A stretch of 52,854 bases of DNA from positions 1 to 52,854 of the forward strand of contig JAHFLJ010000002.1 in assembly GCA_023244935.1 (NCBI GenBank), written 5' to 3'. This DNA comes from Candidatus Liptonbacteria bacterium. GTDB taxonomy: Bacteria > Patescibacteriota > Minisyncoccia > UBA6257 > 2-01-FULL-56-20. The notes under the pieces were generated by a model, which saw only the letters and a program-made list of their open reading frames with translations, ran no database searches and was not told the origin of the DNA. Positions within the stretch are counted from its first letter, which is position 1. Each line of letters starts with the position of its first letter. Shown in pieces: positions 1-52,854 of the stretch. The position numbers were made by a program, and so were the translations under genes.

Positions 1-1
1 G

Positions 2-184
2 AAGATGGTTGCCGAGAATAGAAATTTGGAATTGGCCAAGGTAGAGAAATTGGCGGACGGATCTAGTATGCCGGGCGAAATGGCGCTTCAGAATGGCCTC
101 ATAGACGAGATTGGGAGTTACAAGCAGGTCAGTGACTATCTAAGAGAGAAAATCGGTGCAGAGCCGGCTTATTGCTGGCAGTAA
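2..184 (+). CDS. 3' fragment of an SppA-like (S49) signal-peptide peptidase gene; the 5' end lies outside the window
   Basis: The frame is open from the window edge to TAA 182-184. The translation ...KLADGSSMPGEMALQNGLIDEIGSYKQVSDYL... resembles the conserved GL(I/V)DE(I/L)G tail of S49 peptidases. It is absent from the ORF track because it has no start codon. Confidence 0.45.
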   Translation, partial: KMVAENRNLELAKVEKLADGSSMPGEMALQNGLIDEIGSYKQVSDYLREKIGAEPAYCWQ

Positions 185-202
185 AGCTTGTATAATAACT
201 TT

Positions 203-349
203 ATGGATGAAATATATGACTTAGGAAATGGCGGTGCTGGCCGGATTAACAAATTGATCTGGGTGGTTGTATTTGCTTATTTATTCCTCATGGTTCGCCT
301 TGTGGAGCTGATGGGCGTTATTCCTACTGATACTTATATTGCTTATTAA
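203..349 (+). CDS. 48-aa small membrane protein, paralogue of 5292..5438
   Basis: ATG at 203, TAA at 347-349. Translation: MDEIYDLGNGGAGRINKLIWVVVFAYLFLMVRLVELMGVIPTDTYIAY, with one hydrophobic helix. It has the same length, near-identical first 17 nt and the same LIW.V..AYL.L..RL..LM..IPTD.Y..Y skeleton as the ORF at 5292..5438. It is below the ORF-track size cutoff. Confidence 0.5.
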   Translation: MDEIYDLGNGGAGRINKLIWVVVFAYLFLMVRLVELMGVIPTDTYIAY

Positions 350-360
350 AATATAGTTAA

Positions 361-693
361 ATGATTTTAAAAATTAAAAAAGATGAGACGGGTGGAGAGA
401 AGTCTGCGGAAATAACGAAACCCAAGAGAAACTTGATGCAGTTTATTTTTTGGGTTGTGGTTGTTGCTGTTTTGATGGTAGGCGGCGCATTTAAAAATAA
501 AATTGATGATGGATTTAAATGTCCAAATGACTACGGATCTGCTGAGGAGTATCTGAATTCGGTTGCCCAGATGATAAAAACGGAAACTGATAAAAATCCG
601 GAAATTAGTTTTGACGAGTTAATGAATTTAAGGAATGAAGAGTTGGACGCGCATAAATGCGAACCATCCAAGTGGATGGATGACGGTAGTTAG
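361..693 (+). CDS. hypothetical N-terminally membrane-anchored protein (110 aa)
   Basis: ORF-track ORF with an ATG start. It has a hydrophobic segment FIFWVVVVAVLMVGGAF followed by a soluble domain with two Cys. No family was recognised. Confidence 0.5.
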   Translation: MILKIKKDETGGEKSAEITKPKRNLMQFIFWVVVVAVLMVGGAFKNKIDDGFKCPNDYGSAEEYLNSVAQMIKTETDKNPEISFDELMNLRNEELDAHKCEPSKWMDDGS

Positions 694-717
694 GTGTAAA
701 TACTTGCGTGTTGTTAT

Positions 718-790
718 AAAAAAATCGCACAGGGGTGCGATTTTGAGTTATTAAAACAGGGCAAGGGATCTTCGGAGAGTTTTGCGCTTA
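718..790. repeat. junction repeat copy A: terminator hairpin plus a degenerate relic of the 3' end of gene 6213..6977
   Basis: The hairpin aaaatcgcac-aggg-gtgcgatttt (721..744) is identical to those at 2107..2130 and 5164..5187. The downstream reverse complement still reads RKTLRRSLALF-stop, compared with the live gene end AELYLQRAFSLF-stop. Confidence 0.7.
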
Positions 791-827
791 GGACCTTGGA
801 AGGTTATTATGTTGGTAATTAAACCAC

Positions 828-2084
828 ATGAAGATAAAAGAAACTGTACGGCGGGATGGGTTGAGGATTATTAGCTGCAATATACCTACGCAGACTAGGG
901 TTTCGGTTGAAATTTCAGCCTTGGTTGGTTCGGCTTACGATCCGTCACATAAACAGGGCCTATTCCATTATTTTGAACATATGGCTTTTAAAGGCACTAA
1001 AAAGCGAACCGTGAAAGAGATTAGCGATTTTGCCAATAGAAATCTTTTAAATTTCAATGCAAGCACCTCTCGTTTGCGTACAGAATATTACGGAGTTGCG
1101 GTTTATAAAAAATTAACTGAGGCATGTGATGTTATTTCTGATATTTATGTGAATTCGAATTTTCCTACCAAAGAAATTAAAAAAGAAAAAGGTCCAGTTT
1201 TATTGGAAGCTGCGCGAAATAAAGATGGTGACAGTTACTTGTCAGATTTAACTTTGCGCGAGCTGCTTTATGCTAAAAATCCGCTTAGACAATTCAGCAC
1301 CGGAACAGAGGAAGGGATTAAAAGTATTACCAGAAATGATCTTGTCAGGGAAAAAGACAAGTGGTACGTTCCATCGAATACTATTGCGCTTGCCGTAGGG
1401 AGAGTTTCACATTCTGCATTCGTTCGGGAGATTGAAAAACGCGTTCCAATCAACGCTTCCGTTGTAAATCATCCTATTTGGGATAGTGAGTTGAACTTGT
1501 TTCCGGGAGAAGTGCGCAAAGTAATTGAGCGCAAAGACAGGAATCAGTCTACTGTTGTTATGGGTTGCAAGGTTCCTGAAAAGGTCAGCGACCGAATGGA
1601 TGTGGTTGAGGACTTTTTGTTAAGTCTATTAGTGTCAGGCTGGAGCTCTCGTCTTCGTCATGAGGTTCGAGAGAAAAGAGGATTAGCATATTCTGCAAGA
1701 GGAGGAATAACCAGAATGTATGGTTTGGGCGCGTATTTTAGTTCGTTTGTACAAACCAAGCCCGGAAAAGAAAAAATTGTGGAATCTTTGATGCGTAAGG
1801 CAATATTTACCCCGATTACAATCAAGGACAAAAAGATATTCGAAGATACGCGCGAAACTATGAATGATCATATAACCGCAGGGTTTGGAGAAAATTTGGA
1901 CAGATGGGGAGATTTGATATACGAAAAAATTGTAAAAGGCGAGTCGCTGTCCGGGATTGAAAGATATTTCAAAGAGCAACGCGCCATTGTTAATTCTTTG
2001 TCATTAAAAGAGGCCGAGAAAATGAGGAAGGAGCTGTTTAGGCCGGAAAGATTCGCGACGGTTATAATCAAACCGAAAAAATAA
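828..2084 (+). CDS. M16 (pitrilysin/insulinase) family zinc peptidase
   Basis: 418 aa. It has the inverted zinc motif HxxEH in GLFHYFEHMAFKGTKKRT and the typical two-domain M16 length. Confidence 0.85.
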   Translation: MKIKETVRRDGLRIISCNIPTQTRVSVEISALVGSAYDPSHKQGLFHYFEHMAFKGTKKRTVKEISDFANRNLLNFNASTSRLRTEYYGVAVYKKLTEACDVISDIYVNSNFPTKEIKKEKGPVLLEAARNKDGDSYLSDLTLRELLYAKNPLRQFSTGTEEGIKSITRNDLVREKDKWYVPSNTIALAVGRVSHSAFVREIEKRVPINASVVNHPIWDSELNLFPGEVRKVIERKDRNQSTVVMGCKVPEKVSDRMDVVEDFLLSLLVSGWSSRLRHEVREKRGLAYSARGGITRMYGLGAYFSSFVQTKPGKEKIVESLMRKAIFTPITIKDKKIFEDTRETMNDHITAGFGENLDRWGDLIYEKIVKGESLSGIERYFKEQRAIVNSLSLKEAEKMRKELFRPERFATVIIKPKK

Positions 2085-2101
2085 TAAGGAATAAAGGATG
2101 T

Positions 2102-2185
2102 AAAAAAAAATCGCACAGGGGTGCGATTTTTGGATTTACGGAATAACTAGAACAGGGCAAGGGCTCTTTGGAGGTACAGTTCGGC
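2102..2185. repeat. junction repeat copy B: terminator hairpin plus a relic of the 3' end of gene 6213..6977
   Basis: A-run, hairpin aaaatcgcac-aggg-gtgcgatttt (2107..2130) and T-run. The reverse complement of 2145..2185 reads AELYLQRALALF-stop. Confidence 0.75.
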
Positions 2186-2264
2186 AAGTAATTTTAGCTT
2201 GACATAATTTCGGTAATGTCCTACCTTGAGGTTAGTATAAATCTGACATGGGGGCTAGAAGACC

Positions 2265-2516
2265 ATGCCAGAAACAAAATCTCTTCTAGCAGACTGTGAG
2301 GAAAAGGCCATGGATGGAAACATCAGAAGCTGTCTCAGTGTCACCAGCCCCAACGCTGCTCCTGTCCCCGTAGTCATCAAAGCTGCGCTCTCTCGATTCA
2401 AGCGCGCCAAGATGCTCTGCGATTACAACGACGGCGGCAAGTACGGTGACGGTTACAGCGACGCAAAGTACGGCGACTACAGCGACCACGAAAAATACGG
2501 CGACTCCGGGGATTGA
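2265..2516 (+). CDS. candidate RiPP precursor peptide (83 aa) with a six-fold Tyr-x-Asp C-terminal region
   Basis: ATG 2265, TGA 2514-2516. The C-terminal 30 aa read CDYNDGGKYGDGYSDAKYGDYSDHEKYGDSGD (YND, YGD, YSD, YGD, YSD, YGD; KYGD occurs three times). The ORF is visibly GC-richer than its flanks and sits immediately upstream of a radical SAM/SPASM gene. The start codon is uncertain (Met16 and Met50 are alternatives). Confidence 0.55.
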   Translation: MPETKSLLADCEEKAMDGNIRSCLSVTSPNAAPVPVVIKAALSRFKRAKMLCDYNDGGKYGDGYSDAKYGDYSDHEKYGDSGD

Positions 2517-2522
2517 AACCGT

Positions 2523-2558
2523 GGGGCAACTACAACTAAGCTAGTTGCCCCATTTTTA
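2523..2558 (+). terminator. intrinsic terminator/attenuator between the precursor ORF and the rSAM gene
   Basis: 9-bp stem ggggcaact / agttgcccc with an 11-nt loop, followed by atttttaaa. Confidence 0.6.
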
Positions 2559-2584
2559 AATCCCAAAAGAAAGTAGGTGAGAAA

Positions 2585-3697
2585 GTGAAACCGATTACAC
2601 TTATTGTAAAGCCCGTTTCGACTGGCTGTAATTTGGCCTGCGACTATTGCTATCACGGTGAAGCTAAGAAACGTTTACAGATTCGGCGAATGGGAGACGA
2701 ACTGCTAGAAAAACTGATTTCGGAATTTAGCTTACTCGACCAGCCTAGGAGTAAGTTCCTCTGGCACGGTGGTGAACCGACGCTTGCTGGACAAGATTTT
2801 TTTGGAAAAGCCGTGTCATTGCAGAAGGATTATTTTACTGACGAAAGAGTTGCCATGAATTCAATTCAAACTAATGGCACCACAATCAACGAATCTTGGA
2901 TCAGTTTTTTCAAGATGAACAAGTTTGGCGTCGGTATTAGTTTGGATGGACCAAAAGACGTCCACGACCGACATCGCAGAGATTTCTCCGGCAACGGAAC
3001 ATTTGGAAGAGTAATATCCCGTATTTCTATGATGGCTGCTTCTGGTCTTCACGCAGGAGTTGTTTGCACGGTCACAAAGCCAGTAGTAAACGACGCTAGG
3101 CGGTTACTCCAATTTTTCGTAGAGAATGGCATGACTAAGCTTAACTTCTCTCCGGCCGCAGATCTCTGTGCGGGAGGGATGTTGGCTAAGTATTCTCTTT
3201 CTCCTGAAGAGTGGGGTTATTTTCTCCATGAGCTGTTTGACGCCTGGGTTGAGTTGGGCAATAAGGATGTTGAAATCCAACTCTTCGAAAATTTACTTCA
3301 GGTTGCATTCGGCGGAGAGGCTAAGCTCTGTACTATAAATAGGAACTGCGGCGAATTCATTTCAGTGGACGCCGATGGATTGGTTTACGTTTGTGGCAGA
3401 TTTCTTGGTAATAAGGATTTTTTGGCTGGAGATTTGAAAGATACATCACTCCAGGAAATTCTCAAGAGTTCACGCTGTGAAAAAATTGTTTCTGCGATGA
3501 CCTACCTGCCGCAGAGATGCGAAGATTGCGAAGCGCAGAAATTTTGCAATGGCGGGTGCGCATACTATCGCTTTTTGGACGGAAAACAGCGGAACGATCC
3601 GTATTTCTGTGAGTCCATGAAGGCGGCGACAATTCATATAAAGGAGTTCCTTCTTGGTTGTGGAGCCCAAGATTCAACAATCTGGGCGAAGCCATAG
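2585..3697 (+). CDS. radical SAM/SPASM-domain enzyme, anaerobic-sulfatase-maturase-like
   Basis: GTG start preceded by aggtga. CX3CX2C is present in TGCNLACDYCYHG at the extreme N-terminus, so there is no N-terminal RRE domain. GGEPTLAG, QTNGT and ISLDGPKDVHDRHRR are anSME-like. The SPASM motifs are complete: C-x9-G-x4-C (CGEFISVDADGLVYVC) and CX2CX5CX3C (CEDCEAQKFCNGGC). Confidence 0.9.
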   Translation: MKPITLIVKPVSTGCNLACDYCYHGEAKKRLQIRRMGDELLEKLISEFSLLDQPRSKFLWHGGEPTLAGQDFFGKAVSLQKDYFTDERVAMNSIQTNGTTINESWISFFKMNKFGVGISLDGPKDVHDRHRRDFSGNGTFGRVISRISMMAASGLHAGVVCTVTKPVVNDARRLLQFFVENGMTKLNFSPAADLCAGGMLAKYSLSPEEWGYFLHELFDAWVELGNKDVEIQLFENLLQVAFGGEAKLCTINRNCGEFISVDADGLVYVCGRFLGNKDFLAGDLKDTSLQEILKSSRCEKIVSAMTYLPQRCEDCEAQKFCNGGCAYYRFLDGKQRNDPYFCESMKAATIHIKEFLLGCGAQDSTIWAKP

Positions 3698-3704
3698 TAA
3701 ATAG

Positions 3705-3736
3705 GCGAACTGTCAAAACAGTTCGCTTTTCTTTTT
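3705..3736 (+). terminator. intrinsic terminator after the rSAM gene
   Basis: 9-bp stem gcgaactgt / acagttcgc with a 4-nt loop, followed by ttttcttttt. Confidence 0.7.
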
Positions 3737-3759
3737 AAAATATGCTATTTATTTAAACA

Positions 3760-4278
3760 ATGACTCAAACAGAAGCGACGCCAAAAATTAAGGATATTGT
3801 TTCTAGTTTTAAGACCCAAGGATTGGATGGGGTATTCGAGGCGCTGGAATGGATACATAAAAATCTTAAAAGAGATTTGGATGAAGAATACAAAAGCGAA
3901 CATTTTAGGAAGCGAACTGCAACTGAAATTATAGAAAGCGGAAAGCTTACCGGATGTACAGACTATGCTTTGGTGTTTTTGGCACTGGTTCGAGCAATCG
4001 GAATCGAGGCAAAATACGTAGAGGCCATAGAAACTGATTGGCTGAAAGAAGGCGGAGAACATATAAAAGGACATATTTTTGCGGAAGTAAAAATTGGAGA
4101 TAGCTGGTATATCGTTGACCCTCAAGCCGCAGTCATTAAGGCTTGGTATGGCAGGCGTTATGAGATATATGCGAGAGGCGAGGATTCTTGGGATGTTGGT
4201 ATTAAAAGCTTCGAAGATATAAAGGAAAAATTTAGGATCTACAGAGAAGAATATCTTAGCAATCAAAAAGCCCCCTAG
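3760..4278 (+). CDS. transglutaminase-like cysteine peptidase-fold protein
   Basis: 172 aa. The Cys-His-Asp core signature is present: GKLTGCTDYALVFLALVRAIGIEAKYV (Cys), GHIFAEVKI (His) and WYIVDPQ (Asp). Confidence 0.75.
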   Translation: MTQTEATPKIKDIVSSFKTQGLDGVFEALEWIHKNLKRDLDEEYKSEHFRKRTATEIIESGKLTGCTDYALVFLALVRAIGIEAKYVEAIETDWLKEGGEHIKGHIFAEVKIGDSWYIVDPQAAVIKAWYGRRYEIYARGEDSWDVGIKSFEDIKEKFRIYREEYLSNQKAP

Positions 4279-4349
4279 TGCGATTTTTCGATTGTTATTT
4301 TGAATATAAACTATTAATTATTTCATAATATATTTGTAATAATATTTAT

Positions 4350-5138
4350 ATGGACTATTTACTTTTACTTTCAGACGAAGAATATCAGGATATCTTCGAA
4401 AAAGGACACGACTCACCTTATACCTTTGAGGTTCTTGGTAATGGCAAGGCAATATTTTACTTTGGGGTAGAGCACAGCAGAGATCCTAGAAATCTACAGT
4501 GGAGTAAGCTGGAATCTTACTGGAATAAATTTGTTAGCGAGACAAACGGAAAACGAATTGTATTTTTGGAAGGACCCGGAGGGTTTAAAGTTGATGGACT
4601 CGCGAGGAATGAAATTATCGAAAAATTTGGAGAATCTGGATTGTTGATGTCTTTCGCCGGATTGGAAAATATTTCTTTTATTTGGCCAAACTTGTCGATG
4701 CAGGAGGAGGCTAAACAGTTAGAGAATGGTTTTGATTCTGATTTGGTGAAATATTATATTTTTGCGCGAAGTGTCGGGGCGTGGCTAAAGATTGGGAATA
4801 TGGGTACTTTTGATGAGGTTATTAGTAAAGCAATTGCATCTACCGCAAAGTGTATTTCTGGAGCGTCTTCAGAGTTTAGTTTTTACGATAGAATTCACGA
4901 GCGAATATTTGGGAATAAGATTACTGTTTCCGAACAGGAGAATTTAATGAAAGCTGCGGTGCCGATTTATCATGATTCGGTTATTAATGATATCGCGCGC
5001 GCTTCAAGCCGACTACGCAATGAACACATTGTTTCAGAAGTAGAAAAATATTGGAATGATGGATATAGCGTATTTATGTTGTTCGGATCCGCTCATGCTG
5101 TAATTCAAGAGAAAGCATTAAAAAGCTTAGGTAAGTAA
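4350..5138 (+). CDS. hypothetical protein (262 aa)
   Basis: Long ATG-initiated ORF followed by junction repeat copy C. No family was recognised with confidence. Confidence 0.55.
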   Translation: MDYLLLLSDEEYQDIFEKGHDSPYTFEVLGNGKAIFYFGVEHSRDPRNLQWSKLESYWNKFVSETNGKRIVFLEGPGGFKVDGLARNEIIEKFGESGLLMSFAGLENISFIWPNLSMQEEAKQLENGFDSDLVKYYIFARSVGAWLKIGNMGTFDEVISKAIASTAKCISGASSEFSFYDRIHERIFGNKITVSEQENLMKAAVPIYHDSVINDIARASSRLRNEHIVSEVEKYWNDGYSVFMLFGSAHAVIQEKALKSLGK

Positions 5139-5158
5139 ATTTGATGTCAGCGGAGAAA

Positions 5159-5258
5159 TAAAAAAAATCGCACAGGGGTGCGATTTTTGGATTTTCAGAA
5201 CAATCAGAACAAGGCAAGGGCTCTTTGGAGGTAGAGTTCGGCCATTCGCCAGTTGATT
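5159..5258. repeat. junction repeat copy C: terminator hairpin plus a 17-codon relic of the 3' end of gene 6213..6977
   Basis: Identical hairpin at 5164..5187. The reverse complement of 5205..5258 reads INWRMAELYLQRALALF-stop, compared with the live end IDWRMAELYLQRAFSLF-stop. Confidence 0.8.
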
Positions 5259-5291
5259 GAGAATCTTTGAGAATAGATTAATATTAGGAAT

Positions 5292-5438
5292 ATGGATGAA
5301 ATATGTGAAGAAAAAAGGGGTAGGTTTGATAGAATGGACGCATTAATTTGGATAGTTACATATGCTTATTTACTTCTTATATTTCGTCTTCTTCAGTTGA
5401 TGAGCATTATACCGACCGATAGGTATTTTGTTTATTAA
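5292..5438 (+). CDS. 48-aa small membrane protein, paralogue of 203..349
   Basis: ATG 5292, TAA 5436-5438. Translation: MDEICEEKRGRFDRMDALIWIVTYAYLLLIFRLLQLMSIIPTDRYFVY. It has the same architecture and position (first gene of its cassette) as 203..349. Confidence 0.5.
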   Translation: MDEICEEKRGRFDRMDALIWIVTYAYLLLIFRLLQLMSIIPTDRYFVY

Positions 5439-5483
5439 TAAATTGCAGAAGCAAGCAGTAGCTACTCTAAATAAATAACAATT

Positions 5484-6149
5484 ATGAAAATCGAATTTAT
5501 CGAAGATGTTAGCCGAGATGTAGAAAACTGGCAAAAGTCACTGACAAGTCGCAGTAACTATGTTTCGGATCCATCAAAACGGATACCGGAGGATGTCGAT
5601 AAAGAGAGGCTGGGTGACGCCGAGTATTTAAAACAATATCTATTCGATAATTTTTATCAGACGGGAAAAGTTGCTTCATTTAAGAATTGGTTAATCGCAA
5701 ATACTAATTCCGCGGAGATTCAGGGTGATATTGAGGATTTAATGCAGAGGAAGTTTAAGACTGCAGATATTACAGCATATATAACTGTTTTTGGGCTCGG
5801 GCGTTACGAACCTGCAAACAACGTCTTTTTTGTAATTTTCACACGGCTTGAGGAAAGGTATAAAATAAAAATTTCCAATATTTATCATGAGCTGATGCAT
5901 TTTTTGGTTCACGAATATTTTTGGGAAGAGTGTAAAGCGTCCGGGTTGTCGGAAGCGCAGACTCACGACTTGAAAGAATCTTTGACTGTTCTGTTGAATC
6001 CAATTTTAGAAAAGAGAGGATTGCCCTTGGACGAGGGTTATCCCAAACATCAGGAACTTCGAGCTAAGTTGAAAGCTCTATGGGAAGAGAAGAACTGGAA
6101 GTTTGAGGATTTTTTGAAAAAGGTTTTAGAATTAAAGTTGGTTAGTTAA
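5484..6149 (+). CDS. hypothetical protein with an HExxH zinc-metallopeptidase-like motif
   Basis: 221 aa. It carries a single HELMH in NIYHELMHFLVHEYF. No further family assignment is possible by eye. Confidence 0.5.
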   Translation: MKIEFIEDVSRDVENWQKSLTSRSNYVSDPSKRIPEDVDKERLGDAEYLKQYLFDNFYQTGKVASFKNWLIANTNSAEIQGDIEDLMQRKFKTADITAYITVFGLGRYEPANNVFFVIFTRLEERYKIKISNIYHELMHFLVHEYFWEECKASGLSEAQTHDLKESLTVLLNPILEKRGLPLDEGYPKHQELRAKLKALWEEKNWKFEDFLKKVLELKLVS

Positions 6150-6172
6150 ATTACGGTTGGAGTTCCGGATTT

Positions 6173-6206
6173 AAAAAAATTGCCCCGCGTGTTGCGGGGC
6201 GATTTT
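6173..6206. terminator. bidirectional intrinsic terminator shared by 5484..6149 (+) and 6213..6977 (-); junction repeat copy D
   Basis: A-run, 7-bp GC stem gccccgc / gcggggc with a 5-nt loop, and T-run. It occupies the same frame (aaaaat...cgattttgga) as copies A-C but has a different stem sequence. Confidence 0.75.
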
Positions 6207-6212
6207 GGATTA

Positions 6213-6977
6213 CTAAAACAAGGAAAAGGCTCTTTGGAGGTAGAGTTCGGCCATTCGCCAGTCGATTGGGTCGAGGGCGTTTCCGCTCGGGCGGAGTTTG
6301 CTTTGGGCGTCGATGCTCAGATTCGGAAATTCCTCGAGGAGTGGCCTCAGAAGGCGAAGCGTGTCCGGTCCCAGTCCACCGGCAACGGCGATTCCAACTT
6401 CCGGAAGATATCTGGCGATTGCTCTCGCAAAGGGGAGTATCGCTTTGGCTTTTAGTTCGAGACCTCTTCCCATGCTCATGTCGAGAAGAACGTAATCGAT
6501 CGCGTCGCCGTATTCAAGAAGTCTTTTTGTGAATGCGACAGGATTATTGCCTACTAAATCCATAGCGTCCGAGTTCCCCTGAACAATAACCTGAATCCAC
6601 GGATAGCGGTTGCGGAATGACGCGATAATTTTCGGGTCGGGCCAAATCATGTCTAGCTGAAGTGCGTGCATGTTCGGACCGCCTAGCGAAGCGGCAAATT
6701 CGATGTTCTCCGCAACCTTAATGCCGTCATAGTCGGCATAGTGCAAGGTATTGAAGGCGAGGGGATGAGAAATAAAAATATCTTTGATGATTTCTTTCGG
6801 CGGGAAAGCAGTAGTCCATTTTGTTGGAATGCCGTTCAGAGTTTTGTAGCTCATCATCACGCCGACCATCAAGCGTCTGCCAATTTCTTGAGATCCGCAT
6901 TCACCGAAGAATTTGAGCATTCGCTCGGCTTGTTCGGGGTTCACGAAGTCGGTGATTCCGATGTAGGGAGTTTTCAC
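6213..6977 (-). CDS. TIM-barrel protein, phosphoribosylanthranilate-isomerase (TrpF)-like fold
   Basis: 254 aa. GTG start with a GGAGGG Shine-Dalgarno sequence. YIGITDF near the N-terminus and GIAVAGGLGPDT...SIDAQSKLR near the C-terminus resemble PRAI-type barrels. The function is not certain. Confidence 0.45.
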   Translation of the reverse strand: MKTPYIGITDFVNPEQAERMLKFFGECGSQEIGRRLMVGVMMSYKTLNGIPTKWTTAFPPKEIIKDIFISHPLAFNTLHYADYDGIKVAENIEFAASLGGPNMHALQLDMIWPDPKIIASFRNRYPWIQVIVQGNSDAMDLVGNNPVAFTKRLLEYGDAIDYVLLDMSMGRGLELKAKAILPFARAIARYLPEVGIAVAGGLGPDTLRLLRPLLEEFPNLSIDAQSKLRPSGNALDPIDWRMAELYLQRAFSLF

Positions 6978-7022
6978 GGTGCCCTCCGTTTTTTAATTTT
7001 CTATGGATAGATTAGCATATTG

Positions 7023-7484
7023 TTACGAAATCACAAATTTGTGCGAATATACGAATGATAAAAAGGACATTTGCTGTAATGGGAGAGTTGTTAGGCGAAT
7101 AGTTTTTTCTTCGTCGGTTATTATTTTTGGTTCGGGATTTTCGCCGGCAGCTTTTTTCTCGGCATGGGCGTTTACTTCATCTCTGAATTTAAGAAATTTT
7201 TCCCCGCCGGAATATATCCAGAAACTGCCATGACCATCCATTAATGATAGGCGAGTGCTTGGGTCGGTATTTCTATCAGAATAGAATTCGTTTAATAGGG
7301 ACTCCACTTCGGCTTTAATTTTTTGTGGAGCGTGAATTGAGACCCAGGGACCGGGGAAGCCGTGGTCGACACGGCCTTCGCAGGAACCGGAAGTGGGGAT
7401 TTCGAGACGATTTAATTCGGAAACTAGAGGCTTAATTTTTTCGTCTATTCCACCCCATTCATCTTTTATGTTGAGGTCTGTCAT
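7023..7484 (-). CDS. hypothetical protein (153 aa)
   Basis: ATG-initiated ORF co-directional with 6213..6977 and 45 nt upstream of it. No family was recognised. Confidence 0.5.
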   Translation of the reverse strand: MTDLNIKDEWGGIDEKIKPLVSELNRLEIPTSGSCEGRVDHGFPGPWVSIHAPQKIKAEVESLLNEFYSDRNTDPSTRLSLMDGHGSFWIYSGGEKFLKFRDEVNAHAEKKAAGENPEPKIITDEEKTIRLTTLPLQQMSFLSFVYSHKFVIS

Positions 7485-7511
7485 TTAGGTATTCTAACAC
7501 AGCGAATGCAG

Positions 7512-7583
7512 TGCTCCCACCCTCCTTCGCGCGAGGCTTCGGATGGGCAGGCAAGAATATCGGACCTTGATCAATTTCCGCCA
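7512..7583 (-). pseudogene. 3'-half remnant of a tRNA-Lys-like gene interrupted by a 32-nt REP-like insert
   Basis: The reverse complement reads GGAAATTGATCAAGGTCCGATATTCTTG-[32 nt]-TGGGAGCA. Its 18 nt AATTGATCAAGGTCCGAT and the acceptor 3' strand TGGGAGCA are identical to the intact tRNA at 7646..7716. The insert at 7520..7551 resembles the REP unit at 7963..7990. Confidence 0.6.
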
Positions 7584-7600
7584 AAGGCGGACAGGGCTTA

Positions 7601-7770
7601 CGCTCGGCAACGAATTAAAATGAAAATGAATTGTTTTGCACAGTGTGCTCCCACAAGGAATCGGACCTTGATCAATTGCTTAAAAGGCAACTGCTTTACC
7701 ACTAAGCTATGGGAGCACACTAAGCACAACGCAAACCATTCATTTTCATTTTTAATGAGCGAACCGAGCG
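7601..7770. repeat. imperfect ~40-nt inverted repeat arms (7601..7640 and 7731..7770) bracketing the intact tRNA-Lys
   Basis: Arm 1 is cgctcggcaacgaattaaaatgaaaatgaattgttttgca. The reverse complement of arm 2 is cgctcggttcgctcattaaaaatgaaaatgaatggtttgc. They share cgctcgg and an attaaaa(a)tgaaaatgaat core, aligned by eye. Confidence 0.7.
7646..7716 (-). tRNA. tRNA-Lys (anticodon UUU), no encoded CCA
   Basis: The reverse complement is GCTCCCA-TA-GCTT-AGTGGTA-AAGC-A-GTTGC-CTTTTAA-GCAAT-TGAT-CAAGG-TCCGATT-CCTTG-TGGGAGC-A. This gives a 7-bp acceptor, a 4-bp D stem, a 5-bp anticodon stem and a 5-bp T stem. The core AGCAGTTG.CTTTTAA.CAATTG is typical of tRNA-Lys. The T-loop has C instead of the usual U at position 55. 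Confidence 0.85.
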
Positions 7771-7790
7771 ATGAGGCAAAGCCTCATAAA

Positions 7791-7820
7791 GTAACTGCTT
7801 TACCACTAAGCTATGGGAGC
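7791..7820 (-). pseudogene. 5'-half remnant of a tRNA-Lys-like gene
   Basis: The reverse complement GCTCCCATAGCTTAGTGGTAAAGCAGTTAC matches the 5' 30 nt of the intact tRNA at 29 of 30 positions. Homology stops at the anticodon loop. Confidence 0.65.
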
Positions 7821-7880
7821 TCTGTGAACTAAAAAATTGTAATATAAAAATTCGAAATCGTAAAGATAAACAGAGAATAT

Positions 7881-7990
7881 GGATTCCCGCCTTCGCGGGA
7901 ATGACAAGAGGAATAAAGTACTGGATCCCGGATGAGTACTCCGGGATGACAAGATAATAAATGGATCCTTCGCGTAGCTCAGGATGGCAG
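7881..7990. repeat. three REP-like palindromic units (GGAT.CC...GG.ATGACA family)
   Basis: Units: 7881..7907 ggattcccgccttcgcgggaatgacaa, 7923..7952 ggatcccggatgagtactccgggatgacaa and 7963..7990 ggatccttcgcgtagctcaggatggcag. When translated they give the spurious IPAFAGMT / SFPRRRES type peptides. Confidence 0.8.
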
Positions 7991-8007
7991 ATAGGGGAGG
8001 GTGAAGC

Positions 8008-8038
8008 ACAAAAAGAAGCCCCCGTGCGTGGCGGGGGC
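8008..8038 (-). terminator. intrinsic terminator of the small ORF 8121..8252
   Basis: On the minus strand there is a 7-bp stem GCCCCCG / CGGGGGC with a 7-nt loop, followed by TTCTTTTTG. Confidence 0.65.
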
Positions 8039-8120
8039 AAGATGTCCCGCCAAGGAGGCGGGATTGCGAAATTTAAACCTCGGGCAAACCCTCGGTTAAT
8101 TTCGGTAAGATGACGACAGG

Positions 8121-8252
8121 TTACTTCTTGAAGAACTTCTGGATTTTGTAGATGACCTTTTCGGTCATGCCGATTGAGATGATGACGAAGGTGAGGATGA
8201 GGGTTTTGCCGAGGTCGATGTCGTCAATGTCTTTGTCTTCCTTCGGGTACAT
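8121..8252 (-). CDS. 43-aa small membrane protein (unannotated in the ORF track)
   Basis: ATG (reverse complement of 8250-8252) preceded by AAAAGGAG at ideal spacing. Translation: MYPKEDKDIDDIDLGKTLILTFVIISIGMTEKVIYKIQKFFKK, with an acidic N-terminus, one TM helix and a basic C-terminus. It has its own terminator downstream. Confidence 0.55.
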   Translation of the reverse strand: MYPKEDKDIDDIDLGKTLILTFVIISIGMTEKVIYKIQKFFKK

Positions 8253-8324
8253 GGCGTGACTCCTTTTTGCTGATTAGGATTATGACACTTTGGATAAAAA
8301 CGTCAAATTAATTTATGACAATCT

Positions 8325-8390
8325 GGATTCCGGCTCGGAGGCCGGAATGACAAAACGATAAAGAGATCCTTCGCAAGCTCAGGATGACAG
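8325..8390. repeat. two REP-like palindromic units of the same family
   Basis: Units: 8325..8353 ggattccggctcggaggccggaatgacaa and 8364..8390 agatccttcgcaagctcaggatgacag. Confidence 0.8.
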
Positions 8391-8468
8391 ATGATTAATT
8401 ACTAATAACGCATTAAGCGCAAATTAAATTTTTGACTAATAACTTAAATTCTAGTAAACTATTTCGCA

Positions 8469-9704
8469 ATGCAGAGATATACAACGCTCGCTCTCATATC
8501 GATTGTTCTTGTAGCTGTTTTGGCCGGTTTCTTCGTCTATCCAAAAGGTTTCGGAGAAAAAAATATGCCTTGGAGGTTGGGGTTGGATTTGGTCGGTGGA
8601 AGTCACCTGGTTTACAATGTGGACCTTTCCGGCGTTCCGTCTAAAGATCAGGCTTCGGTTCTAAACGGTCTAAGAGATGTTATTGAGCGTCGTGTCAACT
8701 TGTTTGGGGTTAGTGAGCCTCAAGTTTATCTCGGAAAGTCCGGAGATCGTTCCGAATTAATAGTGGAACTCGCCGGAATAAAAGATATTGGTCAGGCGAT
8801 TGATATGATCGGGACAACTCCGATGTTGGATTTTAGAGAAGTGTTAGGCGAGGGAACCAGCACTCAGTTTTTGCCGACCAATTTAACCGGCAGATATATT
8901 TCCGGCGCGGAGTTGACTTTCGATCCGACCACTCAAGCTGCGCAGGTGTCGATTACTTTTAACGAAGAGGGAGCAACAATCTTTGAAGAATTAACCGGAA
9001 GGAATATCGGAAAGCCACTTGCAATTTTCTTGGATGGTGAGCCAATTGAAATTCCTACGGTTCAGTCAAAGATTTCCGGAGGGAAAGCTCAGATTACCGG
9101 GAAATTTACGATTGAAACCGCGCGACTATTGGTGGAGAGGTTTAATGCCGGAGCGCTTCCGGCGCCAATTACGCTTATCAATCAGCAGACAATAAGCCCT
9201 GCCTTGGGTGCAGGTTTTTTGCGTAGCGCAGTTGTTGCCGGAGCAGTTGGAACAGGGCTGGTAATTATTTTTATGTTAATTTATTACGGGTTTTTCGGAA
9301 TTTTTGCGGCTATCGCGCTTTTGATTTATGTCGCTCTTACTTTGGGAGTGTTTAAATTAGTCGGAATAACGATGTCTCTTGCAGGCATTGCCGGTTTTGT
9401 TATTACTATCGGAATGGCAGTAGACGCAAATATTTTGGTTTTTGAACGTGTTAAGGAAGAGCTAAAGAAAGGATTATCCCGAACTGCCTCGGTTGCTGAA
9501 GGTTTTAAGTTGGCTTGGCCTTCAATTCGCGATTCAAACACTTCTTCGATTATTACTGCGGTAATTCTTTACTTCTTTACCAGCAGTTTCGTTAAAGGAT
9601 TTGCTCTGACTCTTCTTATCGGAGTTTTGGTGAGCATGTTCTCGGCAATAACCACTACCAGATTATTGTTAAAGGTTTTCGTTAAAAATAATAAAGTTAA
9701 ATAA
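8469..9704 (+). CDS. secD: protein translocase subunit SecD
   Basis: 411 aa. It has an N-terminal TM helix, GLDLVGGSHLVYNVD, a periplasmic domain and a C-terminal six-TM RND-like block. secF follows 2 nt later. Confidence 0.9.
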   Translation: MQRYTTLALISIVLVAVLAGFFVYPKGFGEKNMPWRLGLDLVGGSHLVYNVDLSGVPSKDQASVLNGLRDVIERRVNLFGVSEPQVYLGKSGDRSELIVELAGIKDIGQAIDMIGTTPMLDFREVLGEGTSTQFLPTNLTGRYISGAELTFDPTTQAAQVSITFNEEGATIFEELTGRNIGKPLAIFLDGEPIEIPTVQSKISGGKAQITGKFTIETARLLVERFNAGALPAPITLINQQTISPALGAGFLRSAVVAGAVGTGLVIIFMLIYYGFFGIFAAIALLIYVALTLGVFKLVGITMSLAGIAGFVITIGMAVDANILVFERVKEELKKGLSRTASVAEGFKLAWPSIRDSNTSSIITAVILYFFTSSFVKGFALTLLIGVLVSMFSAITTTRLLLKVFVKNNKVK

Positions 9705-9706
9705 AC

Positions 9707-10603
9707 ATGGTAAATGTAATTGGACACAGAAAAATATACCTAGGAATTTCGGTAGTCTTGGTTGGAGCGGCAGTCTTCGCATCTTTGTTCTGGGGATTTA
9801 AACAGGGGATTGATTTTACCGGCGGAACGCTTTGGCAGTTTAAATTATCCGGCAACGAGTCATCTTCTCAAGTCGAAGAATTTTTCCGTAATGATTTGGA
9901 AGTCAACGAGGTAAAAATTAACACGGACGAGGAAGGCGGAAGTTTATTTGTTAGAATTCCGGATATTTCGGAGGCGGAGCATCAGAAGTTCTCTAATGAT
10001 TTAAAAACTAAATTCGGAGTTTTCGAAGAGATGAGTTTTCAGTCAATTGGTCCTTCGGTAGGAGCTGAGCTCCGACAGAAATCTATCACGGCTATGATTT
10101 TGGTATTGCTTGGAATTTCGTTGTATATTGCCTATGCATTTCGAAAAGTTTATCAGCCGATTAGTTCTTGGAAGTATGGAGTGGTGACTTTAGTCTCCCT
10201 TTTCCACGACGTGGCTATTCCGGCAGGAATGCTTGCGGTTTTGGGACACTTTGGAGCGGTTGAAATTGATGGAAACTTTGTGGTGGCGCTTTTGGTGGTA
10301 GTCGGTTTTTCGGTCCACGATACGATTGTGGTGTTCGATAGAATTCGAGAGAATCTATTAATTAGTCGCGGGAAGAAGGAATTTGGGGAGGTTATTAACG
10401 AGAGCGTAAACGAGACTTTGGCACGTTCGATTAATACTTCTTTGACTCTTATTTTGGTCTTATCGGCGCTTTATCTTGTGGGACCGGTAAGTCTTCACTA
10501 TTTCGTTCTGACCTTACTCGTTGGAGTTACGGTGGGTATTTATTCTTCAATTTTTGTAGCTAGTCCGCTTTTGTATGTGTGGCATAAGTTGTCCACAAGG
10601 TAG
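9707..10603 (+). CDS. secF: protein translocase subunit SecF
   Basis: 298 aa. It has GIDFTGGT and a C-terminal TM block with HDTIVVFDRIREN. Confidence 0.9.
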   Translation: MVNVIGHRKIYLGISVVLVGAAVFASLFWGFKQGIDFTGGTLWQFKLSGNESSSQVEEFFRNDLEVNEVKINTDEEGGSLFVRIPDISEAEHQKFSNDLKTKFGVFEEMSFQSIGPSVGAELRQKSITAMILVLLGISLYIAYAFRKVYQPISSWKYGVVTLVSLFHDVAIPAGMLAVLGHFGAVEIDGNFVVALLVVVGFSVHDTIVVFDRIRENLLISRGKKEFGEVINESVNETLARSINTSLTLILVLSALYLVGPVSLHYFVLTLLVGVTVGIYSSIFVASPLLYVWHKLSTR

Positions 10604-10655
10604 AAATTCTTGACAAAACGGTCAAATAAATATATAAATAAGCAAGATAAAATAC

Positions 10656-11690
10656 ATGGCAGAAGCTACAATCTTAAAGATATATAACGTTTTAACTAAG
10701 GATCTTGTCGACCGACAGAAAGATGTAATTGCCGGTCGTTTTGGTGTGCCATCCGGGGAGCCACAAACCTTGGAAGCAATCGGTAAGAAGTTTAGTGTTA
10801 CTCGAGAAAGGGTTCGTCAGATTGAGGCAACCGCTCTTTCGGATATGAGCCAGAAGCTTTCGGCTGTGCCCGCTTGTATAAAATTACTTGATAAGGGTAG
10901 GAAGTATTTAAAGTCTTCGGGAGGGGTCGTTTCTACGTCAACTATGGTTGATTATTTAAAGTCAGATGTTGCAGGTTTAAACGAAAATTATTTGGCGGTT
11001 TTGCTTGCGGTTTCAAAATATTTTAGCGCTTACGGCGAAGACGCCGATTTCAAATCTTTTTATTATAGCGATAAAGATTCTCTGAACAATGCCATTAAAT
11101 TGGTTTCTTCCTGGATTTCCGAAATGAATTCTTCTAAAGATAAAATTTTGATCGGAGGATACGATACCCATTATAAGAAATTTATTAAAGAAAAAGGTAT
11201 TCCTGCCGTTTATATGGAAAATTGTCTTTCTATTTCCAAAAAAATTCACTCCAATCCGTTTGGAGATAAAGGACTTGCCACCTGGCCGGAAATCAGACCG
11301 AAGACAATCCGGGATCGAATTTATTTGGTCTTGAAGAAGTCCGGAAAGCCGGAGCATTTTGCAAATATTGCTTCTTTGGTTAATACGGCTAAGTTCGATA
11401 ATAAAGTTGCCCTAGCTTCTACGGTTCACAATGAATTAATTAAAGACGAAAGATTTGTTTTGGTTGGCCGAGGAATGTATGGACTTTCGGAGTTTGGTTT
11501 TAAGCCGGGGACGGCTAAAGAGGTTATTAAGGAAGTTTTAAAGACTGCAGGTCCGCTTCGCTCCAAAGATATTGTTTTGGCCGTTCAAAAGAATAGATTT
11601 TTCAAATACAACACTATTTTGGTTAATCTTCAAAATAAAGATTTATTCTCACGAGGCGCGGACGGTAAATATACGGTTCGCGAGGTCTAA
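10656..11690 (+). CDS. sigma-70 region-4 HTH domain protein with C-terminal HARE-HTH-like winged-helix domains
   Basis: The N-terminus [12 protein letters not shown]...[26 protein letters not shown] is a sigma region 4.2 signature without regions 2/3. The C-terminal [25 protein letters not shown] and [21 protein letters not shown] resemble HARE-HTH. Confidence 0.6.
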
Positions 11691-11739
11691 GGGTTCCAGG
11701 AGGGCGTAAAATTAAGCTGTTTGTGATATAATATTTTTA

Positions 11740-12978
11740 ATGTCATTTGATTTTTGGGGAGAGATTAAAGATTTTTTGATTAGTATTTGGTGGCTTATCA
11801 TCCCACTGGTTTTTTTGCCGATTTACGGATCACTTTCCACTTTTGTTTCGCAAGAAAAGAAGAAGCGAGAAAAGAAGTGGGTGGTTTTGGAAATTAAGAT
11901 GCCACGTGATTTGCAGAGAACTCCGGCTTCAATGGAACAGGTTTTGTCGACTATCCACGGATGGGGTGGAAAATCAAGCGATCGAGCAATCGATTGGACT
12001 TCTTTAGAATTGGTGAGTATCGGTGGACAAGTTCATTTCTATATTAGAGTGAAAGACTCTCTTAGAAATATTTTAGAGTCTTCACTTTTTTCGGTTTACC
12101 ACGATATTGAAGCCCGCGAGGTCGAAGATTACGTTTCGATGATTCCTTCGAATACCGGAATTTTACACGCTCAGGGAAAAGACGTTTGGGGAGCAGAGTT
12201 AATTTTAGATAAAGAAGGGGCGTATCCTATACGATCGTATACGGAATTTTCTTCCGGAGGAGATGAAAAACACTTTGATCCAATTTCGGTAATCATCGAA
12301 ATTTTAAGCCGAGTTAAAAAAGACGAGATTATCGGAATACAAATAATGTTGATGCCGGTTAAGACTAAAGACATCAAAAATCAATATAAACCAATTCTGG
12401 ATAAGCTTAAGGGACAAGATAAAGATTTAGGCGAGGAGACAAAACCAAAATCAACGACCGAAGCTAAAATTGCGCGCGCGATTGAAGCAAATTTTTCTAA
12501 GCCGTTTTTCGATACTTTAATTCGCGTAATTTATATTTCGCCGAAAGCTATTTTCCAGGAGAATTACGCGAAGACCGGATTGCTCTCTTCGTTTAATCAA
12601 TACTCTTCGCCGGATTTGAATTCATTTAAAGTAAATGACGGAGTGGCTGTTGGTGGAGCTAAGTCGGATAAATTTCCGTTTGTTTTTGCTGAGGCAAGGA
12701 ATCGAGACCGCAAAGAGTTTATGTTGCACAAATATCGTCATCGAGAAATTCCACAAAATACTTTATGGGGGGTTTTGCTTACTTCCACTCCGTTCCATAT
12801 AAATAACAAATCTGCGTTTATTCATCTTTCGATTGAGTCTTTGGCGACGATTTATCACTTGCCGACGATTGCAACGCTGACTGCGCCGTTTATTAAAGGC
12901 GTTGAAAGTAAAAAGGTTGGTCCTCCGGCCGGATTGGCAATTTTTGGAGAGGAAGGCGGAGAAGATTTATTCAAATAA
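11740..12978 (+). CDS. hypothetical membrane-anchored protein (412 aa), first gene of the VirD4-like ATPase module
   Basis: It has an N-terminal TM helix (ISIWWLIIPLVFLPIYGSL). Its stop is directly abutted by the next start (TAA 12976-78, ATG 12979). No family was recognised. Confidence 0.6.
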   Translation: MSFDFWGEIKDFLISIWWLIIPLVFLPIYGSLSTFVSQEKKKREKKWVVLEIKMPRDLQRTPASMEQVLSTIHGWGGKSSDRAIDWTSLELVSIGGQVHFYIRVKDSLRNILESSLFSVYHDIEAREVEDYVSMIPSNTGILHAQGKDVWGAELILDKEGAYPIRSYTEFSSGGDEKHFDPISVIIEILSRVKKDEIIGIQIMLMPVKTKDIKNQYKPILDKLKGQDKDLGEETKPKSTTEAKIARAIEANFSKPFFDTLIRVIYISPKAIFQENYAKTGLLSSFNQYSSPDLNSFKVNDGVAVGGAKSDKFPFVFAEARNRDRKEFMLHKYRHREIPQNTLWGVLLTSTPFHINNKSAFIHLSIESLATIYHLPTIATLTAPFIKGVESKKVGPPAGLAIFGEEGGEDLFK

Positions 12979-13485
12979 ATGGAAACTTTTATTACAAATA
13001 TTACAAATTTAGAAATTGTTCAGATGCTGGAATACGCGCGATATTTTTTGATGGGTTTTTCTTTAATTTTGGTCATCTTGACCATTCGAACTTTATTGGC
13101 AGGGATTAAGATGCGTCCGAAGTTCGCGCATGATAATTCCGCTCCGCTGATGACCATTAGGCGCGCTGAACTATTGGAAAAGTGGATTCAGATTAGGAAT
13201 AAATATGATTCCGGAGATATGGATAATTCCAAAGTGGCAATAATCCAAGCGGATGCATTGGTAGACATGATTTTAAAAAATGCCGGACTTGAAGGGGAAC
13301 ACATGGCTGACCGACTCATGAATATCGACCGAAGTGAGCTTCGTAGTTTGGAGGATATCTGGACTTCGCATAAGATTAGAAATAACGTGGTGCATACCGA
13401 TGGTTTTGAACTTTCCGTCGATTTAAGCGATAAGGCTATGCGTGGCTACGAGAAATTTTTGAAGGAGCTAAATATTATTCAATAA
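12979..13485 (+). CDS. small membrane-anchored protein with a C-terminal HEPN/DUF4145-like Rx4H motif
   Basis: 168 aa. It has a TM helix (FLMGFSLILVILTIRTLLAGI). The C-terminal helical region contains IWTSHKIRNNVVHTDGFELS (R-x4-H). Confidence 0.5.
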   Translation: METFITNITNLEIVQMLEYARYFLMGFSLILVILTIRTLLAGIKMRPKFAHDNSAPLMTIRRAELLEKWIQIRNKYDSGDMDNSKVAIIQADALVDMILKNAGLEGEHMADRLMNIDRSELRSLEDIWTSHKIRNNVVHTDGFELSVDLSDKAMRGYEKFLKELNIIQ

Positions 13486-13486
13486 A

Positions 13487-15052
13487 ATGGAAGAATCCAA
13501 AAAAGATGTAGTATTTTTTGCCAAGACCGACTTCCGGAATGCGGATAAGATTTTTGGTATAAAAAGACTGGATCGTCGTCAGCATACTTATGTCATCGGA
13601 AAAACCGGCACCGGTAAAACTACTTTAATTGAAAATATGGCCGTGCAGGACATTGTGAACGGGGAGGGTATTTGTTTTGTGGATCCACACGGTGAAGTTG
13701 TTGAGCGCTTACTTTCCAAAATCCCGAAAGAACGTTTGAACGACGTGGTTTATTTTAATCCTGCCGATCCGGACTTTCATGTCGGATTCAACCCCTTGGA
13801 AATTTCTGATCCGCAATATAAACATCTGGTTGCTTCCGGTCTCATGGGAATTTTCACAAAGATTTGGTCAGGAGTTTGGTCGGCGAGAATGGAATATATT
13901 TTGAATAACGCGGTCTTGGCGCTTTTGGAGACGCCCGGGTCAACCCTATTGGGCATTAATCGATTACTGGTAGATAAAGAGTATCGACAAAAAATTGTCG
14001 CGAATGTTAAAGATCCGGTAGTCAAAGCGTTTTGGGTGCAAGAATTCGAGACCTGGAAAGAACAGTTTAGAAACGAAGCAGTTACACCGATTCAAAATAA
14101 AGTCGGACAGTTTTTGTCTACGCCTTTAATGAGAAACATTTTGGGACAGCAGAAGAGCACCATTGATATTTACGAGATGATGAATCAGGGGAAAATCTTT
14201 TTAGTGAATGTTTCTAAGGGAAGAATCGGAGAAGATAACTCGGCGCTTTTGGGCGCTATGATTATTACGAAAATTCAGCTGGCGGCGATGGATAGAATTC
14301 GAATTCCGGAAGATGAGCGCGCCGATTTTTATTTATACGTCGACGAATTTCAGAACTTCGCTACGGATTCTTTCGCGAATATTTTATCGGAGGCAAGAAA
14401 ATATCACTTGGCTTTAACTTTGGCTCATCAGTATGTCGGACAATTGGTTGTGGATAACAACACTAAGATTCGCGATGCTATTTTTGGTAACGTTGGAACG
14501 ATGATTATATTTAGAGTGGGGGCGGCGGACGCGGAGTTTATGGCCAAAGAAGTTGAGCCGGAGTTTACTTCCCAAGATATGGTCAATCTTCCAAATCGAA
14601 AAATATATTTGAAGCTGATGGTGGATGGATTAACATCCAGACCATTTTCGGCGAGTACTTTGCCACCGGTTAAAATTAGTTTTGAGGTGCCATCGGAAGA
14701 GGAAGTTATTAAGGCTTCGCGAAAAAGGTATGCTCGTCCGCGACAGGCAGTGGAAGAAGAAATATTCGGCTGGAGTGGAGTTATGAATAACGTGCAGATT
14801 TTTAAAGAGCCAGGTTTCGTGGCGGGTCAGGTTGAACAATCGACAGAACGGCCAAGATCTACCGTGCCACAAATTTCACTTTCCAGTTTACAGGTAGAAG
14901 AAGAGAAAGACATTAAAGATAAACCAAAAGAAACGTCGGTCGATATCGATTCATTCAAATTGGCGATTTTAAATAAGCTAGGTATAAATAAGACAAATGA
15001 AAAAAAAGAAGCTGACGATTCAGATAGTAACGGCGTTTCCGGGGCTGATTAA
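13487..15052 (+). CDS. VirD4/TraD/TraG-like P-loop ATPase (type IV coupling-protein-like, soluble form)
   Basis: 521 aa. Walker A is VIGKTGTGKTT and Walker B is FYLYVDEFQNF. ARKYHLALTLAHQY and FGNVGTMIIFRVG are typical of TraD/TrwB-type AAD domains. It ends in a low-complexity acidic/Lys-rich tail. Confidence 0.7.
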   Translation: MEESKKDVVFFAKTDFRNADKIFGIKRLDRRQHTYVIGKTGTGKTTLIENMAVQDIVNGEGICFVDPHGEVVERLLSKIPKERLNDVVYFNPADPDFHVGFNPLEISDPQYKHLVASGLMGIFTKIWSGVWSARMEYILNNAVLALLETPGSTLLGINRLLVDKEYRQKIVANVKDPVVKAFWVQEFETWKEQFRNEAVTPIQNKVGQFLSTPLMRNILGQQKSTIDIYEMMNQGKIFLVNVSKGRIGEDNSALLGAMIITKIQLAAMDRIRIPEDERADFYLYVDEFQNFATDSFANILSEARKYHLALTLAHQYVGQLVVDNNTKIRDAIFGNVGTMIIFRVGAADAEFMAKEVEPEFTSQDMVNLPNRKIYLKLMVDGLTSRPFSASTLPPVKISFEVPSEEEVIKASRKRYARPRQAVEEEIFGWSGVMNNVQIFKEPGFVAGQVEQSTERPRSTVPQISLSSLQVEEEKDIKDKPKETSVDIDSFKLAILNKLGINKTNEKKEADDSDSNGVSGAD

Positions 15053-15662
15053 AGAATATACGACGGACTCGATGTTCAAGCGAGCGGTTTCCGCCGGGCT
15101 TTTGGAATTTAAATTTATCGATCTTAGAAAATTCGGCGAAGGCGTTCATAAAAAAATTGATGAACGTCCTTTCGGTGGTGGGCCAGGAATGGTTTTGCAA
15201 TTTGACCCGATTTGGCAAGCTCTTAAATCCGTAAAAACAAAGGCGAAAACCAAGAATGAGAAAGTAATTCTTTTTTCACTTCGCGGACGAAAACTTACCG
15301 GAAAAATTGCGGAAGATTTTTCCAAACTTAAGAAAATTACTTTGGTCTGTGGAAGGTATGAAGGAGTGGATGAACGAGTAGCGGAAAACTTGGTAGATGA
15401 AGAGATTTCGATAGGAGACTATGTTCTAAGCGGTGGTGAATTGCCCGCTTTAGTGCTTTCCGAGGCCGTGGCGAGGTTTTTACCGGGGTTCTTGGGTAAA
15501 CAGGAGTCGCTGGAGAGTATTCGCGGTTCTTACCCCGCATACAGCCGACCGGAGAAAATTATTAATTATAAAAAAGGAAAGGTTTTGAAGGTCCCTGAAG
15601 TTCTTCTTTCGGGAGACCATAAAAAAATAGCCGAATGGCGGCTCAAAAATTCTTCTTTATAA
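14997..15662 (+). CDS. trmD: tRNA (guanine37-N1)-methyltransferase
   Basis: 221 aa. Motifs: IVTAFPG, GRYEGVDERV and SIGDYVLSGGELPALVLSEAV. It overlaps the upstream ATPase gene by 56 nt. Confidence 0.9.
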   Translation: MKKKKLTIQIVTAFPGLIKEYTTDSMFKRAVSAGLLEFKFIDLRKFGEGVHKKIDERPFGGGPGMVLQFDPIWQALKSVKTKAKTKNEKVILFSLRGRKLTGKIAEDFSKLKKITLVCGRYEGVDERVAENLVDEEISIGDYVLSGGELPALVLSEAVARFLPGFLGKQESLESIRGSYPAYSRPEKIINYKKGKVLKVPEVLLSGDHKKIAEWRLKNSSL

Positions 15663-17020
15663 ATTTCGGGTTTATTGTGGGTGTTTTAATCAGCGGTTTT
15701 TTTGACTCATATTACAAAGTAATCTTTTGGCTGGCGTTTATGATATTTTTGTCAAGCGCTGTTTTTTTACGAAACTATTTATATTTATTTTCATTATTTT
15801 TTAGCGGGGTTTTTGTGGCTATTTTTTATTTCGGAATGCGAGAGGGGATTGTTCTAAACGGATATCCTAAGCTTACTGGTGGAGATTTTGAAGTGATGTC
15901 GGTTTCGGAAACTATTACGACCGATAAAAGTCGGAGAATTGTTGCCGAGCTTAGAGGCGAATATCGCGGAGAGGTTTTGGTTTTCTACCCGAGTGAGGAT
16001 ATTTTCAAATATGGAGATGTCCTGAAAGTTACGGGTGATTTTGAGTCGGCAGAAGTCAAAGGAGGTTCGCCGGTAATTTTTGCGGAAAGAATTGAATATG
16101 TCGGAAATGAAGGAAGTGAAATTAATAAGCTTTTGTTCGGGGTTAAAGATAAATTTGTTTCGGTTTTAACTAAAAATCTTAGTCCAAACGCCGGCGCGCT
16201 CGCTTCCGGACTTTTGTTCGGAGAGAAAGCCAAATTTAGTTCGGAATTTAAGGAGGCGATGAAGCGGAGCGGAACGACACACATTGTCGCTCTTTCCGGA
16301 TACAATATTTCAATTTTGGTTGGAGCTTTGGGTCTAGTCGTGGCCGTTTTTAGTAGGCGGATTAGAATTTTTTTGTATTTTTTTGTTATTATTATTTTTA
16401 CCCTAATGGTTGGGGGAGATCCGTCAATTGTTAGGGCAGCTATAATGGGCGGAGTTTTTTTACTTTCGAAGGAGTTGGGAAGAAACATTACTCCGGCTTA
16501 TGCTCTAAGTTTTGCCGGAGCGCTTATGTTGTGGTGGAATCCGTTGGTTATATATTCGATTGGATTTCAATTATCGTTTTTGAGCTTTATGGGAATAGTC
16601 TATATCGCGCCATCACTTACAAGTATCTTCAAACTGAAGGGCGGACTTATCTCAAAGCTCACCGTGGAAACCGCATCGGCGCAACTCGCAGTTTTGCCGT
16701 TAATTGTTAATTACTTCGGCGGGTTTTCGGTTGTATCGCTTATTTCAAATATTTTTATACTCGGAACAATTCCAATTTCAATGTTTTTTGCATTTCTGCT
16801 TTTGGTTTTTAATTTTATATTGCCGTTCCTTTCATTTTTCATAGTATGGATATGTGAGATTGTTTTGGGGTACCAGATATTTATAATTAATTTATTTTCA
16901 AAACTTTATACACCGTCGGGCAGTTACTTTAGAAACGGAATATTTACGGCAGTTTATGTAGTTTTACTTTTGGGGATTATAATATTTTATAAAGACGACA
17001 ATCCTAATGAAAACAAGTAA
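15635..17020 (+). CDS. comEC: ComEC/Rec2 competence channel domain protein (membrane part)
   Basis: 461 aa and polytopic. Motifs: FKEAMKRSGTTHIVALSGYNISIL and GGDPSIVRAAIMGG. There is no fused metallo-beta-lactamase domain. Confidence 0.8.
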   Translation: MAAQKFFFINFGFIVGVLISGFFDSYYKVIFWLAFMIFLSSAVFLRNYLYLFSLFFSGVFVAIFYFGMREGIVLNGYPKLTGGDFEVMSVSETITTDKSRRIVAELRGEYRGEVLVFYPSEDIFKYGDVLKVTGDFESAEVKGGSPVIFAERIEYVGNEGSEINKLLFGVKDKFVSVLTKNLSPNAGALASGLLFGEKAKFSSEFKEAMKRSGTTHIVALSGYNISILVGALGLVVAVFSRRIRIFLYFFVIIIFTLMVGGDPSIVRAAIMGGVFLLSKELGRNITPAYALSFAGALMLWWNPLVIYSIGFQLSFLSFMGIVYIAPSLTSIFKLKGGLISKLTVETASAQLAVLPLIVNYFGGFSVVSLISNIFILGTIPISMFFAFLLLVFNFILPFLSFFIVWICEIVLGYQIFIINLFSKLYTPSGSYFRNGIFTAVYVVLLLGIIIFYKDDNPNENK

Positions 17021-17864
17021 ATTGATTTCGTTTATTGCTATTCTTCTGGCGCTAAATATTTATTTGTGGGTTTTCGCGCTGGGCGAGAAATTGTCGATTA
17101 TTCCCGGATTTTATTTTCTCAATGTGGGGCAAGGGGACTCGGAGATGGTTGTTTTGCGGGGTGGGGCAACGATTCTTACCGACGCCGGACCGAACTATGA
17201 AGTAGTTTCGGAAATGCAGAAGATTTTGGGATTATCCGCGAATTACATTGATATTGGAATAATTACTCATGCTCAAGCCGATCACTTTGGCGGATATTTG
17301 GATTTAATCAAAAAATATTCGTTTGGAGCGGTGCTTTGGAATGGGGCGGAGCCAAGCGGTTCCGGTAGCTGGCAAAATTTGAAAGAAAAACTTGCGGAAT
17401 TAAATATTCCGCTGGTAGTTACGGGCGCGGGAACGATTATTTCACAGGGAGAAGATAATATTAAAATATTGTCGCCGGATTATAAATTTATCGAGGCGAA
17501 GGATTTGAACGATACCGGAATTGTGGAAAAAATTACCATAGGTGAAAGGACGGCGTTATTCACGGCAGACATCAGTAAAAAAGTGGAAACATATTTATTA
17601 CAAATATATAGCGAGGAGCTTAAAGCCGACATTCTAAAGGTTCCGCATCACGGATCGAAGACTTCGGCGGGGAGCGCGTTTATCTCGGCGGTAGATCCTT
17701 CGATTTCAGTGATAGAAGTCGGCCTTAAAAATAGATACGGCCATCCGACAGCGGAGGCGTTGGCATTACTTTCGTCAATATCGTCCAAGATTTTACGGAC
17801 TGACCTTGATGGGGGCTTGTTTTTACAGCCGGCGGATGGGGGATTTAAGGTTTTTACAGAATAG
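17007..17864 (+). CDS. ComEC-type metallo-beta-lactamase domain protein encoded as a separate ORF
   Basis: 285 aa. It has an N-terminal TM/signal. Motifs: FYFLNVGQGDSEMV, IITHAQADHFGG and KVPHHGSKTS. It overlaps comEC by 14 nt. Confidence 0.8.
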   Translation: MKTSKLISFIAILLALNIYLWVFALGEKLSIIPGFYFLNVGQGDSEMVVLRGGATILTDAGPNYEVVSEMQKILGLSANYIDIGIITHAQADHFGGYLDLIKKYSFGAVLWNGAEPSGSGSWQNLKEKLAELNIPLVVTGAGTIISQGEDNIKILSPDYKFIEAKDLNDTGIVEKITIGERTALFTADISKKVETYLLQIYSEELKADILKVPHHGSKTSAGSAFISAVDPSISVIEVGLKNRYGHPTAEALALLSSISSKILRTDLDGGLFLQPADGGFKVFTE

Positions 17865-17877
17865 AACCTAGAACATA

Positions 17878-17920
17878 GTCCCGACTTCGTCGAGGATCCT
17901 CGATTCCTACGGAATCGGGA
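17878..17920. repeat. REP-like unit, second family (GTCCCGAC..GTCGAGGATCCTCGAT)
   Basis: Sequence: gtcccgacttcgtcgaggatcctcgattcctacggaatcggga. Related copies lie at 23223..23250 and 37284..37366. Confidence 0.7.
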
Positions 17921-17998
17921 AAAATAGAATTTAGAATAGAAAGCGTGGGTATAATATAATTTCATAATAGGGTTGTTTGTTGTATAATTATCGGATAA

Positions 17999-19495
17999 AT
18001 GACTTTACTCATTAGAAACGTAAAGGTTCTTGGGGGTCTAAGGGAATATCCGGATTTCAGCGATATTTTTATTGTTGGGGATAAGATTTCGGCTATCGGA
18101 AGTTTTCCGCAAAAAAAGGCGGATGTTGTTTTTGACGGGCAAGGCGCGTATCTGACTCCCGGGTTTATAGATTTAGGCACAACCAGCGATCATTATTTGG
18201 ATATTTTGGAAGATCCGGCACAATCGCACTATTTGAAGCAGGGAGTAACGACCGCTATCGGCGGAAATTGCGGATTCTCGATGGCGCCACTTCTTTACGG
18301 ACGTTTAGACTCACTTAGAAAGTGGGGAGATGTCGGCCGAATAAACAGTAATTGGCGAACTACCAAGGAATTTTTAAACGGATTTAATAAATTTAAGCTA
18401 GGCGTTAATTTTGGAACGTTGACCGGACATATAACAGTTCGAGAGGATTTAATCGGAGCGACTCCTAGAGAACTTTCGGTAAATGAGCTAAATGTTTTTA
18501 AAAAGATTTTAAGAGATGCCATGCATGACGGAAGTTTTGGGGTTTCTTTCGGATTGGAATATAGCCATGGGAAGGTTGCGAGTTACCGAGAAATCAAAAA
18601 TCTAGCTACCGTTGCTTCCGAAGAAAAAGCACTGGTTGGAGTTCATTTACGAAGTCACTTGTCGGAAGAAGTTGAACAAGCACTTGAAGAAGCTTTAGGA
18701 TTACAGTCGGAATTAAAATCGGACCCGAATTTTTTGATTTATCATCTCGCTCCGTCCAAGCAACTTTCCAGACGGTATGGAAAAATTCTGGAACTTCTGG
18801 AAGAGGCGGGAAAAACCAGAAATGTTTATGCAAGTGTGCGACCGTATTCGGAAAACGTTATGCCGATATATTTTTTGTTGCCGGAATGGGCGCAGAGCGG
18901 TTCGGTTGAAGAGATGTATGGGCGAATGCAGGACGAGTGGTTCGCGGAACGGGTTAAAAAAGGAATTCGGGAAGTTGTGCCCGAAAAAATAAAAATACTT
19001 AAGGCCATTGGGGACAATTTGGTTGAAGGGAAAACTCTGAAAGAATTTATGGTAGCGAGGGAAATTGCCGATCCGTCAGAGGCGATATTTAAACTTATGA
19101 TGATGACTAGGCTCAGGGTTTCAATTGCCGATAATGAAATTAGCGAAGAGTTACTTACTAAGGTTATGGATAATCCGAGGTTTTTGATTTCTACTCATGC
19201 TCCGCAAAATTCCGAGTCATATTCATCCGCATTTACAAAATATTTATCCCGAGCGGAAAATCTCGGCCTTACCGAGCTCTCGGAAGCGGTCAGCAAAATT
19301 ACGTCGCTCCCGGCGAAGCTTTTGAATCTATCCGGTAGAGGAGTGGTGGCGGAAGGAAACTATGCCGATTTGACTATATATCGCAATGGAAGAGTTAAAG
19401 GAGTTATTTTGAACGGAAATATTGCTTTTAATGACGGTGAAATTGGAGAGAACTTTGGTCGACCACTATTTAGAAGTTTTCATGGCAGGAATTAA
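17999..19495 (+). CDS. amidohydrolase-superfamily protein, D-aminoacylase-like
   Basis: 498 aa. The N-terminal beta-sandwich LLIRNVKVL...DGQGAYLTPGFIDLG and the C-terminal ADLTIY...V..VILNG match the N-acyl-D-amino-acid deacylase layout. The usual HxH after GFID is replaced by LGTTSDH. Confidence 0.55.
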   Translation: MTLLIRNVKVLGGLREYPDFSDIFIVGDKISAIGSFPQKKADVVFDGQGAYLTPGFIDLGTTSDHYLDILEDPAQSHYLKQGVTTAIGGNCGFSMAPLLYGRLDSLRKWGDVGRINSNWRTTKEFLNGFNKFKLGVNFGTLTGHITVREDLIGATPRELSVNELNVFKKILRDAMHDGSFGVSFGLEYSHGKVASYREIKNLATVASEEKALVGVHLRSHLSEEVEQALEEALGLQSELKSDPNFLIYHLAPSKQLSRRYGKILELLEEAGKTRNVYASVRPYSENVMPIYFLLPEWAQSGSVEEMYGRMQDEWFAERVKKGIREVVPEKIKILKAIGDNLVEGKTLKEFMVAREIADPSEAIFKLMMMTRLRVSIADNEISEELLTKVMDNPRFLISTHAPQNSESYSSAFTKYLSRAENLGLTELSEAVSKITSLPAKLLNLSGRGVVAEGNYADLTIYRNGRVKGVILNGNIAFNDGEIGENFGRPLFRSFHGRN

Positions 19496-20606
19496 ATTAT
19501 CCGGCGCGAAGTCCGGCCATGCTCCCGATTTTTTTCTTATCGCGGTTCTGGTGGTCTTGATATTGCTGGGAATTTTGGTTCTGGCAAGCGCTTCGTCGGA
19601 TTTGGGCCGAATTAAATTCGGCGATAGTTTTTATTATTTAAAACACCAGTTATTTAACGGACTTTTACCCGGATTGATTGGGGTTTTGTTGGCTTATTTT
19701 GTTCCTTATCAAAAATACAAAAAAATTGCGCTTTTCGCTCTGATTTTTAATATACTTTTGTTGATTGCGGTTTTTGTTCCTTCTTTGGGATTGAAAACCG
19801 GTGGTTCCACCAGATGGTTAAATTTAGGATTTTTTAGTTTTCAGCCCGCGGAATTTTTGAAGATATTTTATATTGTTTACGTTGCTGCTTTGGTTAGCGG
19901 GACAAAGTTTACTTCTAAAATTGATTTTAAAAATAATTTCTTGCCGTTCTTTTTAGTGACCGGAATTCTTGCCGGTCTTTTGCTAATTCAACCGGCGACA
20001 AGCACGGTTGCTATTTTGGTAGCATCGGCGCTTGCGGTTTATTTTATGGGAGGCGTTCCATGGAAATATGTTATCGCGGTTATGGCAATCGGATTAGTTA
20101 TTGTCTCATTGTTAATATTGCCGAATGGCTATAGAAGAGATAGAATTTTCGGCTATTTAAATCCGGATTCCGGTAGTCAGAGTATAAATTATCATCGCAA
20201 TCAAGCGCTGATTGCTATTGGTTCCGGCGAGCTTACCGGAATGGGCTACGGGAAATCTATTGCCAAGATGAATTACTTACCGGAAGTTGTCGGAGACTCT
20301 ATTTTTGCGGTGTTGGCGCAAGAGCTTGGGTTTATCGGCGCGGGATTTGTGGTAATGCTTTTTGTTATGTTGATTGTGAAATTATTGTTAATTGCCAAAA
20401 ACACACGAGATAAGTTTGGTCGTTACATTCTGATTGGTTTTGCGGCGGTTATCGCTTGTCAGACATTTGTGAATATGGGGTCAATTTCCGGAATTCTGCC
20501 GATGACCGGAGTTCCTCTACCGTTTTTGAGCTACGGTGGCACGGCTTTGGCGATATTTATGACCATGGGAGGAATCGCGATAAATGTTTCTAAATATTCA
20601 GGTTAA
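19482..20606 (+). CDS. ftsW: SEDS-family peptidoglycan glycosyltransferase FtsW
   Basis: Motifs: QPAEFLKI, LPEVVGDSIFAVLAQELGFIG and GVPLPFLSYGGTA. It lies next to murG. The start was moved to ATG 19482 (MAGIKL...) because the ORF-track start at 19422 lies inside the previous gene. Confidence 0.85.
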   Translation: MAGIKLSGAKSGHAPDFFLIAVLVVLILLGILVLASASSDLGRIKFGDSFYYLKHQLFNGLLPGLIGVLLAYFVPYQKYKKIALFALIFNILLLIAVFVPSLGLKTGGSTRWLNLGFFSFQPAEFLKIFYIVYVAALVSGTKFTSKIDFKNNFLPFFLVTGILAGLLLIQPATSTVAILVASALAVYFMGGVPWKYVIAVMAIGLVIVSLLILPNGYRRDRIFGYLNPDSGSQSINYHRNQALIAIGSGELTGMGYGKSIAKMNYLPEVVGDSIFAVLAQELGFIGAGFVVMLFVMLIVKLLLIAKNTRDKFGRYILIGFAAVIACQTFVNMGSISGILPMTGVPLPFLSYGGTALAIFMTMGGIAINVSKYSG

Positions 20607-20624
20607 AAGATATAATATAAATAC

Positions 20625-21761
20625 ATGAAAAGAATTTTACTTGCGGGAGGAGGAACCGGCGGACATATTTATCCTTTGCTCGCGGTTGCCGAACAATTTA
20701 AAAGAGATTATTCGAGCGAAGAAGTTGAGCTACATTATATCGGGGACCCCGGAGCCTTTGAAGTTGAGTTTTTAGGTCTGGGGATAACGATTCATAAAGT
20801 TATGACCGGGAAAATTCGCCGATATTTTTCACCGCTTAATTTGATTGATATTCCAAAAACATTTATCGGACTACTTCAGTCTTTTGGAGTGGTTTATTGG
20901 CTAATGCCCGACGTTTTATTTTCTAAAGGTGGTCCCGGATCGGTCGGGGCGGTTATTGCAGGTTGGTTTCATAGAGTTCCTATTTTAATTCATGAGTCCG
21001 ATGCTGTTCCCGGACTTAGTAATCTAATCTCGGCGCGGTTCGCTAAAAAAATTGCGATAAGTTTTGAATCCGCGGCTAAATATTTTATTCCGCCGAAAGT
21101 AGTCCGCACCGGAAATCCCATTCGTCCGGGAATGCTTGCGCAGAAAATGGATAGTTCAAGCGCGAAAGAAACACTTGGATTTTCAAAGGAAACACCGTTA
21201 CTTCTAGTATTGGGCGGTTCTCAGGGTTCCCAAAGAATTAACGAATTTATAATTAAAATATTGAAGGAATTGGTTCCTCAAACTCAGATTTTACATCAAA
21301 CCGGTTTAAAGAATTTCGCGGAAGTTAAAAAATTGGCGGATGCATCATTTTTGGATATTGACGTAAAGTTGGAAATAAAAAACCGTTACCAGCCGATTGC
21401 ATATTTTGATGAGATTACAATGGCGAGGGCGCTTTCGGCGGCGGATTTGGTAATCGCGCGCGCGGGCAGCGGGACTATTTTTGAAATAGCTAATTTTTCC
21501 AAACCTTCAGTTTTAATTCCTTTGCCTTCAGCGGCCAATGATCACCAGAGAGAGAACGCATATGCATATTCTTCTGCCGGTGCAGGGATTGTGGTGGAAG
21601 AAAGTAATTTTTCGGCTCCGATTTTTGCGAATCAAATTTCTAAATTTCTAAGCAGTCCGGATTTAATGATTAGAGCCGGAGAGGCGGGGTTTAGGTTTGC
21701 TCGTCCGGATTCCGCCAAAATATTAGCGGAGGAAGTAATGAAACTTGCCGATAATAACTAA
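20625..21761 (+). CDS. murG: UDP-N-acetylglucosamine--lipid I N-acetylglucosamine transferase MurG
   Basis: 378 aa. Motifs: GGGTGGHIYPLLAV, HESDAVPGLSN, GGSQGS and ARAGSGTIFE. Confidence 0.9.
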   Translation: MKRILLAGGGTGGHIYPLLAVAEQFKRDYSSEEVELHYIGDPGAFEVEFLGLGITIHKVMTGKIRRYFSPLNLIDIPKTFIGLLQSFGVVYWLMPDVLFSKGGPGSVGAVIAGWFHRVPILIHESDAVPGLSNLISARFAKKIAISFESAAKYFIPPKVVRTGNPIRPGMLAQKMDSSSAKETLGFSKETPLLLVLGGSQGSQRINEFIIKILKELVPQTQILHQTGLKNFAEVKKLADASFLDIDVKLEIKNRYQPIAYFDEITMARALSAADLVIARAGSGTIFEIANFSKPSVLIPLPSAANDHQRENAYAYSSAGAGIVVEESNFSAPIFANQISKFLSSPDLMIRAGEAGFRFARPDSAKILAEEVMKLADNN

Positions 21762-21911
21762 TCACTAATAACTAATCACTTTTAACGATACTAATATATG
21801 AATAACACTAATAAAGCAGAATATGGAATTTGAAATATCAAATAGTGTATAATTATACTAAGAGATAGGCAGGAACTAATGACGGATAACTTATCACTTT
21901 TAACGATACTA

Positions 21912-23210
21912 ATGTATACCAATAAAAACTTATTCGATTGGTCATTCCCGCGAAGGCGGGAATCCAGAGAGTCATTCACCCTCATCGAACTCCTGGTAGT
22001 CCTCGCCCTAGTCGCGATTTTAAGCGTGGTTGTGGTGATGACTCTTAACCCGGCGGAACTTTTGAAACAAGCACGAGATTCAAATCGTCTTTCTGATCTC
22101 TCGACAATCAACACCGCGCTTAATCTGTTTTCTGCAGATGTCTCCACAGGATTTATGGGAACGTCAACTGTGGTTTATGTATCTATTCCATCAACGCTTT
22201 CGGATTGTTCAAACTTAGGACTCCCGACCTTGCCAGCGACATACACCTATAACTGTGTAACGACAGCCAATCTCCGCAACACAAACGGCACCGGATGGAT
22301 TCCGGTTAATTTCCAAAAGATATCTGCAAATTCACCTATTTCCCAATTACCGATTGATCCGATAAATACAACCTCCACCGGAAACTATTATACTTACGTA
22401 TCTGGAGGAAGTTGGGAATTAACTTCCAATATGGAATCGAGTAAGCAAAAATCAGTGACTGGAGCAACGGGAACTGATGGGGGAGTGTCATTGTCCAGTT
22501 ATGAATTTGGGAATAATCTAAGACTTATTCCTTCCGGATTATTAGAATGGAAAAGAGATTCTTCATTAGTTGGTTATTGGACTTTTGACGAAGGGAGCGG
22601 GACAACCGCATACGATTATAGCGGATATGGAAATAATGGAAGTTGGCACGGGAGCGGGAGTCATTGGGTATCTGGGAAATTCGGTGCTAGCGCAGCAAGC
22701 TTCAATGGGATGGATGATTATTATCTACTAAATGAAAAGTTTAGTTTCATACAAAAAACCGCAAATTTTACCATTTCCGTTTGGGCCAAATTTTATGACT
22801 ATACAATAGTTACCCAATATATTATGGGTAACAGTCCGGGCAATAATGAACAAGGATTTTTTCATGGCACAGTGACAGGAAAACTTAAAAGTATAGCATT
22901 CACCGCTTCAGGAGGAGGATATGTATTCGACTCAACAAGCAATCAATCTATGCCCGTAGATATTAACTGGCATAATATATTAATTACTGCAAACGGTACT
23001 TCAGCAAAATACTATATTGACGGAGTAGCTGATTCCGCGATCACCAACATAACCGCCTTTTCTAATGAACAAAGCACAAGGAATTTAACCATAGGTAAAA
23101 TAAATACTTACAATGGTGGTTTATTCAATGGAAATCTAGACGATGTACGTATTTATAATCGCGCTCTCTCCGCTGCGGAAATATCCGCATTATACAATTC
23201 AACAAAATAA
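21912..23210 (+). CDS. type IV pilin-like protein with a C-terminal LamG/concanavalin-type lectin domain
   Basis: It has the prepilin N-terminal signature FTLIELLVVLALVAILSVVVV. The C-terminal GNLDDVRIYNRALSAAEISALYN is the LamG-type hallmark. The start is ambiguous (ATG 21879 or 21912). Confidence 0.75.
   Translation: MYTNKNLFDWSFPRRRESRESFTLIELLVVLALVAILSVVVVMTLNPAELLKQARDSNRLSDLSTINTALNLFSADVSTGFMGTSTVVYVSIPSTLSDCSNLGLPTLPATYTYNCVTTANLRNTNGTGWIPVNFQKISANSPISQLPIDPINTTSTGNYYTYVSGGSWELTSNMESSKQKSVTGATGTDGGVSLSSYEFGNNLRLIPSGLLEWKRDSSLVGYWTFDEGSGTTAYDYSGYGNNGSWHGSGSHWVSGKFGASAASFNGMDDYYLLNEKFSFIQKTANFTISVWAKFYDYTIVTQYIMGNSPGNNEQGFFHGTVTGKLKSIAFTASGGGYVFDSTSNQSMPVDINWHNILITANGTSAKYYIDGVADSAITNITAFSNEQSTRNLTIGKINTYNGGLFNGNLDDVRIYNRALSAAEISALYNSTK
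21941..21965 (+). repeat. REP-like unit embedded in-frame in the pilin-like gene leader
   Basis: gtcattcccgcgaaggcgggaatcc is the reverse complement of the 7881..7907-type unit. It is translated here as SFPRRRESR immediately before the FTLIELL pilin helix. Confidence 0.75.
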
Positions 23211-23431
23211 TGCAGATATTCCGGTCCCGACTATGTCGAGGATACTCGATATTATAAAATTCGCTTCGCTCATATAATATCGGTAAAGTTTTGTCTCTTT
23301 ATAACGCAACCAAGTAGAAGAAATTGTGTATACCTCGCATTAAAATTGAAATACAATTTCTCTTTGCTTGGCAGGTAAAATAGACAATGGAGAGGCTTTG
23401 GAATTTGCTGTTTTTATGGTATAGTCAATCC

Positions 23432-24874
23432 ATGGCTAAAGAGCCGGAGAATAAGGAAATACGGGTCCGTTTTGCTCCGTCGCCGACGGGGCTTTTCCAC
23501 CTGGGAAGCGGGCGAACGGCTTTATTTAACTGGGTTCATGCCCGAAAGCATGGAGGTAAATTTATATTGAGAATTGAGGATACCGACAAGGAGCGCTCCA
23601 AGCTCGAGTTCGAACAGGGTATCTATGACGCTTTGCGATGGATGGGCTTGAATTGGGATGAAGGACCGGATATCGGCGGTGAGTTTGGTCCATACCGGCA
23701 GAGCGAAAGGACGCATATTTATCGTGAGTATTTGGAAAAACTAATTAAAACTAATTGGGCCTATTATTGTTACTGTAGCAAAGAAGAACTGGATGAAGAA
23801 CGCGAGGCGATGATTGCGCAAGGGTTACCGCCAAAATATAGCGGACATTGCAGTCATTTGACCGAGGCGCCCGTCGGAAAAACTCCACAACTTATTCGGT
23901 TTAGAACTCCGGACACGCGAGTTGAATTCAAAGACGTTATTCGAGGGACGGTTTCTTTTGATTCCTCATTATTTGGCGATCTTCCGATTGCGAAAGATTT
24001 GGACACTCCTTTGTATAATTTTGCGGTTGTCGTCGATGATGAACTGATGCATATTACTCACGTCATTCGCGGAGAAGATCATCTTTCAAATACTCCCAAA
24101 CAAATTTTATTTCAGAAAGCTCTTGGCTTTCGAGAAGTTGCGTATGCGCATTTGCCGTTAATTTTAGCGGCCGACAGAAGTAAGCTTTCCAAGCGCTATG
24201 CGGAGACGTCTTTGTTTGAATATAAAAAACAAGGCTATTTGCCGGAGGCGATGGTTAATTTTTTGATTCTCTTGGGTTGGCATCCGAAAGATGACAAGGA
24301 AATATTTACGTTGCCGGAATTGACCGAGGTTTTCGAGCTTTCACGAGTTCAAAAAGCCGGGGCGATTTTTAACGAAGAGAAGTTGCTTTGGATAAACGGT
24401 GAGCATATTAAAATTGCCGATCCGAAAATGATTTCAGAATTTTTAATAGAAAAAACCACGGAGCTTTACGGGAAAAAATTTGATTTTGATTTTGCCAAGA
24501 TTTTTGAACTTGGGAAGGGGAGAGCTAAGACGTTAAATGAGTTGGTGGATGTCTCCGGTTTCTTTTTCGATTTGCCGGAATATCCATGGGGACTGCTGAC
24601 CTGGAAAGATGAGACTTCGGAATCGATAAAAGAGAAACTTTTGCTTAGCAAAGAAGCCTTGCTTGCAATTCCGGATGAGCTTTGGAGTTACGAAAAGATT
24701 TCGGAAGTAATCAACTTGCTCGCCGAGCGTCATGGTAAAGGGCTAATATTTTCGCCTCTTAGGGTTGCGTTAACCGGGCTAAAAGCTTCTCCGGAGCCGA
24801 TTGCGGTCGCCGAGATACTTAAAAAAACCGAAGCCGTGAAAAGGATTGACCACGCCTTGAAGAAAATTCCTTAA
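23432..24874 (+). CDS. gltX: glutamyl-tRNA synthetase
   Basis: RFAPSPTGLFHLGSGRTALFNW is a HIGH-type motif and KLSKR is the KMSKS motif. The start was set at ATG 23432 (MAKEPENKEIRVRF); the ORF-track start at 23387 is also possible. Confidence 0.9.
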   Translation: MAKEPENKEIRVRFAPSPTGLFHLGSGRTALFNWVHARKHGGKFILRIEDTDKERSKLEFEQGIYDALRWMGLNWDEGPDIGGEFGPYRQSERTHIYREYLEKLIKTNWAYYCYCSKEELDEEREAMIAQGLPPKYSGHCSHLTEAPVGKTPQLIRFRTPDTRVEFKDVIRGTVSFDSSLFGDLPIAKDLDTPLYNFAVVVDDELMHITHVIRGEDHLSNTPKQILFQKALGFREVAYAHLPLILAADRSKLSKRYAETSLFEYKKQGYLPEAMVNFLILLGWHPKDDKEIFTLPELTEVFELSRVQKAGAIFNEEKLLWINGEHIKIADPKMISEFLIEKTTELYGKKFDFDFAKIFELGKGRAKTLNELVDVSGFFFDLPEYPWGLLTWKDETSESIKEKLLLSKEALLAIPDELWSYEKISEVINLLAERHGKGLIFSPLRVALTGLKASPEPIAVAEILKKTEAVKRIDHALKKIP

Positions 24875-24877
24875 ATA

Positions 24878-26209
24878 ATGAACACTAATATTTCAAAATT
24901 TTTAATATTGTTTTTTGTGACCGTCACTTTATCTTTGAATATTAAAATTTCCGGAGCCGAAGAAGCGACGGTAGTTAGTTCAAATACCCGAGAAGTAATT
25001 CAGTCCAAGATTCAGGAAAAAAATCAGGCGTTGCAGGATATTAACGCGGAACTCCAGAAGACTCAAACTACGTTGAACGAAGTTGTAAAAGAAAAGAATA
25101 CCTTACAGACTCAGGTTAAAACTTTGGACAGTTCGATTAAGCAGATTAATCTGGGGATACAATCGACTCAGACTACGATGCAAAAAGTTGGTCTGGAGAT
25201 TGAAGATTTGAATTACGATATTTCGGACATCGAATCGTCAATCGATGATAAAAAAGTTGCAATTACCAGTTTGTTTAGAGAATACCAACGCGAGAGCGGA
25301 AAAAGCACGCTTTTGTTGTTGCTGGAGAATAAAACCCTAGAGGAAGGATTAGCGGCTTCGCAAGCAGTGGATAATGTTCGAACTCAACTTACTGCCGATA
25401 TCGGAGAAATGCGCATCTTGGAGGAAAAGTATTCCGGAAAAGTTAAGGCTTTGAGTTCCAAAAAAACCGAGCTTGTTTATCAGCAAGAAGATTTGAAAAA
25501 TAAGAAAGTTATTGTTGAAGATACTAAACAAGAAAAAGCACAGTTGCTTACGCAGACCAAGAGTAAAGAAAGTGTTTATCAAAAGCAGGTTGCGGAACTT
25601 AAGAAGCTTCAGGAAGATGCCGCAAACGAAATCGAAGCCTTAGACGCTCAGCTTCGCTTGAAAATCGATCCGTCTCTTTTGCCGACATTGTCTTCCGGGG
25701 TTTTAGGAATGCCGATAATCGGAACACTAACTTCACAAACGCGCGATTGTAAGCTTCAAAATTGCACTCAAGGGTATGGCGCAACCAGCTTTGCAGTTTA
25801 TGGCTACAAAGGGAAATGGCATAACGGAATTGATTTTGGGGTTCCCCTGGGAACTCCGATACTCGCGGCGGAGTCCGGCGTCGTTCTGGCGGTCGGAGAT
25901 CAGGATAAGTTTTGCTACAAAGGCGCATACGGAAAGTTTGTGTTGATTAAGCACGACAATAACCTAACGACACTTTCCGGTCACTTATCAAAATATTTAG
26001 TTTCTGCCGGTACTCAAGTTACTCGTGGACAGATTATTGGTTATTCCGGAAAGAGCGGATACGCAACCGGACCTCATTTGCACTTTTCGGTTTTCGCAAC
26101 ACCGACTATTCCTCCGGCTTCTGCCGGATTTAAAGAAGGAACAAAAGCTTCAAAAAGTTGCGGGCCGATGCCTTATGGTGGAGACTTAAATCCGCTTGGT
26201 TATTTGTAG
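24878..26209 (+). CDS. M23 family metallopeptidase with an N-terminal coiled-coil (EnvC-like architecture)
   Basis: 443 aa. It has a signal peptide and a long Q/E/K-rich coiled-coil. The C-terminal HNGIDFG and GPHLHFSV are LytM/M23 motifs. Confidence 0.85.
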   Translation: MNTNISKFLILFFVTVTLSLNIKISGAEEATVVSSNTREVIQSKIQEKNQALQDINAELQKTQTTLNEVVKEKNTLQTQVKTLDSSIKQINLGIQSTQTTMQKVGLEIEDLNYDISDIESSIDDKKVAITSLFREYQRESGKSTLLLLLENKTLEEGLAASQAVDNVRTQLTADIGEMRILEEKYSGKVKALSSKKTELVYQQEDLKNKKVIVEDTKQEKAQLLTQTKSKESVYQKQVAELKKLQEDAANEIEALDAQLRLKIDPSLLPTLSSGVLGMPIIGTLTSQTRDCKLQNCTQGYGATSFAVYGYKGKWHNGIDFGVPLGTPILAAESGVVLAVGDQDKFCYKGAYGKFVLIKHDNNLTTLSGHLSKYLVSAGTQVTRGQIIGYSGKSGYATGPHLHFSVFATPTIPPASAGFKEGTKASKSCGPMPYGGDLNPLGYL

Positions 26210-26229
26210 GATTGATTTATAATCAAGGG

Positions 26230-26517
26230 ATGAAGACTTATGTCTCTCAGGTTTTAGTTTTAATCGCGGTTATAATTGTTATTTATATTTTTTGGGGAGT
26301 TGAGATTAAAAATTTTCTTTTAAGCAGGGGAGTGGTGGATATTCCGACCTTCATTAGTTTTTTGTATACTTCCGGTGTTTGGTTAATCGGAAAGATTTTT
26401 TCAATCGCGACTACTGTCGGTGAATATATACTACAAATATTTAACAATATTTTGTCAAATGTGATGAGAATCGCGGATTTGGTGAGCGGAATTTTAAATG
26501 TGCTTAAAAAGATTTAG
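26230..26517 (+). CDS. small polytopic membrane protein (95 aa)
   Basis: ATG 26230 (MKTYVSQVLVLIAVIIVIYIFW...). There are two or three hydrophobic helices. The ORF-track start at 26158 overlaps the M23 gene. Confidence 0.45.
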   Translation: MKTYVSQVLVLIAVIIVIYIFWGVEIKNFLLSRGVVDIPTFISFLYTSGVWLIGKIFSIATTVGEYILQIFNNILSNVMRIADLVSGILNVLKKI

Positions 26518-26635
26518 TTTGTTTATAAAGAACTAATCACTTATAACTAATAACTTGTAAAGCGATACAAATCGCGGAAGCTTGTAATAGTATTTTTTAG
26601 GTTTAAACTACAACTAGTATTTTTGGAGGTGAAAA

Positions 26636-26878
26636 ATGATCTCGCGACCGAAGGCCGGGTCGGAAAAGATTAAGTTTTCTCCGAATGAAGATCGAGTTGC
26701 CATATCTTTATCTTGCGAGTGTGGAGCTTCGGTCAGTAAGCTTTTGGGATTTGGGGTGTTGCGTGGCGATAGTCATGTATCGTTTGTGGCGTGTGAATGT
26801 GCCTCCGGACATCGGATGATAATCGAGCTTGCGGATGTTGCCAATATGGTTGAGATGCCGAATGATATGATTCAGTAA
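26636..26878 (+). CDS. hypothetical 80-aa protein with paired CEC motifs
   Basis: A ggaggtgaaaa Shine-Dalgarno sequence precedes ATG 26636. The motifs SCECGAS and ACECASGH suggest a small metal-binding fold. A terminator follows. Confidence 0.5.
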   Translation: MISRPKAGSEKIKFSPNEDRVAISLSCECGASVSKLLGFGVLRGDSHVSFVACECASGHRMIIELADVANMVEMPNDMIQ

Positions 26879-26893
26879 TCAGAAATTGATTCT

Positions 26894-26918
26894 GGGGCCA
26901 ATTAGAGGCCCTTTTTTT
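26894..26918 (+). terminator. intrinsic terminator
   Basis: 5-bp GC stem gggcc / ggccc with a 7-nt loop, followed by T7. Confidence 0.5.
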
Positions 26919-27053
26919 ATTGAGAAACCGATGACTAATCACTTATAATTAGAAACTAAATACCAGATTGATATCAGGGGAAGTGCTATATTCGAAGCCT
27001 GCAATAAATAACTTATAACTTAATTCAAAAAATATTTAATTACCGGTAAGGTG

Positions 27054-27154
27054 TGTCGTAGGGCTATATTTACCAACAAAATAGTTTTGTTGGTAAATAT
27101 AGTGTATATCTTTTTCGACATATACTTATGTCGTAAAAGATATATTGGACGACA
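27054..27154. repeat. two adjacent 18-bp palindromic hairpins closed by a 6-bp outer stem
   Basis: Hairpin 1: 27064..27081 ctatatttaccaacaaaa pairs perfectly with 27085..27102 (3-nt loop). Hairpin 2: 27105..27122 tatatctttttcgacata pairs with 27127..27144 with one mismatch (4-nt loop). The outer stem is tgtcgt (27054..27059) / acgaca (27149..27154). Confidence 0.8.
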
Positions 27155-27267
27155 GGAGGATAAGCTTTAAACCAGTGGTTATTTGGGATTTGATGTGTTT
27201 CCTACCTAGTTTTGGGGCCATAAATTTTAATATACAAAATGCTAAATATTTGATAAATTTATAATAT

Positions 27268-27906
27268 ATGCCAAATTCACAAGGTTCATTTTCGATTGAA
27301 GAAATTAAATTAGGTTTTGAAAAATTTGAAAAAGAAAATGGATATTATCCAACTGCACTAGAAATAGATAAATGTGATTATCTCCCCTCTTCTCGTCAAA
27401 TTCAAAGACACTTCGGCGGTCTCGTAGATTTAAGAACAAAACTCGGACTTTCGGGTTCGACAAATTTTACCGCCGGTGAATACAGGTCTAAGGTATCTAG
27501 CGAGGGTGATTTACGTGCCAAAAAGTATGAGGCTGAATTCTATGATTTTCTAATATCGAATATTGACGAAGTTAAGGTTCATGAACATAAGATTATTCGA
27601 CCAGGAGGTGTGGCAAGCGATTTTTTTATATATACAACTGCTCATGCCGGATTTTTTATCGATCTTTTTTATGCGAAAGATATCCATAGCCTAGCTGGGA
27701 TTGTCACCATAAAGGCAAATAAGCCATTGCCGAAGAATATGCCCGTTTATTTTATACTTGTAGGAAATGAAGCAATTTCGCAGGATGTAATTGATAAGAT
27801 AATTAAGAATAGGAAAAATATACTGGAATCAAATATACGAGTGATAACCGAAGATTATTTTAAGTCAAACTTTAATGAAATTGTGAAAGATAGCTCTCAT
27901 GAATAA
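27268..27906 (+). CDS. hypothetical protein with an N-terminal homing-endonuclease-associated-repeat-like domain
   Basis: 212 aa in a visibly AT-rich segment. The N-terminus FSIEEIKLGFEKFEKENGYYPTALEIDKCDYLPSSRQIQRHFGGLVDLRTKLGL resembles the HNH-associated repeat. The C-terminal half is unassigned. It overlaps the murC start by 8 nt. Confidence 0.5.
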   Translation: MPNSQGSFSIEEIKLGFEKFEKENGYYPTALEIDKCDYLPSSRQIQRHFGGLVDLRTKLGLSGSTNFTAGEYRSKVSSEGDLRAKKYEAEFYDFLISNIDEVKVHEHKIIRPGGVASDFFIYTTAHAGFFIDLFYAKDIHSLAGIVTIKANKPLPKNMPVYFILVGNEAISQDVIDKIIKNRKNILESNIRVITEDYFKSNFNEIVKDSSHE

Positions 27907-29233
27907 AAAGAAAATTTATTTTATTGGAATTGGCGGGATTGGAATGAGTTCTTTGGCTAGGTTCTATAAGTCTCAAAATTGGGCTGTTTACGGCTCGGAT
28001 GGGTTCGACACTATAATTACCAAAGATCTCAAAAAAGACGGTTTTAAGGTCAAAATAGGCCAAAGTTCGGCCAATATACCGGCCGGAATAGACCTTTTTG
28101 TCTATACTCAAGCTGTTCAACCGCAGAATGAAGAATTTGTATTTGCGAAGAGTACCGGCCGGGAGGTTCTTTCCTATCCACAAGCCTTAGGTAGACTTAC
28201 ATCTCGTTTTAGAACAGTTGCAATTTGTGGAGCGCACGGGAAAAGCACAACGACGGCGATGGTCGGAAAAATTTTAATCGACGCTAAGATCGATCCGACA
28301 ATTATTTTAGGAACTAAAGTTGACTACCTGGACGGTTCGAATTTTCGATTGGGTCAGAGTAAGGTTTTATTGATTGAGTCAGATGAGTATGGGGCCGCCT
28401 TTTTGAACTACTTTCCGGAAGTTGCGGTGATTTTAAACATCGACAAAGAACATCTGGATTTTTACGGTAATTTCGCGAAAGTTAAAAGCACGTTTTTGAA
28501 GTTTGCCGAGAATATTAAATCAGGCGGAGTTTTGATTTTAAATCAGGATGATAAGACAGTTGTCTCTTTGACTCCCAGATTCGAAAAAATTGCGAGGAGA
28601 AGAAAGTTTAAAATAATTAAATTTGCTCTGAATAAAAAGAATAGTCCGGAGTTGAAGAAAAATATTTCTCTTTCCGGAGTTCATAATCTTTCGAATGCCC
28701 TGGGAGCAATTAAGGTTGCGGAAGTTCTAGGAGTAGATTTTACGGAATCGTTAAAGTCGCTTTCTAAGTTTAATGGGGTTTGGCGGAGGATGCAGTTTCG
28801 TGGAAAATTCGCCGGAACGGACGTGTATGATGATTACGCGCATCATCCATCGGAAATCAGCGCTTCCCTTTTGGGGCTTAGGCAGAAATATCCTCAGGCA
28901 AAAATTATTTGTGTGTTTCAGCCACACCAAGCGAAAAGAGTTCAATCGCTATTCAAAGAATTTATTAAGTCGCTTTCTAACGTGGATTTTGGAGTGATTT
29001 TGCCTATTTACATGGTTGCCGGGAGAGATTTGGAGAAAGTAAAGTATGACTCCCCTCTTTTGGTAAAAAGTTTAGTTAAAAAGCATAAAAACAAAAAGTT
29101 TATTTATTTGGAAGACAAAAATAATTTAGCCGGAGAGTTGAAAAAATATGTTTCGGAAAATAAAAATTGTGTGATTGTAATGATGGGCGCCGGAAGTATT
29201 TTTGAAGCTACCAGCGAGCTAGTAACCGGCTGA
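27899..29233 (+). CDS. murC: UDP-N-acetylmuramate--L-alanine ligase
   Basis: 444 aa. Motifs: FIGIGGIGMSSLA, GAHGKSTTTAM and DDYAHHPSEI. Confidence 0.9.
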   Translation: MNKKKIYFIGIGGIGMSSLARFYKSQNWAVYGSDGFDTIITKDLKKDGFKVKIGQSSANIPAGIDLFVYTQAVQPQNEEFVFAKSTGREVLSYPQALGRLTSRFRTVAICGAHGKSTTTAMVGKILIDAKIDPTIILGTKVDYLDGSNFRLGQSKVLLIESDEYGAAFLNYFPEVAVILNIDKEHLDFYGNFAKVKSTFLKFAENIKSGGVLILNQDDKTVVSLTPRFEKIARRRKFKIIKFALNKKNSPELKKNISLSGVHNLSNALGAIKVAEVLGVDFTESLKSLSKFNGVWRRMQFRGKFAGTDVYDDYAHHPSEISASLLGLRQKYPQAKIICVFQPHQAKRVQSLFKEFIKSLSNVDFGVILPIYMVAGRDLEKVKYDSPLLVKSLVKKHKNKKFIYLEDKNNLAGELKKYVSENKNCVIVMMGAGSIFEATSELVTG

Positions 29234-29318
29234 TTACCGATGACCTATAACTTATAATCCATAACTTAAAAAAAGTTAATGGAATATTGGTTATCGGTGG
29301 ATAATTATAAGTTCTTAG

Positions 29319-29930
29319 TTACAAATTCGTCACAACCACTTCATTAATTTTCGGAGGGTCGATTGGGCGGTCGTCCTTTCCCGTAGGAAGGTTGCCGATT
29401 TTATCGACGACTTCTTGTCCACTGACAACTTTTCCGAAGATGGTATAGTTCTTTTCTAATGGAACATCTTCCAGCATTATGAAAAACTGACTGCCGTTGG
29501 TATTCTTTCCGGAATTAGCCATGGCGACAACTCCTTTTTTATATCCTGCTTTATAGCTTTCGGTTGACGGATTGAGTTCGTCTTCAAACTTGTATCCTGG
29601 CCCGCCCATTCCGGTTCCGGTTGGGTCGCCTCCTTGAATCATAAATCCTTTAATCACGCGGTGAAAAATTACGCCATCGTAGAATTTTTTGTTGGCGAGG
29701 TCGATAAAGTTTTGGACGGTTTTCGGGGCATCACTATTATAAGTTTCAAAGGTGATATCTCCCTGACTGGTTTTTAAGGTTATTTGATTTTTCATTTTAG
29801 TATTTTGGTTTGATGTATTTTGTGTATTGTCGACCGGTTGTGGGTTGGTTGGAAAGGCCATCGAGATTCCCTGCAGGACGAAGATGAGAACCATGCCGAA
29901 TATCAGTATGTTTTTCAGATTAAATTTCAT
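29319..29930 (-). CDS. secreted/anchored cyclophilin-type peptidyl-prolyl cis-trans isomerase
   Basis: 203 aa with an N-terminal hydrophobic signal. Motifs: FHRVIKGFMIQGGDP and MANSGKNTNGSQFFI. Confidence 0.9.
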   Translation of the reverse strand: MKFNLKNILIFGMVLIFVLQGISMAFPTNPQPVDNTQNTSNQNTKMKNQITLKTSQGDITFETYNSDAPKTVQNFIDLANKKFYDGVIFHRVIKGFMIQGGDPTGTGMGGPGYKFEDELNPSTESYKAGYKKGVVAMANSGKNTNGSQFFIMLEDVPLEKNYTIFGKVVSGQEVVDKIGNLPTGKDDRPIDPPKINEVVVTNL

Positions 29931-29985
29931 GTGTCTTATTTTACCAGAAATTTTGAAAAAGTGAAATTCCTGCTATAATCATCTT

Positions 29986-31131
29986 ATGAAAGAATCGCTT
30001 TTGAGCGCTATTTCCGGAATTTATCGTTTTATTGCTTATAATTTTGTATTCTATTTTGATTCGGAGTTAACACATGAAATTGCGCTTTCGGTTGGAGAAT
30101 TTTGTTCAAAAAATAGGTGGTTGATTGCCCCATTTGCATTTTGGTTAAAGCCGAGAAATTCGAAATTAACCCAGGTTATTTCGGGAATTACTTTTAAAGG
30201 ACCTGTTGGGCTTGCTGCCGGTTTTGATTATCGGGTCAATTTGCCACGCCTACTTCCCTACCTGGGTTTTGGCTCCGGCACGGTCGGAACATTTACGGAT
30301 AGGCCGTACGAAGGTAATACTCGTCCAAGACTTGGAAGACTTATTAAGTCCAAAGCCTTATTGGTTAATAAAGGATTCAAAAATGATGGAATTGATTTTG
30401 CGGTAAGAAAATTATTGATTGATGATTTTGAATTGCCGGTTGGGTTGAGTATTGGGAAAACAAACATTGCCGAAGTTTGCACTCAGGAGCTGGCAATTGC
30501 CGATATCGAGTCCGCATTTAAAAAAGCAGAATGTTCCCCGGCGAATTTTAATTATTATGAGCTGAATATCAGTTGCCCAAATTTGAATGTGGATGTGAGT
30601 TTTTATCCGCCAAAAAATTTGGAAGAGCTACTTTCTTCGATTGATAATCTCAATCTAAGTAGGCCGGTATTCGTGAAAATGCCGATTGAGAAAAGTGATA
30701 GTGAAATTTTGGAGATGTTAAGGGTCATTGTTAAACATAAAATCGTCGGGGTTATTTTGGGAAATTTGGCGCGAGACAGGAATAATCCGGCGTTAATTAA
30801 GGAAGAGGTTGATAAAGCCGGCAAGGGAAATTTCAGCGGAATGCCGACTCAGAAAAGATCGGACGAAGTGATTAAATTGGCATATGAGAATTTTGGGGAA
30901 AAGCTGATTGTCGTCGGGTGTGGTGGAATTTTTACTCCGGAAGATGCTTATCGGAAGATTCGGAATGGCGCGAGTTTTGTGCAGATGATTGCCGGGCTTA
31001 TCTTTAACGGACCATTACTGCCGGCGCAAATTAATTTTGGCTTGGCGAGGCTACTTAAAAAAGACGGGTTTAACCATATTTCCGAGGCAATTGGCGCGGA
31101 TACGAAAAAAGGTAAGATTAGCGACTTGTAA
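29986..31131 (+). CDS. pyrD: dihydroorotate dehydrogenase, class 2-like
   Basis: 381 aa with an N-terminal extension. Motifs: GLAAGFD, ELNISCPN and GCGGIFTPEDAY. Confidence 0.8.
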   Translation: MKESLLSAISGIYRFIAYNFVFYFDSELTHEIALSVGEFCSKNRWLIAPFAFWLKPRNSKLTQVISGITFKGPVGLAAGFDYRVNLPRLLPYLGFGSGTVGTFTDRPYEGNTRPRLGRLIKSKALLVNKGFKNDGIDFAVRKLLIDDFELPVGLSIGKTNIAEVCTQELAIADIESAFKKAECSPANFNYYELNISCPNLNVDVSFYPPKNLEELLSSIDNLNLSRPVFVKMPIEKSDSEILEMLRVIVKHKIVGVILGNLARDRNNPALIKEEVDKAGKGNFSGMPTQKRSDEVIKLAYENFGEKLIVVGCGGIFTPEDAYRKIRNGASFVQMIAGLIFNGPLLPAQINFGLARLLKKDGFNHISEAIGADTKKGKISDL

Positions 31132-31211
31132 TTATTTTTAGGTTTAAGCGTCATATATGGTAACGGGTGGGGCGCCGATTGTGAGGATTGGTGTTCTGCT
31201 CTCAAAATATA

Positions 31212-31247
31212 AACAACCCGGACAGTCCATGGACTGTCCGGGTTGTT
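31212..31247. terminator. perfect 36-nt palindrome, probable bidirectional terminator between pyrD (+) and 31374..32099 (-)
   Basis: aacaacccggacagtcca / tggactgtccgggttgtt, followed by ttgttg on the plus strand. Confidence 0.6.
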
Positions 31248-31373
31248 TTGTTGTGATTTAGCGTCATTACCCTACTTTGCCCTATAGTCGGCAGGGCTTC
31301 CCTACTTCTCCGCCAGCTGGCGGATTTGAAGGGCGCGGCGCGGGATTGAAATAAAATAAATATCTTGTTTATT

Positions 31374-32099
31374 TTATTTCAAATTATACGAGGCGCGGAC
31401 GGTAACCATCACCTGCTTTTCAATTTTGGATGTATCGTAGGAGCCATAGTCGTTAACATCAATCGAGTTGGCGGACATTACCTGGACTACTCCCATTGAA
31501 GCTGATTTTAGCGAACTGACTTTCTTTCCACCGGATTCGGCGATTGCGGAAGCTCTCGCTTGGGCATCTTTCATTGCATCAGGTAACATTTCAATTCTTA
31601 GATCGGAAAGTTTTGTATAAAAGTATTCAACTCCTTGAGTAGAAACTAATACTCCTTGGTCTATAATCGGTTGAAGGTTTTTCGATAATTCGGTTATCTT
31701 GGCAATGTCGGTTGAATTTATTTCTACGTTTTGAGTAAGCGTATATTCTTTTGGAGCGTTTGCGCCTTTGTCGTAGTAATAATTCATATTCATAAAGACC
31801 GGAGAAACGGTCATCTGCTCATCGGTTACTCCGCTATCTTTGAGGAATTTTGTAACAATTCCCGAATCTTTCGCCATTTGCGTGTACCCTGATTTTAGAT
31901 TTTGAGTTTCAACAACGCGATTGAAATTTAAAACCCACTTTGACGAATCAGAAGTTATCTTTTTTGTCGCGGAACCGGTTACTGATAAATAGTTATCAAG
32001 TTGTCTCGCGCTGTAAAAAGAATAGGCGAAAACCGAAAACGCTATAACAATACATAGCCCCAGTATCAATGCGGGAAATTTATAATCGTTGTTTTGCAT
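31374..32099 (-). CDS. SIMPL (DUF541) domain periplasmic protein
   Basis: 241 aa with an N-terminal anchor. LSVTGSATKKITSD...ITLTQNVEI...ARASAIAE...VMVTVRASY is the typical SIMPL layout. Confidence 0.7.
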   Translation of the reverse strand: MQNNDYKFPALILGLCIVIAFSVFAYSFYSARQLDNYLSVTGSATKKITSDSSKWVLNFNRVVETQNLKSGYTQMAKDSGIVTKFLKDSGVTDEQMTVSPVFMNMNYYYDKGANAPKEYTLTQNVEINSTDIAKITELSKNLQPIIDQGVLVSTQGVEYFYTKLSDLRIEMLPDAMKDAQARASAIAESGGKKVSSLKSASMGVVQVMSANSIDVNDYGSYDTSKIEKQVMVTVRASYNLK

Positions 32100-32356
32100 T
32101 TAATCTAGAATTTTAATTATATTTATTTAGCGATATCTTGATACTACTTTTTTGCCGGCTTTTTTATTGTGCTTTTTCTTGGCCACTTTTCGTTTTTTAT
32201 TCATCCCGTTAGAGGCAGATCGCGATTTCGTTAATCTGCTTATTTTGTTTATTTATTCGACGTTATTTTGTTTATAATAGTTCTATTAATCTCGAAGAAG
32301 CAATCGCGGCCTCTAACGGGATTCATAAGTCAATTATAGCATAAAACCTTTTTTTC

Positions 32357-32558
32357 TGTCATTGTCCAACTCGATTGGACAATCTAGTATTCTTTGGTCC
32401 AACAAATGAAGATGGATTTCCGCCTCCGCGGGAATGACAAACGGGGATACTAATCATTCTTACTAATGTGTCATTCTGAGTGGAGAGAACCTGCCTGCCG
32501 GCAGGCAGGGAATCTGATTTGAATCAGTCGAGATCCTTCGCTAAGCTCAGGATGACAA
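32357..32558. repeat. four REP-like palindromic units
   Basis: Units: 32357..32386 tgtcattgtccaactcgattggacaatcta; 32414..32440 ggatttccgcctccgcgggaatgacaa; 32469..32516 gtgtcattctgag...ctgcctgccggcaggcagggaatc; and 32531..32558 agatccttcgctaagctcaggatgacaa. Confidence 0.8.
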
Positions 32559-32568
32559 GGCAGATTGA

Positions 32569-33609
32569 TTAGAATAATCTGCCTACGTCTTTGATTGTGA
32601 GAAAAATCATTAGCCCTAACAAAAATAATAATCCTGCTCCATTAACTATAGCCTCAATTTTTCTTGGAATAGGTTTTCGGATTATTGCTTCGATTGTGAG
32701 GAATAAGAATCTTCCACCGTCCAGAGCCGGAAACGGAAGGATATTCATTATGGCCAGATTAACCGAGATTATTGCCAAGAGATAAACAAAATAGATAAAT
32801 CCGGCTTTGCTGGTTTGACTGGCAATGCTGAATATCCCCACCGGACCAACTGCACCATCCGGAATTGTCGCATGCGCGAAAATCGATTTAAAAAATCCGA
32901 TAACGCCGATAAATGTCTCTTTGGTTACAGTTGCGGTTTCTTTTAACCCTTCATATGGGGCTTTGTAGAACGGGACTGCCGGGATATCCCCGGTTTGACC
33001 GAGCATTACACCTAAAATTCCGCCATCTTTATTTTCTTCATTAGGAAGGGCTATCTCAACCTTAATCTTTTCGTTACCTCTGATGACATTAAAAGTTGTT
33101 TTTTCGCCAAGGTGAAGTTTGGCAAATGCTTTCAGTTCCTCGGCGTTTTTAAAATCGCTAAAGATATCGTCATTTTTAATTCCGGCAATTTCCGCCGGTG
33201 AATTTTTGGCAACTTCGCCAACAACCGCCATGGGAGTAATTCCGACAATCAAAACTATGCTAATTAGTATCCAGCCGATAATAAAATTCATTATTACGCC
33301 GGAAGCGATGACCAGCATCTTTTGATACATCGGACGGGAGGTGAACAGTTTTTCTTTGGGAACGTCATTGCTTTTCTCTTCGGAATTATCCGGTGTGTCC
33401 CCTTCTCCGGCAATTTGGACGAAGCCACCAAACGGAAGCGCGTTTATGGAGTATTCGGTCTCACCTATTTTTTTCTTGAATAATCGTGGCGGAAATCCGA
33501 TTCCGAATTCTCGAACGAACATTTTGGAAAGTTTCGCGGCAAAAAAATGGCCGAATTCGTGGCCGATAATCAAAATTGAAAGTCCGATAATAACTAAAAT
33601 TGCTGTCAT
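32569..33609 (-). CDS. rseP: site-2 protease, M50 family (RseP-like)
   Basis: 346 aa. It has HEFGHFFAAK, an internal PDZ-like segment and NILPFPALDGG. Confidence 0.9.
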   Translation of the reverse strand: MTAILVIIGLSILIIGHEFGHFFAAKLSKMFVREFGIGFPPRLFKKKIGETEYSINALPFGGFVQIAGEGDTPDNSEEKSNDVPKEKLFTSRPMYQKMLVIASGVIMNFIIGWILISIVLIVGITPMAVVGEVAKNSPAEIAGIKNDDIFSDFKNAEELKAFAKLHLGEKTTFNVIRGNEKIKVEIALPNEENKDGGILGVMLGQTGDIPAVPFYKAPYEGLKETATVTKETFIGVIGFFKSIFAHATIPDGAVGPVGIFSIASQTSKAGFIYFVYLLAIISVNLAIMNILPFPALDGGRFLFLTIEAIIRKPIPRKIEAIVNGAGLLFLLGLMIFLTIKDVGRLF

Positions 33610-33622
33610 GTGTTTGTTTTTT

Positions 33623-34174
33623 TTAATCCCCCAATTCTTTAATTTTTGCCTCTAAGCTTTTTTCAATCTCGGCGTTGTATTTATCAACGACCTTCTGAAT
33701 AGCTTCTTTGCCTCTGAAAACTATATCTTCGCTGAGCGATCCCTCCTCTTCCGCGGATTTCAACCCTTTAATTGCTTCCTCGCGTTTGTTGCGAATCTGA
33801 ATTTTGAAATCTTCGGAAATTCTTTTGACCAGCTTCATAAATTCTTGTCGTCTTTCTTCGCTTAGTGTCGGGAGCGAAGCGATAATATTCATTCCGTCGT
33901 TTCGGAGAGACAGACCGATATTTGCCTCCTGGATCGCGGACATAACTGCCGGAATTATGGTTTTATCCCAAACGCTAATGATTATTTCTCGCATTCCGCC
34001 TACGCTTAGAGTTCCAATTTGATTTATCGGCATTTGGCTGTCATAGCAGTTTACGCGAATATTTTCCAAGAGTTCTGCGGATGGGCGGTTACTTCTTATC
34101 CCTTTGATTTCTTCTTTAAATTTGGCGAGGACAATAGATAAAGAATCTTCAATTTCTTTTATGTATTTTTCCAT
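33623..34174 (-). CDS. frr: ribosome recycling factor
   Basis: 183 aa. Motifs: IRSNRPSAELLENIRV and LPTLSEERRQEFMK. Confidence 0.9.
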   Translation of the reverse strand: MEKYIKEIEDSLSIVLAKFKEEIKGIRSNRPSAELLENIRVNCYDSQMPINQIGTLSVGGMREIIISVWDKTIIPAVMSAIQEANIGLSLRNDGMNIIASLPTLSEERRQEFMKLVKRISEDFKIQIRNKREEAIKGLKSAEEEGSLSEDIVFRGKEAIQKVVDKYNAEIEKSLEAKIKELGD

Positions 34175-35010
34175 GTTGATAGTATCTGATTTAAATATTT
34201 TAATTGTATTTTCTGATTAAGGTTATAATACTCTAAATTTTTGAAAATTTCCATGATTTCGTGCCAATTTTCGGTATTTTGTTTGGTCGTCGCCTTTTTT
34301 GTAAGCAATAGGACAATAAGTTTCAAAAATGCGCTCATGTCAAAATCTTCGACATCAAGCATTTCTTTTGCCATTTCAGCTCTTTTCGCGGGATTTACGG
34401 AGAGGTATTTCTTGATTCTTAGAATTTCTTCTTTGAATTTTTCGTTGTTTAAGTATTCGAAAATCAGTCCAACTTTAGTTCCGAACATTTCTAGGGCTTC
34501 TTTAAATTCTTTTTTATTTTCTTTTTCGAAAAAAGTCAGAACCTTTTTCTCGGATGGTTCACTAAAATATATATTTTGGAATCTGGAGTTAAGCGTGGGA
34601 ATAAGCGATTCCGGGTTTTGCAAGGTCATTATCAGTAGCGAGTTCTTCGGTGGTTCTTCGGCGGATTTAAGTAGCGCATTTTGGGCTTCGGCGTTAAGTA
34701 AGTTCGCTGATTCGATTATTACGGTTTTACGTTTGGCGATTATCGGTTTCAATGAGAGATATGATTTTAATTCTCTCATTTGGTCTATGCCGATTAGCCC
34801 GTTCTTCGGAGAAAACACTCGAGAGTCTTGAAGTGGTTTTTCGGAAATTTCAAATTTTCCGGTTTCGAGATAATCGGCAAAACCTTTAGCCACGGTAGTC
34901 TTTCCAATATTGTCGGGACCGTAAAATATATAGGCGTGCCCCAAGGCGTCTTCTTCGTGAAGTTTTTTGAGCAGTTTTATTTCTGCTTCGTGTCCTAAAA
35001 TAATTTTCAT
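34159..35010 (-). CDS. holB: DNA polymerase III delta-prime subunit-like clamp-loader protein
   Basis: 283 aa. GHAYIFYGPDNIGKTTVA is the P-loop and NALLKSAEEPP is the sensor region. It overlaps frr by 16 nt. Confidence 0.75.
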   Translation of the reverse strand: MKIILGHEAEIKLLKKLHEEDALGHAYIFYGPDNIGKTTVAKGFADYLETGKFEISEKPLQDSRVFSPKNGLIGIDQMRELKSYLSLKPIIAKRKTVIIESANLLNAEAQNALLKSAEEPPKNSLLIMTLQNPESLIPTLNSRFQNIYFSEPSEKKVLTFFEKENKKEFKEALEMFGTKVGLIFEYLNNEKFKEEILRIKKYLSVNPAKRAEMAKEMLDVEDFDMSAFLKLIVLLLTKKATTKQNTENWHEIMEIFKNLEYYNLNQKIQLKYLNQILSTWKNT

Positions 35011-36024
35011 TTATCGCTTGTTTAGAAGCGTTTTTTTGTATGAGTCCAAGTGGTTTAAAATCAATCCGGTTCCACGAGCAACACAGAACAGCGGATCTTC
35101 CGCCAAGTATGCCGAGACCCCGAGATATCTTTCAAAAAATTCCGGTAGATTATGGAGTTGGGCGCTACCACCGGAGAGAATTATTCCCTTTTCCATTATG
35201 TCGGCAACGAGTTCCGGCGGAGTATCGTTAAATACGTTTTGAACCGATTCGGCGATTTCAACCAGGAGCGGTTGGAGCGCTTCGGCGATTTCGTTGGAGT
35301 TAATAATTATGTCTTTTGGAAGTCCGGTCGCGAGGTCGCGTCCGCGGAGTTGATATTCCATTTTGTTTTTAGTGACCAAAGAAGAGCCGATATTTATTTT
35401 TACGTTTTCGGAAGTTTGTTCGCCGATGGCGAGACCATATTTCTTTTTGACGTAATCACTTATCGCCGCGTCGAATTTATTTCCGGCAACCCGAAGACTG
35501 GTCCAGGCAACAATATTTCCTAAAGCGATAACCGCAACTTCAGAAGTTCCTCCACCGATGTTTACAATCATGTGCCCGGAGCGAGCGTTAATTGGAATTC
35601 CGGCGCCTAGCGCGGCGAGAACCGGTTCTTTGACGATGTAGGCGTTTCTGGCGCCGGCTTCCCGAGCGGCGTTAATAACCGCGCGTCTTTCGGTTTGGGT
35701 TATTCCTGCCGGAACGGAAATTACAACTTCCGGCTTTAACGGGCTAAACCATGGAATAGCTTTGCCGATAAAATAAGTGAGTAATGCCTTGGTTACATAG
35801 TAGTCGGCGATGACGCCGTCTTTAAGTGGTCGATAGGCAATAATTTCTTCCGGAGTCCGGCCGATCATCTCTTTAGCTTCGGAGCCGACGGCAAGGACAG
35901 TATTTTCAGGATAGCTAAGGGCGACGATGGTTGGTTCGTTGATGATGAATCCTTTACCGGGCACAAAAACAACCGTGTTTGCGGTGCCTAAATCTATGCC
36001 GATTTTGCGATTAAAAAATCCCAT
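35011..36024 (-). CDS. mreB: rod-shape-determining actin homologue MreB
   Basis: 337 aa. Motifs: IGIDLGTANTVV, NIGGGTSEVAVI and ILSGGSAQL. Confidence 0.9.
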   Translation of the reverse strand: MGFFNRKIGIDLGTANTVVFVPGKGFIINEPTIVALSYPENTVLAVGSEAKEMIGRTPEEIIAYRPLKDGVIADYYVTKALLTYFIGKAIPWFSPLKPEVVISVPAGITQTERRAVINAAREAGARNAYIVKEPVLAALGAGIPINARSGHMIVNIGGGTSEVAVIALGNIVAWTSLRVAGNKFDAAISDYVKKKYGLAIGEQTSENVKINIGSSLVTKNKMEYQLRGRDLATGLPKDIIINSNEIAEALQPLLVEIAESVQNVFNDTPPELVADIMEKGIILSGGSAQLHNLPEFFERYLGVSAYLAEDPLFCVARGTGLILNHLDSYKKTLLNKR

Positions 36025-36214
36025 AATTTGTATTAATAGTTAAGCGCAAAAGAGATGTTCTGACAAGTGGCAAATAACTAATGACTTATCACTCATCACT
36101 TATGACCAATGACCAGTGACTGATGACTTATGACAAATAACAACAGCCCATTACTAAATTGGTTCAGGCTGTTTTCGTTATTAGTTATAAGTGGACAGTT
36201 ATAAGTTATTTTGA

Positions 36215-36400
36215 TTATTTTGTTGCATTATATAATGCGGATATTTCCGCAGCGGAGAGGGCTCGGTTGTAGATTCTGACGTCGTCGATAAATCCATTTA
36301 TATTAAGTCCATCGGCGCTTTCCCAATAAAAGTATGAGCACCACTATCAATCGAAGAAGTTTTTATTGGTATACATTAGTATCGTTAAAAGTTATTAGTG
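36215..36400 (-). pseudogene. internally deleted remnant of a pilin-LamG paralogue (5' leader plus last ~30 codons only)
   Basis: The reverse complement contains cttttaacgatactaatgtataccaataaaaacttcttcgattg, which differs by 1 mismatch from 21897..21940 and reads MYTNKNFFD-stop. It then reads GLNINGFIDDVRIYNRALSAAEISALYNATK-stop, with 29 nt identical to 23168..23196 of the intact gene. Confidence 0.75.
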
Positions 36401-36471
36401 ATAGATTGATTATATCACATATTTTCGAAAAAAGGTTGTTCGTAATTTGTTATTAGTTTAGAATTCTATCC

Positions 36472-37233
36472 ATGTTCCAGGAATATAAAAACGAAGTTGA
36501 TTACAAAGAGCAAAATGGATACGACCTTGGTGGAGTTTGGTATCCGCGCGTTACCAAAATAGTTGGAATTAAAGCCAAGCCGGCACTTTACCGATATTAC
36601 GGCGATGCTGAAAGTTATGCATCGGCTAAGGCGTCTACGGAGCGATCCGCAGAAGAAGGAACGGCCGTGCACGAGGCGGTTGAAGCTCTCCTTTTAGGAA
36701 AGACTCCGCAAATTGATTCGGGGATATTGCCTGCCGTGAATGCTTTTAGTGAATTCGCTTTAAAGAAACATATTTCCACCGAGCCGGAATTTGTGGAGCG
36801 AAGAATTGTTCATGGAGAGCATCGTTATGCCGGAACAATTGATGCACTTGCCTTTATAGACGGAAAATTTGGAGTTTTGGATATTAAAACTTCTTCCGGG
36901 ATTTATCGGGACTATAATTTGCAAACTTCCGCTTATGTCGAGGCTTTGCTTCGGGAATTCCCGGAAATAAATACACGTTGGATTTTACGTTTGGATCAGA
37001 TTGAAAATTGTTTGCGGTGCGGAGCAACTCGTCGAGTTAAGGGCGGTAACGAAAAGATTAAAAAACCATATGGCTGGGGTGCATGCAAAATCCACGAATG
37101 GGGTGAGGTCAAAGGCATAGCCGAGCTGAAAGAATTTCCGGAGTGGAAGTCAGATTTTGAGGCTTTTTTAGGGGCTAAGCGCCTCTGGGAGTGGGAGAAC
37201 GAATCGTGGCTAACGAAGGTTGGCTATCTATAG
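36472..37233 (+). CDS. PD-(D/E)XK superfamily nuclease
   Basis: 253 aa. It has GTAVHEAVE and then YAGTIDALAFIDGKFGVLDIKTSSG...YNLQTSAY, the D...D-x-K...Q..Y core. There is a C-terminal CxxC...CxxH cluster. Confidence 0.7.
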   Translation: MFQEYKNEVDYKEQNGYDLGGVWYPRVTKIVGIKAKPALYRYYGDAESYASAKASTERSAEEGTAVHEAVEALLLGKTPQIDSGILPAVNAFSEFALKKHISTEPEFVERRIVHGEHRYAGTIDALAFIDGKFGVLDIKTSSGIYRDYNLQTSAYVEALLREFPEINTRWILRLDQIENCLRCGATRRVKGGNEKIKKPYGWGACKIHEWGEVKGIAELKEFPEWKSDFEAFLGAKRLWEWENESWLTKVGYL

Positions 37234-37283
37234 CTAAACGGTGTCGTGGACGATTCTGAGCCCTTGAAGGCTCAGCTGGGAGT

Positions 37284-37366
37284 GGTCCCGACTCTTTTCT
37301 TAGGATGAAAAGAGTCGAGGATCCTCGATTTTATTGTCCCGCCAACGGCGAGACTAAAATCGGGAG
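37284..37366. repeat. REP-like units of the GTCCCGAC family
   Basis: Sequences: ggtcccgactcttttcttaggatgaaaagagtcgaggatcctcgat, then tgtcccgccaacggcgagactaaaatcgggag. Confidence 0.7.
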
Positions 37367-37394
37367 AGAATGAGACATGGTTAAGACGGGTCGG

Positions 37395-37580
37395 CTATTT
37401 GGCTTGAGTGCCGACCACGGGGCAGTTTTCGATGATTATCGGGGTTCTTTGGGCTTCTCCGGCAGAGAGCTTCCCGATTGCGAAGCACGACAGACCGACG
37501 AGCGCGCAAATAACGATGTAAAGGATATCTTTTTTGTTGGTTGAAACCCAAACTTTAATATCCTCAATTAAAATTGACAT
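37395..37580 (-). CDS. hypothetical 61-aa single-pass membrane protein
   Basis: ATG-initiated ORF with the TM helix ILYIVICALVGLSCFAIG. No family was recognised. Confidence 0.4.
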   Translation of the reverse strand: MSILIEDIKVWVSTNKKDILYIVICALVGLSCFAIGKLSAGEAQRTPIIIENCPVVGTQAK

Positions 37581-37658
37581 ATGGCGAATTATACCATAAA
37601 ATCAGTAAACTGTTGGTGACTGAGGAGAACATTTCCCGCACCGATATATTAAACCACT

Positions 37659-37931
37659 ATGGCACATACAAAAGCGCTAGGCACAAGTAAATTAGGTCGC
37701 GATTCACGAGCACAACGCTTGGGAGTTAAAGTTCAGGACGGCGGAAAAGTTATCGCCGGGCAAATTATAATTCGACAGCGTGGATGCAAGTATTTGGGAG
37801 GTAAAAATATTCTAAAAGGAGGCGATGATACTTTGTTCGCCAAAAAAGAAGGAGTAGTTAAATTCGGAACCACGAGCAAAACTCGTTTTGACGGATCAAA
37901 GAGAAAAGTTACGATTGTGGATGTAGTCTAA
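37659..37931 (+). CDS. rpmA: 50S ribosomal protein L27
   Basis: Translation [45 protein letters not shown]... gives the canonical bL27 N-terminus. Confidence 0.95.
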
Positions 37932-38346
37932 TCTTCAGCTTTCCGCTAATTCCCTTTCTTAAAGAAAATTCAACTTCATGATCCCCAAGTTCCTTAATTG
38001 GTTTGGGGATTTTGATTTCAATTCGGTCGTTAGTGATTAAATTCGCGGAACGAAGTCCGGTAAGTATCTCGTCTTTATTAACTGAACCAAATACGCTTCC
38101 GTGTTTGTCGGTTTTTAGATAAAACTCCAGAATATTCTCGGAAATTGTTTTGGTTAACTGCTTAAGATGATGCTCGTCTTTTTCTTCGTAGCTGTGTTTA
38201 ACCTCAACATCTTTAAGTCCGGAATCAGTGGCGAGTTTGGCGAGTCCTTTGGCAATTAAAAAATTTTTTCCATAGCCATCAGAAACATTTTTAACATCAT
38301 TTTTTTTACCAAGATCGCGGACGTCTTTAAGTAAAATTACTTTCAT
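37909..38346 (-). CDS. rplI: 50S ribosomal protein L9
   Basis: Translation [36 protein letters not shown]... gives the canonical bL9 N-domain. Its 3' end overlaps the rpmA 3' end by 23 nt. Confidence 0.9.
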
Positions 38347-38349
38347 TTT

Positions 38350-39558
38350 TTATAGTTGTTTTATTACTTCCAAAGCCTTGTCGAATTGCGGGTCCTTTTT
38401 TGCCTCAATGTCGGCGTCGGTCATTTTAACTTCATAATCTGGTTTAAGACCACCATCTTCTAAGATTTTACCGCTTGGCAATACCCAGTGCGCTATGGTT
38501 ACTTTAAATTCCGAGCCATCAGGAAGTTCTTTGAGTTGCTGAACGGTTCCCTTTCCGAAAGTTGTTTCACCGATAAGTTTAATTCCACGAAGATCTCGCA
38601 ACGCTCCGGCAAGAATTTCCGACGCCGACGCCGAACCCGCGTTGACCAGAATTACCATCGGCATATTTTTCAATGCGCCATTTCCGCTGGCTTTGAGGCT
38701 GTCGATTGTCTTTGTTCTGTCATTTTCACTAACGACAACACTTCCCGGCTCAACAAAGTAGCCGGCTAGGTTGACGGCAACTTCCAGATATCCGCCGGGG
38801 TTATTTCTTAAGTCTAAAATTATTCCCTTGGCATTTTTATCAACAGCTTCTTTGACGGCATCATAAAAAACTTTGCTGGCGTTAGCGTTGAAACTATAAA
38901 GAGAGATGTGCGCGTATCCGTCTTTCATCACGCTGTCCAGTGTCGGCACTTCAATTTTTTGACGAACTATTGAAAAATCTTTTGCCTTATCCCAGCCTTC
39001 GCGATAAATGTTTAACGTGGCAGTTGTTCCTTCCGGTCCACGAATTAAAGTAACCGCTTTTTCGGTAGACATTCCTTCGGTAGAGGTAGAATTAATTTTT
39101 AGAATCCAGTCCCCGGACTTTATTCCGGCCTTTTCCGCCGGTGAATTTTTTAGCGGAGAAATTATGCTAAGTTGTTCTTTGCGGATTCCGATTTCCGCTC
39201 CGATTCCGCTAAATACTCCTTGCACATCCTGTTCAAATTTTTTGGCTTCTTCCGGGGTAAAAAATTGGGAGTAAGGATCGTTAAGCGAGCCGACCAACCC
39301 TTTTATTGCTCCGTAAACTCGATCTTTTCCGGATACTTGGTCACTACGGAGATAATTTTCGTCGATTAATTTCCAAGTCTCCCAGAAAGTATTAAAATCT
39401 CCGTTCTGAGTGCGGGAGTCTATTCCGGTTACTCCTTGGGCTATTATTTTTCGTGGGTTTTCCGCGCCGGTTCGATAACCCCAGAAATATCCGCTTCCGG
39501 TTAACGCTAGAACCGACAAAATTACCGCAATATAGGATACAAATTTTTTATTTAACAT
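38350..39558 (-). CDS. ctpA: S41 family carboxy-terminal processing peptidase
   Basis: 402 aa. It has an N-terminal anchor, a PDZ segment (SPAEKAGIKSGDWILKIN), GSASASEILAGALRD (catalytic Ser) and TFGKGTVQ (Lys). Confidence 0.9.
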   Translation of the reverse strand: MLNKKFVSYIAVILSVLALTGSGYFWGYRTGAENPRKIIAQGVTGIDSRTQNGDFNTFWETWKLIDENYLRSDQVSGKDRVYGAIKGLVGSLNDPYSQFFTPEEAKKFEQDVQGVFSGIGAEIGIRKEQLSIISPLKNSPAEKAGIKSGDWILKINSTSTEGMSTEKAVTLIRGPEGTTATLNIYREGWDKAKDFSIVRQKIEVPTLDSVMKDGYAHISLYSFNANASKVFYDAVKEAVDKNAKGIILDLRNNPGGYLEVAVNLAGYFVEPGSVVVSENDRTKTIDSLKASGNGALKNMPMVILVNAGSASASEILAGALRDLRGIKLIGETTFGKGTVQQLKELPDGSEFKVTIAHWVLPSGKILEDGGLKPDYEVKMTDADIEAKKDPQFDKALEVIKQL

Positions 39559-39640
39559 TACCTTATTCTACATTATAGATATTCTTCGGCAAATAGGGTA
39601 AAATCTTGGGGTGGATGTACCGAAGCAAGGATATCTGGAT

Positions 39641-39913
39641 ATGATGGCAAAGCGCTCGAAAGAGTCGCGTGCGTACCAGAAGCATCAATCGATAGGCTTG
39701 GAACTTGCCGAAATATTAGGCGATCGAGAGCATAAATCGCTATATATTAAGCTGGCCAAGGAGAATTCTGCAACCCTACTTCTGTCTTTGGCTAAAGATG
39801 TTTCTACCAGGAAAGATGTTAAAAATTATGGCGCATATTTTATGCGGGTGCTTACGGAAAATAAATTAAAAAATAAAAAAACCAATGGATCACGTTTGGA
39901 AGCTGGAAAATAA
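39641..39913 (+). CDS. hypothetical small basic protein
   Basis: ATG 39641 (MMAKRSKESRAYQK...); a GTG at 39611 is an alternative start. It overlaps the def start. No family was recognised. Confidence 0.4.
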   Translation: MMAKRSKESRAYQKHQSIGLELAEILGDREHKSLYIKLAKENSATLLLSLAKDVSTRKDVKNYGAYFMRVLTENKLKNKKTNGSRLEAGK

Positions 39914-40412
39914 TGAAGAGCGAAAACTTTTAAGAAGCAAAGCCAAGCCTTTTGATTTTTCGAAGATGAGCAAGGCTCAGATTAACGAACTTGTTTTGGG
40001 CATGCGAAGGTTAATGAAGAAAGCCAACGGAGTTGGTCTTTCGGCGAATCAAGCCGGATATGACTTTAATATGTTCGTCGCTGAAGTTCCGGACGGTAAA
40101 AAAGGCGGAAGGAAGTTCTACTCAATTTTTAACGGCAAATTGGAGAAGCTTGGTAAAGAGCAAGAAGCGGTTGAGGAGGGATGCTTGAGTGTCCCCGGAA
40201 CTTTTGGACCGGTTAAGCGACACGTAAAGGTGCAACTTACCGGATTTGATAAGGCCGGCAAGCCGGTGAAGATAAAAGCTTGGGGGCTTTTGGCGCGAGT
40301 TTTTCAACACGAGACCGACCATTTGAATGGAACTGTATTTATAGATAAAGCCGACGAACTTTATACTTTTGAGCCGGAAGATGAATCCGGCGAACGAACT
40401 AAGGCAAAATAA
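39885..40412 (+). CDS. def: peptide deformylase
   Basis: It carries the three PDF motifs: GVGLSANQ, EGCLSVPG and HETDHL. Confidence 0.9.
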   Translation: MDHVWKLENNEERKLLRSKAKPFDFSKMSKAQINELVLGMRRLMKKANGVGLSANQAGYDFNMFVAEVPDGKKGGRKFYSIFNGKLEKLGKEQEAVEEGCLSVPGTFGPVKRHVKVQLTGFDKAGKPVKIKAWGLLARVFQHETDHLNGTVFIDKADELYTFEPEDESGERTKAK

Positions 40413-41281
40413 TGATTAAATACGTATTTTTTGGAAGTCCGCGCTTTGCCGAAATCGTTTTACGGAAACTCATTGATTCAAAATTCCCGCCGATTGCGGT
40501 GGTTTGCAATCCCGATAAACCATTCGGTCGCAAAAAAGAGATGACTCCCCCGCCGACTAAGTTAATCGCGGAGAAGAACGGAATCAAGGTTTTTCAGCCT
40601 GTAAAAATAGACGAAGATTTTATGCGGAAGATTAAAGAGTTAGCCCCGGAGATATTTTTGATCGCGGCATATTCGAAAATTTTGCCGGAAAGCTTACTTT
40701 CGATTCCAATTCTTGGGAGTGTTGGAGTCCACCCTTCTGTTTTACCGAGACATCGTGGTTCGTCCCCTATTCAGAATACCATTCTCTATGGCGATAAAAT
40801 TGGCGGAGTAACTTTATATATATTAGATAAAGACGTGGATCACGGACCGGTTTTAGGCGCAGAAACCTTGGAGGTTTCGGAAAGTGTAGATTATTTAAGT
40901 CTTGAGGAAAAACTCGCCGAATTAGGTGGAAAAATGGCGCCGGAGATTTTAGTTAAATATTCAGCCGGTGAATTAAAACCGGTTGAACAAAATCATGAAC
41001 TTGCGACGTTTACGAAAAAGTTTAAAACCGAAGACGGCTTGGTAGATATCGCTGATTTGAGCGCTGCTATAAATGGAGATTTGGATTTACAGGTGGCGAT
41101 CGACCGCAAAATTAGAGCATTAAATCCGGATCCGGGAGTTTATACCGTAAAAAAAGGTAAAAGAATCAAGCTTTTGGAATCCGAAGTTCTTGAGGGTGGG
41201 TTTGTGATTAAAAAGATTCAGGTAGAAGGAAAAAAACCGACTTCTATCCTCGGAGTGATTCAGGGCGTTTTATTGGGTTAG
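40412..41281 (+). CDS. fmt: methionyl-tRNA formyltransferase
   Basis: 289 aa. Motifs: FFGSPRFA and HPSVLPRHRGSSPIQ. Its start overlaps the def stop (ATGA). Confidence 0.9.
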   Translation: MIKYVFFGSPRFAEIVLRKLIDSKFPPIAVVCNPDKPFGRKKEMTPPPTKLIAEKNGIKVFQPVKIDEDFMRKIKELAPEIFLIAAYSKILPESLLSIPILGSVGVHPSVLPRHRGSSPIQNTILYGDKIGGVTLYILDKDVDHGPVLGAETLEVSESVDYLSLEEKLAELGGKMAPEILVKYSAGELKPVEQNHELATFTKKFKTEDGLVDIADLSAAINGDLDLQVAIDRKIRALNPDPGVYTVKKGKRIKLLESEVLEGGFVIKKIQVEGKKPTSILGVIQGVLLG

Positions 41282-41342
41282 TTATTTGACTTAGAGGGAC
41301 TGGCGTTTTAATATCGCTTCAGAACATAAAAGGAGGCGGACA

Positions 41343-41471
41343 ATGACGTATCCGCCCAAGGAATATTATTCGAGTCAGGAAGAGACGAAGGAGACTCAGA
41401 AAATTTCGCGGATTCTTTCTGTTCTGGGATTTGTGGCTTTGGTTATTGGAGTGCTACTGCTCGGAATTTAA
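41343..41471 (+). CDS. 42-aa tail-anchored small membrane protein (unannotated in the ORF track)
   Basis: An AAAGGAGG Shine-Dalgarno sequence lies 6 nt before ATG 41343. Translation: MTYPPKEYYSSQEETKETQKISRILSVLGFVALVIGVLLLGI. A terminator follows immediately. Confidence 0.55.
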   Translation: MTYPPKEYYSSQEETKETQKISRILSVLGFVALVIGVLLLGI

Positions 41472-41497
41472 AAACCCCTTTCGGGGTTTTTGTTTTA
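41472..41497. terminator. intrinsic terminator between convergent genes
   Basis: Stem aaacccc / ggggttt with a 4-nt loop, followed by ttgtttt. Confidence 0.65.
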
Positions 41498-41498
41498 G

Positions 41499-43046
41499 TT
41501 AGTTTTTTTTCTTTGGTGAATATCTGTGAATTCCGTATTTATGGCGGAAGTTGATATACCAACCGGAAATTCCACCGATTAGAGATGCCACGATCATAAT
41601 CATTATAAATGCCCCAACGTAAACATTGTTTGTTTTTATGGGGCCGATTTGAATCAGAACTCCTGGCGCAACGTTAAATTCGTGAATTCGAGAGTTTACA
41701 CTAACAGCTCCTCGTTTATCGACAGCCTGCAAATATATCTTATATTTTCCTTCTTCGAGAGCTTTTGGCCATACAAAAGAGAATCTTCCGTCCGGATCGC
41801 TTCTTACGATACGTTTTTCTTCGTCTTCGCCAAGCTTTGTGACAAAAATGTATACACTGGAATCAGGGTACGTTGCGCCATCCAAACTTAAAAAGTCACC
41901 GCTTTTTAATGCATCGGAATACACGTTCATTTGCGGTGGATCAATCGGAAGCACGTTTATTTCCGTATAGGCAACAGTTTTGTTTCCTGCTCTGTCAATT
42001 GCCTGAATCAGTAAAGTGCGTTTCCCTGGAAGTTGCTTTGGCAACATAAATGCGTCTACGGCTACTGCGCTGTTCGAAATGTCGAAGAAGTCCCCATCGC
42101 CGATTTTAGCCTGATATTTTTCAACTCCCGAAACGCTATCTGATGTTACAAAAGAAACTATCGGACTTGGATCTGATAGTTCTTGACCATTTTGAACCGT
42201 GATTTTAAACGGAGCTGGAGGGGTCGTGTCCACGTTAACTCTAAAGTGTGAAATGGACCCTAATCCATTTTTGTTTTTCAGTTGAACGTGAAAATAAAAA
42301 GTTCCATCTGGAATATTTTCTACCGTCTTTTCGGTTGTGTCCGCTGAGTTCAAAATGGTTGGGAGAGAGTTTGCCGATTTATTAAGAAGTGTGCGGACTT
42401 GAGTTACTCCGTCCGGAAGTGGCCGCCAGCTGAAAGTAGCATTGTTTTGCGAATACCATTTGTTCGGATCGGGATGAGTCGGGGATATTATTTTTGGAGC
42501 AGCCGGAGAATTTTCGGCAATGGATGGGGTGGTTACTTCGGCATTAGCTGGAGTTTGTGGGACGGTATTTATGTTGTAGTGACCTCCGGATATTGCCTTT
42601 AAGACATTCGTACCGGTTCCGTCGTTAGCTAATATTGAAGCAGACGAGAACGTAGTATCTGCTAAGCCGTAACCTTTAGCTCTAAAGTTTACGGTAAGAA
42701 TTTTAGCACTTGGTCCTGTAAACCCTGGGTTTAATATTACTCCTTCGAAATTAACTGTTCCGGCTTGGTTGGAGAAAGTTGGTTCCTGAACCCATAGGCT
42801 CATTATTGTGCCAGTTTTTGATATTGAGGTAACTTCCAGCGTGTCTGACGGAAAAGAAAGTATTCCTGAGACTGCATTTATTGCGGAGTCTGGACTCGAA
42901 ACATATATACTTACCGAAAAACTCTGTCCCTTGCTGTAATTTCCTAAGGAAGGAGTTACGAAAATGTCAGCTGCGTTCGCACGCGAAAAACTTCCGACTA
43001 TCAAAGCTATTGAAAATGTGAATATTATTTTAAATTTACGTTGCAT
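41499..43046 (-). CDS. cohesin-like domain surface protein with Ig-like domains and a C-terminal membrane anchor
   Basis: 515 aa with a signal peptide. The N-terminal ~150 aa (SFSVSIYVSSPDSAINAVSGILSFPSDTLEVTSISKTG...GTVNFEGVILNPG...KILTVNFRAKG) match the cohesin pattern. The C-terminus has the TM helix VGAFIMIMIVASLIGGISGWY plus a basic tail. Confidence 0.65.
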   Translation of the reverse strand: MQRKFKIIFTFSIALIVGSFSRANAADIFVTPSLGNYSKGQSFSVSIYVSSPDSAINAVSGILSFPSDTLEVTSISKTGTIMSLWVQEPTFSNQAGTVNFEGVILNPGFTGPSAKILTVNFRAKGYGLADTTFSSASILANDGTGTNVLKAISGGHYNINTVPQTPANAEVTTPSIAENSPAAPKIISPTHPDPNKWYSQNNATFSWRPLPDGVTQVRTLLNKSANSLPTILNSADTTEKTVENIPDGTFYFHVQLKNKNGLGSISHFRVNVDTTPPAPFKITVQNGQELSDPSPIVSFVTSDSVSGVEKYQAKIGDGDFFDISNSAVAVDAFMLPKQLPGKRTLLIQAIDRAGNKTVAYTEINVLPIDPPQMNVYSDALKSGDFLSLDGATYPDSSVYIFVTKLGEDEEKRIVRSDPDGRFSFVWPKALEEGKYKIYLQAVDKRGAVSVNSRIHEFNVAPGVLIQIGPIKTNNVYVGAFIMIMIVASLIGGISGWYINFRHKYGIHRYSPKKKN

Positions 43047-43047
43047 T

Positions 43048-43923
43048 TTATCTAGACGCTTTTCTTCGTCTATATATTATTATTCCTATTAATAATAATA
43101 GCAGAACTATTAAAACTGAAAAGAGTGAATAGTTGATAATTTGTTTGTTTGTAGAGTTAGTACTTTTTGGTATTTTAACTACAATAAAACTTTTATCTTT
43201 CGAAACGGCTCGGACGTATATATCCCCTTTAATTTTTTGGTCCTCCAGTAAATATGGAGACTCCGCATTCTTCCAGACACCGACGTTATCCAGTCCAGTT
43301 TCCAGAACTTCGTAGTGGTCAATTCCTGAGCTCTTGTCGGTTGTGGAGAATATTAAAACATTTTTTCCAGAATGAATATTTGGATCAGAAATTATGATCG
43401 GCGAGAAATTTTCTGGAGGTATTGTTGCGGTTCTGCTGGGGGTTGTGGTAGCAATTAAAATAGAACTTTTAAATTTTAACTCACCCTTATTTATTGTGGT
43501 TTCGGTTCCTAACCCATCGTTTAGGAGCGCAGTGGCGTCGTTTAGACTGAAACTTGCCTCTCCGCTTCCTGTAACACGCAGATATACTTTTACTAATTGT
43601 CCGCGAGAGCCATTATATCCACCCGGGACTATTCCGGCGAAGCGTATTGTGTTTTTAGATATGGATGGTTTTTCTATCCAGAAATTAACCAGAGATCTCG
43701 CATCGCTTACATCTTCTAGAACTATATTGTTGGAAGAAAATGTTAAGGTCGCCGAAACCGTATTTATTTCTTGATTTTCGGTATCAATCAGGATATTTAT
43801 CTCTTGTCTTCCGGTTCCAACTACATTCTTGTCGAGTAAAAAGTAGGCTGCATGCACACCGGCTGGTAAAATTCCCAAAAAGATGGCAATTATTAATAAT
43901 TTGATAGTTGTTTTGTGTGTCAT
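43048..43923 (-). CDS. cohesin-like domain surface protein with a C-terminal membrane anchor
   Basis: 291 aa with a signal peptide. It has EINILIDTENQEINTVSATLTFSSNNIVLEDVSDARSL...IRFAGIVPGG...QLVKVYLRVTG. The C-terminus has the TM helix LFSVLIVLLLLLIGIIIY followed by RRRKASR. Confidence 0.6.
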   Translation of the reverse strand: MTHKTTIKLLIIAIFLGILPAGVHAAYFLLDKNVVGTGRQEINILIDTENQEINTVSATLTFSSNNIVLEDVSDARSLVNFWIEKPSISKNTIRFAGIVPGGYNGSRGQLVKVYLRVTGSGEASFSLNDATALLNDGLGTETTINKGELKFKSSILIATTTPSRTATIPPENFSPIIISDPNIHSGKNVLIFSTTDKSSGIDHYEVLETGLDNVGVWKNAESPYLLEDQKIKGDIYVRAVSKDKSFIVVKIPKSTNSTNKQIINYSLFSVLIVLLLLLIGIIIYRRRKASR

Positions 43924-43932
43924 GTTTTTATT

Positions 43933-45135
43933 TTAGCCCGTCCAATAATAAGACATGATGCTGAAGTCCACTAGATTTATTTTTCCATCGCCATTCAAAT
44001 CTACCTTGGCTATTGCTTCTTTAGTGAGCGTTCTTTTGTACCAATATGCTAGCACTGAAAAATCTACCAAATTTACTCGGCAATCGTCGTTCGCATCTCC
44101 GCTTTTAGGACATTTTTTCCCCGGAGCGAGGACATCTCTTGTACCAACCAAAAAATTTAAAGTGTCAGAAAATGTAGTAATGTCTCCATCCTTGGCGCTA
44201 TTTGCTTTTACAAAGTGGCTGCCGCTTTCGATTTCGCTTGTATCAAATTTATACAGCCAGACACCATCTTTGTCCGCTGCGGTTTTTTTTAGCAATTCTT
44301 TTTCGGAATTAATGCGGATTGAGACTTCGGCGCTTGGAACGCTTTGTCCTAAGATGTTAAGAATTCCACCTCTTGCTACTTCGGTTTTATCAATGGAGAT
44401 CGTCGGAGGAATAAATATTCCACTTACTAGGGTGGTGGCACCGGAAGTGAGCGAAATCGCAAATTGCTGAGTTATTGAGCGACCTCCTTTATAATCTTCT
44501 GCCCAAACTCCAAAATTGTACGTTCCTCCGGAAAAATCAGAAAGTGTTATTTGAAAGTTAGCGCTCGCATCAGCGACTGTAATTGCGACAACCTGTGCGT
44601 CTTTCAAGAGAGTGATATTGCTTTTAGGATATGCTCGTCCGCTAAAAACAACCTGAGTTGATGGTGGAGTATAATTATTTCCTCCCCCTCCACCTCCCCC
44701 TCCCCCTCCTCCACCTCCACCTCCGTTGCTGGGTGGCGGAGTATTGTTTGGAGTTGTGACACTTGCTTCGTTGCCGTATAGAGACATAACGTCGCCTATA
44801 AATGCAACGGTTCGGTAAAAATATGTAGTATTCGGGTTTACGCTGTTATCTAAGTATGTGGTGATGTTCGCGCCAACAGTTCCTATTTGTGAATATGTTC
44901 CTGCTGCTCCGATTTTTCTTTCGATTGCAAATCCGTCTTCTTCTGCGGAATTATCTGTCCAAGTTAGGCTTACTTGGCTTGGAGAAGGAGCGGTAGCAAC
45001 AAAACCTCCCGGGGCGTTAGGAATAACGATAATTTTAACTAGACTGCTTATATTCTCTGCGTTTGCATAATTGCTACTGATGAGCGCAAAAGAGCCTATG
45101 AGGACTAACCCGAATAAGCGTTGAGAGATGTTCAT
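43933..45135 (-). CDS. secreted FN3 / Ig-like protein with a Gly14 linker and a C-terminal type I dockerin
   Basis: 400 aa with a signal peptide. The FN3 region is PSQVSLTWTDNSAEEDGFAIERK...TTYFYRTVAF and the linker is G14. The duplicated dockerin Ca-binding repeats are GDANDDCRVNLVDFSVLAYWY and DLNGDGKINLVDFSIMSYYW. Confidence 0.75.
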   Translation of the reverse strand: MNISQRLFGLVLIGSFALISSNYANAENISSLVKIIVIPNAPGGFVATAPSPSQVSLTWTDNSAEEDGFAIERKIGAAGTYSQIGTVGANITTYLDNSVNPNTTYFYRTVAFIGDVMSLYGNEASVTTPNNTPPPSNGGGGGGGGGGGGGGGNNYTPPSTQVVFSGRAYPKSNITLLKDAQVVAITVADASANFQITLSDFSGGTYNFGVWAEDYKGGRSITQQFAISLTSGATTLVSGIFIPPTISIDKTEVARGGILNILGQSVPSAEVSIRINSEKELLKKTAADKDGVWLYKFDTSEIESGSHFVKANSAKDGDITTFSDTLNFLVGTRDVLAPGKKCPKSGDANDDCRVNLVDFSVLAYWYKRTLTKEAIAKVDLNGDGKINLVDFSIMSYYWTG

Positions 45136-45143
45136 TTGTAAAG

Positions 45144-46040
45144 TTATTTGCGACGCCTTTTTTTGAAAATAAATATTAAAAGTAAAACTACCAGAGCTAA
45201 TATTCCATACGCATACACCTCGTGTCTTTTAATATAGTTCAATAGCCTAGCCACCGGGCCGTTTAGAGTTCCTGCTTTAAGTACGTTAAAAACAGTTTTT
45301 TGGCTGGCGATAAGAGTATCACCCTTATAAAACGCTACATTTGCCCAATATTGCCCGACTCCGACATAAAAATCTATAGGAAATTCAACTACAAACTCTT
45401 CTTCTTTAAATGCCGGTACTTCCGGAAAACCGTTAGTTTTTTGAATGTATGCCAATCGTACCGAGCCGTATTTATCTAAAAGTTCGTAGGTTGCGCCGGT
45501 AAATGCCTCCGGAACATTTCCGAGGTTATTTAATCTGACTAAAACTTTCGGATTCCATCCTTCTTCGATATCAAGCGGTTTAATAATCGGAACATTGAAG
45601 TTCTCGTAAATTTCATCGCCAACTCTTAAGTTCAAAATAAGTTGAGCTCCTAAGGCTATGGTAACTTGACCGGTCTGCGATGGTTTGGTTGTGAAACTAA
45701 TATTTCCGTTATAAATCCCCAACTCGGTATCGTTTGGGACTTTGATGGTTATTTTTACCGGAAACTGTTTAATTCCTTGTGGAATTATAAACTCGGGTCC
45801 TTGGTCGATAACAATCCACGGTTTTATTTTCTCAGGTATTTCAAGGTTTGCCTTAATACCTAAATCTGACGTTGGTTGATCTTGAATTAGATATACGGTT
45901 TGAGTATATTCCGCTCCTTTAACTAAATAAGTCGCATTTAAAAACGGTGGAGAAATTCCAAAGGCCGCTTCGGCAATTTTGGTTTGAAAAGCGAATATTA
46001 ATCCAAGCGCCAGAAGTAACGAGGATACTTTAAATTTCAT
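45144..46040 (-). CDS. two-domain Ig-like surface protein with a C-terminal TM anchor (DUF916/DUF3324 CscA-like architecture)
   Basis: 298 aa. It has a signal peptide, FGISPPF...G.EYTQTVYL, IPQGIKQFPVKITIKVPNDTELGIYNGNISF, a second beta domain, and a C-terminal TM helix plus KKRRRK. Confidence 0.45.
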   Translation of the reverse strand: MKFKVSSLLLALGLIFAFQTKIAEAAFGISPPFLNATYLVKGAEYTQTVYLIQDQPTSDLGIKANLEIPEKIKPWIVIDQGPEFIIPQGIKQFPVKITIKVPNDTELGIYNGNISFTTKPSQTGQVTIALGAQLILNLRVGDEIYENFNVPIIKPLDIEEGWNPKVLVRLNNLGNVPEAFTGATYELLDKYGSVRLAYIQKTNGFPEVPAFKEEEFVVEFPIDFYVGVGQYWANVAFYKGDTLIASQKTVFNVLKAGTLNGPVARLLNYIKRHEVYAYGILALVVLLLIFIFKKRRRK

Positions 46041-46089
46041 TTGATTTAACTAGCATACACGGCGCTTTTGGGTTTGTAAATATCTGGAT

Positions 46090-47019
46090 TTATTGGAATA
46101 AAGCCGTGAAAACGTTCGTACCGCTATAAGTTCCGGTTGCGGTTCCGCCAGGTACTGCTAATCCCCAAAAAGTTGTTTTGCTACTTGTTGCGGTCGAGGT
46201 TGGAGCAGTTATTGCAAATCCAGGTACGGTGGTTGGCGTGCCACTTAAGGCTATTCCACCTGCACCGTAGGTGAACGAGCTACTTGCATAAACCTGAGAG
46301 CTGGTTGCGATAATATTCGCACCTGATGTTAGGGTTGGATTTGCACTAAGTTGTATGGTGCTTGAAGAATTTCCTACGTTTTCTACTAAAACCTGCTGGT
46401 TGGTTGCACCGGTATTTGTATTTGCGGAAATAGTGCCGTAATTAATGGTTGTTGTAGCCAAGCTTATTGCCGTTAAAGTATTTAGAACTACTGTTGACGG
46501 AGAATCAGCTGAGCTGGTTGCGATTGAGCCATCTTGAACGATTACGGTCGCTATCCAAAATTGCCCAGGGAAACTCGAGGAGGCATCAGTTGCTTGAGAG
46601 AAATATTGAATATTAAAAGTCGTGGTAGCAACCGCAGTTGTTGATGTTCCGGTACAACTGTTTGTTTGGAAGGATTGCTTATAGCAGTTTACGGGATTTT
46701 GAGCGGAAATACAGCTAGAGGAAGTGAAGCCTGAGCGATAAAGATAAACAGTTGAAGTTCCCGAAGTAAACACGTCGGAACAGCCGTTGTTATCGGTCAC
46801 TGTAGCGCCAACCGTTACCGTTGTAGTTCCGTTAGCATTTAAGGTTATTGGACTTACTCCGCCATTTACTAAAACTGCAGAGGCGGTCGGAGCTGAATTT
46901 CCGACCAAAACCGAGCTGGTTACAGTTGCAGCAAGAATTTGATTAAATATTAAAGCCGCACCGACTAAAAATACACCAATAGCAATATTTCCAATTAACT
47001 TTCGTGTTTCCTTTTTCAT
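46090..47019 (-). CDS. Thr/Ser-rich secreted protein, paralogue of 47069..48106 (WxL-like C-terminal domain?)
   Basis: 309 aa with an N-terminal anchor/signal. It has a Cys-containing beta domain (VTDNNGCSDVFTSG...NCYKQSF..NSCTG). The C-terminus reads INYGTISANTNTGATNQQVLVENVGNSSSTIQL...FWGLAVPGGTATGTYSGTNVFTALFQ. Confidence 0.5.
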   Translation of the reverse strand: MKKETRKLIGNIAIGVFLVGAALIFNQILAATVTSSVLVGNSAPTASAVLVNGGVSPITLNANGTTTVTVGATVTDNNGCSDVFTSGTSTVYLYRSGFTSSSCISAQNPVNCYKQSFQTNSCTGTSTTAVATTTFNIQYFSQATDASSSFPGQFWIATVIVQDGSIATSSADSPSTVVLNTLTAISLATTTINYGTISANTNTGATNQQVLVENVGNSSSTIQLSANPTLTSGANIIATSSQVYASSSFTYGAGGIALSGTPTTVPGFAITAPTSTATSSKTTFWGLAVPGGTATGTYSGTNVFTALFQ

Positions 47020-47068
47020 ATGAATTTATTATATCACATTTAATCTGAAAAGAATGTGTATAACTTTT

Positions 47069-48106
47069 TTAATTCGTCCACACGGCTGTAATTGTGTTTG
47101 CCCCAGTATAGGTTCCTATTGGGCTTCCGGCGACAGCCGAAATTCCCCAATAAATATTTTTTTGCATTGCTACGGTTGAGGTTGGTTTGGTTAAAAAGAA
47201 TCCGGTAACTGTTGTGAGTATATCGCTGAGCGCAGTATCTCCGGTATTGTACGTGAAAGTATTTGTAGCGTAGTGTTGAGAACTTGTGGCGAGGAAATTT
47301 GTATTAAAAGTTAGAGCAGTACCTGAAACTTTGAGGGTGCTGGATGAGTTTCCGGTATTTTGGATACCAATAATTTTATTTGTTGATCCGGTATTTTGCC
47401 CCGCACCAACCGTTTCGTAATTTAGAGTGCTAGTTGATAGATTAATTGCCAAAAGTGTATTTAAACTAACTCCGGTTGAGGTGGCCGTCGAGCTAGAGTT
47501 CCCTGTGTTGCTTACAGTGACTTGAGCTTGCCAGTTTTGTCCGGAGAATGTTGACGATGAATCGGTAGGATCGGCAAAATAATAAATCGGAATTGTCGAA
47601 GTTGCCGTCGCGGTGTTGCCGCTCACACAATCGTTCACTTGAGCATTAGTTATATAACAATTTTGATTATCCGCGGTGCAATTTGGCCCAACTCCGGAGC
47701 GGAAAATTGTGGTTGTTGCACCTCCTCCGGTAAAAACCGATGAGCATCCGCTATTGTCGGTTACCGTAAATCCAACGCTGATTGAAGTTGTTGAGTTCGA
47801 AATAAGGGTTATCGGATTTCCTCCATTAAGTAATACTGCAGTGACATTTAGCGTTGAGATAGCCGAGGGATAATATTGATAACCCGCGAGAACTCCAAAA
47901 TTTGTGGAAGTGCTCTTGGAAATGCCAATCTGTCCTTGAGTGTCGTTTAACCGAAAATTTGTAGATGTGCCGAAGCCACCACCAGGCGCAATTACCGGAT
48001 CTTTAACCTTAAAATTAGTTGAGGTGTAGTCTGTCGCCTTGGCAGTTGCTACTGTTAATAGTAGAAGGGCTATGAATATGTATGAATTTTTCAAGATTGG
48101 TCGCAT
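47069..48106 (-). CDS. Thr/Ser-rich secreted protein, paralogue of 46090..47019, with an N-terminal STNF triple repeat
   Basis: 345 aa with a signal peptide. STNF occurs three times (YTSTNFKV, GTSTNFRL, STSTNFGV). It has the same Cys-containing domain (VTDNSGCSSVFTGG...NCYITNA..NDCVSG) and the same C-terminal domain (LNYETVGAGQNTGSTNKIIGIQNTGNSSSTLKV...IYWGISAVAGSPIGTYTGANTITAVWTN). Confidence 0.5.
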   Translation of the reverse strand: MRPILKNSYIFIALLLLTVATAKATDYTSTNFKVKDPVIAPGGGFGTSTNFRLNDTQGQIGISKSTSTNFGVLAGYQYYPSAISTLNVTAVLLNGGNPITLISNSTTSISVGFTVTDNSGCSSVFTGGGATTTIFRSGVGPNCTADNQNCYITNAQVNDCVSGNTATATSTIPIYYFADPTDSSSTFSGQNWQAQVTVSNTGNSSSTATSTGVSLNTLLAINLSTSTLNYETVGAGQNTGSTNKIIGIQNTGNSSSTLKVSGTALTFNTNFLATSSQHYATNTFTYNTGDTALSDILTTVTGFFLTKPTSTVAMQKNIYWGISAVAGSPIGTYTGANTITAVWTN

Positions 48107-48185
48107 TGGAGCAATATATTTAATTATTTTTTTCTTTTATTTGAGGTTACGGCTGGCAGAATTGCTAATTCAAATAATTTGAAAA

Positions 48186-48650
48186 TCACTTTGTTTTCTT
48201 ATGAGCTGGAGGCGTAGCTACTTTTTCATCGGTTGTGGTTGCTAGTCCTGTTGCTGTGGTGCTTGCAGTCGTCGGCTGTTCTGCTCCGGTCTCATCTATT
48301 GTAATTGGAGCGACTTTAACGATTCGATTTTCGGATGGATTGTAAAGAAATGCCTCTTTGGCATTGCTAAAAATGAACAACTTATCGTTTTTTTGAGCGT
48401 TAATGAAAAAAGGCTGATCTTTGAGTTGGCCAGGATCGATTACCGTAGCAATCGTTGGTGTCTCCCCTTTCGGGATGACAATTAACTTTGAGACTGCTGC
48501 GAGTAGAGATTGAGCGTCCATTTCAGCTTTTGGCTCTTCTGATTTTTGTGTATTTGTGACTAGAGTTATTTTTTTAATTTCGTCACGAAAAAAATACGCC
48601 GAGGTTAAGGTAAAAATTGCGAGGGTTATTAATAAAAACCTTTTATTCAT
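48186..48650 (-). CDS. hypothetical N-terminally anchored protein (154 aa)
   Basis: ATG-initiated ORF with the signal/anchor LLITLAIFTLTSAYFF. It is co-directional within the surface island. Confidence 0.5.
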   Translation of the reverse strand: MNKRFLLITLAIFTLTSAYFFRDEIKKITLVTNTQKSEEPKAEMDAQSLLAAVSKLIVIPKGETPTIATVIDPGQLKDQPFFINAQKNDKLFIFSNAKEAFLYNPSENRIVKVAPITIDETGAEQPTTASTTATGLATTTDEKVATPPAHKKTK

Positions 48651-48689
48651 AAGTTCGTGTTGAGATTTTTTTGTATATTCAGTCGTGGA

Positions 48690-49109
48690 CTAATTATTGG
48701 CTTCCAACTTATTTATCGCCATAATTATATTCGAGTCGCTTCTTAAGTCTTCTATAAACATAATACTAGAGCGATTGATTTGCATTTGATTTGTCGGTCC
48801 GTGGAGTTCGCTCCCGAGTTTCACGAGATTTATACTTGAAGGGGTCTGTTCGCTACTTGTATCTGTAGATTGAGCAGGGTTGGTCTGTAGATAATATATG
48901 TCTCGAAGCGTAAGCCAGAGATTATTTTGATTGGAAAGTTTGCCGAAATAGACTTGCCCGTTAGTCATAAAGACCGCCTGATACTCTCCGGAATTTTTAT
49001 TAAATAAACTAAACGGAAAAATTTCAAATTTAATAAGAAGACCTATAGCCATCAATATAACAACGACGATGATTGTTTTATTCCAAAATCCAATTTTCTT
49101 GTTTTCCAT
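48690..49109 (-). CDS. hypothetical N-terminally anchored protein (~139 aa)
   Basis: ATG at 49109 (MENKKIGFWNK...); the ORF-track start at 49127 is a TTG. It has the TM helix IIVVVILMAIGLLI. Confidence 0.5.
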   Translation of the reverse strand: MENKKIGFWNKTIIVVVILMAIGLLIKFEIFPFSLFNKNSGEYQAVFMTNGQVYFGKLSNQNNLWLTLRDIYYLQTNPAQSTDTSSEQTPSSINLVKLGSELHGPTNQMQINRSSIMFIEDLRSDSNIIMAINKLEANN

Positions 49110-49147
49110 TTTATTAATATAACACAAATCGTAATTATCCGAAAATT

Positions 49148-52100
49148 TTACGGCGCTTCGCCTCCTCCACCATCAGCTCCTCCTCCACTAACAGTGCCTC
49201 CTCCGGGATTTCCACTGTCGCCACCATCAATTTCCCCTCCAAGGAGTGTTCCGGTTACTGGTGGAGCACCTTCGAATCCATCGTCGCCACCACCGCCAAA
49301 ATATCTGAACGGCTTGGCATGATTAACTCCGGTTACAAATCCGGTTTTGGAATCCGTAGTGGTTATATTTTCTGTGTGGAGTAAGAGGTTTAGGTAATCG
49401 GCATAACCAATATTTATAACGTTGAGTTGAAGTAATACTTGGCTTGTTGTCGCTACGGTCCAATTATTTCCAAAGAATATACTACCGGTGCCGTTTGTAA
49501 TAGTGGTTGTTCCATTGGATCCTAGTTGCGAATCTTCGATATCAACGATTCCATTTGCGTTTGAATCAAGATAAAGTTTTGCGTTTGTAATGTCGGCGCT
49601 TTCAAAACCACTTTGAGCTGAAATTGTTATTGTGGTAGCAGTTATGCTTATGCTTCCACTGCTTGAAGTTAATTTGTATCGGAATAGCGTAGAGGATGTA
49701 ACTTGTGTTTCGTTTATATCGAATTGGTTTGTTTGTTGCCCAACAATGTGATCGCTTAAGGTTAAAGTTTTAACTCCGGAGACCGGTGGCACATACGAGG
49801 TCGCGCCCGTCCACTGGAAAGTTGCCATCATAAAATCGATGTTCGGACTGAAATTGGTTGACGTGGGTGCGTCAACTGTAGTGCGGATGTTCATACTCAT
49901 TCGGTTGTTGACTGTATCCACGTAGTCTTCGGGATTGGTTGTGAACCCGTGCAAGCCGCTCACACCGACACCTCCGATTGTAACGGCATCTTGGTAACTC
50001 ATAGCCAGAGTTTGAGCTGCTCCCCAAGCTGTCCAACCACCTAAGGCTCCGGAAAGTCCGGAATAGTCACGGATACCAACTTGCATTGTGCTGGATGCAC
50101 CGGGTGCAAAACGGGCGGCGTAGTAAAGGCTGGTGACTGCGGCACCTGACGGAACAGTAACTCCGAAATTGAAGTTCGCGGCGACAGCTTCTCCGATGGT
50201 CGCATTTGCATCGGTGTTTAGCGGATAGTAGTCGTTTCCTGTTCCCATATTGGCAGATTCATCTTCGGCAAGAAGATTCCAACTGTTTGTATCTCCGGTT
50301 GTATTAATATTCCAAGTAGAGGTCGGATAACTGTTTCCGAAAGTTGGCGTGGAAGTGGAAAGTAATCCGGTTGTAGCATTTCTTTTTTCAATTATCCATT
50401 TAGTACCGGAAGGCGTGGATGATCCGTAACCGACGGCGTAGAGATTACCCCCGTCAACAGCCAGGGCCATAAACTGGTCTTCGCTTCCTTCTTCGGCGGC
50501 AACGTGTCCGTCGCCGTCAAATGTGGTAGTGGCGACACCGGTTGTAATATCGTATTTGTCGATACGCAGACGACCGACAGTTCCGATAGTTAACGAGTCT
50601 ACTCCGGCGAGATATACACCGGTTGCGTCAGTTCTCACTGATTGCCAAATTTCTCCGGTTGCAGCAGTATGATTCATTTCAACGATTCCGTCGGTATCAA
50701 AAGCAGTGACGAGTGCGCCGGTTGAGGTCGCACGTTTTTCAAGTCTTGCCCTACCTGTTCCACCATTCAAAGTTGAAGAAGCGTAACCGGCGAAGTAAAG
50801 AAAATTTCCATCGTTGGTCATGCTGTAAATTTCATCGACGAGAGTTGTCGGGTTACTTTCAAGAACACCGCTCGTTGCGAAAGTGCCGACGAAGGCACCG
50901 GTTGTAGCGTCACGTTTTTCCACGCGCCAACCTGTGTTTAACATTGTGGTTGAGGAGGCCGAACCGGCGACATACAAATCGTTACCGATAACATTGACCG
51001 TATATGGAGTATCAAGACCGGTACCGGGATTGCTGGAAGTTGTACCATTCACACCAAAAGCGGCAACTAGCGCACCGGTTGAAGTTGCACGTTTTTCAAT
51101 TCTCCAAGAGCTATTTGCGGCACTCGAAGAAAAGTCGGTTCCTACTATATATAGATAGTTGCCGTCGGTAGTCATTCCGGTGGCTCGATCCAGTCTGACG
51201 CTCGGATTGCTGCTGGTTGCTCCACTGACACCAAAATTCGAATCCAAAAGACCGGTAGTCGCATTTCTTTTTTCCAGATACCAAATGCTGTCATTGGTAC
51301 TACTTGCATAACCGACGGTAAATACAGAATCTCCGGCGAGAACTACTGAGTTGATTTCATCGTTGGTGATCGAAGGGTCGGAAATGGCAACACCGGAAGA
51401 TGCGAAAGCTGTGACTAGTGCACCATCGCTAAGATTTCTTTTTTCAAGACGCCATCTTCTATCTCCCCCGTTTGAGCCAAAACCACCGACATACATGTAT
51501 GTTCCATCTTCGGCAATATACGCAGGGCGGTCTTCACCAACTGATCCGTTAATCACCAATCTACCTGCAGTTGAAGTACCGAAAGAAACATCGGTTGAAG
51601 TCGGCGTGCTTCCGAGAGTCAAATATATGGAATCGATTACCAGCGAAGTTGTGCTGGTCGAAAGGCCGTAGTCACGAATCCAGATTTCACTAGAAGAAGA
51701 AATGTAATCACCGATAGTTGCAGAGTTTTTGGCAAAATAGTTCATAGGGCTTGCAGCAAGACAATCAATTGGTTGAGAAATATTTTCCCAAGTGCTTCCG
51801 GTGAAGTTGCGGATAGCAAATTGATACTGAAGATTTTGAGTTGCGGCTGAACAGTAGGCTTCGGTCGCTACAAGGATAGTGTTCATTCCGTTGTACGCTT
51901 TCACATTATCAAAAGTCAGATAGAAGTCAGAAGTAGTTGCTGCGGTTCCCGGAACGGAAAGTAAAATACCATCACCGGCAGTGTTGGACATTATTCCTCC
52001 TACTACGTTTCCGAATATTTGCGTGTTTGGATATATTCCAGTTACCGTACCTCCAGAATTTTTATTGAATCCGGCGGCGCTATATATCGGATCAACTATT

Positions 52101-52854
52101 GCGTTTACACGAAGGTAATCGACGGAAAGATTTCCTAGTGGAGTACTGGAAGCAAAATATCTCATTCTCATTTGGCCGTTGTTCACAAAATTAGAGAGAG
52201 GCGTGGCTATGGGGATGCCGCTCGTTGAATTTGTTGTCCAATATCCGTCGTAGATAGACCATTGCAAAACATCTCCTGCGCCTGCCGTGTCGTTATAGAA
52301 GTAAGGAGTGTTGTTAACAGTTCTGGAGTTCAAATAGCGCCAACCACCTCCGGTACACCTGGCGTCCGCTGCATGATCTACCGAAGAAGTGGATACAAAG
52401 TCACAAATTTCCAGGAGCAAGTTTGTAGTCGTAGTTGCGACAACGATATCAGTTTCTACAATCAGTTTATTGGCGCCATTCAATTGAAAGTTATCAAAAA
52501 CAAGATTCATATCTATACCGCTTGCCGTGGTGGAGGCGCGCCAATGGAAAGAGTCGTCGGCAAGGGTTCCCTTCCAGGAACCGACGTTCATTCCGGTTGT
52601 GGCAGCTGCTCCTTCGGAGCGAATAGGCATTTCATTACCGGTTACAAGTTGGCCCCCGGTGGGAGTGAATTGGTAGGTTTCCGATGGATGGCTTCCGTCT
52701 TCCGTCCACTGTATCGTCGCCATCATAAAGTCTATGTTCGGACTGAAATTGGTTGACGTGGGTGCGTCAACTGTAGTGCGGATGTTCATACTCATTCGGT
52801 TGTTGACTGTATCCACGTAGTCTTCGGGATTGGTTGTGAACCCGTGCAAGCCGC
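49148..52854 (-). CDS. giant surface protein (>1,233 aa, N-terminus outside the window) with a seven-unit delta-60-type repeat region and a Gly-rich C-terminus
   Basis: The frame is open to the window edge; the ORF-track Met is a TTG inside GLHGFTT. There are seven ~55-aa repeats ending W(R/Y/I)(L/I/V)EKR..(T/S)(T/D)G.L...F...G (for example WYLEKRNATTGLLDSNFGVSG). A ~170-aa module ending LHGFTTNPEDYVDTVNNRMSMNIRTTVDAPTSTNFSPNIDFMMAT.QWT is duplicated. Confidence 0.7.
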   Translation of the reverse strand, partial: GLHGFTTNPEDYVDTVNNRMSMNIRTTVDAPTSTNFSPNIDFMMATIQWTEDGSHPSETYQFTPTGGQLVTGNEMPIRSEGAAATTGMNVGSWKGTLADDSFHWRASTTASGIDMNLVFDNFQLNGANKLIVETDIVVATTTTNLLLEICDFVSTSSVDHAADARCTGGGWRYLNSRTVNNTPYFYNDTAGAGDVLQWSIYDGYWTTNSTSGIPIATPLSNFVNNGQMRMRYFASSTPLGNLSVDYLRVNAIVDPIYSAAGFNKNSGGTVTGIYPNTQIFGNVVGGIMSNTAGDGILLSVPGTAATTSDFYLTFDNVKAYNGMNTILVATEAYCSAATQNLQYQFAIRNFTGSTWENISQPIDCLAASPMNYFAKNSATIGDYISSSSEIWIRDYGLSTSTTSLVIDSIYLTLGSTPTSTDVSFGTSTAGRLVINGSVGEDRPAYIAEDGTYMYVGGFGSNGGDRRWRLEKRNLSDGALVTAFASSGVAISDPSITNDEINSVVLAGDSVFTVGYASSTNDSIWYLEKRNATTGLLDSNFGVSGATSSNPSVRLDRATGMTTDGNYLYIVGTDFSSSAANSSWRIEKRATSTGALVAAFGVNGTTSSNPGTGLDTPYTVNVIGNDLYVAGSASSTTMLNTGWRVEKRDATTGAFVGTFATSGVLESNPTTLVDEIYSMTNDGNFLYFAGYASSTLNGGTGRARLEKRATSTGALVTAFDTDGIVEMNHTAATGEIWQSVRTDATGVYLAGVDSLTIGTVGRLRIDKYDITTGVATTTFDGDGHVAAEEGSEDQFMALAVDGGNLYAVGYGSSTPSGTKWIIEKRNATTGLLSTSTPTFGNSYPTSTWNINTTGDTNSWNLLAEDESANMGTGNDYYPLNTDANATIGEAVAANFNFGVTVPSGAAVTSLYYAARFAPGASSTMQVGIRDYSGLSGALGGWTAWGAAQTLAMSYQDAVTIGGVGVSGLHGFTTNPEDYVDTVNNRMSMNIRTTVDAPTSTNFSPNIDFMMATFQWTGATSYVPPVSGVKTLTLSDHIVGQQTNQFDINETQVTSSTLFRYKLTSSSGSISITATTITISAQSGFESADITNAKLYLDSNANGIVDIEDSQLGSNGTTTITNGTGSIFFGNNWTVATTSQVLLQLNVINIGYADYLNLLLHTENITTTDSKTGFVTGVNHAKPFRYFGGGGDDGFEGAPPVTGTLLGGEIDGGDSGNPGGGTVSGGGADGGGGEAP

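Follow-up and report, generated by a model that had tools for sequence, protein, structure and literature searches.

In minimal mobile elements, a concept from Neisseria, different genes occupy the space between the same conserved flanks, and strains exchange them through transformation and homologous recombination. Among the known types nearest to the locus described here are the tandem islands made by integrases at the 3′ end of tRNA, tmRNA or protein genes (Dehalococcoides ssrA islands, tycheposons and cis-mobilizable elements). The tandem ssrA islands of Dehalococcoides are bounded by repeats, and some have no integrase (PMC3146451); in tycheposons, older elements are displaced inward as newer ones arrive, with partial tRNAs left behind (bioRxiv 10.1101/2020.12.28.424599). 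In Campbell-type insertion-duplication and homology-facilitated illegitimate recombination (HFIR), one homologous anchor and one illegitimate join add foreign DNA. In E. coli, 109–950 bp of the target were duplicated when a circular molecule bearing a truncated homologous segment integrated by a single crossover, which left the segment on both sides of the insert; HFIR joins are reported to fall usually at 3–10 bp of microhomology (PMC3240628).

The locus belongs to a small uncultured bacterium of the Patescibacteria. A stretch that varies between strains adjoins a conserved enzyme gene there, that of a TIM-barrel (TIM) protein, and holds three leftover copies of the last 12–17 codons of this gene together with the terminator. 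These copies, found in the window (the whole stretch of DNA analysed, 52,854 nt), most likely record repeated gain of DNA through ordinary recombination rather than through a dedicated mobile-element enzyme, and the locus is best read as an additive genomic island in a recombinase-free form. As in tandem islands, serial same-orientation 3′-end repeats bound small cargo units, an intact gene stands at one end and the content varies between strains. In tandem islands, however, the core repeat (e.g. 20 bp) and the position of insertion are fixed and many units have integrase modules, whereas here the repeat is 80–105 nt, has three different inner ends and includes the whole terminator, with no recombinase in the window or beside the one relic of a relative (L003). 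Insertion-duplication gives the geometry seen here (relic, cassette, complete gene); the described cases are single laboratory events, whereas the arrangement in the window is apparently fixed in nature, three deep and common to diverged lineages. With minimal mobile elements and replacement-type flexible islands the locus shares conserved flanks, unrelated cargo in each strain, the absence of mobility genes, recombination tracts in a flanking gene and a competence gene, but replacement-type islands leave no relics, whereas here versions would have been added serially, each with a stump of the flank. Integron arrays likewise have small same-orientation cassettes with a hairpin-forming repeat between them. 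Unlike in integrons, there is no IntI, the perfect 10-bp stems with A/T runs and a gene relic are not attC sites, each cassette has one to three genes, and promoter-like matches at the junctions are weak, confined to B and C and no more frequent than expected by chance. The features of the interval are as follows.

1..184 (+): 3′ end of the sppA-like (Peptidase_S49) gene, part of the conserved left anchor
203..349 (+): mini-ORF #1, 48 aa, one predicted membrane helix, conserved left anchor
361..693 (+): 110-aa ORF (slot version 1)
716..744 (no strand): hairpin A; A-run, 10-bp stem AATCGCAC../..GTGCGATT, loop AGGG, T-run; bidirectional terminator-like
751..~787 (−): relic A, ..RRSLALF-stop, TAA; short-spacer class, 3-nt deletion, weakest copy
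828..2084 (+): M16 peptidase, PF00675 + PF05193 (slot version 2)
2101..2131 (no strand): hairpin B, stem and loop as in hairpin A
2147..2185 (−): relic B, last 12 codons and TAG stop, AELYLQRALALF; long-spacer allele class
2265..2516 (+): 83-aa precursor-like ORF with KYGD repeats (slot version 3, the RiPP-like trio and the 262-aa ORF)
2585..3697 (+): Radical SAM/SPASM peptide-maturase-like enzyme
3760..4278 (+): transglutaminase-like protein
4278..4293 (no strand): hairpin vestige, right arm and T-run, GTGCGATTTTTCGATT; left arm overwritten by the ORF end
4350..5138 (+): 262-aa ORF
5158..5188 (no strand): hairpin C, stem and loop as in hairpins A and B
5204..5259 (−): relic C, last 17–18 codons and TGA stop, SINWRMAELYLQRALALF; long-spacer class
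5260..5291 (+): junction/linker from relic C to mini-ORF #2, ..GATTG|AGAATCTTTGAGAATAGATTAATATTAGGAAT; identical junction in L003
5292..5438 (+): mini-ORF #2, paralogue of mini-ORF #1 (73% nt identity; slot version 4, with the HExxH protein)
5484..6149 (+): HExxH protein
6173..6205 (no strand): hairpin D; A-run, GCCCCGC/GCGGGGC stem, T-run; live bidirectional terminator
6213..6977 (−): live TIM-barrel gene, 254 aa, conserved family; right anchor, mosaic relative to L002

An independent ENA assembly, L001, is identical to positions 1–7220 of the window (100% over 7220 nt, base for base), so the relic arrangement is not limited to one assembly. That an assembler joined strain variants of the slot through their common repeat is hardly credible on these grounds, even if the sample that gave L001 also contains a related strain with other slot content (L083). 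With repeats this short (30 nt identical, 83 nt at 92%) and relics that are each unique in sequence, reads would have to span all junctions. Five independent contigs, all from other samples, moreover have a junction of the relic C type.

The slot lies between conserved flanks, sppA and the 48-aa mini-ORF on the left and the minus-strand TIM-barrel gene on the right. L001 extends the sppA-like gene, whose product matches PF01343; the part in the window has 85% nucleotide identity to L082/L083, where the mini-ORF also follows sppA. A search of 5.8 billion clusters found just four members of the mini-ORF family. At the position of the 110-aa ORF, L082/L083 have a GNAT acetyltransferase. The sequence-only reading had divided the interval into five cassettes: all the main elements that it listed are confirmed at the coordinates given. 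The mini-ORF at 203..349 that it placed in the first cassette belongs to the sppA flank, as seen in L082/L083. The cassettes measure just 0.5–3 kb, their GC content ranges from 33% to 50% and their genes are mutually unrelated; a family search with the 110-aa and 262-aa ORFs gave no match. The right end of the slot is naturally a bidirectional terminator that serves both the slot and the TIM gene.

The 20-nt hairpin core AATCGCACAGGGGTGCGATT occurs at exactly three sites in 52,854 nt (723, 2109 and 5166; matched in 0 of 100 shuffles), identical in all three copies as first read, and the different GC stem first noted in copy D is confirmed in the same position. The hairpins have terminator scores on both strands. 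In L002 and L004, the stem of hairpins A, B and C stands directly 3′ of the live TIM gene: the hairpin of the relic copies is the native bidirectional terminator of this gene. L003 and L006 have other stems at the corresponding spot, so the terminator structure is conserved while its sequence is replaced, and hairpin D is of the type of the live L003 terminator. The half copy of the hairpin noted earlier after the transglutaminase-like gene is a 16-nt match with one mismatch, and no relic follows it. We may wonder at this stage whether the hairpin is simply a generic repeat of the REP or MITE kind, or else a terminator module open to reuse, scattered through the genome and fused by chance with the TIM gene or donating codons to it. 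The stem AAAATCGCAC....GTGCGATTTT is indeed simple and terminator-like and is present in 74 unrelated metagenome stretches. Yet the gene end lies beside it in only two of these, the two with a TIM orthologue (L045 and L077), and the hairpin does not follow many unrelated genes within the window, being confined to the sppA–TIM interval and always accompanied by a relic. The generic repeat is thus largely refuted, and we regard it as very improbable.

Each of the three hairpin cores is followed by an in-register copy of the 3′ end of the gene at 6213..6977. The relic core is found at 2151–2185, 5208–5242 and, at the live end, 6217–6251 (at most two mismatches; matched in 0 of 100 shuffles), and the local alignment of relic A to D, C or B was equalled in 0 of 2000 shuffles. 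Relic C (5204–5259) translates as (S)INWRMAELYLQRALALF-stop, and our translations of A, B and C agree with the earlier ones. Identity to the live end is 94% over 52 nt for relic C and about 80% over 30 nt for relic A. Only identity falls with distance from the live gene; the fall in length that had also been proposed does not hold, since relic A, with about 12–13 codons and a 3-nt deletion, is not shorter than relic B. The TIM product is a confirmed (beta/alpha)8 barrel, modelled confidently (pLDDT 94.9), and the duplicated part is its last helix (residues 240–253). The family has more than 1000 matches, the annotated members all from Patescibacteria, and the C-terminal helix ..DPIDWxMAxxYLxxAxxxF is kept across 120 homologues. 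This makes the gene end ancestral and identifies the copies as relics, and it also speaks against codons donated by a repeat.

The view that the relics came from other alleles is borne out by two live spacer classes. The spacer from terminator to stop is short in relic A, the live end D and both L003 copies, and long (an extra 9 nt) in relics B and C and in L002 and L004. Relic B has a synonymous GTACAG variant in common with the live L002 gene and absent from relic C. ALALF is the live C-terminus in P0002 and P0003, the two closest TIM homologues, while among the 120 homologues the AFSLF ending is seen in the window only. This diversity weighs against a purely local history, in which repeated tandem duplications including the terminator and the gene end would have diverged or been lost without any DNA from foreign strains. 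Under such a history, the spacer order (short, long, long, short) means that a 9-nt unit had to be gained and later precisely lost, the L002 variant would have to arise in B and not in C, and neither the unrelated cassette genes of differing GC nor the imported tracts in the TIM gene itself are accounted for. In its favour, a single novel junction of the kind seen here is just what one tandem duplication produces, the mini-ORF is duplicated, and hairpins A, B and C agree even in their AGGG loop, while relatives have other loops such as CTAT or ATGG. The identical hairpins fit local origin as well as conspecific import. Altogether we hold a purely local origin to be quite improbable.

Gene content downstream of TIM differs in four of the four relative lineages compared: a radical SAM gene abuts TIM in L002, mini-ORF and M16 in that order in L003, a 112-aa ORF, PIF1, a Y1 transposase, a 121-aa ORF and M16 lie next to it in L004, and NADAR in L006. 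The M16 of the window has 80% amino-acid identity to that of L004 and 47% to the TIM-abutting one of L003. Its HExxH gene is 87% identical in nucleotides to that of L082, where the order is sppA, mini-ORF, GNAT, 63-aa ORF and HExxH; the content after the sppA/mini-ORF flank is thus unlike that of the window in L082/L083. The five-cassette order is not common to related genomes, and the proposal of an insertion hot spot is upheld by this variability on both sides together with the relic of L003. None of the relatives' contigs spans the whole sppA-to-TIM interval, and no junction has yielded a donor or empty-site sequence.

A relic is also present in L003, and its junction matches that of copy C. 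Within the block common to the window and L003, the relic part is 94% identical and the whole block 77.7%, and the L003 relic ends in QKF like L003's own gene; from these sequences, relics appear to be refreshed by recombination. The two inserts have a common left end (linker and mini-ORF) and right end (GCCCCGC hairpin) and differ in cargo. That relics with different, host-like alleles have one and the same junction in the two genomes counts against stacking by non-site-specific events, and such ends around differing cargo are also the product expected of a site-specific element family with conserved ends. In that case, integrase-less cassettes bearing a mimic of the TIM end and terminator as attachment site would integrate at the TIM 3′ end by a recombinase encoded elsewhere in the genome, new arrivals pushing older ones away as in tRNA/ssrA islands and cis-mobilizable elements. 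The relics are indeed same-orientation direct repeats of a gene 3′ end, the newest-looking end adjoins the live gene, and the Dehalococcoides islands and tycheposons cited above look alike. The breakpoints nevertheless vary (codon −17 in C, −12 in B, about −12/−13 in A), and the sequences to the right of the three junctions have no clear common motif (A and B have a weak similarity, equalled in 77 of 2000 shuffles; no other pair is similar). The supposed element end, the mini-ORF, is the native chromosomal neighbour of sppA in L082/L083, without a relic, and the cassettes are small. The ORFs of 100 aa or more in the 52.8-kb window, all of them examined, include no integrase or transposase, in line with the earlier statement that the window has no recombinase, nor does an integrase adjoin the L003 relic, the sole relic found in a relative. 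The only mobility-type gene in any relative's interval is the Y1 transposase of L004, which has no relic. We therefore consider site-specific accretion unlikely. With differing breakpoints, no integrase in the window or beside the L003 relic and a mosaic TIM gene, the tRNA-type att-site mechanism first suggested is not supported, and its alternative, the gene end and terminator as portable homology, is the better-supported reading, which we favour.

We give moderate credence to the stacking of slot versions by non-site-specific insertion-duplication and homologous recombination anchored in the TIM gene end. The window would then hold four alternative versions of the slot in a head-to-tail stack, every join falling within the last 12–17 codons of some TIM allele, so that older versions would keep the terminator and a stump of the TIM gene that they once adjoined, and the complete gene would be attached solely to the version nearest it. 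Mini-ORF #2 after relic C is as predicted by duplication or stacking of the interval from the left flank to TIM codon −17, and is the start mark of a second whole-slot copy. We infer that the joins were illegitimate, of the insertion-duplication type: a circularised fragment may have integrated by single crossover, or HFIR or unequal exchange between versions of the interval may have acted. Later RecA-type homologous recombination with DNA of related strains could move, replace and refresh slot contents, with the TIM gene, the terminator-plus-relic stumps and the mini-ORF as homology arms; the stacking would need no dedicated recombinase. The probable route of entry for this DNA would be the competence apparatus with ComEC, which the window encodes (15635..17864) and where a pilin-like gene is also present.

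Recombination of this kind is visible in the TIM gene. Compared with L002, the closest relative, it is made of runs of 328 and 125 identical nt (the longest matched in 0 of 5000 permutations), while its 3′ 60% has 67–76% identity and is followed by unrelated downstream DNA; the gene reads as a homologous-recombination mosaic extending from its interior into the downstream DNA. In L082, the 63-aa ORF, which is absent from the window, lies between two ATGAAAAT octamers, and judging by this arrangement microhomology events appear to occur in the window/L082 lineage.

Exactly three copies of the 20-nt hairpin core AATCGCACAGGGGTGCGATT, at 723, 2109 and 5166, are present in the window of 52,854 nt; allowing three mismatches adds none, and none of 100 shuffles matched. 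All three hairpins (copies A, B and C) are followed, in register, by DNA resembling the 3' terminus of gene 6213..6977 on the minus strand (hereafter the TIM gene), whose live end and terminator constitute copy D. With up to two mismatches allowed, a 35-nt core of these relics is found at 2151-2185, 5208-5242 and 6217-6251, and the copies read as follows.

5204-5259, minus strand: copy C, (S)INWRMAELYLQRALALF-stop
2147-2185, minus strand: copy B, AELYLQRALALF-stop
751 to about 787, minus strand: copy A, ..RRSLALF-stop, with a 3-nt deletion

The weakest of the three is copy A, yet it beats 2000 of 2000 shuffles when compared with D, C or B. Relics A, B and C and the live end are same-orientation direct repeats of the target-gene 3' end bounding the units, and the terminator with 12-17 codons is present on both sides of each cassette. 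The inner ends of the relics differ, lying at codon -17 in C, at codon -12 in B and at about codon -12/-13, with the deletion, in A. Beyond the three joins there is no clear common motif, the A-B pair alone being weakly similar (77/2000 shuffles). A generic dispersed repeat (REP/MITE-like) comprising hairpin and relic is not seen in the window, where the only three copies in 52.8 kb all lie in the interval between the sppA-like gene and the TIM gene. A window-wide repeat scan returned no comparable gene-end relics elsewhere, save a small case at a tRNA, and the exact relic pattern had no matches in viral contigs.

The direction of copying can be read from the TIM protein itself. It has no Pfam or NCBIfam match; its 1111 homologues at E <= 0.001 include few annotated ones, labelled Patescibacteria or Paceibacterota. 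The AlphaFold model is a (beta/alpha)8 barrel with its last helix at residues 240-253 (pLDDT 94.9, pTM 0.92), the top Foldseek matches are TIM barrels throughout, with the best coverage for phosphoribosylanthranilate isomerase (PRAI) and MJ1099, and the sequence profile weakly matches ribulose-phosphate 3-epimerase (E 0.014). The C-terminal pattern ..DPIDWxMAxxYLxxAxxxF is kept in each of the 120 homologues listed. Given this family-wide C-terminus and the modelled last helix, the gene end is the ancestral sequence, of which the copies are relics; a MITE or other mobile repeat that donated codons to the TIM gene was rejected on the same family-wide conservation.

The AATCGCACAGGGGTGCGATT hairpin with its A-run and T-run is called terminator-like on the minus strand, with folding z-scores of -2.6 to -4.0. 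A minus-strand terminator scan called hairpins B, C and D, and every hairpin folds strongly and has A and T runs. The arrangement is that of a bidirectional intrinsic terminator, namely a G+C-containing stem-loop that lies between convergent genes and has an A-run on one side and a T-run on the other. The live end D carries a different stem, GCCCCGC/GCGGGGC, at the equivalent position. Directly after the live gene of its relatives we find, in window orientation, AAAAAAATCGCAC-CTAT-GTGCGATTTTT in L002 (81% amino-acid identity) and AAAAAATCGCAC-ATGG-GTGCGATTTT in L004 (73.6%), a stem of the GCCCCGC type in L003 (77%) and a third stem type in L006 (67%). Since stems lie right behind the live gene in these relatives, the hairpin is the TIM gene's own terminator, and its structure is kept among them, with the stem sequence swapped. 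The half copy of the hairpin that the sequence-only reading had placed after the transglutaminase-like gene stands as a 16-nt match with one mismatch (4278-4293) with nothing gene-like behind it; it was rejected as a fifth relic because the adjoining sequence has no similarity to the gene end. In an Rfam scan of 1-8400 a tRNA alone scored above threshold, weak 'Leu_leader' matches on relics B and C being merely the terminator hairpin. Promoter-like hexamers occur at the relic C join (5257-5285), where TTGAGA (-35) spans the join 16 nt before TAATAT and is kept in L003, and at the relic B join (2181-2208; TCGGCA-16-CATAAT, with an upstream TG); promoter-like matches in the junction region overall are not above chance.

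An alignment of nine gene and relic ends separates them into two classes by the spacer between the terminator T-run and the stop codon. The spacer is short in A, D, the L003 live end and the L003 relic, and long, with an extra 9-nt unit, in B, C and the live ends of L002 and L004. Copy B and live L002 have a synonymous GTACAG variant in common (C has GTAGAG, as do other alleles), and ALALF is the live ending of P0002 and P0003, the two nearest homologues of the TIM protein; AFSLF, the live ending in the window, is unique among 120 homologues. Spacer classes, GTACAG variant and ALALF endings thus bear out the earlier proposal that the relics derive from different functional alleles. Purely local duplication agrees with the identical AGGG loops and is at odds with these allele classes, and the spacer order short-long-long-short is hard to obtain by serial copying of one evolving end.

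The content past the TIM terminator differs in every lineage compared (L002, L003, L004 and L006), and two further contigs, L082 and L083, cover the sppA side, L083 being from the same sample as L001, an independent ENA contig of the window locus.

L002, beyond the terminator: a 433-aa radical SAM enzyme
L003, beyond the terminator: an M16 peptidase, preceded by a mini-ORF
L004, beyond the terminator: a 112-aa ORF, a PIF1 helicase, a Y1 transposase, a 121-aa ORF and an M16 peptidase
L006, beyond the terminator: a NADAR protein
L082 and L083: sppA, mini-ORF, GNAT, 63-aa ORF and HExxH protein, in this order

The M16 peptidase of L004 is 80% identical in amino acids to that of the window, and L082/L083 are 85% identical in nucleotides to the window over the sppA/mini-ORF part and 87% over the HExxH part. 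From the order in L082/L083 and the TIM-side relatives, sppA and the mini-ORF therefore form the conserved left flank and the TIM gene the right flank; each is conserved with differing cargo alongside, as seen on separate contigs with one flank per relative contig. The 48-aa mini-ORF is present in two copies in the window (203..349 and 5292..5438; 73% nucleotide identity), and its family comprises four distinct sequences found among 5.8 billion protein clusters. It is a membrane mini-ORF, tightly linked to sppA in the window and in L082/L083. More distant TIM homologues have unrelated neighbourhoods, both in L089, L090 and L092 (56-63%) and in the viral-collection loci L095 and L096 (40%). GIY-YIG/T5orf172 (homing-endonuclease-like) genes adjoin the TIM homologue in L096 (2829-5589) and L089 (2724-2990), which could hint at endonuclease-driven co-conversion near the TIM gene in other lineages; there is nothing comparable in the window. 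A genome-collection scan with the TIM protein gave one relative, at 41%, of no use for synteny. A hairpin scan of metagenome contigs gave 74 stretches, with the TIM gene beside the hairpin in L045 and L077 alone, both of the L004 population; the other stretches were discarded as unrelated organisms with a similar simple stem, and the scan thus carries no information on the source genome.

A relic is also present in L003. In window orientation, a PIF1-like gene and a 311-aa ORF are followed by the hairpin AATCGCAC-ATGG and the relic (SIDWRMAELYLQRALQKF-stop), then by a copy C-type linker, the mini-ORF, the M16 gene, the GCCCCGC hairpin and the oppositely oriented TIM gene. Copy C has the same join, ..GATTG|AGAATCTT.., and the same 29-nt linker, and the block of hairpin, relic, linker and mini-ORF is found on four further contigs from other assemblies. 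An assembly artefact is contradicted both by this recurrence of the relic C-type junction in other samples and by the concordance of two assemblies, L001 being identical to the window over 1-7220. Between the window and L003 the block is 77.7% identical over 336 nt, similar to the TIM genes of the two genomes (78.8%), and the relic part by itself is 94% identical (hand count on the alignment). In each of the two relics the stop-proximal part is of the allele type of its own genome: QKF with a short spacer in L003, ALALF with a long spacer in the window.

The TIM gene is mosaic in all pairs compared. Between the window and L002 the first 328 aligned nucleotides are identical (198 nt upstream and 130 nt of the gene), and a second identical run measures 125 nt; the 3' 60% of the gene is 67-76% identical, running into unrelated downstream DNA. 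The longest identical run was reached in none of 5000 permutations. The flanking gene thus carries recombination tracts, as at a replacement island or minimal mobile element. On the sppA side, the 63-aa ORF of L082 (1285-1560) is enclosed by two ATGAAAAT octamers; the window lacks it (5457-5491), and there its upstream region is fused straight to the HExxH gene; this presence/absence is a microhomology-mediated insertion or deletion.

In the reading we prefer, the window would hold four versions of one variable slot, stacked through three non-site-specific joins, and these versions would later have been moved and refreshed by homologous recombination, for which the TIM gene, the mini-ORF and the stumps would provide the arms. 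The succession of relic, cassette, terminator and complete gene would be an insertion-duplication product. In Escherichia coli, a circular molecule with a truncated piece of the target was found to duplicate 109-950 bp on integrating by a single crossover, and homology-facilitated illegitimate recombination (HFIR) combines one homologous end with one illegitimate end at 3-10 bp of microhomology (PMC3240628). The geometry here is the same, each cassette lying between two copies of the homologous segment. Neither a donor nor an empty site was recovered for the joins; a related microhomology event is the 63-aa ORF difference between L082 and the window. As the second mini-ORF lies directly behind relic C, at least join C linked the TIM end to the start of the slot as a whole, in another copy or version. 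The kind of illegitimate event and the route of DNA uptake are what we infer. The window encodes ComEC (15635..17864), a VirD4-like ATPase and a pilin-like protein, and is otherwise housekeeping chromosome (SecDF, TrmD, FtsW, MurG, GltX, MreB, RRF and others). The terminator of a stump may stay useful to the cassette upstream of it, which would be why the stems are intact while relic A decays.

The serious rival is site-specific accretion of cassettes at the TIM gene end. It would account for the junction C common to the window and L003 and for conserved ends with variable cargo, and it has parallels in tandem ssrA islands (PMC3146451) and tycheposons (bioRxiv 10.1101/2020.12.28.424599). Against it stand the three different breakpoints and the mini-ORF as a native neighbour of sppA. 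Moreover, Pfam scans covering all window ORFs from 100 aa upwards found no integrase or transposase, in agreement with the absence of a recombinase noted in the sequence-only reading; there is none beside the L003 relic, and none in the L002, L003, L004 and L006 intervals but the Y1 transposase of L004, which has no relic. An unrecognised Patescibacteria cassette platform, in which a trans-acting recombinase uses the TIM last-helix codons and terminator as its site for serial capture of 0.5-3 kb cassettes, is in our estimate improbable. If true, small cassettes with peptidase or RiPP cargo would form one element family, marked by the conserved linker/mini-ORF on the left and the GCCCCGC hairpin on the right, and the platform would be integron-like in function and unrelated to integrons.

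Like integrase-mediated tandem islands and cis-mobilizable elements, the locus is an additive island whose units are bounded by target-gene 3'-end repeats, but it lacks their constant core and crossover position, and the recombinase that they carry in or near at least some units was found neither in the window nor near the L003 relic. Integrons consist of an IntI integrase with attI, and of attC sites that are imperfect palindromes of 57-141 nt with R''/R' cores. Here, IntI with attI and attC are both absent, the repeats have perfect 10-bp stems, 4-nt loops and A/T runs, and no GTTRRRY cores were seen at the cassette boundaries on reading the sequence. Minimal mobile elements are exchanged by homologous recombination between conserved flanks; the locus would resemble them in this mode of exchange, with the replaced versions kept in series as an additional feature. 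We rate the locus as a clean case of gene stacking without a recombinase in a CPR bacterium. Accessory-gene gain and shuffling are poorly understood in these bacteria, which have tiny genomes and few recognisable mobile elements, and the locus offers a readable fossil record of gain beside a conserved gene, with a dated stump per step and tracts in the anchor gene. If this is general, terminators with gene-end stumps could mark recombinase-free additive islands in bioinformatic searches and the stumps could help to order acquisition events in metagenome-assembled genomes.

The cargo (M16 peptidase, radical-SAM peptide maturase with its repeat-rich precursor, HExxH protein) suggests that peptide-based functions vary from strain to strain. 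The RiPP-like trio (2265-4278) consists of an 83-aa ORF with four KYGD repeats at its C-terminal end (GGKYGDGYSDAKYGDYSDHEKYGDSGD), a radical SAM/SPASM enzyme and a transglutaminase-like protein. In NCBIfam the best matches of the enzyme, none of which reaches its cut-off, are the anaerobic sulfatase maturase and the maturases of dynobactin, darobactin and cyclophane; PADLOC found no defence system, with a single weak viperin-like match of the radical SAM domain. The HExxH protein (5484-6149) is one of a family of about 59 proteins, and none of the listed members has a recorded Pfam domain. Its homologues neighbour a Cys-rich small peptide gene in L093 (1-320) and a radical SAM gene in L094 (811-2121), which suggests a role in peptide processing; with neither homologue beside a TIM gene, no donor of the live end came to light.

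Beyond the slot, the intact minus-strand tRNA-Lys(UUU) (7646-7716) has partial self-copies on both sides (7510-7822): a 5'-half copy at 7783-7820 (38 nt, 89%) and an exact 18-nt copy from its 3' half at 7559-7576, a fragment that a 9-nt acceptor-end match near 7510 may extend. Inverted repeats of 20 nt (7617-7636 and 7733-7752) enclose the tRNA. In L004 there is a single tRNA, contiguous with the flank, and a small insertion-duplication therefore took place at the window tRNA too. Two distant sites (7875-7907 and 32408-32440) carry a 33-nt repeat with a hairpin in it, GAATATGGATTCCCGCCTTCGCGGGAATGACAA (91%), and an AT-rich motif of the AACTAATCAC type recurs at five sites in two short stretches (21742-21917 and 26531-26976). 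Finally, a 1233-aa ORF with no Pfam match (49148..52849) has internal repeats at 49807-49959/52702-52854 and 50698-51103.

Follow-up and report, generated by a model that had tools for sequence, protein, structure and literature searches.

Does the short Tyr- and Asp-rich open reading frame (ORF) in front of a radical SAM gene in this Patescibacteria genome encode the substrate of a RiPP pathway, and if so, which chemistry acts on it? An initial annotation of the window (the whole stretch of DNA analyzed, 52,854 nucleotides) had proposed a precursor with repeated Y-x-D triplets, a radical SAM/SPASM enzyme, and a transglutaminase-fold Cys-His-Asp protein, with an M16 peptidase and an HExxH protein nearby. 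All of these were recovered, and the locus reads as follows.

828..2084, plus strand: M16 peptidase, a separate transcription unit (own terminator hairpin, 2106-2131)
2265..2516, plus strand: precursor peptide gene, 83 aa as called, C-terminal end CDYNDGGKYGDGYSDAKYGDYSDHEKYGDSGD
2361..2405, plus strand: conserved leader segment P33-R47 (PVPVVIKAALSRFKR; alignments A2 and A3)
2424..2504, plus strand: core with six Tyr-x-Asp units (sequence and 50-sequence alignment A3)
2523..2557, plus strand: terminator-like hairpin and T-run in the gap between the precursor and radical SAM genes, 10-bp G+C-rich perfect stem GGGGCAACTA / TAGTTGCCCC
2585..3697, plus strand: radical SAM/SPASM maturase, 370 aa, PF04055 and PF13186
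3703..3738, plus strand: second terminator-like hairpin and T-run, in the gap between the radical SAM and transglutaminase-like genes, 11-bp stem
3760..4278, plus strand: transglutaminase-fold Cys-His-Asp enzyme, 172 aa, PF01841
4350..5138, plus strand: TraB/PrgY/GumN-like protein, 262 aa, possible accessory or bystander
5484..6149, plus strand: HExxH protein, 221 aa, H135-E-L-M-H139, no Pfam family, possible accessory

Precursor gene and peptide family

When all six frames of the 52.8-kb window are scanned, the gene at 2265..2516 is the sole ORF with at least three Y.D matches per 35 aa. It carries the six Y-x-D units first noted (Y54ND, Y60GD, Y64SD, Y69GD, Y72SD, and Y78GD), with KYGD occurring three times, and it is indeed GC-richer than its surroundings, at 54% against 41.3% for the window (GC3 of 0.63 against 0.40). 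All of its Tyr codons are TAC (6/6, versus 31% in the background), and the same GC and codon trend is seen at 13 of 15 homologous loci. No tandem repeat was found in the gene at the DNA level, and no Rfam element was found near the locus. The ATG at 2310 (Met16), which is preceded by a GAGGA Shine-Dalgarno sequence 7 nt upstream, may be a better start and would give a peptide of 68 aa.

Alignment of the core (A3, 50 sequences) shows Y60, Y64, and D71 to be invariant and D62, G63, D66, Y69, and G70 to be at least 90% conserved. The leader segment P33-R47 fits the family motif (P)-x-V-[IL]-x-x-A-[ILM]-x-R in alignments A2 and A3 and is the predicted recognition element for the radical SAM enzyme. 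The alignments reveal no obvious cleavage motif at the leader/core junction.

Searched on its own for homologues by word matching, the 83-aa peptide returned only itself, and the peptides lie outside all Pfam and NCBIfam models. The family was uncovered through the neighbors of radical SAM homologues, followed by a profile search. It comprises at least 74 distinct peptides of 45 to 116 aa, which answers the concern that the small ORF might not be conserved in related genomes, and 73 of 74 carry three to six Tyr-x-Asp units. The core Y-x-D-G-Y-G-D-x-x-Y-G-D is invariant alongside the conserved leader motif. Across the 74 peptides the Y-x-D spacing is fixed, with spacers of 0 to 3 residues between units, and YxD is far more frequent than DxY (n = 294 versus n = 81); the C-terminal tails (DPDPTxx, YGEGPxG) are conserved as well. 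Among 1.84 billion proteins searched, just 36 cluster representatives match the family, the viral contigs searched gave no match, and the named relatives all belong to the Patescibacteria/CPR. An earlier publication of exactly this family is possible.

Two candidate modification sites had been put forward, the YxD triplets and the Cys residue just upstream of them. A thioether RiPP (ranthipeptide, sactipeptide, or QhpD-like Cys-to-Asp) formed through that Cys would fit the presence of the residue ahead of the repeats in the window peptide (C52) and in the Y-x-C-H-[TS] subtype, the weak matches of the enzyme to the PapB, QhpD, and SCIFF models, and the established ability of QhpD to join Cys to Asp or Glu carbons. 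Such a product is nevertheless very unlikely, as only 42 of 74 peptides contain a Cys and most members of the large YGEGPxG subtype lack it, at most one Cys stands against three to six YxD units, and the radical SAM enzyme has no RRE domain; the system thus falls outside the sactipeptide/ranthipeptide/QhpD types. Because the Cys is not conserved, thioether formation was rejected as the defining chemistry. Of the two proposed sites, the YxD triplet stands as the one that defines the family and the Cys does not.

Hairpins between the genes

The hairpin and T-run described between the precursor and enzyme genes has a stem at 2523-2532 / 2542-2551, followed by ATTTTT. The RNA folds with a minimum free energy of -24.9 kcal/mol and a z of -6.2; none of 200 shuffled sequences was as stable. 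A strong hairpin lies directly 3' of the precursor stop codon in 11 of 12 homologous loci, with no conservation of its sequence.

The second hairpin of the window, which separates the radical SAM gene from the transglutaminase-like gene, is a point against the RiPP cassette reading given below.

Radical SAM/SPASM enzyme

The 370-aa product of the next gene, annotated from its CX3CX2C and SPASM cysteines as a radical SAM enzyme without an RRE, exceeds the cut-offs of both PF04055 (E 1e-15, 58.7 bits, cut-off 29.5) and PF13186 (SPASM; E 5e-7, 30.3 bits, cut-off 21.5). These scores and its Cys motifs place it in the radical SAM/SPASM superfamily. The cluster motif C15-x3-C19-x2-C22 and the eight auxiliary-cluster cysteines (249/255/270/325 and 312/315/321/342) are invariant in 19 to 120 homologues. 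There is no extra N-terminal domain, and since just 14 residues precede the cluster motif, there is no room for an RRE.

The best NCBIfam model is that of anSME (TIGR03942), at 297.3 bits below its cut-off of 349.45, followed by DynA, TIGR04083, DarE, YhhB, DarW, GrrM/OscB, PapB, FxsB, and AmcB, most of which are cross-linking peptide maturases. The anSME family is also the closest in sequence (203 bits to 4K37, of anSMEcpe entries PDB 4K36-4K39), and the enzyme shares with it the same length, the lack of an RRE, the CX3CX2C motif, and all eight auxiliary-cluster cysteines. In Foldseek comparisons, the AF2 model (pLDDT 90.9) matches anSMEcpe (TM 0.87-0.89) and leader-bound ChlB, a triceptide maturase (TM 0.83). 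ChlB diverges at the region equivalent to Asp277, and the SPASM domain of the present enzyme is anSME-like, with eight cysteines, rather than ChlB-like.

The enzyme departs from anSME at two sites, where H24 and C270-G271-R272 replace Y24 and C276-D277-F278. We take Asp277 and Tyr24 of anSMEcpe to be catalytic residues. Their roles are reportedly those described by Goldman et al. in 2013 (PNAS). The signature (D277 to G, F278 to R, and Y24 to H or N) occurs at 16 of 16 YxD loci and at 0 of ~70 other homologous loci. Position 24 of the Gly-Arg enzymes is H, N, or, at one locus (L088), Y; the other homologues have D277 with mostly Y24. In a neighbor-joining tree the Gly-Arg enzymes fall within one clade of 38, and because seven members without Gly-Arg lie among them, two of these in unrelated genomic contexts, strict monophyly is not claimed.

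Both the top HMM match and the top structural match are thus to anSME, as would be expected of an ordinary anSME that makes formylglycine on a sulfatase, the small ORF being a chance or unrelated neighbor. This explanation is hardly credible. The TIGR03942 score of 297 falls short of the cut-off, Gly occupies the position of the catalytic Asp277, and the small ORF is conserved at every orthologous locus, where a YxD peptide with a leader and a transglutaminase-like gene accompany the enzyme. As the initial annotation had stated, there is no sulfatase nearby: neither a sulfatase motif (C/S-x-P-x-R) nor a homologue was found across the 52.8 kb of the window or at the YxD loci. Twelve homologues of the enzyme do have sulfatase neighbors; these are more distant and keep the anSME catalytic Asp. 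Sulfatase maturase identity was rejected on score, on the Asp277-to-Gly replacement, and on context. The enzyme is a descendant of the sulfatase maturases.

Conservation of the three genes

Had the orthologues been consistently adjacent to sulfatase genes and never to YxD ORFs, the RiPP proposal would have fallen; instead, a YxD-type small ORF adjoins the radical SAM gene at 12 of the 12 closest distinct loci examined. The radical SAM gene is present in 14/14 loci and the transglutaminase-like gene in 13/13 loci with enough sequence. A DNA motif scan of metagenomes gave 35 matches, of which 21 are family-type small ORFs and the other 14 are unrelated long ORFs of Gly/Tyr/Asp low complexity. 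The predicted co-occurrence of YxD-repeat ORFs with orthologues of the enzyme was borne out here too, with the radical SAM gene adjacent to 20 of the 21 family-type peptides and the transglutaminase-like gene found wherever the contig suffices. At L120, a single exception, the precursor and transglutaminase-like genes occur with no radical SAM gene next to them.

Two variant loci are informative on the unit itself. In L006, from a Patescibacteria genome, the enzyme with the Cys-Gly-Arg signature and the transglutaminase-like gene are kept and the units are Y-x-C and Y-x-N in place of Y-x-D; since these end in Cys or Asn and Gly-Arg is retained, Arg272 is not simply an Asp-binding residue. In L049, the units W-S-D, H-T-D, and W-G-D stand beside a more distant radical SAM enzyme with a C-D-G signature, and no transglutaminase-like homologue is detectable at that locus. 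Both variants are what an aromatic-x-X3 rule predicts.

The association of YxD peptide, radical SAM gene, and transglutaminase-like gene is far beyond chance. The three-gene cassette is real and conserved and is known so far only from CPR bacteria; this conserved synteny supports the proposal of a RiPP family in a CPR-type genome.

Transglutaminase-like enzyme and neighboring genes

The 172-aa protein scores well above the cut-off of PF01841 (Transglut_core; E 4e-14, 53.2 bits, cut-off 23), and the triad C66/H105/D120, of the Cys-His-Asp type originally noted, is invariant in nine orthologues, so that it belongs to the transglutaminase-like cysteine protease superfamily. No signal peptide is visible in the protein. 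AF2 modeled it from the single sequence with low confidence (pLDDT 60), and the proteases and isopeptidases that are its Foldseek neighbors confirm the general fold only; the best match in a PDB profile search had an E value of 0.09. LapG, TgpA, PeiP, TglA (9CRN), and lasso-peptide B2 likewise carry a papain-like Cys-His-Asp triad on a transglutaminase core. Lasso-peptide B2 removes a leader and is a precedent for a transglutaminase-fold leader peptidase, although the present protein matches PF01841/PF04473 rather than PF13471 and has no RRE partner. On account of its fold, invariant triad, and strict co-occurrence, it is proposed as a putative leader peptidase.

Of the neighboring genes, that for the M16 peptidase has a homologue adjoining the cassette at only one locus (L001) beyond the window, two loci in total. 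As it is found at one other locus only and has its own terminator, the M16 peptidase is probably outside the core cassette, and it was rejected as a core component. At L007, L091/L095, L099, and L101 (five loci with the window), a homologue of the HExxH protein is encoded no more than ~2 kb from the cassette; the motif is retained in four of five, and the protein may be an accessory of the cassette. Homologues of the TraB/PrgY/GumN-like protein flank other anSME-like radical SAM genes in L062 and L070, and the one in L062 falls narrowly short of the PF01963 cut-off (E 7e-6). ABC exporters are present in some loci.

Proposed pathway and alternatives

The product of the cassette is most likely a cross-linked peptide natural product. 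The reading that we consider probable is a RiPP cassette in which leader-guided radical SAM cross-linking installs one three-residue cyclophane per aromatic-x-Asp unit and is followed by processing by a cysteine protease. The small gene would encode the precursor, with its leader motif (P)xV[IL]xxA[ILM]xR and an acidic core of three to six Tyr-x-Asp units, and the hairpin 3' of its stop codon, together with the C-ending Tyr and Asp codons, would keep the precursor in excess of the enzyme. The anSME-derived enzyme, with three [4Fe-4S] sites and no RRE, would cleave SAM as its relatives do and abstract hydrogen from the beta-carbon of a side chain in the bound peptide, the proposed target being the Asp of each unit. 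The resulting Asp carbon radical would attack the Tyr ring two positions before it and close each YxD unit into a three-residue cyclophane through a C-C bond (-2 Da per unit), comparable to those of the triceptides and to the Trp-x-Asn link of dynobactin. In anSME, oxidation to formylglycine is driven with an Asp; replacement of Asp277 by Gly-Arg would fit a switch from oxidation to cross-linking, and also an acidic target. The cytoplasmic transglutaminase-fold enzyme would then cut off the leader and/or the conserved tail by thiol proteolysis, and the HExxH protein and the ABC exporters of some loci may finish and export the product.

Like the triceptide systems (comparison set XyeB, GrrM/OscB, FxsB, YhhB, and AmcB; ChlB, PDB 9GM3), the cassette has repeated aromatic-x-X3 units behind a leader and an RRE-less radical SAM/SPASM gene directly downstream, and the 3-CyFE HMMs match the enzyme at E 1e-33 to 1e-47. 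It differs from the curated 3-CyFE families in scoring 116-162 bits against cut-offs of 310-450, in its invariant YxDGYGDxxYGD core, which has no curated model, and in its hosts, so far Patescibacteria only. We know of no described triceptide cluster with a co-conserved transglutaminase-fold enzyme. DynA and DarE are anSME-like enzymes; each bonds an aromatic ring to the beta-carbon of the residue two positions further on, in Trp-x-Asn for dynobactin and in Trp-x-Lys for darobactin. Their HMMs are the second and sixth best, at 235 bits (NF041298, cut-off 450) and 169 bits (NF038005, cut-off 650), respectively, and the enzyme is thus a member of neither family. The precursors are unrelated, lacking a W-N-W-S-K-S-F or dynobactin-type core; dynobactin and darobactin carry one or two links on a decapeptide or heptapeptide, against three to six repeated units here, and their hosts are Proteobacteria.

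Counted against the cyclophane reading is that the enzyme lies under the curated cut-off of every characterized cyclophane maturase model. Its anSME-like SPASM domain, the Gly-Arg signature kept at L006, the arrangement at L120, the missing cleavage motif between leader and core, and the weak model of the transglutaminase-like protein weigh on the same side.

The same cassette and substrate could serve another radical chemistry on the YxD units, such as a Tyr-O-to-C-beta ether, a C-N link, Asp beta-hydroxylation or oxidation, epimerization, or inter-unit D-x-Y links; taken jointly, these are appreciably less probable than cyclophane formation, though far from negligible. The enzyme is under the cut-off of every characterized family, darobactin contains an ether link, DarE-type relatives forming ether as well as C-C links, and D-G-Y is also recurrent, the latter because the core is YxDGYGD. 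Against these alternatives stand the invariant Y-x-D spacing, compared with 0 to 3 residues from D to the next Y, and the related loci in which Trp or His replaces Tyr, which disfavor chemistry at the phenol oxygen.

A further alternative treats the peptide as a multi-core precursor, from which the transglutaminase-fold, HExxH, and M16 proteases would excise each cross-linked YxD as a tripeptide-derived small molecule (a cyclophane, quinone cofactor, or metal chelator in several copies) by analogy with PQQ and mycofactocin. In PQQ biosynthesis, PqqE makes the Glu-Tyr link, a bond of an established type between an acidic side-chain carbon and the Tyr ring, and the product is excised with PqqF/M16. 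Here, too, a radical SAM/SPASM enzyme accompanies a small peptide with Tyr and an acidic or neighboring residue and nearby peptidases (compare PqqA/PqqE/PqqF and MftA/MftC/MftE), the units are repeated three to six times with short variable spacers, up to three protease-like genes surround the cassette in the window, and the M16 protein is weakly PqqF-like (TIGR02110, E 8e-6). We nonetheless regard excision of multiple cores as unlikely, and a PQQ- or mycofactocin-like pathway to a Tyr-Asp-derived cofactor or chelator specific to Patescibacteria as somewhat more doubtful still. M16 is adjacent in two loci only and HExxH in five; there is no PqqD/RRE partner, E-x3-Y motif, or C-terminal GVY; no conserved gene represents the further tailoring enzymes that PQQ and mycofactocin require; and the conserved tails DPDPTxx and YGEGPxG suggest a defined peptide product. 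If true, an excised-core pathway would mean a small molecule made ribosomally by organisms of very reduced biosynthetic capacity.

We infer that the YxD peptide is the substrate of the enzyme and that cross-linking, with the three-residue cyclophane as the favored type, acts on its YxD units. The enzyme clade illustrates cleanly how, in nature, the anSME scaffold has been turned to a new substrate. Its two-site signature (Gly-Arg, with Tyr24 mostly His or Asn), which predicts genomic context perfectly in ~85 loci, gives annotation an immediate means of telling peptide maturases from true sulfatase maturases. If a Tyr-Asp cyclophane is confirmed, the triceptide toolbox would gain a multi-ring scaffold of acidic character along with a processing enzyme of the transglutaminase fold. 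To our knowledge, the Patescibacteria/CPR, with their tiny genomes, have almost no characterized natural products, and a conserved, easily testable cassette is therefore a direct experimental entry point.

A conserved cassette encoding YxD-repeat peptides

The cassette comprises three genes in the window, as follows:

2265..2516, + strand: precursor ORF, 83 amino acids, C-terminal end CDYNDGGKYGDGYSDAKYGDYSDHEKYGDSGD
2585..3697: radical SAM (rSAM) gene, 370 amino acids, PF04055 and PF13186 (SPASM)
3760..4278: transglutaminase-core gene, 172 amino acids, matching PF01841 and PF04473

The six Tyr-x-Asp (YxD) units and three KYGD occurrences that the initial annotation reported for the 83-amino-acid ORF are present, and a scan of all six frames showed it to be the sole ORF in the window with at least three Y.D within 35 residues. 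No tandem repeat was found in the DNA at this ORF, and so the YxD repetition is confined to the protein level. An internal ATG at position 2310 has a stronger Shine-Dalgarno sequence (GAGGA 7 nt upstream), which suggests that the real precursor may start there and comprise 68 amino acids.

A search with the window peptide as a single sequence retrieved no match beyond itself. Co-occurrence of YxD-repeat ORFs with rSAM orthologues had been named as a check, and a small ORF with the same core indeed adjoins every rSAM homologue looked up (36 to 58% identity). It lies directly upstream of the rSAM gene in most loci; at locus L007, it precedes the transglutaminase-like gene and is encoded on the opposite strand. 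A Transglut_core gene is found downstream wherever the contig of the rSAM homologue extends. When all flanking ORFs from 14 loci were clustered, every one of the 14 proved to contain the rSAM, and the transglutaminase-like gene was found in 13 of 13, as one contig ends early. A profile built from 13 peptides retrieved 53 clusters among 5.8 billion proteins, and one built from 50 peptides and run with no word filter gave only 36 matches among 1.84 billion cluster representatives; the peptide family is real but small.

Three to six YxD units, with a mode of four, occur in 73 of 74 distinct peptides. An alignment of 50 sequences shows no variation at Y60, Y64, and D71 and at least 90% conservation at D62, G63, D66, Y69, and G70, which results in the family core Y-x-D-G-Y-G-D-x-x-Y-G-D. 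Across the 74 peptides, the Y-to-D spacing is constant and the spacer between units ranges from 0 to 3 residues, with 294 YxD against 81 DxY occurrences. The leader segment (P)xV[IL]xxA[ILM]xR is common to the family, which presents three subtypes: YNDGG... with a DPDPTxx tail, YNDGG... with a YGEGPxG tail, and Y-x-C-H-[TS]-x-x-P-YGDGYGD. In most members (P0131, P0133, and P0142, among others), the YxD core is succeeded by one of two conserved C-terminal tails, (E/G)DPDPTxx or YGEGPxG. Neither is present in the window's peptide, in which the six units are accompanied by a tail unlike that of any other family member.

In a reciprocal test, metagenome contigs were scanned for DNA encoding YxDGYGDxxYGD, and 21 of the 35 matches proved to be family-type small ORFs, the remaining 14 being unrelated low-complexity proteins. 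The rSAM gene adjoins 20 of these 21 ORFs, and the transglutaminase-like gene is present at every family-type locus with enough contig. The only family locus with no adjoining rSAM is L120 (L120:3278-4092), which has the precursor, the transglutaminase-like gene, and an S1-domain protein in place of the expected convergent rSAM. We are highly confident that this is a genuine, conserved rSAM-dependent peptide-modification cassette.

Hairpins, codon bias, and predicted expression of the precursor

The hairpin and T-run described between the precursor and rSAM genes are real, with a stem at 2523-2532/2542-2551 and a folding energy of −24.9 kcal/mol (z = −6.2). A second hairpin with a T-run lies at 3703-3728, 3′ of the rSAM gene. 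Among the loci compared, a strong hairpin of variable sequence stands immediately 3′ of the precursor stop in 11 of 12. The peptide ORF is also GC richer than its surroundings, as first described (54% GC versus 41.3% in the window; GC3 of 0.63 versus 0.40), and its Tyr codons are all TAC (6/6, versus 31% in other genes). Precursor genes exceed their own locus in GC in 13 of 15 cases, with TAC and GAC enriched relative to the adjoining rSAM gene (P = 0.002 and 0.005, respectively). Abundant precursor ahead of less expressed enzymes is the classical logic of RiPP operons, and the hairpin together with the codon and GC features fits this pattern, the expression ratio being deduced from these features.

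The radical SAM enzyme and its altered active site

The rSAM contains the cluster cysteines C15, C19, and C22 and eight further invariant cysteines, in agreement with the cluster motif and full SPASM domain initially assigned to it. Each of these eight has its one-to-one counterpart in the two auxiliary clusters found in anSMEcpe, an anaerobic sulfatase-maturating enzyme (anSME) of solved structure. The N terminus leaves no space for an RRE domain, which likewise had been described as absent. The best HMM is the anSME model TIGR03942 (297 bits versus a cutoff of 349), followed by DynA, two more anSME models, TIGR04083, DarE, YhhB, DarW, GrrM/OscB, PapB, FxsB, and AmcB, and against none of these maturase models does the score reach its cutoff. 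Comparison with sequences of solved structures gave 203 bits for anSMEcpe, 106 for ChlB, and 73 for CteB. The AF2 model, obtained with 19 clade members as input (pLDDT of 90.9), superimposes on anSMEcpe with a TM score of 0.87 to 0.89 and on the ChlB-leader complex with a TM score of 0.83.

In anSMEcpe, Asp277 comes right after the cluster ligand Cys276 and is reportedly the catalytic base in formylglycine formation. In the window rSAM, this residue is replaced by Gly271, followed by Arg272, giving Cys-Gly-Arg (C-G-R) where anSMEcpe has Cys276-Asp277-Phe278, and Tyr24 is replaced by His24. A survey of 120 homologues and all fetched loci found C-G-R in 16 of 16 loci with a YxD-type peptide, among them the variant locus L006 and L015, a distant locus from WWE3, and in 0 of some 70 remaining loci, the majority with C-D-H and Tyr24. 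Fifteen of the 16 YxD-type loci have H or N at residue 24; the other (L088) has Y. Sulfatase genes adjoin 12 of the homologues that contain the Asp; the window, where none had been noted near the cassette, and the YxD loci yielded no such gene. The active-site change and the lack of sulfatase genes at YxD loci indicate that, as judged from sequence, the rSAM is an anSME descendant that switched function.

Two relatives lacking Gly-Arg that nest near the rSAM clade were checked, and their contexts are unrelated. The non-Gly-Arg relative P0034 (C-D-N) adjoins a Trypco1 protein and a giant trypsin-nSTAND-WD40 protein (L130:1-1973 and 2501-3670), a context that resembles a conflict system. About 25 Firmicutes/Chloroflexi “anSME” homologues (C-D-H) are preceded at once not by a sulfatase but by a conserved protein of ∼150 to 230 amino acids (...LLGIFGNDD...HRYDGAGHGFWYY...) that looks dienelactone hydrolase-like on sequence alone (L010, L012-L014, L017, L022, L024, L027-L030, L033, L036, L038, L041, L043, L046, L052, L054-L056, L075, and L076).

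The transglutaminase-like protein

The assignment of a transglutaminase-fold Cys-His-Asp protein is borne out by the triad Cys66-His105-Asp120, which is invariant in nine orthologues. No signal sequence was found in this protein and no conserved Gln or Lys in the peptide cores. Taken with the strict co-occurrence, these features point to a thiol hydrolase that would act on the peptide inside the cell. Its most likely role would be to strip the leader and/or tail, like the B2 proteases of lasso peptides, and we consider the chances that it is the processing protease to be evenly balanced. Loci of the YGEGPxG subtype have the precursor and transglutaminase-like genes as a codirectional pair and the rSAM gene convergent. 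The structural neighbors of a low-confidence model (TglA, LapG, TgpA, PeiP, and arylamine N-acetyltransferases) confirm the fold only.

Genes neighboring the cassette

Further genes of the window, and the members of one family at other loci, are as follows:

188..349 and 5292..5438, + strand: paralogous small hydrophobic ORFs, 53 and 48 amino acids, 50% identical
4350..5138, + strand: TraB/PrgY/GumN (Tiki-type)-like protein, 262 amino acids, directly after the transglutaminase-like gene
5484..6149, + strand: HExxH protein, 221 amino acids
L007:7415-8164; L091:1785-2486, − strand; L099 ∼5044-5658; L101 ∼5335-5763: other members of the HExxH family

The upstream M16 peptidase initially listed as a neighbor is a real domain match, but it has its own hairpin terminator at its end; elsewhere, such a gene stands next to the cassette only at L001. 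Homologues of the HExxH protein occur close to the cassette at four other distinct loci. This family (221 to 250 amino acids, found at five loci no more than ∼2 kb from the YxD cassette, HExxH in four of the five) shows an invariant KE..TVLLN / H.ELR block, belongs to no Pfam family, and may be an accessory peptidase. ABC exporters are found at the flanks of two loci.

A homologue of the 262-amino-acid protein (L062:483-1250) matches PF01963 just short of the cutoff (E value of 7e-6), and this and another homologue (L070:8183-8425) adjoin other anSME-like rSAM genes on Taylorbacteria and Saccharibacteria contigs. The two hydrophobic ORFs share ...LIW[VI]V..AYL.L..RL..LM.[VI]IPTD.Y..Y, each sits just 5′ of another gene (361..693 and 5484..6149), and a search of the fetched loci gave no homologue. 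Other genes beside YxD cassettes include a second radical SAM gene in divergent orientation, accompanied by a small ORF (...GIRCGNPWDQGHWANRH; L092:1179-1337 and 1378-2478, both − strand), and RiPP-type genes, namely an MvdD-type ATP-grasp with an S41 peptidase (L003:286-3097) and a YcaO gene (L089:6038-7098). At L007, an 81-amino-acid ORF (2939-3184, + strand) resembles a detached C-terminal SPASM portion from another rSAM (CxxCxxxxxCxxxC) and is possibly a gene remnant.

Proposed modification chemistry

The YxD triplets, or a cysteine upstream of them, had been put forward as modification sites. The YxD part is supported by the conservation of the units in nearly all peptides (73/74), and conservation in the core is limited to Tyr, Asp, and Gly. 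The cysteine is unsupported as a defining site: only 42 of the 74 peptides contain one and most of the YGEGPxG subtype lack it, and therefore a thioether cannot define the family. The modification sites are probably the YxD units.

Enzymes of the anSME-like branch take hydrogen from a side-chain Cβ, and the cross-linking members couple this carbon to the ring of an aromatic residue two positions earlier, as in the aromatic-X-X3 cyclophanes of triceptides, Trp-x-Asn of dynobactin, and Trp-x-Lys of darobactin. Locus L006, which retains the Gly-Arg enzyme and the transglutaminase-like gene, has the units Y-x-C and Y-x-N. Other Patescibacteria loci with a peptide encoded ahead of an Asp-keeping anSME-like rSAM gene are as follows:

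L049:2405-2551 and 2616-3698: units W-S-D, H-T-D, and W-G-D
L031:848-991: units H-x-D/N
L035:387-530: units H-x-D/N

The rSAMs of these three loci are more distant homologues (C-D-G, C-D-S), and no transglutaminase-like homologue was detectable there. The fixed Y-x-D register, together with the units of L006 and of these loci, fits the aromatic-x-X3 rule, and the same observations argue against chemistry dependent on the phenol oxygen. We propose one cyclophane per YxD unit, in which the Tyr ring would be joined to the Asp Cβ; for this Tyr-Asp(Cβ) link, our confidence is middling. The change from an acidic catalytic residue to Gly-Arg would be consistent with an acidic target being accommodated and the oxidation step given up, with Arg272 not strictly tied to Asp, as L006 shows.

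Relationship to known systems and host range

The cassette would work like triceptide- or dynobactin-type systems. As judged by curated models and public names, it is outside every curated family: none of 50 peptides matches a Pfam or NCBIfam model, and public annotations read simply “hypothetical protein” or “radical SAM protein.” The named source organisms are all Patescibacteria (Paceibacterota, Azambacteria, WWE3, and “Patescibacteria group”), and the YxD motif was not found in viral contigs. The aromatic-x-Asp/Asn peptides of L049, L031, and L035 include ...GWSDHTDWGDKSYDVWSQSV and ...HSDGPGHNNHSGDSDHENS, and at L049, a 352-amino-acid HExxH protein is encoded downstream. The peptides of these three loci suggest that CPR have a broader range of peptide families that are unexplored.

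Follow-up and report, generated by a model that had tools for sequence, protein, structure and literature searches.

The locus described herein is a composite tRNA-Lys(UUU) in the chromosome of an ultra-small CPR/Patescibacteria bacterium, in which a resident tRNA-Lys gene is interrupted by an insert of ~205-214 nt with a small hairpin at either junction, and the insert itself carries one complete tRNA-Lys between inverted repeats of ~45-54 nt. Hereafter, the window denotes the whole stretch of DNA that was analyzed (52,854 nt), and related loci are given by number. Across related Patescibacteria the locus occurs in three states, namely an uninterrupted tRNA, the nested structure, and a nuclease gene; because the equivalent site in the relatives is occupied either by the intact gene or by a small gene for a homing nuclease, the locus is a hotspot of selfish DNA targeting an essential tRNA gene. 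We consider it reasonably probable that the resident gene was broken in its anticodon arm, that the inner copy is the working one, and that the structure originated by homing or recombination rather than by classical transposition.

An earlier note on this DNA had described an intact tRNA-Lys(UUU) nested between tRNA-Lys halves, inverted repeats and hairpins, and our analysis confirmed every one of these parts, each minus-strand part listed there being found at its coordinates. The order on the minus strand is promoter, 5' piece, hairpin 1, arm, intact tRNA-Lys(UUU), arm, hairpin 2 and 3' piece, with the following features:

7836..7864, minus strand: sigma-70-like promoter (TTTACG-17-TACAAT) of the resident tRNA-Lys gene, the sole promoter-like site in 7400-8200, upstream of the 5' relic
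7791..7820, minus strand: outer 5' piece, tRNA-Lys nt 1-30, 29/30 identical to the inner gene (repeat D1; BLAST E = 4e-11)
7771..7790, minus strand: putative mutated anticodon-loop remnant TTTATGAGGC, in the derived CTTTAT.AG form common to the L007 fragments
7771-7787, minus strand: hairpin 1 (ATGAGGC-TTT-GCCTCAT), in which the last 7 nt of the loop remnant pair with GCCTCAT
7717..7770, minus strand: left arm, the leader of the inner tRNA, 54 nt, with inverted repeats I1 and I2, pairing with 7601-7645 in the predicted fold
7646..7716, minus strand: intact tRNA-Lys(UUU), presumed working gene (ARAGORN; Rfam RF00005)
7601..7645, minus strand: right arm, the trailer of the inner tRNA, 45 nt, from the inverted repeats and the predicted fold
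7592..7600, minus strand: linker TAAGCCCTG, read from the sequence and identical in L008
7577..7591, minus strand: hairpin 2 (TCCGCC-TTT-GGCGGA), belonging to a family of dispersed hairpins
7552..7576, minus strand: outer 3' piece, tRNA-Lys nt 40-63, with the 18-nt exact repeat D2 (E = 4e-5)
7520..7551, minus strand: 32-nt REP-like predicted hairpin separating the T stem from the acceptor 3' strand, with the same insert in L008 and L037
7512..7519, minus strand: outer acceptor 3' strand and discriminator TGGGAGCA, identical to the inner gene

The inner gene was called Lys(ttt) by ARAGORN and matched RF00005 at full length (model positions 1-71) with 73.5 bits against a gathering score of 29, and no second tRNA was found by Rfam in the region at E <= 10. 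It does not encode CCA, its T loop is TCCGATT, and its variants track the host lineage (T3-A70 versus C3-G70; GTTGC versus GCTGC). ARAGORN with the intron and pseudogene options (-i0,400 and -ps), a run that had been suggested earlier, did not recognize the outer halves, giving no outer tRNA on the strand of the locus. The inner copy is therefore presumed to be the working gene that replaces the resident one, as indicated by the three states found at the same locus in the relatives. The tRNA-Lys pieces of the window are confined to 7512-7820, the neighboring genes are core or of unknown function, and neither integrase nor transposase domains were found near the locus; the arrangement is accordingly not the usual integrase footprint, as had been proposed. 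The host is bacterial, possessing a sigma-70 region 4 protein and a SecD whose best matches are from Patescibacteria. A spurious 108-aa ORF (7506-7832), already deposited in protein databases, overlaps the locus, and a protein database query with it for further nested loci returned only the window's own entry.

The similarities of the outer pieces to the inner gene survived formal alignment, with 29/30 identity for the 5' piece and BLAST E values of 4e-11 (5' piece) and 4e-5 (3' piece). The outer 5' piece spans the acceptor 5' strand, the D arm and the anticodon-stem 5' strand, with G29 changed to A, and contains a 28-nt exact repeat (E = 4e-11 against the 52.8-kb window). Judging from the sequence, it probably extends across an anticodon loop that has mutated (TTTATGAGGC versus CTTTTAAGC), which would place the break at ~nt 39/40 rather than at nt 30; hence the 5' half reported previously is present, but its supposed end at nt 30 probably does not hold. 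On the other side, AATTGATCAAGGTCCGAT at 7576-7559 is the 18-nt exact repeat and the T loop and stem that come next are slightly changed, so that the outer 3' piece comprises the variable region and the T arm with the T loop TCCGATAT and the 3' stem strand TCTTG. The 32-nt insert has the CCTTCGCG motif (repeat D3) in common with REP-like hairpins at 7884-7901, and at position 70 the outer acceptor strand agrees with the inner gene in both the window and L008, each pair having its lineage-specific A70 or G70. Since the outer pieces have a mismatched anticodon stem, no proper anticodon loop, an altered T loop and the 32-nt insert, they appear to be dead remains of the resident gene.

The two junction hairpins are unrelated in sequence to one another. 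In hairpin 1 the stem pairing is kept through two double changes among the window, L008 and L011, and the loop is not conserved, being TTT, TCT or TCA in three relatives. In L008 this hairpin equals the exact T-stem sequence (CAAGG/CCTTG), and the first unit could therefore be a more complete decayed copy. The family of hairpin 2 has a second copy in the window at 31309-31324, is present in L037 and is missing from the same site in L008; it also occurs within tRNA-Lys pseudo-copies adjoining GIY-YIG genes (L006, L007, L015, L022 and L024), where the stem covaries, and its loops are TTT, GGCT, AGCT, AACT or AGCC. Because the loops of both hairpins differ between relatives, the previous suggestion that their C-UUU-G loops mimic the Lys anticodon was abandoned. 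The TAAGC within the linker may repeat nt 35-39 of the anticodon arm, which would make it a target duplication; the candidate is seen at both junctions, with its left copy mutated and hairpin 2 intervening.

Comparison of the orthologous locus in related genomes, as the earlier note had advised, revealed an uninterrupted 71-nt tRNA-Lys in L042, L043 and L012. Both flanks are conserved in L042 and L043, which run from the small ORF through the promoter, the 71-nt tRNA and 7 nt to the start of ORF153, in agreement with the order of small membrane ORF, promoter, tRNA and ORF153 in the relatives. The third empty site, L012, is conserved on the promoter side only, its k=31 Logan contig stopping 5 nt past the tRNA; a 30-nt repeat could confuse such an assembly, and L042 and L043 are free of this problem. 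The nested structure is also present in L008, L009, L041 and L011, and L011, which has it, shares 99.8% identity of flanking sequence over 2.9 kb with the empty-site L012. As the same architecture was recovered in independent assemblies, two from NCBI (L008 and L041) and two from Logan (L009 and L011), it is real and not an assembly artifact. The 5' halves at the contig ends of L001 and L003 turned out to be overlapping ends of one ordinary tRNA.

In L007, the closest relative by SecD (94% at the amino acid level), a GIY-YIG ORF (Pfam PF01541, E = 7e-16) lies at the same position between two copies of the 5' fragment. The promoter is near-identical in L007, L008, L011, L012 and L042 and stands directly 5' of the uninterrupted tRNA in the empty-site loci; likewise, the outer 5' piece directly follows the promoter and leader that precede the uninterrupted tRNA-Lys in L042, L043 and L012, and the outer 3' piece of L008 is followed by the same terminator as the intact tRNA of L007. 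The promoter, leader and terminator shared with the relatives' intact genes bear out the earlier proposal that the outer halves are what is left of the resident gene, with the inner copy as its replacement.

The arms, which include CGCTCGGTTCGCTCATTAAAA and TTAATTCGYTGCCGAGCG, are complementary to each other over a 20-nt core at 95% (z = 9.5 versus shuffles), and the right arm may have arisen by inverted copying of the leader. Searches for the arms elsewhere in the window, across 77 related loci, and among viral contigs and phage records found no further copy, the phage hits being plain tRNA similarity. Neither the local leader and trailer nor the missing tRNA halves show significant similarity to the arms (p = 0.16-0.99). 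The 326-nt whole folds at -126.9 kcal/mol (z = -6.8 versus shuffles). In the predicted fold, a long leader-trailer helix of 32+8 pairs, with 94-100% of cells paired, runs on from the acceptor stem and bears the intact tRNA at its tip; in this model the inner tRNA would probably be released from the long helix. The opposite strand folds about equally (-121.6 versus -126.9 kcal/mol), and the palindrome could therefore act at the DNA rather than the RNA level. From the alignment of three sequences, RNAalifold returned a mispaired structure joining the outer 5' piece to the inner 3' part, because L011 is truncated, and this output was not used as evidence; the mispairing illustrates a risk of misfolding that the predicted long helix could prevent.

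In L008 the outer 3' piece, the arms and the hairpins are 91-94% identical to those of the window (right arm 94%) and the outer 5' piece is 72% conserved; the third codon positions of the neighboring genes are 38-59% identical. Conservation of relics and arms above synonymous sites means that the outer pieces could have a function. Among the window, L008 and L011, 97.8% of cells were paired and 6 pairs had changed on both sides, compared with 0-1 in slid controls; in these three sequences the two-sided changes are located in hairpin 1, the arms and both acceptor stems. The outer D arm of L008 differs from the inner copy, yet pairing is still possible.

Self-fragment shells around tRNA genes, often beside GIY-YIG genes, are widespread in CPR metagenomes. 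GIY-YIG ORFs adjoin tRNA self-fragments in 8 loci (L006, L007, L015, L016, L019, L022, L025 and L029), and in L006, L007, L015, L022 and L029 small GIY-YIG ORFs are flanked by such fragments. Relic tRNA pieces at other CPR loci likewise gather short palindromic hairpins. A phmmer search with three seeds found no GIY-YIG ORF in the window, and viral contigs scanned for the tRNA 3' half and for hairpin-substituted tRNA-Lys yielded neither. Literature searches brought up no account of tRNA genes in CPR that are nested or flanked by self-fragments.

Under the favored explanation, transcription would start at the resident promoter (7864-7836) and proceed across the 5' relic, whereupon leader and trailer would pair into a long helix extending the acceptor stem. 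The helix could then be opened by a double-strand-specific RNase, putatively of the RNase III type, and RNase P, 3' trimming and CCA addition would complete the inner tRNA. The structure would have originated by recombination or homing at a tRNA-Lys hotspot exploited by small free-standing GIY-YIG cassettes in the clade, the nuclease gene being absent here, and gene conversion would maintain the likeness of the relic pieces to the working copy. Since a GIY-YIG cassette occupies the corresponding break in the sister lineage L007, homing or recombination appears at least as likely as transposition.

Landing of a discrete non-autonomous transposable element (MITE-like or IS200/IS605-derived) with tRNA-Lys as cargo, in one step into the resident anticodon arm, would explain the long terminal inverted repeats without coding capacity, the hairpin close to each end, the possible 5-nt TAAGC duplication at both junctions, and the presence/absence polymorphism among near-identical strains. 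However, the arms are single-copy in the 52.8 kb, the 77 related loci and the viral contigs, no transposase was found nearby, the two hairpins are unrelated, with hairpin 2 coming from an independent dispersed family, and the inner tRNA has host-lineage variants instead of one element-specific sequence. As these searches found no other copy of the insert and its tRNA matches the host lineage, such a landing is unproven, and we regard it as unlikely. An origin from local tRNA-Lys duplications (a tandem triplet or two partial ones, the latter perhaps triggered by breaks in the anticodon region), followed by deletions and hairpin insertions without any foreign DNA, likewise seems improbable to us. 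It is favored by the regular spacing (104 and 101 nt from start to start), the lineage-specific variants common to inner and outer sequences, the leader/trailer duplicated with tRNA pieces in L023 and L026, the tandem intact and pseudo copies in L015, L024, L006 and L022, the identity of L008 hairpin 1 with the T stem, and the tandem tRNA amplifications yielded by SegB-type nucleases (PMC13096335). Yet the spacers are inverted rather than direct repeats of one another, they lack significant similarity to the missing tRNA halves and the local leader/trailer (p = 0.16-0.99), and three complete copies were seen in no relative at the locus. The decay of three tandem copies, which had been put forward earlier as the refuting case, is unsupported because the spacers retain no residual likeness to the missing halves.

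That the nested architecture is a selected RNA device, which could be a giant cloverleaf steering tRNA-Lys maturation or stability, or a decoy or insulator against an anticodon or homing nuclease, strikes us as quite improbable. In its favor, identity in the outer 3' piece, right arm and hairpins stands at 91-94% between genomes with near-saturated synonymous sites, compensatory changes occur in hairpin 1, the arms and the outer acceptor stem, the divergent outer D arm of L008 can still pair, and hairpin-substituted tRNA-Lys copies are conserved with stem covariation in distant CPR lineages. Against this, the close strains L012, L042 and L043 lack the nested form, gene conversion together with multi-copy hairpin families could account for the conservation, the outer 5' piece is just 72% conserved, and the covariation count is based on three sequences. 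We give very little credence to the outer halves being exons of a functional split tRNA-Lys from which ~210 nt is removed at the RNA level as a group I or bulge-helix-bulge (BHB) intron, for which the interruption in the anticodon arm and a superficially P1-like hairpin 1, which pairs the terminal bases of the 5' piece with the opening bases of the insert, might speak. No group I core (RF00028) or other intron family was found in 7000-8400 at E <= 10, nor any in related loci; the permissive Rfam search for introns and ribozymes in that interval and the search at gathering score in ten related loci returned tRNAs and one RNase P RNA. ARAGORN gave no outer tRNA under its intron and pseudogene options, and splicing the exons together would yield a molecule whose anticodon stem is mismatched, whose 8-nt loop is not that of Lys, whose T loop is altered and in which the 32-nt insert precedes the acceptor strand. 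An archaeal split or BHB tRNA was rejected, since the host is bacterial and the borders show hairpins and a long helix, with no BHB motif in the predicted fold. The empty alleles, moreover, show the insert to be dispensable DNA, and the giant anticodon-loop intervening sequence raised earlier as a less likely option fails on the same grounds.

CPR genomes are tiny and usually hold one gene per tRNA, and DNA that breaks a tRNA gene there is therefore expected to be lethal. The locus shows a route to tolerance, in which the incoming DNA brings a full replacement tRNA. Extending the homing explanation, we tentatively entertain the idea, more doubtful than the origin favored above, that CPR harbor undescribed tRNA-gene-homing modules of which the window is a nuclease-less derivative with perhaps functional relics. 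Such a module may consist of a small GIY-YIG nuclease, a spare intact tRNA (mostly Lys-UUU) and a conserved tRNA-like copy whose D/anticodon region may be replaced by a covarying GC hairpin. Its own replacement tRNA could let it survive insertion into a single-copy essential gene; in the window this spare tRNA would be clamped by a selected leader-trailer helix, and the relics and hairpin copies might serve as nuclease immunity or as anticodon-nuclease decoys. The empty, nested and nuclease-bearing alleles form a natural series in which the remodeling of essential RNA genes by homing nucleases could be tested outside phages. As regards annotation, the locus accounts for the tRNA half-matches, odd hairpins and spurious ORFs that cluster around tRNA genes in CPR, and if the long helix is a processing signal, rRNA-style RNase III maturation would be extended to tRNA.

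Among known systems, the group I introns of bacterial tRNA anticodon loops (for example in cyanobacterial tRNA-Leu(UAA)) and the archaeal split or intron-containing tRNAs share the interruption of the anticodon arm, but here there is no ribozyme core or BHB, the outer pieces cannot rebuild a tRNA, and the 'intron' holds the real gene. REP/MITE-type repeats resemble hairpin 2, the 32-nt insert and three hairpins at 7884-7990, all short GC-rich palindromes with other copies in the window. The terminal inverted repeats of a MITE are present as arms of 54 and 45 nt (z = 9.5), whereas the arm-tRNA-arm unit is single-copy, multiple dispersed copies being absent from the window, the fetched loci and the viral contigs. 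Insertion of phages and genomic islands by integrases into tRNA genes, where attB lies inside the gene and the element provides a new end for it, similarly targets an essential tRNA, with the incoming DNA restoring the gene and the displaced fragment left as a direct repeat; the present locus differs in having no integrase, in an insert of ~210 nt that supplies a whole tRNA rather than the 3' end alone, in leaving both 5' and 3' relics, and in spacers that are inverted repeats. The leader-trailer helices cleaved by RNase III in bacterial rRNA also flank a stable RNA with tens of base pairs, the mature part lying at the tip, and the predicted pairing here attains the length of at least ~20 bp of dsRNA expected of such a helix; those helices have been described around 16S and 23S rRNA and are not known around a single tRNA, and cleavage at the present locus is putative. 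SegB, a free-standing GIY-YIG nuclease encoded in the tRNA gene cluster of phages T4 and T6, cleaves within tRNA genes, promotes homing with co-conversion of the region, and amplifies tRNA segments, in that it can produce tandem units of tRNA and truncated nuclease pieces via microhomology (PMC2330249; PMC13096335). The window differs in lacking a nuclease gene, in residing in a CPR chromosome rather than a phage, and in a product that is nested with inverted spacers instead of a tandem array, and tRNA-gene cleavage by the CPR proteins is putative. SegB resembles the GIY-YIG ORFs of the relatives in being a small nuclease gene amid tRNA genes, theirs being flanked by tRNA self-fragments.

The repeats, arms, hairpins, and intact tRNA listed in the earlier note were all borne out at the nested locus, and they were arranged in the window as follows.

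7864-7836, minus strand: sigma-70-like promoter TTTACG-17-TACAAT, the sole promoter-like site in 7400-8200
7820-7791, minus strand: outer 5' piece, tRNA-Lys nt 1-30 (30 nt; 29/30 identical to the intact gene)
7790-7771, minus strand: TTT and hairpin 1 (ATGAGGC-TTT-GCCTCAT)
7770-7717, minus strand: left arm, 54 nt
7716-7646, minus strand: intact tRNA-Lys(UUU) (ARAGORN; Rfam, 73.5 bits)
7645-7601, minus strand: right arm, 45 nt, complementary to the left arm
Between right arm and hairpin 2, minus strand: linker TAAGCCCTG
7591-7577, minus strand: hairpin 2 (TCCGCC-TTT-GGCGGA)
7576-7552, minus strand: outer 3' piece, tRNA-Lys nt 40-63, T loop and stem slightly altered
7551-7520, minus strand: 32-nt hairpin-forming insert
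7519-7512, minus strand: outer acceptor 3' strand TGGGAGCA

The direct repeats were far above chance (28 nt exact, E = 4e-11; 18 nt exact, E = 4e-5), the inverted-repeat arms, the core of which was unique within the window, gave z = 9.5, and the 326-nt stretch was predicted to fold at -126.9 kcal/mol (z = -6.8) with the inner tRNA at the tip of a helix continuous with its acceptor stem. The intact gene was the sole tRNA of the window by ARAGORN and Rfam, and no tRNA-Lys pieces were found in the window outside 7512-7820. Downstream, ORF153, which carries the conserved motif CEGHxDHGFPGPW and matches no known family, starts at 7484, 27 nt past the outer acceptor 3' strand. A 108-aa ORF (P0130 in the protein collection, on two contigs) lies antisense over the entire nested structure (7506-7832, plus strand) and is almost certainly a spurious gene call.

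The locus is part of the core chromosome of a CPR bacterium. Its neighbours in the window include SecD, SecF, a sigma-70-region-4/HARE-HTH protein, TrmD, ComEC, FtsW, MurG, an M16 peptidase, and many further proteins without family, and the best named relatives of SecD belong to Candidatus Liptonbacteria, Paceibacterota, and Patescibacteria. Near the locus, the window showed no gene for an integrase, a transposase, or a GIY-YIG nuclease. The T loop of the functional tRNA-Lys reads TCCGATT, with C at position 55 in place of the near-universal U, in the window and in L007, L008, L011, L012, L014, L022, L028, and L042, and TTCGATT in the more distant relatives L001, L006, and L015.

Orthologous loci were fetched from other assemblies by using SecD and ORF153 as handles, and three allele states were identified across the relatives, namely empty, nested, and nuclease-bearing. 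The empty allele (L042 and L043) consists of a small membrane ORF (8252-8121 in the window), a terminator, a few REP-like hairpins, the same promoter, and an uninterrupted 71-nt tRNA-Lys, with the ORF153 start codon 7 nt after the tRNA 3' end (L042:321-410, L043:275-365; counterpart in the window, 7484-7512). Given this 7-nt spacing, the tRNA and the ORF153 mRNA are probably co-transcribed in the empty allele. The G-rich acceptor strand there occupies the expected ribosome-binding-site position of ORF153. The nested allele was found in two NCBI assemblies (L008 and L041) and in the Logan loci L009 and L011, with the same part order as in the window from the 5' piece to the 3' piece. The closest relative by SecD, L007 (94% aa), carries behind the same promoter the nuclease-bearing allele, composed of a 55-nt tRNA-Lys 5' fragment, an 86-aa GIY-YIG ORF (Pfam PF01541, E = 7e-16), the fragment again, an intact tRNA-Lys, and a terminator.

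Over 2.9 kb, the flanks of L011 (nested) share 99.8% identity with those of L012 (empty), and the nested/empty difference is therefore recent; both come from Logan contigs built at k=31, and a 30-nt repeat is present in the nested allele, so that L012, in which the uninterrupted tRNA directly follows the promoter and the contig ends 5 nt past it, is weak evidence alone. L042 and L043 contain both flanks and are free of this problem. The SecD-to-tRNA intergenic region is hypervariable along its whole length, and L011:300-1490 and L012:200-440 differ by about 1 kb, with a Q_salvage-family gene truncating the small membrane ORF in L011. Past the terminator, the tRNA 3' end recurs in inverted orientation (gtgcccaaggaatcggac; cacaaagaatcggac) in L008:500-690 and L007:2040-2095 (minus strand), and an older tRNA-Lys 3' fragment (ctgcttccttgtggggta) is present immediately upstream of ORF153 in L008; these extra copies are layered tRNA-Lys scars in both orientations.

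The earlier note had proposed a split resident gene with an inner replacement, brought in by the landing of a discrete element, and the former part was supported by these comparisons. Since the outer 5' piece retains the promoter and leader of the simple gene in the empty loci, the outer 3' piece of L008 is followed by a terminator homologous to that after the intact tRNA in L007, and the arms show neither resemblance to the local leader and trailer nor significant similarity to the tRNA parts expected from a decayed tandem copy (p = 0.16-0.99), the outer pieces are the resident gene, with about 205-214 nt added in its anticodon arm. The break is best placed at about nt 39/40, with little or no target lost, because the stretch that follows nt 30 (TTTATGAGGC) has the derived form CTTTAT.AG in common with the L007 fragments, in which this region is clearly the anticodon loop and 3' stem (CTTTATAAGCAAT). 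Joining the outer pieces would leave mismatches in the anticodon stem, a non-Lys loop of 8 nt, a changed T loop, and an excess of 32 nt ahead of the acceptor strand, and the outer gene was recognised neither by Infernal (E <= 10) nor by ARAGORN with intron and pseudogene options. Judging from its sequence, the outer gene is dead, and the inner replacement tRNA is presumed to be functional. The reading of the split gene as interrupted by a giant anticodon-loop intervening sequence was rejected, as no intron or ribozyme family of Rfam matched the locus or the related loci and the joined pieces are defective.

When the window, L008, and L011 were aligned and these three sequences were scored against the named structure, 97.8% of cells paired and six pairs were changed on both sides (0-1 in slid controls), in hairpin 1 (2), the arms (1), the outer acceptor stem (1), the inner acceptor stem (1), and the inner anticodon stem (1); one further both-side change was seen by eye in the arms when the register was shifted. 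Lineage variants are in every case shared by the inner and outer copies (T3-A70 in the window; C3-G70 in L008 and L011; GCTGC/GCAGT in L011 and L012). At third codon positions, the window and L008 are 59% (SecD), 53% (SecF), and 38% (ORF153) identical, and their identity is 94% for the right arm with hairpin 2, 91% for the outer 3' piece, 94% for the promoter, 80% for the left spacer, and 72% for the outer 5' piece. The high conservation of arms and relics can be explained by purifying selection on the helix flanking an essential tRNA, by gene conversion of the relics with the inner copy as donor, or by homogenisation of multi-copy hairpins. The 3' fragments of L008, L037, and the window form a mosaic, and exchanges between copies therefore do occur. 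It is possible that the outer pieces have a function.

The stem of hairpin 1 was kept through two double substitutions (TG/CA in the window, CA/TG in L008, TA/TA in L011), and its loop is TTT, TCT, or TCA. Hairpin 2, present in L037 and missing from the same site in L008, is a member of a dispersed family, a second window copy of which (TCCGCCAGCTGGCGGA) lies at 31309-31324 in an unrelated intergenic region and adjoins a terminator-like hairpin with a 9-bp stem at 31217-31242. In L006, L007, L015, L016, L022, and L024, it takes the place of the 3' strand of the D stem and the 5' strand of the anticodon stem in tRNA-Lys pseudo-copies, with a covarying stem (TCCGCC/GGCGGA vs TCCGTC/GACGGA) and the loop GGCT, AGCT, or AGCC. 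In view of this loop variation in both hairpins, the suggestion that their C-UUU-G loops are Lys anticodon mimics was rejected. Further small hairpins recur in the window.

7884-7990, 8328-8347, 21941-21966, 32412-32554: dispersed REP-like GC hairpins (gtcattcccgcgaaggcgggaatcc, gtcatcccgg...ccgggatcc, cctgcctgccggcaggcagg)
725-740, 2111-2126, 5168-5183: three copies of an identical 16-nt hairpin, TCGCACAGGGGTGCGA

The 32-nt insert, found in L008 and L037 as well as in the window, is similar to the REP-like hairpins at 7884-7990, 21941-21966, and 32412-32554, and relic tRNA pieces of other CPR contigs have also gathered such GC hairpins. Three REP-like hairpins, absent from L008, lie between the small-ORF terminator and the tRNA promoter in the window, and the same types occur in the unrelated CPR contigs L027 and L035. 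The 16-nt hairpin is found just downstream of ORF ends 2084 and 5138 (copies at 2111 and 5168) and in an ORF-free stretch ahead of an ORF starting at 828 (copy at 725), and it may serve as a common terminator or represent a further family of small repeats.

The locus contains one intact gene, one promoter-like site upstream of the 5' relic, and a long conserved predicted leader-trailer helix. Transcription from 7864-7836 would yield a precursor of at least 330 nt, which might extend into ORF153 since the window has no terminator in between. The helix would prevent mispairing between the inner tRNA and the relic halves around it, a mispairing that RNAalifold predicts when the right side is missing, and could serve as a double-stranded substrate for an RNase III-type enzyme, and the tRNA would be finished by RNase P, 3' trimming, and CCA addition, the last proposed because no CCA is encoded. 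As both strands fold about equally well, the palindrome possibly acts at the DNA level.

A metagenome scan with the pattern of a tRNA 5' end, 66-96 nt, and the same 5' end returned 20 contigs, and in about 14 of them genuine self-fragment structures surround tRNA-Lys, Ile(UAU), Met, Arg, and others; literature searches turned up no description of such structures around tRNA genes. Several contigs (L023, L026, L027) are nested on both sides, inverted repeats also surround the intact gene in L017 and L023, and GC hairpins replace the D or anticodon arm in many fragments. L021:1-230 (minus strand of the contig) holds a tRNA-like gene, unrecognised by Rfam at the gathering score, with a 5' self-fragment upstream and a long insertion, either an intron or another insertion, after the anticodon-stem region. 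A module recurrent in CPR contigs comprises a GIY-YIG ORF of about 85 aa, an intact tRNA-Lys(UUU), and at least one tRNA-Lys copy with the hairpin TCCGYC-NNNN-GRCGGA in place of GCAGTTGC, the stretch made up of the 3' strand of the D stem and the 5' strand of the anticodon stem. The stem of this hairpin shows covariation from lineage to lineage, and the substituted copies do not score as tRNA.

L007:2095-2545, minus strand: GIY-YIG/tRNA-Lys module
L006:5460-5990: GIY-YIG/tRNA-Lys module
L022:1230-1646, minus strand: GIY-YIG/tRNA-Lys module
L015:11580-11970: GIY-YIG/tRNA-Lys module
L029:730-1170: GIY-YIG/tRNA-Lys module

As for the origin of the nested allele, the landing part of the earlier proposal was left unproven. 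That a MITE-like element landed in one step is possible but has little support, given that the arm-tRNA-arm unit was single-copy wherever searched (the window, fetched loci, viral contigs, and the protein database), that no transposase lies near the locus, and that the cargo tRNA is always host-like. Sequence comparison instead favours a recombination or homing history at a tRNA-Lys hotspot, because a GIY-YIG cassette occupies the same break in the sister lineage L007, small GIY-YIG ORFs adjoin tRNA self-fragments in eight fetched loci, such an ORF is likewise found together with tRNA-Lys(UUU) on a viral contig, and SegB provides a precedent. In the viral contig (L044:147-529; 'viral' in IMG/VR), the small GIY-YIG ORF lies about 85 nt upstream of the tRNA-Lys(UUU) with no obvious fragments, and this was the sole locus with an adjacent tRNA among the 21 viral GIY-YIG loci scanned for tRNAs (34 returned). 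The end of the right arm coincides exactly with the foot of the partner region of hairpin 1; this end point and the inverted tRNA 3' end copies in L007 and L008 make it plausible that the arms arose by inverted duplication, with the acceptor stem of the tRNA itself as the site of template switching or fold-back priming.

The locus would gain in interest should the module seen across CPR turn out to form a coherent homing system. The GIY-YIG nuclease SegB of phages T4/T6 cleaves within tRNA genes, with homing and tandem amplification that includes partial copies (PMC2330249; PMC13096335), and the present locus joins the known themes that selfish DNA targeting tRNA genes restores what it breaks and that GIY-YIG nucleases remodel tRNA loci.

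Follow-up and report, generated by a model that had tools for sequence, protein, structure and literature searches.

The three consecutive genes encoding P3, P2 and P1, found in the 52.8 kb stretch of DNA analysed here (the window), appear to specify a non-cellulosomal cohesin-dockerin module for surface display, conserved across Patescibacteria, a reading to which a probability of about 0.7 can be given. P3 (43933..45135; an ORF of 400 aa) is a dockerin adaptor protein, P2 (43048..43923; 291 aa) a small cohesin anchor, COH-S, and P1 (41499..43046; 515 aa) a large cohesin anchor, COH-L. All three lie on the minus strand, as do the domains and upstream genes described below, and the ORF listing bears out the spacing of 1 and 9 nt between them given in the original prediction. 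The same trio occurs in hundreds of small-genome Patescibacteria; it is thus probably a core route by which these cells hang proteins on their surface, and not a means of cellulose degradation.

In the proposed mechanism, P1, P2 and P3 would all be exported via Sec. P1 and P2 would each remain anchored in the cytoplasmic membrane through a single C-terminal helix, whose basic tail lies in the cytoplasm, and each would carry one cohesin at the outer end of its stalk, which is built from three Ig-like modules in P1 and from a single one in P2. P3 would be released and its C-terminal dockerin would plug into a cohesin, so that the head, which varies by lineage and is FN3-like here, becomes tethered to the cell surface together with the poly-glycine hinge and the conserved Ig-Ig stalk. 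Binding of the P3 dockerin to the cohesins of P1 and P2 is predicted from the invariant adjacency of their genes. This binding would be expected to depend on calcium, and the head of P3 would be its functional, outward-facing part. With 52.8 kb of the genome in view, further partners bearing a dockerin or a cohesin may be encoded elsewhere.

Patescibacteria (CPR) account for a large part of the diversity of bacteria, yet the composition of their surface is little known. The module would represent a concrete and testable conserved surface structure of CPR cells, in which a plug and socket of the cellulosome type is reused without enzymes.

Domains of the dockerin and cohesin proteins

P3 begins with a signal peptide (…YANA/EN), and a hydropathy scan finds no membrane helix at its C-terminus. 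The dockerin occupies residues 343-400 (43936..44109). In the PF00404 check suggested with the original prediction, Dockerin_1 is matched at residues 346-395 with an E-value of 9.3e-8 and 32.6 bits, against a cut-off of 22.9. The duplicated calcium-binding segment reads exactly as had been quoted, with DANDDCRVNLVD…FSVLAYWY and DLNGDGKINLVD…FSIMSYYW forming two tandem F-hand calcium loops, each followed by an FS(I/V)xAYW-type helix. Both loops fit the D-x-N-x-D…D12 pattern (D1, N/D3, D/N5, D12), and these columns are near-invariant in 83 sequences. In the same 83 sequences Cys343 and Cys352 are both present in 36, both absent in 43 and discordant in 4; a disulfide probably staples the dockerin in this genome. 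P3 has more than 1873 homologs, which belong to Patescibacteria wherever the source names the organism.

The remainder of P3 is modular. The FN3 module claimed for its head (approximately residues 41-125; 44761..45015) stands only in part, as the Pfam fn3 match of P3 itself is sub-threshold (E 0.026), while many homologs carry PF00041 in a precomputed table. Heads in the P3 family vary by lineage and include FN3-like, Cys-rich, STNF-type and other forms. The linker that follows, at residues 138-152 (44680..44724), contains 15 glycines rather than the 14 first reported; 76 of 83 family members contain 5-20 consecutive glycines, and glycines form invariant columns of the alignment. Beyond it lie two Ig-like domains of the Big_6 type (approximately residues 156-335; 44131..44670), for which Pfam Big_6 scores above its cut-off (E 3.5e-5), in keeping with the Ig-like modules originally proposed.

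P1 and P2 have the features expected of exported membrane proteins, as had been predicted. Both begin with signal-peptide-like N-termini (P1 …SRANA/AD, P2 …GVHA/AY), and the hydropathy scan finds a single C-terminal helix in each, at approximately residues 475-498 of P1 (41553..41624), with the basic tail NFRHKYGIHRYSPKKKN, and residues 263-284 of P2 (43072..43137), followed by an RRRKASR tail. In P1 the signal peptide is followed by a cohesin domain, a Pro/Thr linker and three Ig-like modules before the helix and tail, whereas in P2 a cohesin and one Ig-like domain fill this space. The Ig-like modules of P1 match Pfam Big_13 and Y_Y_Y above cut-off, and the protein also gives a sub-threshold match to an NCBIfam OmpL47-type domain. 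Homologs of P1 are named ‘cohesin domain-containing protein’ by NCBI.

The cohesin domains were placed at residues 26-162 of P1 (42561..42971) and approximately residues 26-155 of P2 (43459..43848). Neither protein matches Pfam Cohesin (PF00963) at E<=1 or any cohesin model in NCBIfam, and the assignment therefore needed family-level and structural evidence. Single-sequence searches of the PDB with the two N-terminal domains returned only chance antibody matches, and the best cohesin found there with a family sequence profile, 3l8q, was insignificant at E 0.51. At the family level, PF00963 is matched by 12 of 22 aligned domains, with a best E-value of 2.1e-7; the wider family of the P1 cohesin comprises 9066 cluster representatives. 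An AlphaFold2 model of the P1 domain has a pLDDT of 96.9, and its best 44 Foldseek matches in the PDB are all cohesins (E 1e-8, with TM of 0.75-0.81 for the best). These include the single-cohesin anchors 4dh2 and 3ul4 and, in third place, the non-cellulosomal cohesin 2xdh of Archaeoglobus fulgidus. The modelled fold agrees with the nine-stranded flattened beta-sandwich (jelly-roll) of solved cohesins and lies nearest to cellulosomal type I cohesins. The N-terminal domain of P2 is a paralog of that of P1 (27% identity, BLASTP E 3e-14), and 4 of 10 of its orthologs give near-full-length but sub-threshold PF00963 matches. The predicted cohesin fold is thus supported by the family profile and the model for P1, and by homology to P1 for P2.

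Conservation of the gene trio

The dockerin protein is found in at least 490 species-representative genomes. All related genomes that carry a lineage label are Patescibacteria, in agreement with the earlier suggestion of a small-genome bacterium, and closed genomes with the module measure, for example, 808 and 882 kb. Two and sometimes three cohesin genes lie downstream of the dockerin gene in all 75 loci with room for them, and the order of dockerin, small cohesin and large cohesin is invariant among these. COH-S orthologs directly follow the dockerin gene in every informative locus, and the cohesin and dockerin genes share a strand, the one exception being the third cohesin ORF in locus L069. 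A single dockerin gene is present in each of 82 fetched loci. COH-S and COH-L are about 30% identical in every locus, and natural COH-S/COH-L fusion proteins exist. As the same gene order is seen in every sufficiently long related locus, the arrangement of the trio is far beyond chance.

Median identity across loci reaches 63% in the dockerin and 51% in both the COH-L cohesin and the Ig-Ig stalk (82 loci for the stalk); for the neighbouring housekeeping genes it is 45% (fmt) and 55% (def). The dockerin and the COH-L cohesin are conserved like fmt and def, and are under strong purifying selection. The cohesin of P2, at a median of 35%, is much less conserved than that of P1, and for this reason it may bind another ligand.

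The invariant pattern, in which a single dockerin gene is accompanied by two or more cohesin genes of ancient divergence, invites a different picture. Here the two cohesins would hold the internally symmetric dockerin simultaneously, each on its own helix face, and the resulting 1:1:1 heterotrimer would form a fixed, membrane-anchored envelope structure instead of presenting two docking sites as alternatives. The near-invariance of both dockerin halves, the natural fusions and conservation at the housekeeping level would all agree with this. However, a type I dockerin normally binds a single cohesin at any one time through a dual binding mode (as in C. thermocellum and C. cellulolyticum complexes, e.g. 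2vn5), the stalks of P1 and P2 differ about three-fold in length, and some loci carry three cohesin genes; such a heterotrimer is considered rather unlikely. The same degree of doubt applies to its widest form, in which the trio, probably together with the upstream gene product g298, would be a phylum-wide core envelope complex, with a dockerin clamped at once by two membrane-anchored cohesins and interchangeable heads (FN3-like, Cys-rich or STNF-type) on a poly-glycine hinge, for host contact or surface-layer anchoring. If this reading were true, the complex would be the first cohesin-dockerin system to serve as a conserved structural organelle and not as an enzyme organiser.

For the surface-display module favoured here, a role in host-cell attachment is a guess. 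Cultivated Patescibacteria live attached to other cells (PMC10633639). A structural role in the envelope fits at least as well, because the rate at which the conserved parts evolve is as low as that of housekeeping genes. Should the head turn out to mediate host contact, the module would provide a handle on host specificity; if its role is structural, it would be a new use of cohesin-dockerin chemistry.

The surrounding surface-protein operon

The trio was originally described as a minimal system, but it proves to close a conserved operon with nine or more surface-protein genes and does not stand alone. A palindromic, terminator-like hairpin (41469..41492; a consensus match only) is located 7 nt past the P1 stop codon, between P1 and the convergent fmt gene, and likely marks the end of the operon. 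A promoter scan of the operon returned fewer sites than were found in shuffled controls.

In the fetched loci the dockerin gene is usually preceded by a gene for a membrane-anchored protein with two Ig-like domains. Here this is g298 (45144..46040; AlphaFold2 pLDDT 88), which has a signal peptide, two Ig-like domains, a C-terminal membrane helix and an RRRK tail. A g298-like gene lies directly upstream of the dockerin gene in 42 loci, and g298 probably joins the trio in the same assembly, as the fourth member of the module. Its layout of signal peptide, two Ig-like domains and C-terminal membrane helix is also that of WxLIP (DUF916-DUF3324) from the WxL clusters of enterococci and Listeria (PMC10599100), and both are encoded beside secreted surface proteins that are held non-covalently. 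In a Foldseek search of the PDB the g298 model matched E. faecium WxLIP (9i25_C and 9i1y_A) at E 6e-10, with TM of only 0.32-0.38, and pilus chaperones, also with low TM. Pfam searches of g298, g309 and g345 gave no match to DUF916, DUF3324 or WxL, and PDB sequence searches gave no match either. The likeness to WxLIP is best regarded as an analogy, one that concerns the neighbouring gene g298 and not the trio. It had also raised the idea that g309 and g345 are WxL-type proteins, which was kept only as an analogy, as Pfam WxL was not matched and a PDB sequence search with g345 was empty.

Further upstream, g309 and g345 (46090..48106) are paralogs that encode secreted proteins rich in Thr and Ser; in other lineages, dockerin proteins have the N-terminal STNF segment of g345 as their head. 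They are preceded by g154 and g145, which encode small, N-terminally anchored proteins, and by a gene that continues past the end of the window and encodes a giant repeat protein of more than 1233 aa (together 48186..52849). In 19 loci the gene directly upstream of the dockerin gene is g154-like. Modules are shuffled among the operon proteins, according to a domain table compiled in a single pass, an iterated profile search from g345 having drifted into dockerin ORFs.

This shuffling is compatible with the possibility that the cohesin-fold domains bind some other ligand, such as a glycan, the host surface or the upstream gene products, and that the dockerin attaches P3 elsewhere. The cohesin fold is a generic beta-sandwich, with YcnI and GH123 domains among the lower-ranked Foldseek matches of the P1 domain, and the window's own domains miss Pfam Cohesin. 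Nevertheless, the strict dockerin-cohesin adjacency in 75 of 75 loci and the position of the dockerin and COH-L cohesin as the two most conserved pieces of the module make this unlikely; moreover, dockerins are not known to have an established partner other than cohesin.

Pfam and NCBIfam scans found no glycoside hydrolase, carbohydrate-binding module or multi-cohesin scaffoldin among the operon proteins, as the original prediction had held for the hydrolases, and the presence of dockerin and cohesin domains in an operon without enzyme domains upholds its proposal of a non-cellulolytic anchoring scaffold. Unlike scaffoldins, which are defined by multiple cohesins and/or a carbohydrate-binding module, P1 and P2 carry one cohesin each, and within the window the dockerin is fused to FN3-like and Ig-like modules only, rather than to a catalytic module. 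The trio might still be the anchoring end of a cellulosome- or amylosome-like system, with dockerin-bearing hydrolases encoded elsewhere competing for the two cohesins; the P1 fold is nearest to cellulosomal type I cohesins, and the view is limited to 52.8 kb of the genome. This is highly improbable, however, given that P3 carries the sole dockerin within the window, that hydrolase and carbohydrate-binding domains were not detected in the operon proteins, that each of the 82 loci has a single dockerin gene, and that the genomes are small, with closed examples of 808 and 882 kb.

Comparison with other cohesin-dockerin systems

One of the closest parallels to the surface-display module is provided by OlpA and OlpC of the Clostridium thermocellum cellulosome (3ul4, 4dh2), which place one cohesin on each cell-bound protein and pair with a type-I-like dockerin containing two calcium loops, as the module would. 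Their complexes are among the best structural matches of the P1 domain, with TM of 0.76-0.81, although sequence identity is only 11-19%. Clostridial single-cohesin anchors bind the cell wall via SLH modules, whereas P1 and P2 would be anchored by a C-terminal membrane helix. The clostridial cargo consists of enzymes or scaffoldins, while the cargo here lacks an enzyme domain, and the canonical Ser-Thr recognition pair is replaced here by Leu-Val.

Non-cellulosomal modules share the use of the cohesin-dockerin pair as a general protein-protein plug outside cellulose degradation. Examples are known from A. fulgidus (2xdh), the toxin complexes of Clostridium perfringens (2vo8, 2jh2, 2w1n) and the amylosome of Ruminococcus bromii (7urp). 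These are scattered examples from single species, whereas the trio is a fixed three-gene operon in hundreds of species of one phylum; it is further set apart by its membrane-anchored cohesins, poly-glycine hinge and variable head. No description of the trio was found in the literature on dockerin and cohesin in Patescibacteria, in a search whose coverage largely excluded subscription journals, so that absence is unproven; the trio is rated as a variant of non-cellulosomal cohesin-dockerin systems previously undescribed in the literature searched.

One dockerin-domain protein of a Patescibacterium, SEML1_0315 of Southlakia epibionticum (Saccharibacteria), has been reported to be essential by Tn-seq (PMC10633639). 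Like P3 it is a dockerin-bearing envelope protein with no catalytic domain; unlike P3, it is 927 aa long, and its gene stands by itself, flanked by those for an alpha/beta hydrolase and a tRNA. Its length and the lack of adjacent cohesin genes rule it out as an ortholog of P3 and of the trio module, and the supplementary text files consulted on it contain no mention of cohesin or dockerin.

Candidatus Microsyncoccus archaeolyticus PMX.50 carries the module as well (locus L073). This organism is kept in co-culture, which would make experiments on the module feasible.

Dockerin and cohesin domains of the gene trio

Three consecutive minus-strand genes encode a dockerin protein, P3 (43933-45135, 400 aa), a small cohesin anchor, P2 or COH-S (43048-43923, 291 aa), and a large cohesin anchor, P1 or COH-L (41499-43046, 515 aa). 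The ORF listing separates them by gaps of 1 and 9 nt, as the original prediction had stated. A hydropathy scan and direct reading of COH-L and COH-S reveal in each an N-terminal signal-peptide-like segment with an AxA-type site at its end, and a single C-terminal hydrophobic helix (residues ~475-498 and ~263-284, respectively) accompanied by a basic tail. In P3, which ends in …GDANDDCRVNLVDFSVLAYWYKRTLTKEAIAKVDLNGDGKINLVDFSIMSYYWTG, there is a signal peptide, and the scan found no membrane helix; the topology originally predicted for all three proteins thus agrees with the scan. The glycine linker described in P3 is also present, although it runs to 15 residues (138-152) rather than 14.

The claim that P3 carries a canonical duplicated dockerin is borne out. 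Pfam Dockerin_1 (PF00404) matches residues 346-395 with an E-value of 9.3e-8 and 32.6 bits, above the curated cut-off of 22.9 bits, and there are two 12-residue loops, each following the F-hand pattern with D1, N3, D5 and D12. Further Pfam matches in P3 are to the Ig family Big_6 and, below threshold, to fn3; in a precomputed table, many P3 homologs carry PF00041 and PF00404. When 83 dockerins were aligned (82 fetched loci plus the window), the loop columns and the subsequent F-S-I-x-A-Y-W helix were nearly invariant. At loop positions 10, 11, 17 and 18, which make the cohesin contacts in clostridial type I dockerins, the family consensus is L-V-A-Y in both halves, with Ser at position 17 of the window's second half. 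The dockerin is therefore internally symmetric, yet hydrophobic where clostridial type I dockerins have their canonical Ser-Thr pair. A symmetric dockerin might be held by both cohesins simultaneously, an arrangement that we consider unlikely. Two cysteines (KCP…DDC), one directly before the first loop and the other at loop position 6, are both present in 36 of the 83 dockerins, both absent in 43 and discordant in 4, a co-occurrence pattern that is the signature of a predicted disulfide.

Neither P1 nor P2 matches Pfam Cohesin at E<=1, and PDB sequence searches with their domains and with the family profile returned nothing meaningful. The two domains are paralogs (27% identity, E 3e-14). The N-terminal region of P1 has 28 close homologs, Patescibacteria or Parcubacteria wherever named, several of which have the NCBI name ‘cohesin domain-containing protein’ or a PF00963 assignment. 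In an alignment of 22 domains, comprising those of P1 and P2 and 20 homologs, 12 individually match PF00963 (best E 2.1e-7) and no other family recurs. Among ten COH-S orthologs of other genomes, four also give PF00963 matches that are near-full-length but sub-threshold. Residues 26-162 of P1 were modelled by AlphaFold2 with the 22-domain alignment as input, yielding a highly confident model (pLDDT 96.9, pTM 0.90). When this model was searched against the PDB with Foldseek, cohesins accounted for all of the top 44 matches (lowest E 1.4e-8; the best with TM 0.75-0.81). These include 4dh2 and 3ul4, from single-cohesin anchoring proteins, and 2xdh, a non-cellulosomal cohesin from Archaeoglobus fulgidus. 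The family matches and the model therefore uphold the cohesin fold first proposed from sequence pattern. The cohesin family is large; when the profile of the alignment was run with HMMER against 1.84 billion cluster representatives, 9066 proteins matched at E<=0.001, 5782 of them at E<=1e-10.

Conservation and synteny across Patescibacteria

More than 1873 P3 homologs were found among only 8000 scored candidates, with ~55-60% identity among homologs over the C-terminal 60% of the protein (Ig-Ig-dockerin), and when each species was represented by a single genome, at least 490 genomes encoded a P3 relative. Of the loci, the best 80 were fetched. Their lineage labels are Paceibacterota, Minisyncoccia, Kaiser-, Wolfe-, Magasanik-, Uhr-, Portnoy-, Campbell-, Jorgensen-, Taylor-, Veblen- and Torokbacteria, together with a few automated labels, ‘Saccharibacteria’ or ‘Gammaproteobacteria’, that are not to be trusted; Candidatus Microsyncoccus archaeolyticus PMX.50 is among the organisms.

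Synteny was examined in 82 loci, these 80 plus two further related loci, L001 and L002, using six-frame ORFs with cohesin and dockerin profiles. Each contains exactly one dockerin gene, and in 75 it is followed downstream by cohesin genes, two in 66 loci and three in 9 (L006, L030, L032, L052, L057, L059, L068, L069 and L078). These share the strand of the dockerin gene, the third cohesin ORF of L069 being the sole exception. Where there are two, the first product is always ~290-330 aa and the second ~400-600 aa. The remaining seven loci have one cohesin gene or none; in six of these the contig stops at that point, and in L036 the ~1.9 kb available downstream did not reveal a second cohesin. 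Two separate dockerin loci, L028 and L056, come from a single MAG (CAZOGP01).

Between loci, median identity is 51.5% for COH-L domains and 36% for COH-S domains, while COH-S and COH-L are ~30% identical to each other within loci as well as between them. They are therefore, as judged from these identities, ancient paralogs older than the divergence of these lineages. Natural fusions of COH-S and COH-L into a single chain occur in two metagenome proteins (P0269 and P0273), in which the first part's membrane helix precedes the second part's signal peptide. A long coiled-coil-like cytoplasmic tail, lacking in P1, is present in many COH-L homologs.

Compared with the window's proteins, the loci show a median identity of 63% for the dockerin, 51% for the Ig-Ig stalk and 51% for the COH-L cohesin, falling to 35% for the COH-S cohesin and 34% for the COH-L stalk. 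The corresponding values for the products of the neighbouring genes, Fmt and Def, are 45% and 55%. Thus the dockerin ‘plug’ and its main candidate socket, the COH-L cohesin, are as constrained as housekeeping enzymes. Surface proteins rarely show such constraint, which is consistent with a conserved interface; that the dockerin and these cohesins do not bind each other is unlikely. In contrast to both domains, P3 varies in its head, the region preceding the glycine run. An FN3-like head is found in the window's lineage, a Cys-rich CGDG…EQCDG module in ~16 loci, and an ‘STNF’ triple-motif segment ahead of an FN3-like domain in ~25; the rest have heads of other types. Between head and stalk, 5-20 glycines are found in 76 of 83 sequences.

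Predicted display of P3 and relation to known systems

The best-supported reading of the sequences and model is that membrane-anchored cohesins display docked P3. COH-L and COH-S would be type I membrane proteins, each bearing its cohesin at the end of an Ig-like stalk, the two stalks differing in length. Secreted P3 would dock via its dockerin, presumably in a calcium-dependent manner; once docked, it would display its conserved Ig-Ig stalk, flexible glycine hinge and lineage-specific head. The analysis establishes the domain identities, the topology signals, the synteny and the selection pattern; from these we infer the binding, its dependence on calcium, its stoichiometry and the role of the head. 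It had been proposed that no glycoside hydrolase is attached to this system, and Pfam and NCBIfam scans of the operon proteins detected neither a glycoside hydrolase nor a carbohydrate-binding module. A genuine enzyme-recruiting system, its enzymes encoded elsewhere in the genome, is unlikely given the single dockerin in the window and in each fetched locus, the non-catalytic cargo and genomes below 1 Mb. Two closed genomes with the module, OZ246418.1 and OY970358.1, measure 808 and 882 kb.

Cohesin-dockerin pairs outside cellulosomes are of an already known kind, and non-cellulosomal systems of A. fulgidus, C. perfringens and the R. bromii amylosome are among the structural matches of the P1 model. 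Members of both families are already labelled by annotation pipelines, and the domains themselves are unsurprising. The literature searched yielded no description of a fixed dockerin/small-cohesin/large-cohesin operon in Patescibacteria that combines membrane-anchored single cohesins, a poly-glycine hinge, a variable head and housekeeping-level conservation. The sole CPR paper found to mention a dockerin concerns Southlakia (PMC10633639); unlike the trio, its 927 aa protein stands alone, with no cohesin neighbours. The trio represents a concrete, testable and widely conserved piece of the poorly understood CPR surface.

The surrounding operon

The trio forms the end of a minus-strand run of at least nine genes with short gaps, in the order giant repeat protein, g145/g154, g345/g309, g298, P3, P2 and P1 (the g-proteins being named by length in amino acids). 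L001 and L002 have the same order. The giant surface protein (49148-52849, minus strand; >1233 aa) runs off the window and has no Pfam family. It contains ~60-aa repeats (WR…EKR…TGAL…; in the DNA, three 49-nt repeats ~180 nt apart), a glycine-rich C-terminus and a single calcium-loop-like motif, DSNANGIVDIED. A 153-nt direct repeat lies within its ORF (49807-49959 and 52702-52854; 96% identity, 2895 nt apart), and the end of the second copy coincides with the window edge, making a contig break within a repeat probable; the protein lacks its N-terminus, or part of it may have collapsed.

g154 (48186-48650, minus strand) is a small, N-terminally anchored protein, as is g145. The gene directly upstream of the dockerin is g154-like in 19 loci, mostly those with an STNF-type head, and g298-like in 42. 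g345 and g309 (46090-48106, minus strand) are paralogous Thr/Ser-rich secreted proteins, 47% identical, for which no Pfam family was found. Their C-termini (…FWGL…GTYSG… and …YWGI…GTYTG…AVW) are loosely reminiscent of WxL motifs, with no match to the WxL profile. Their body forms the C-terminal domain of the giant proteins in L001, L005, L010 and L038. The triple S-T-N-F beta-strand segment, DYTSTNFKVKDPVI…GTSTNFRL…STSTNFGVLAGYQYY, is the N-terminus of g345 here (residues ~11-85; 47852-48076, minus strand) and the head of the dockerin protein in other Patescibacteria lineages (L003, L015, L040 and ~20 more loci). This shuffling of modules within the operon family supports the suggestion that a single surface assembly is built by the operon as a whole.

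g298 (45144-46040, minus strand; 298 aa) combines a signal peptide and two Ig-like domains with a C-terminal membrane helix and an RRRK tail; its homologs, at 50-59% identity, are all annotated as hypothetical. A model built from 38 homologs (pLDDT 88) shows two Ig-like sandwiches. Foldseek matched it, with low TM-scores of 0.3-0.4, to the WxL-interacting protein (WxLIP) of Enterococcus faecium (9i25, 9i1y; E 6e-10), pilus chaperones and RbmA. A role in keeping secreted WxL proteins at the wall has been proposed for WxLIP, itself membrane-anchored and with two Ig domains (PMC10599100). Pfam and PDB sequence searches gave no support for this relationship, and the likeness of g298 to WxLIP is one of layout only. 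At the other end of the trio, between P1 and the convergent fmt-def genes, a perfectly palindromic, GC-rich hairpin flanked by A/T runs (41469-41492) is a candidate bidirectional terminator.
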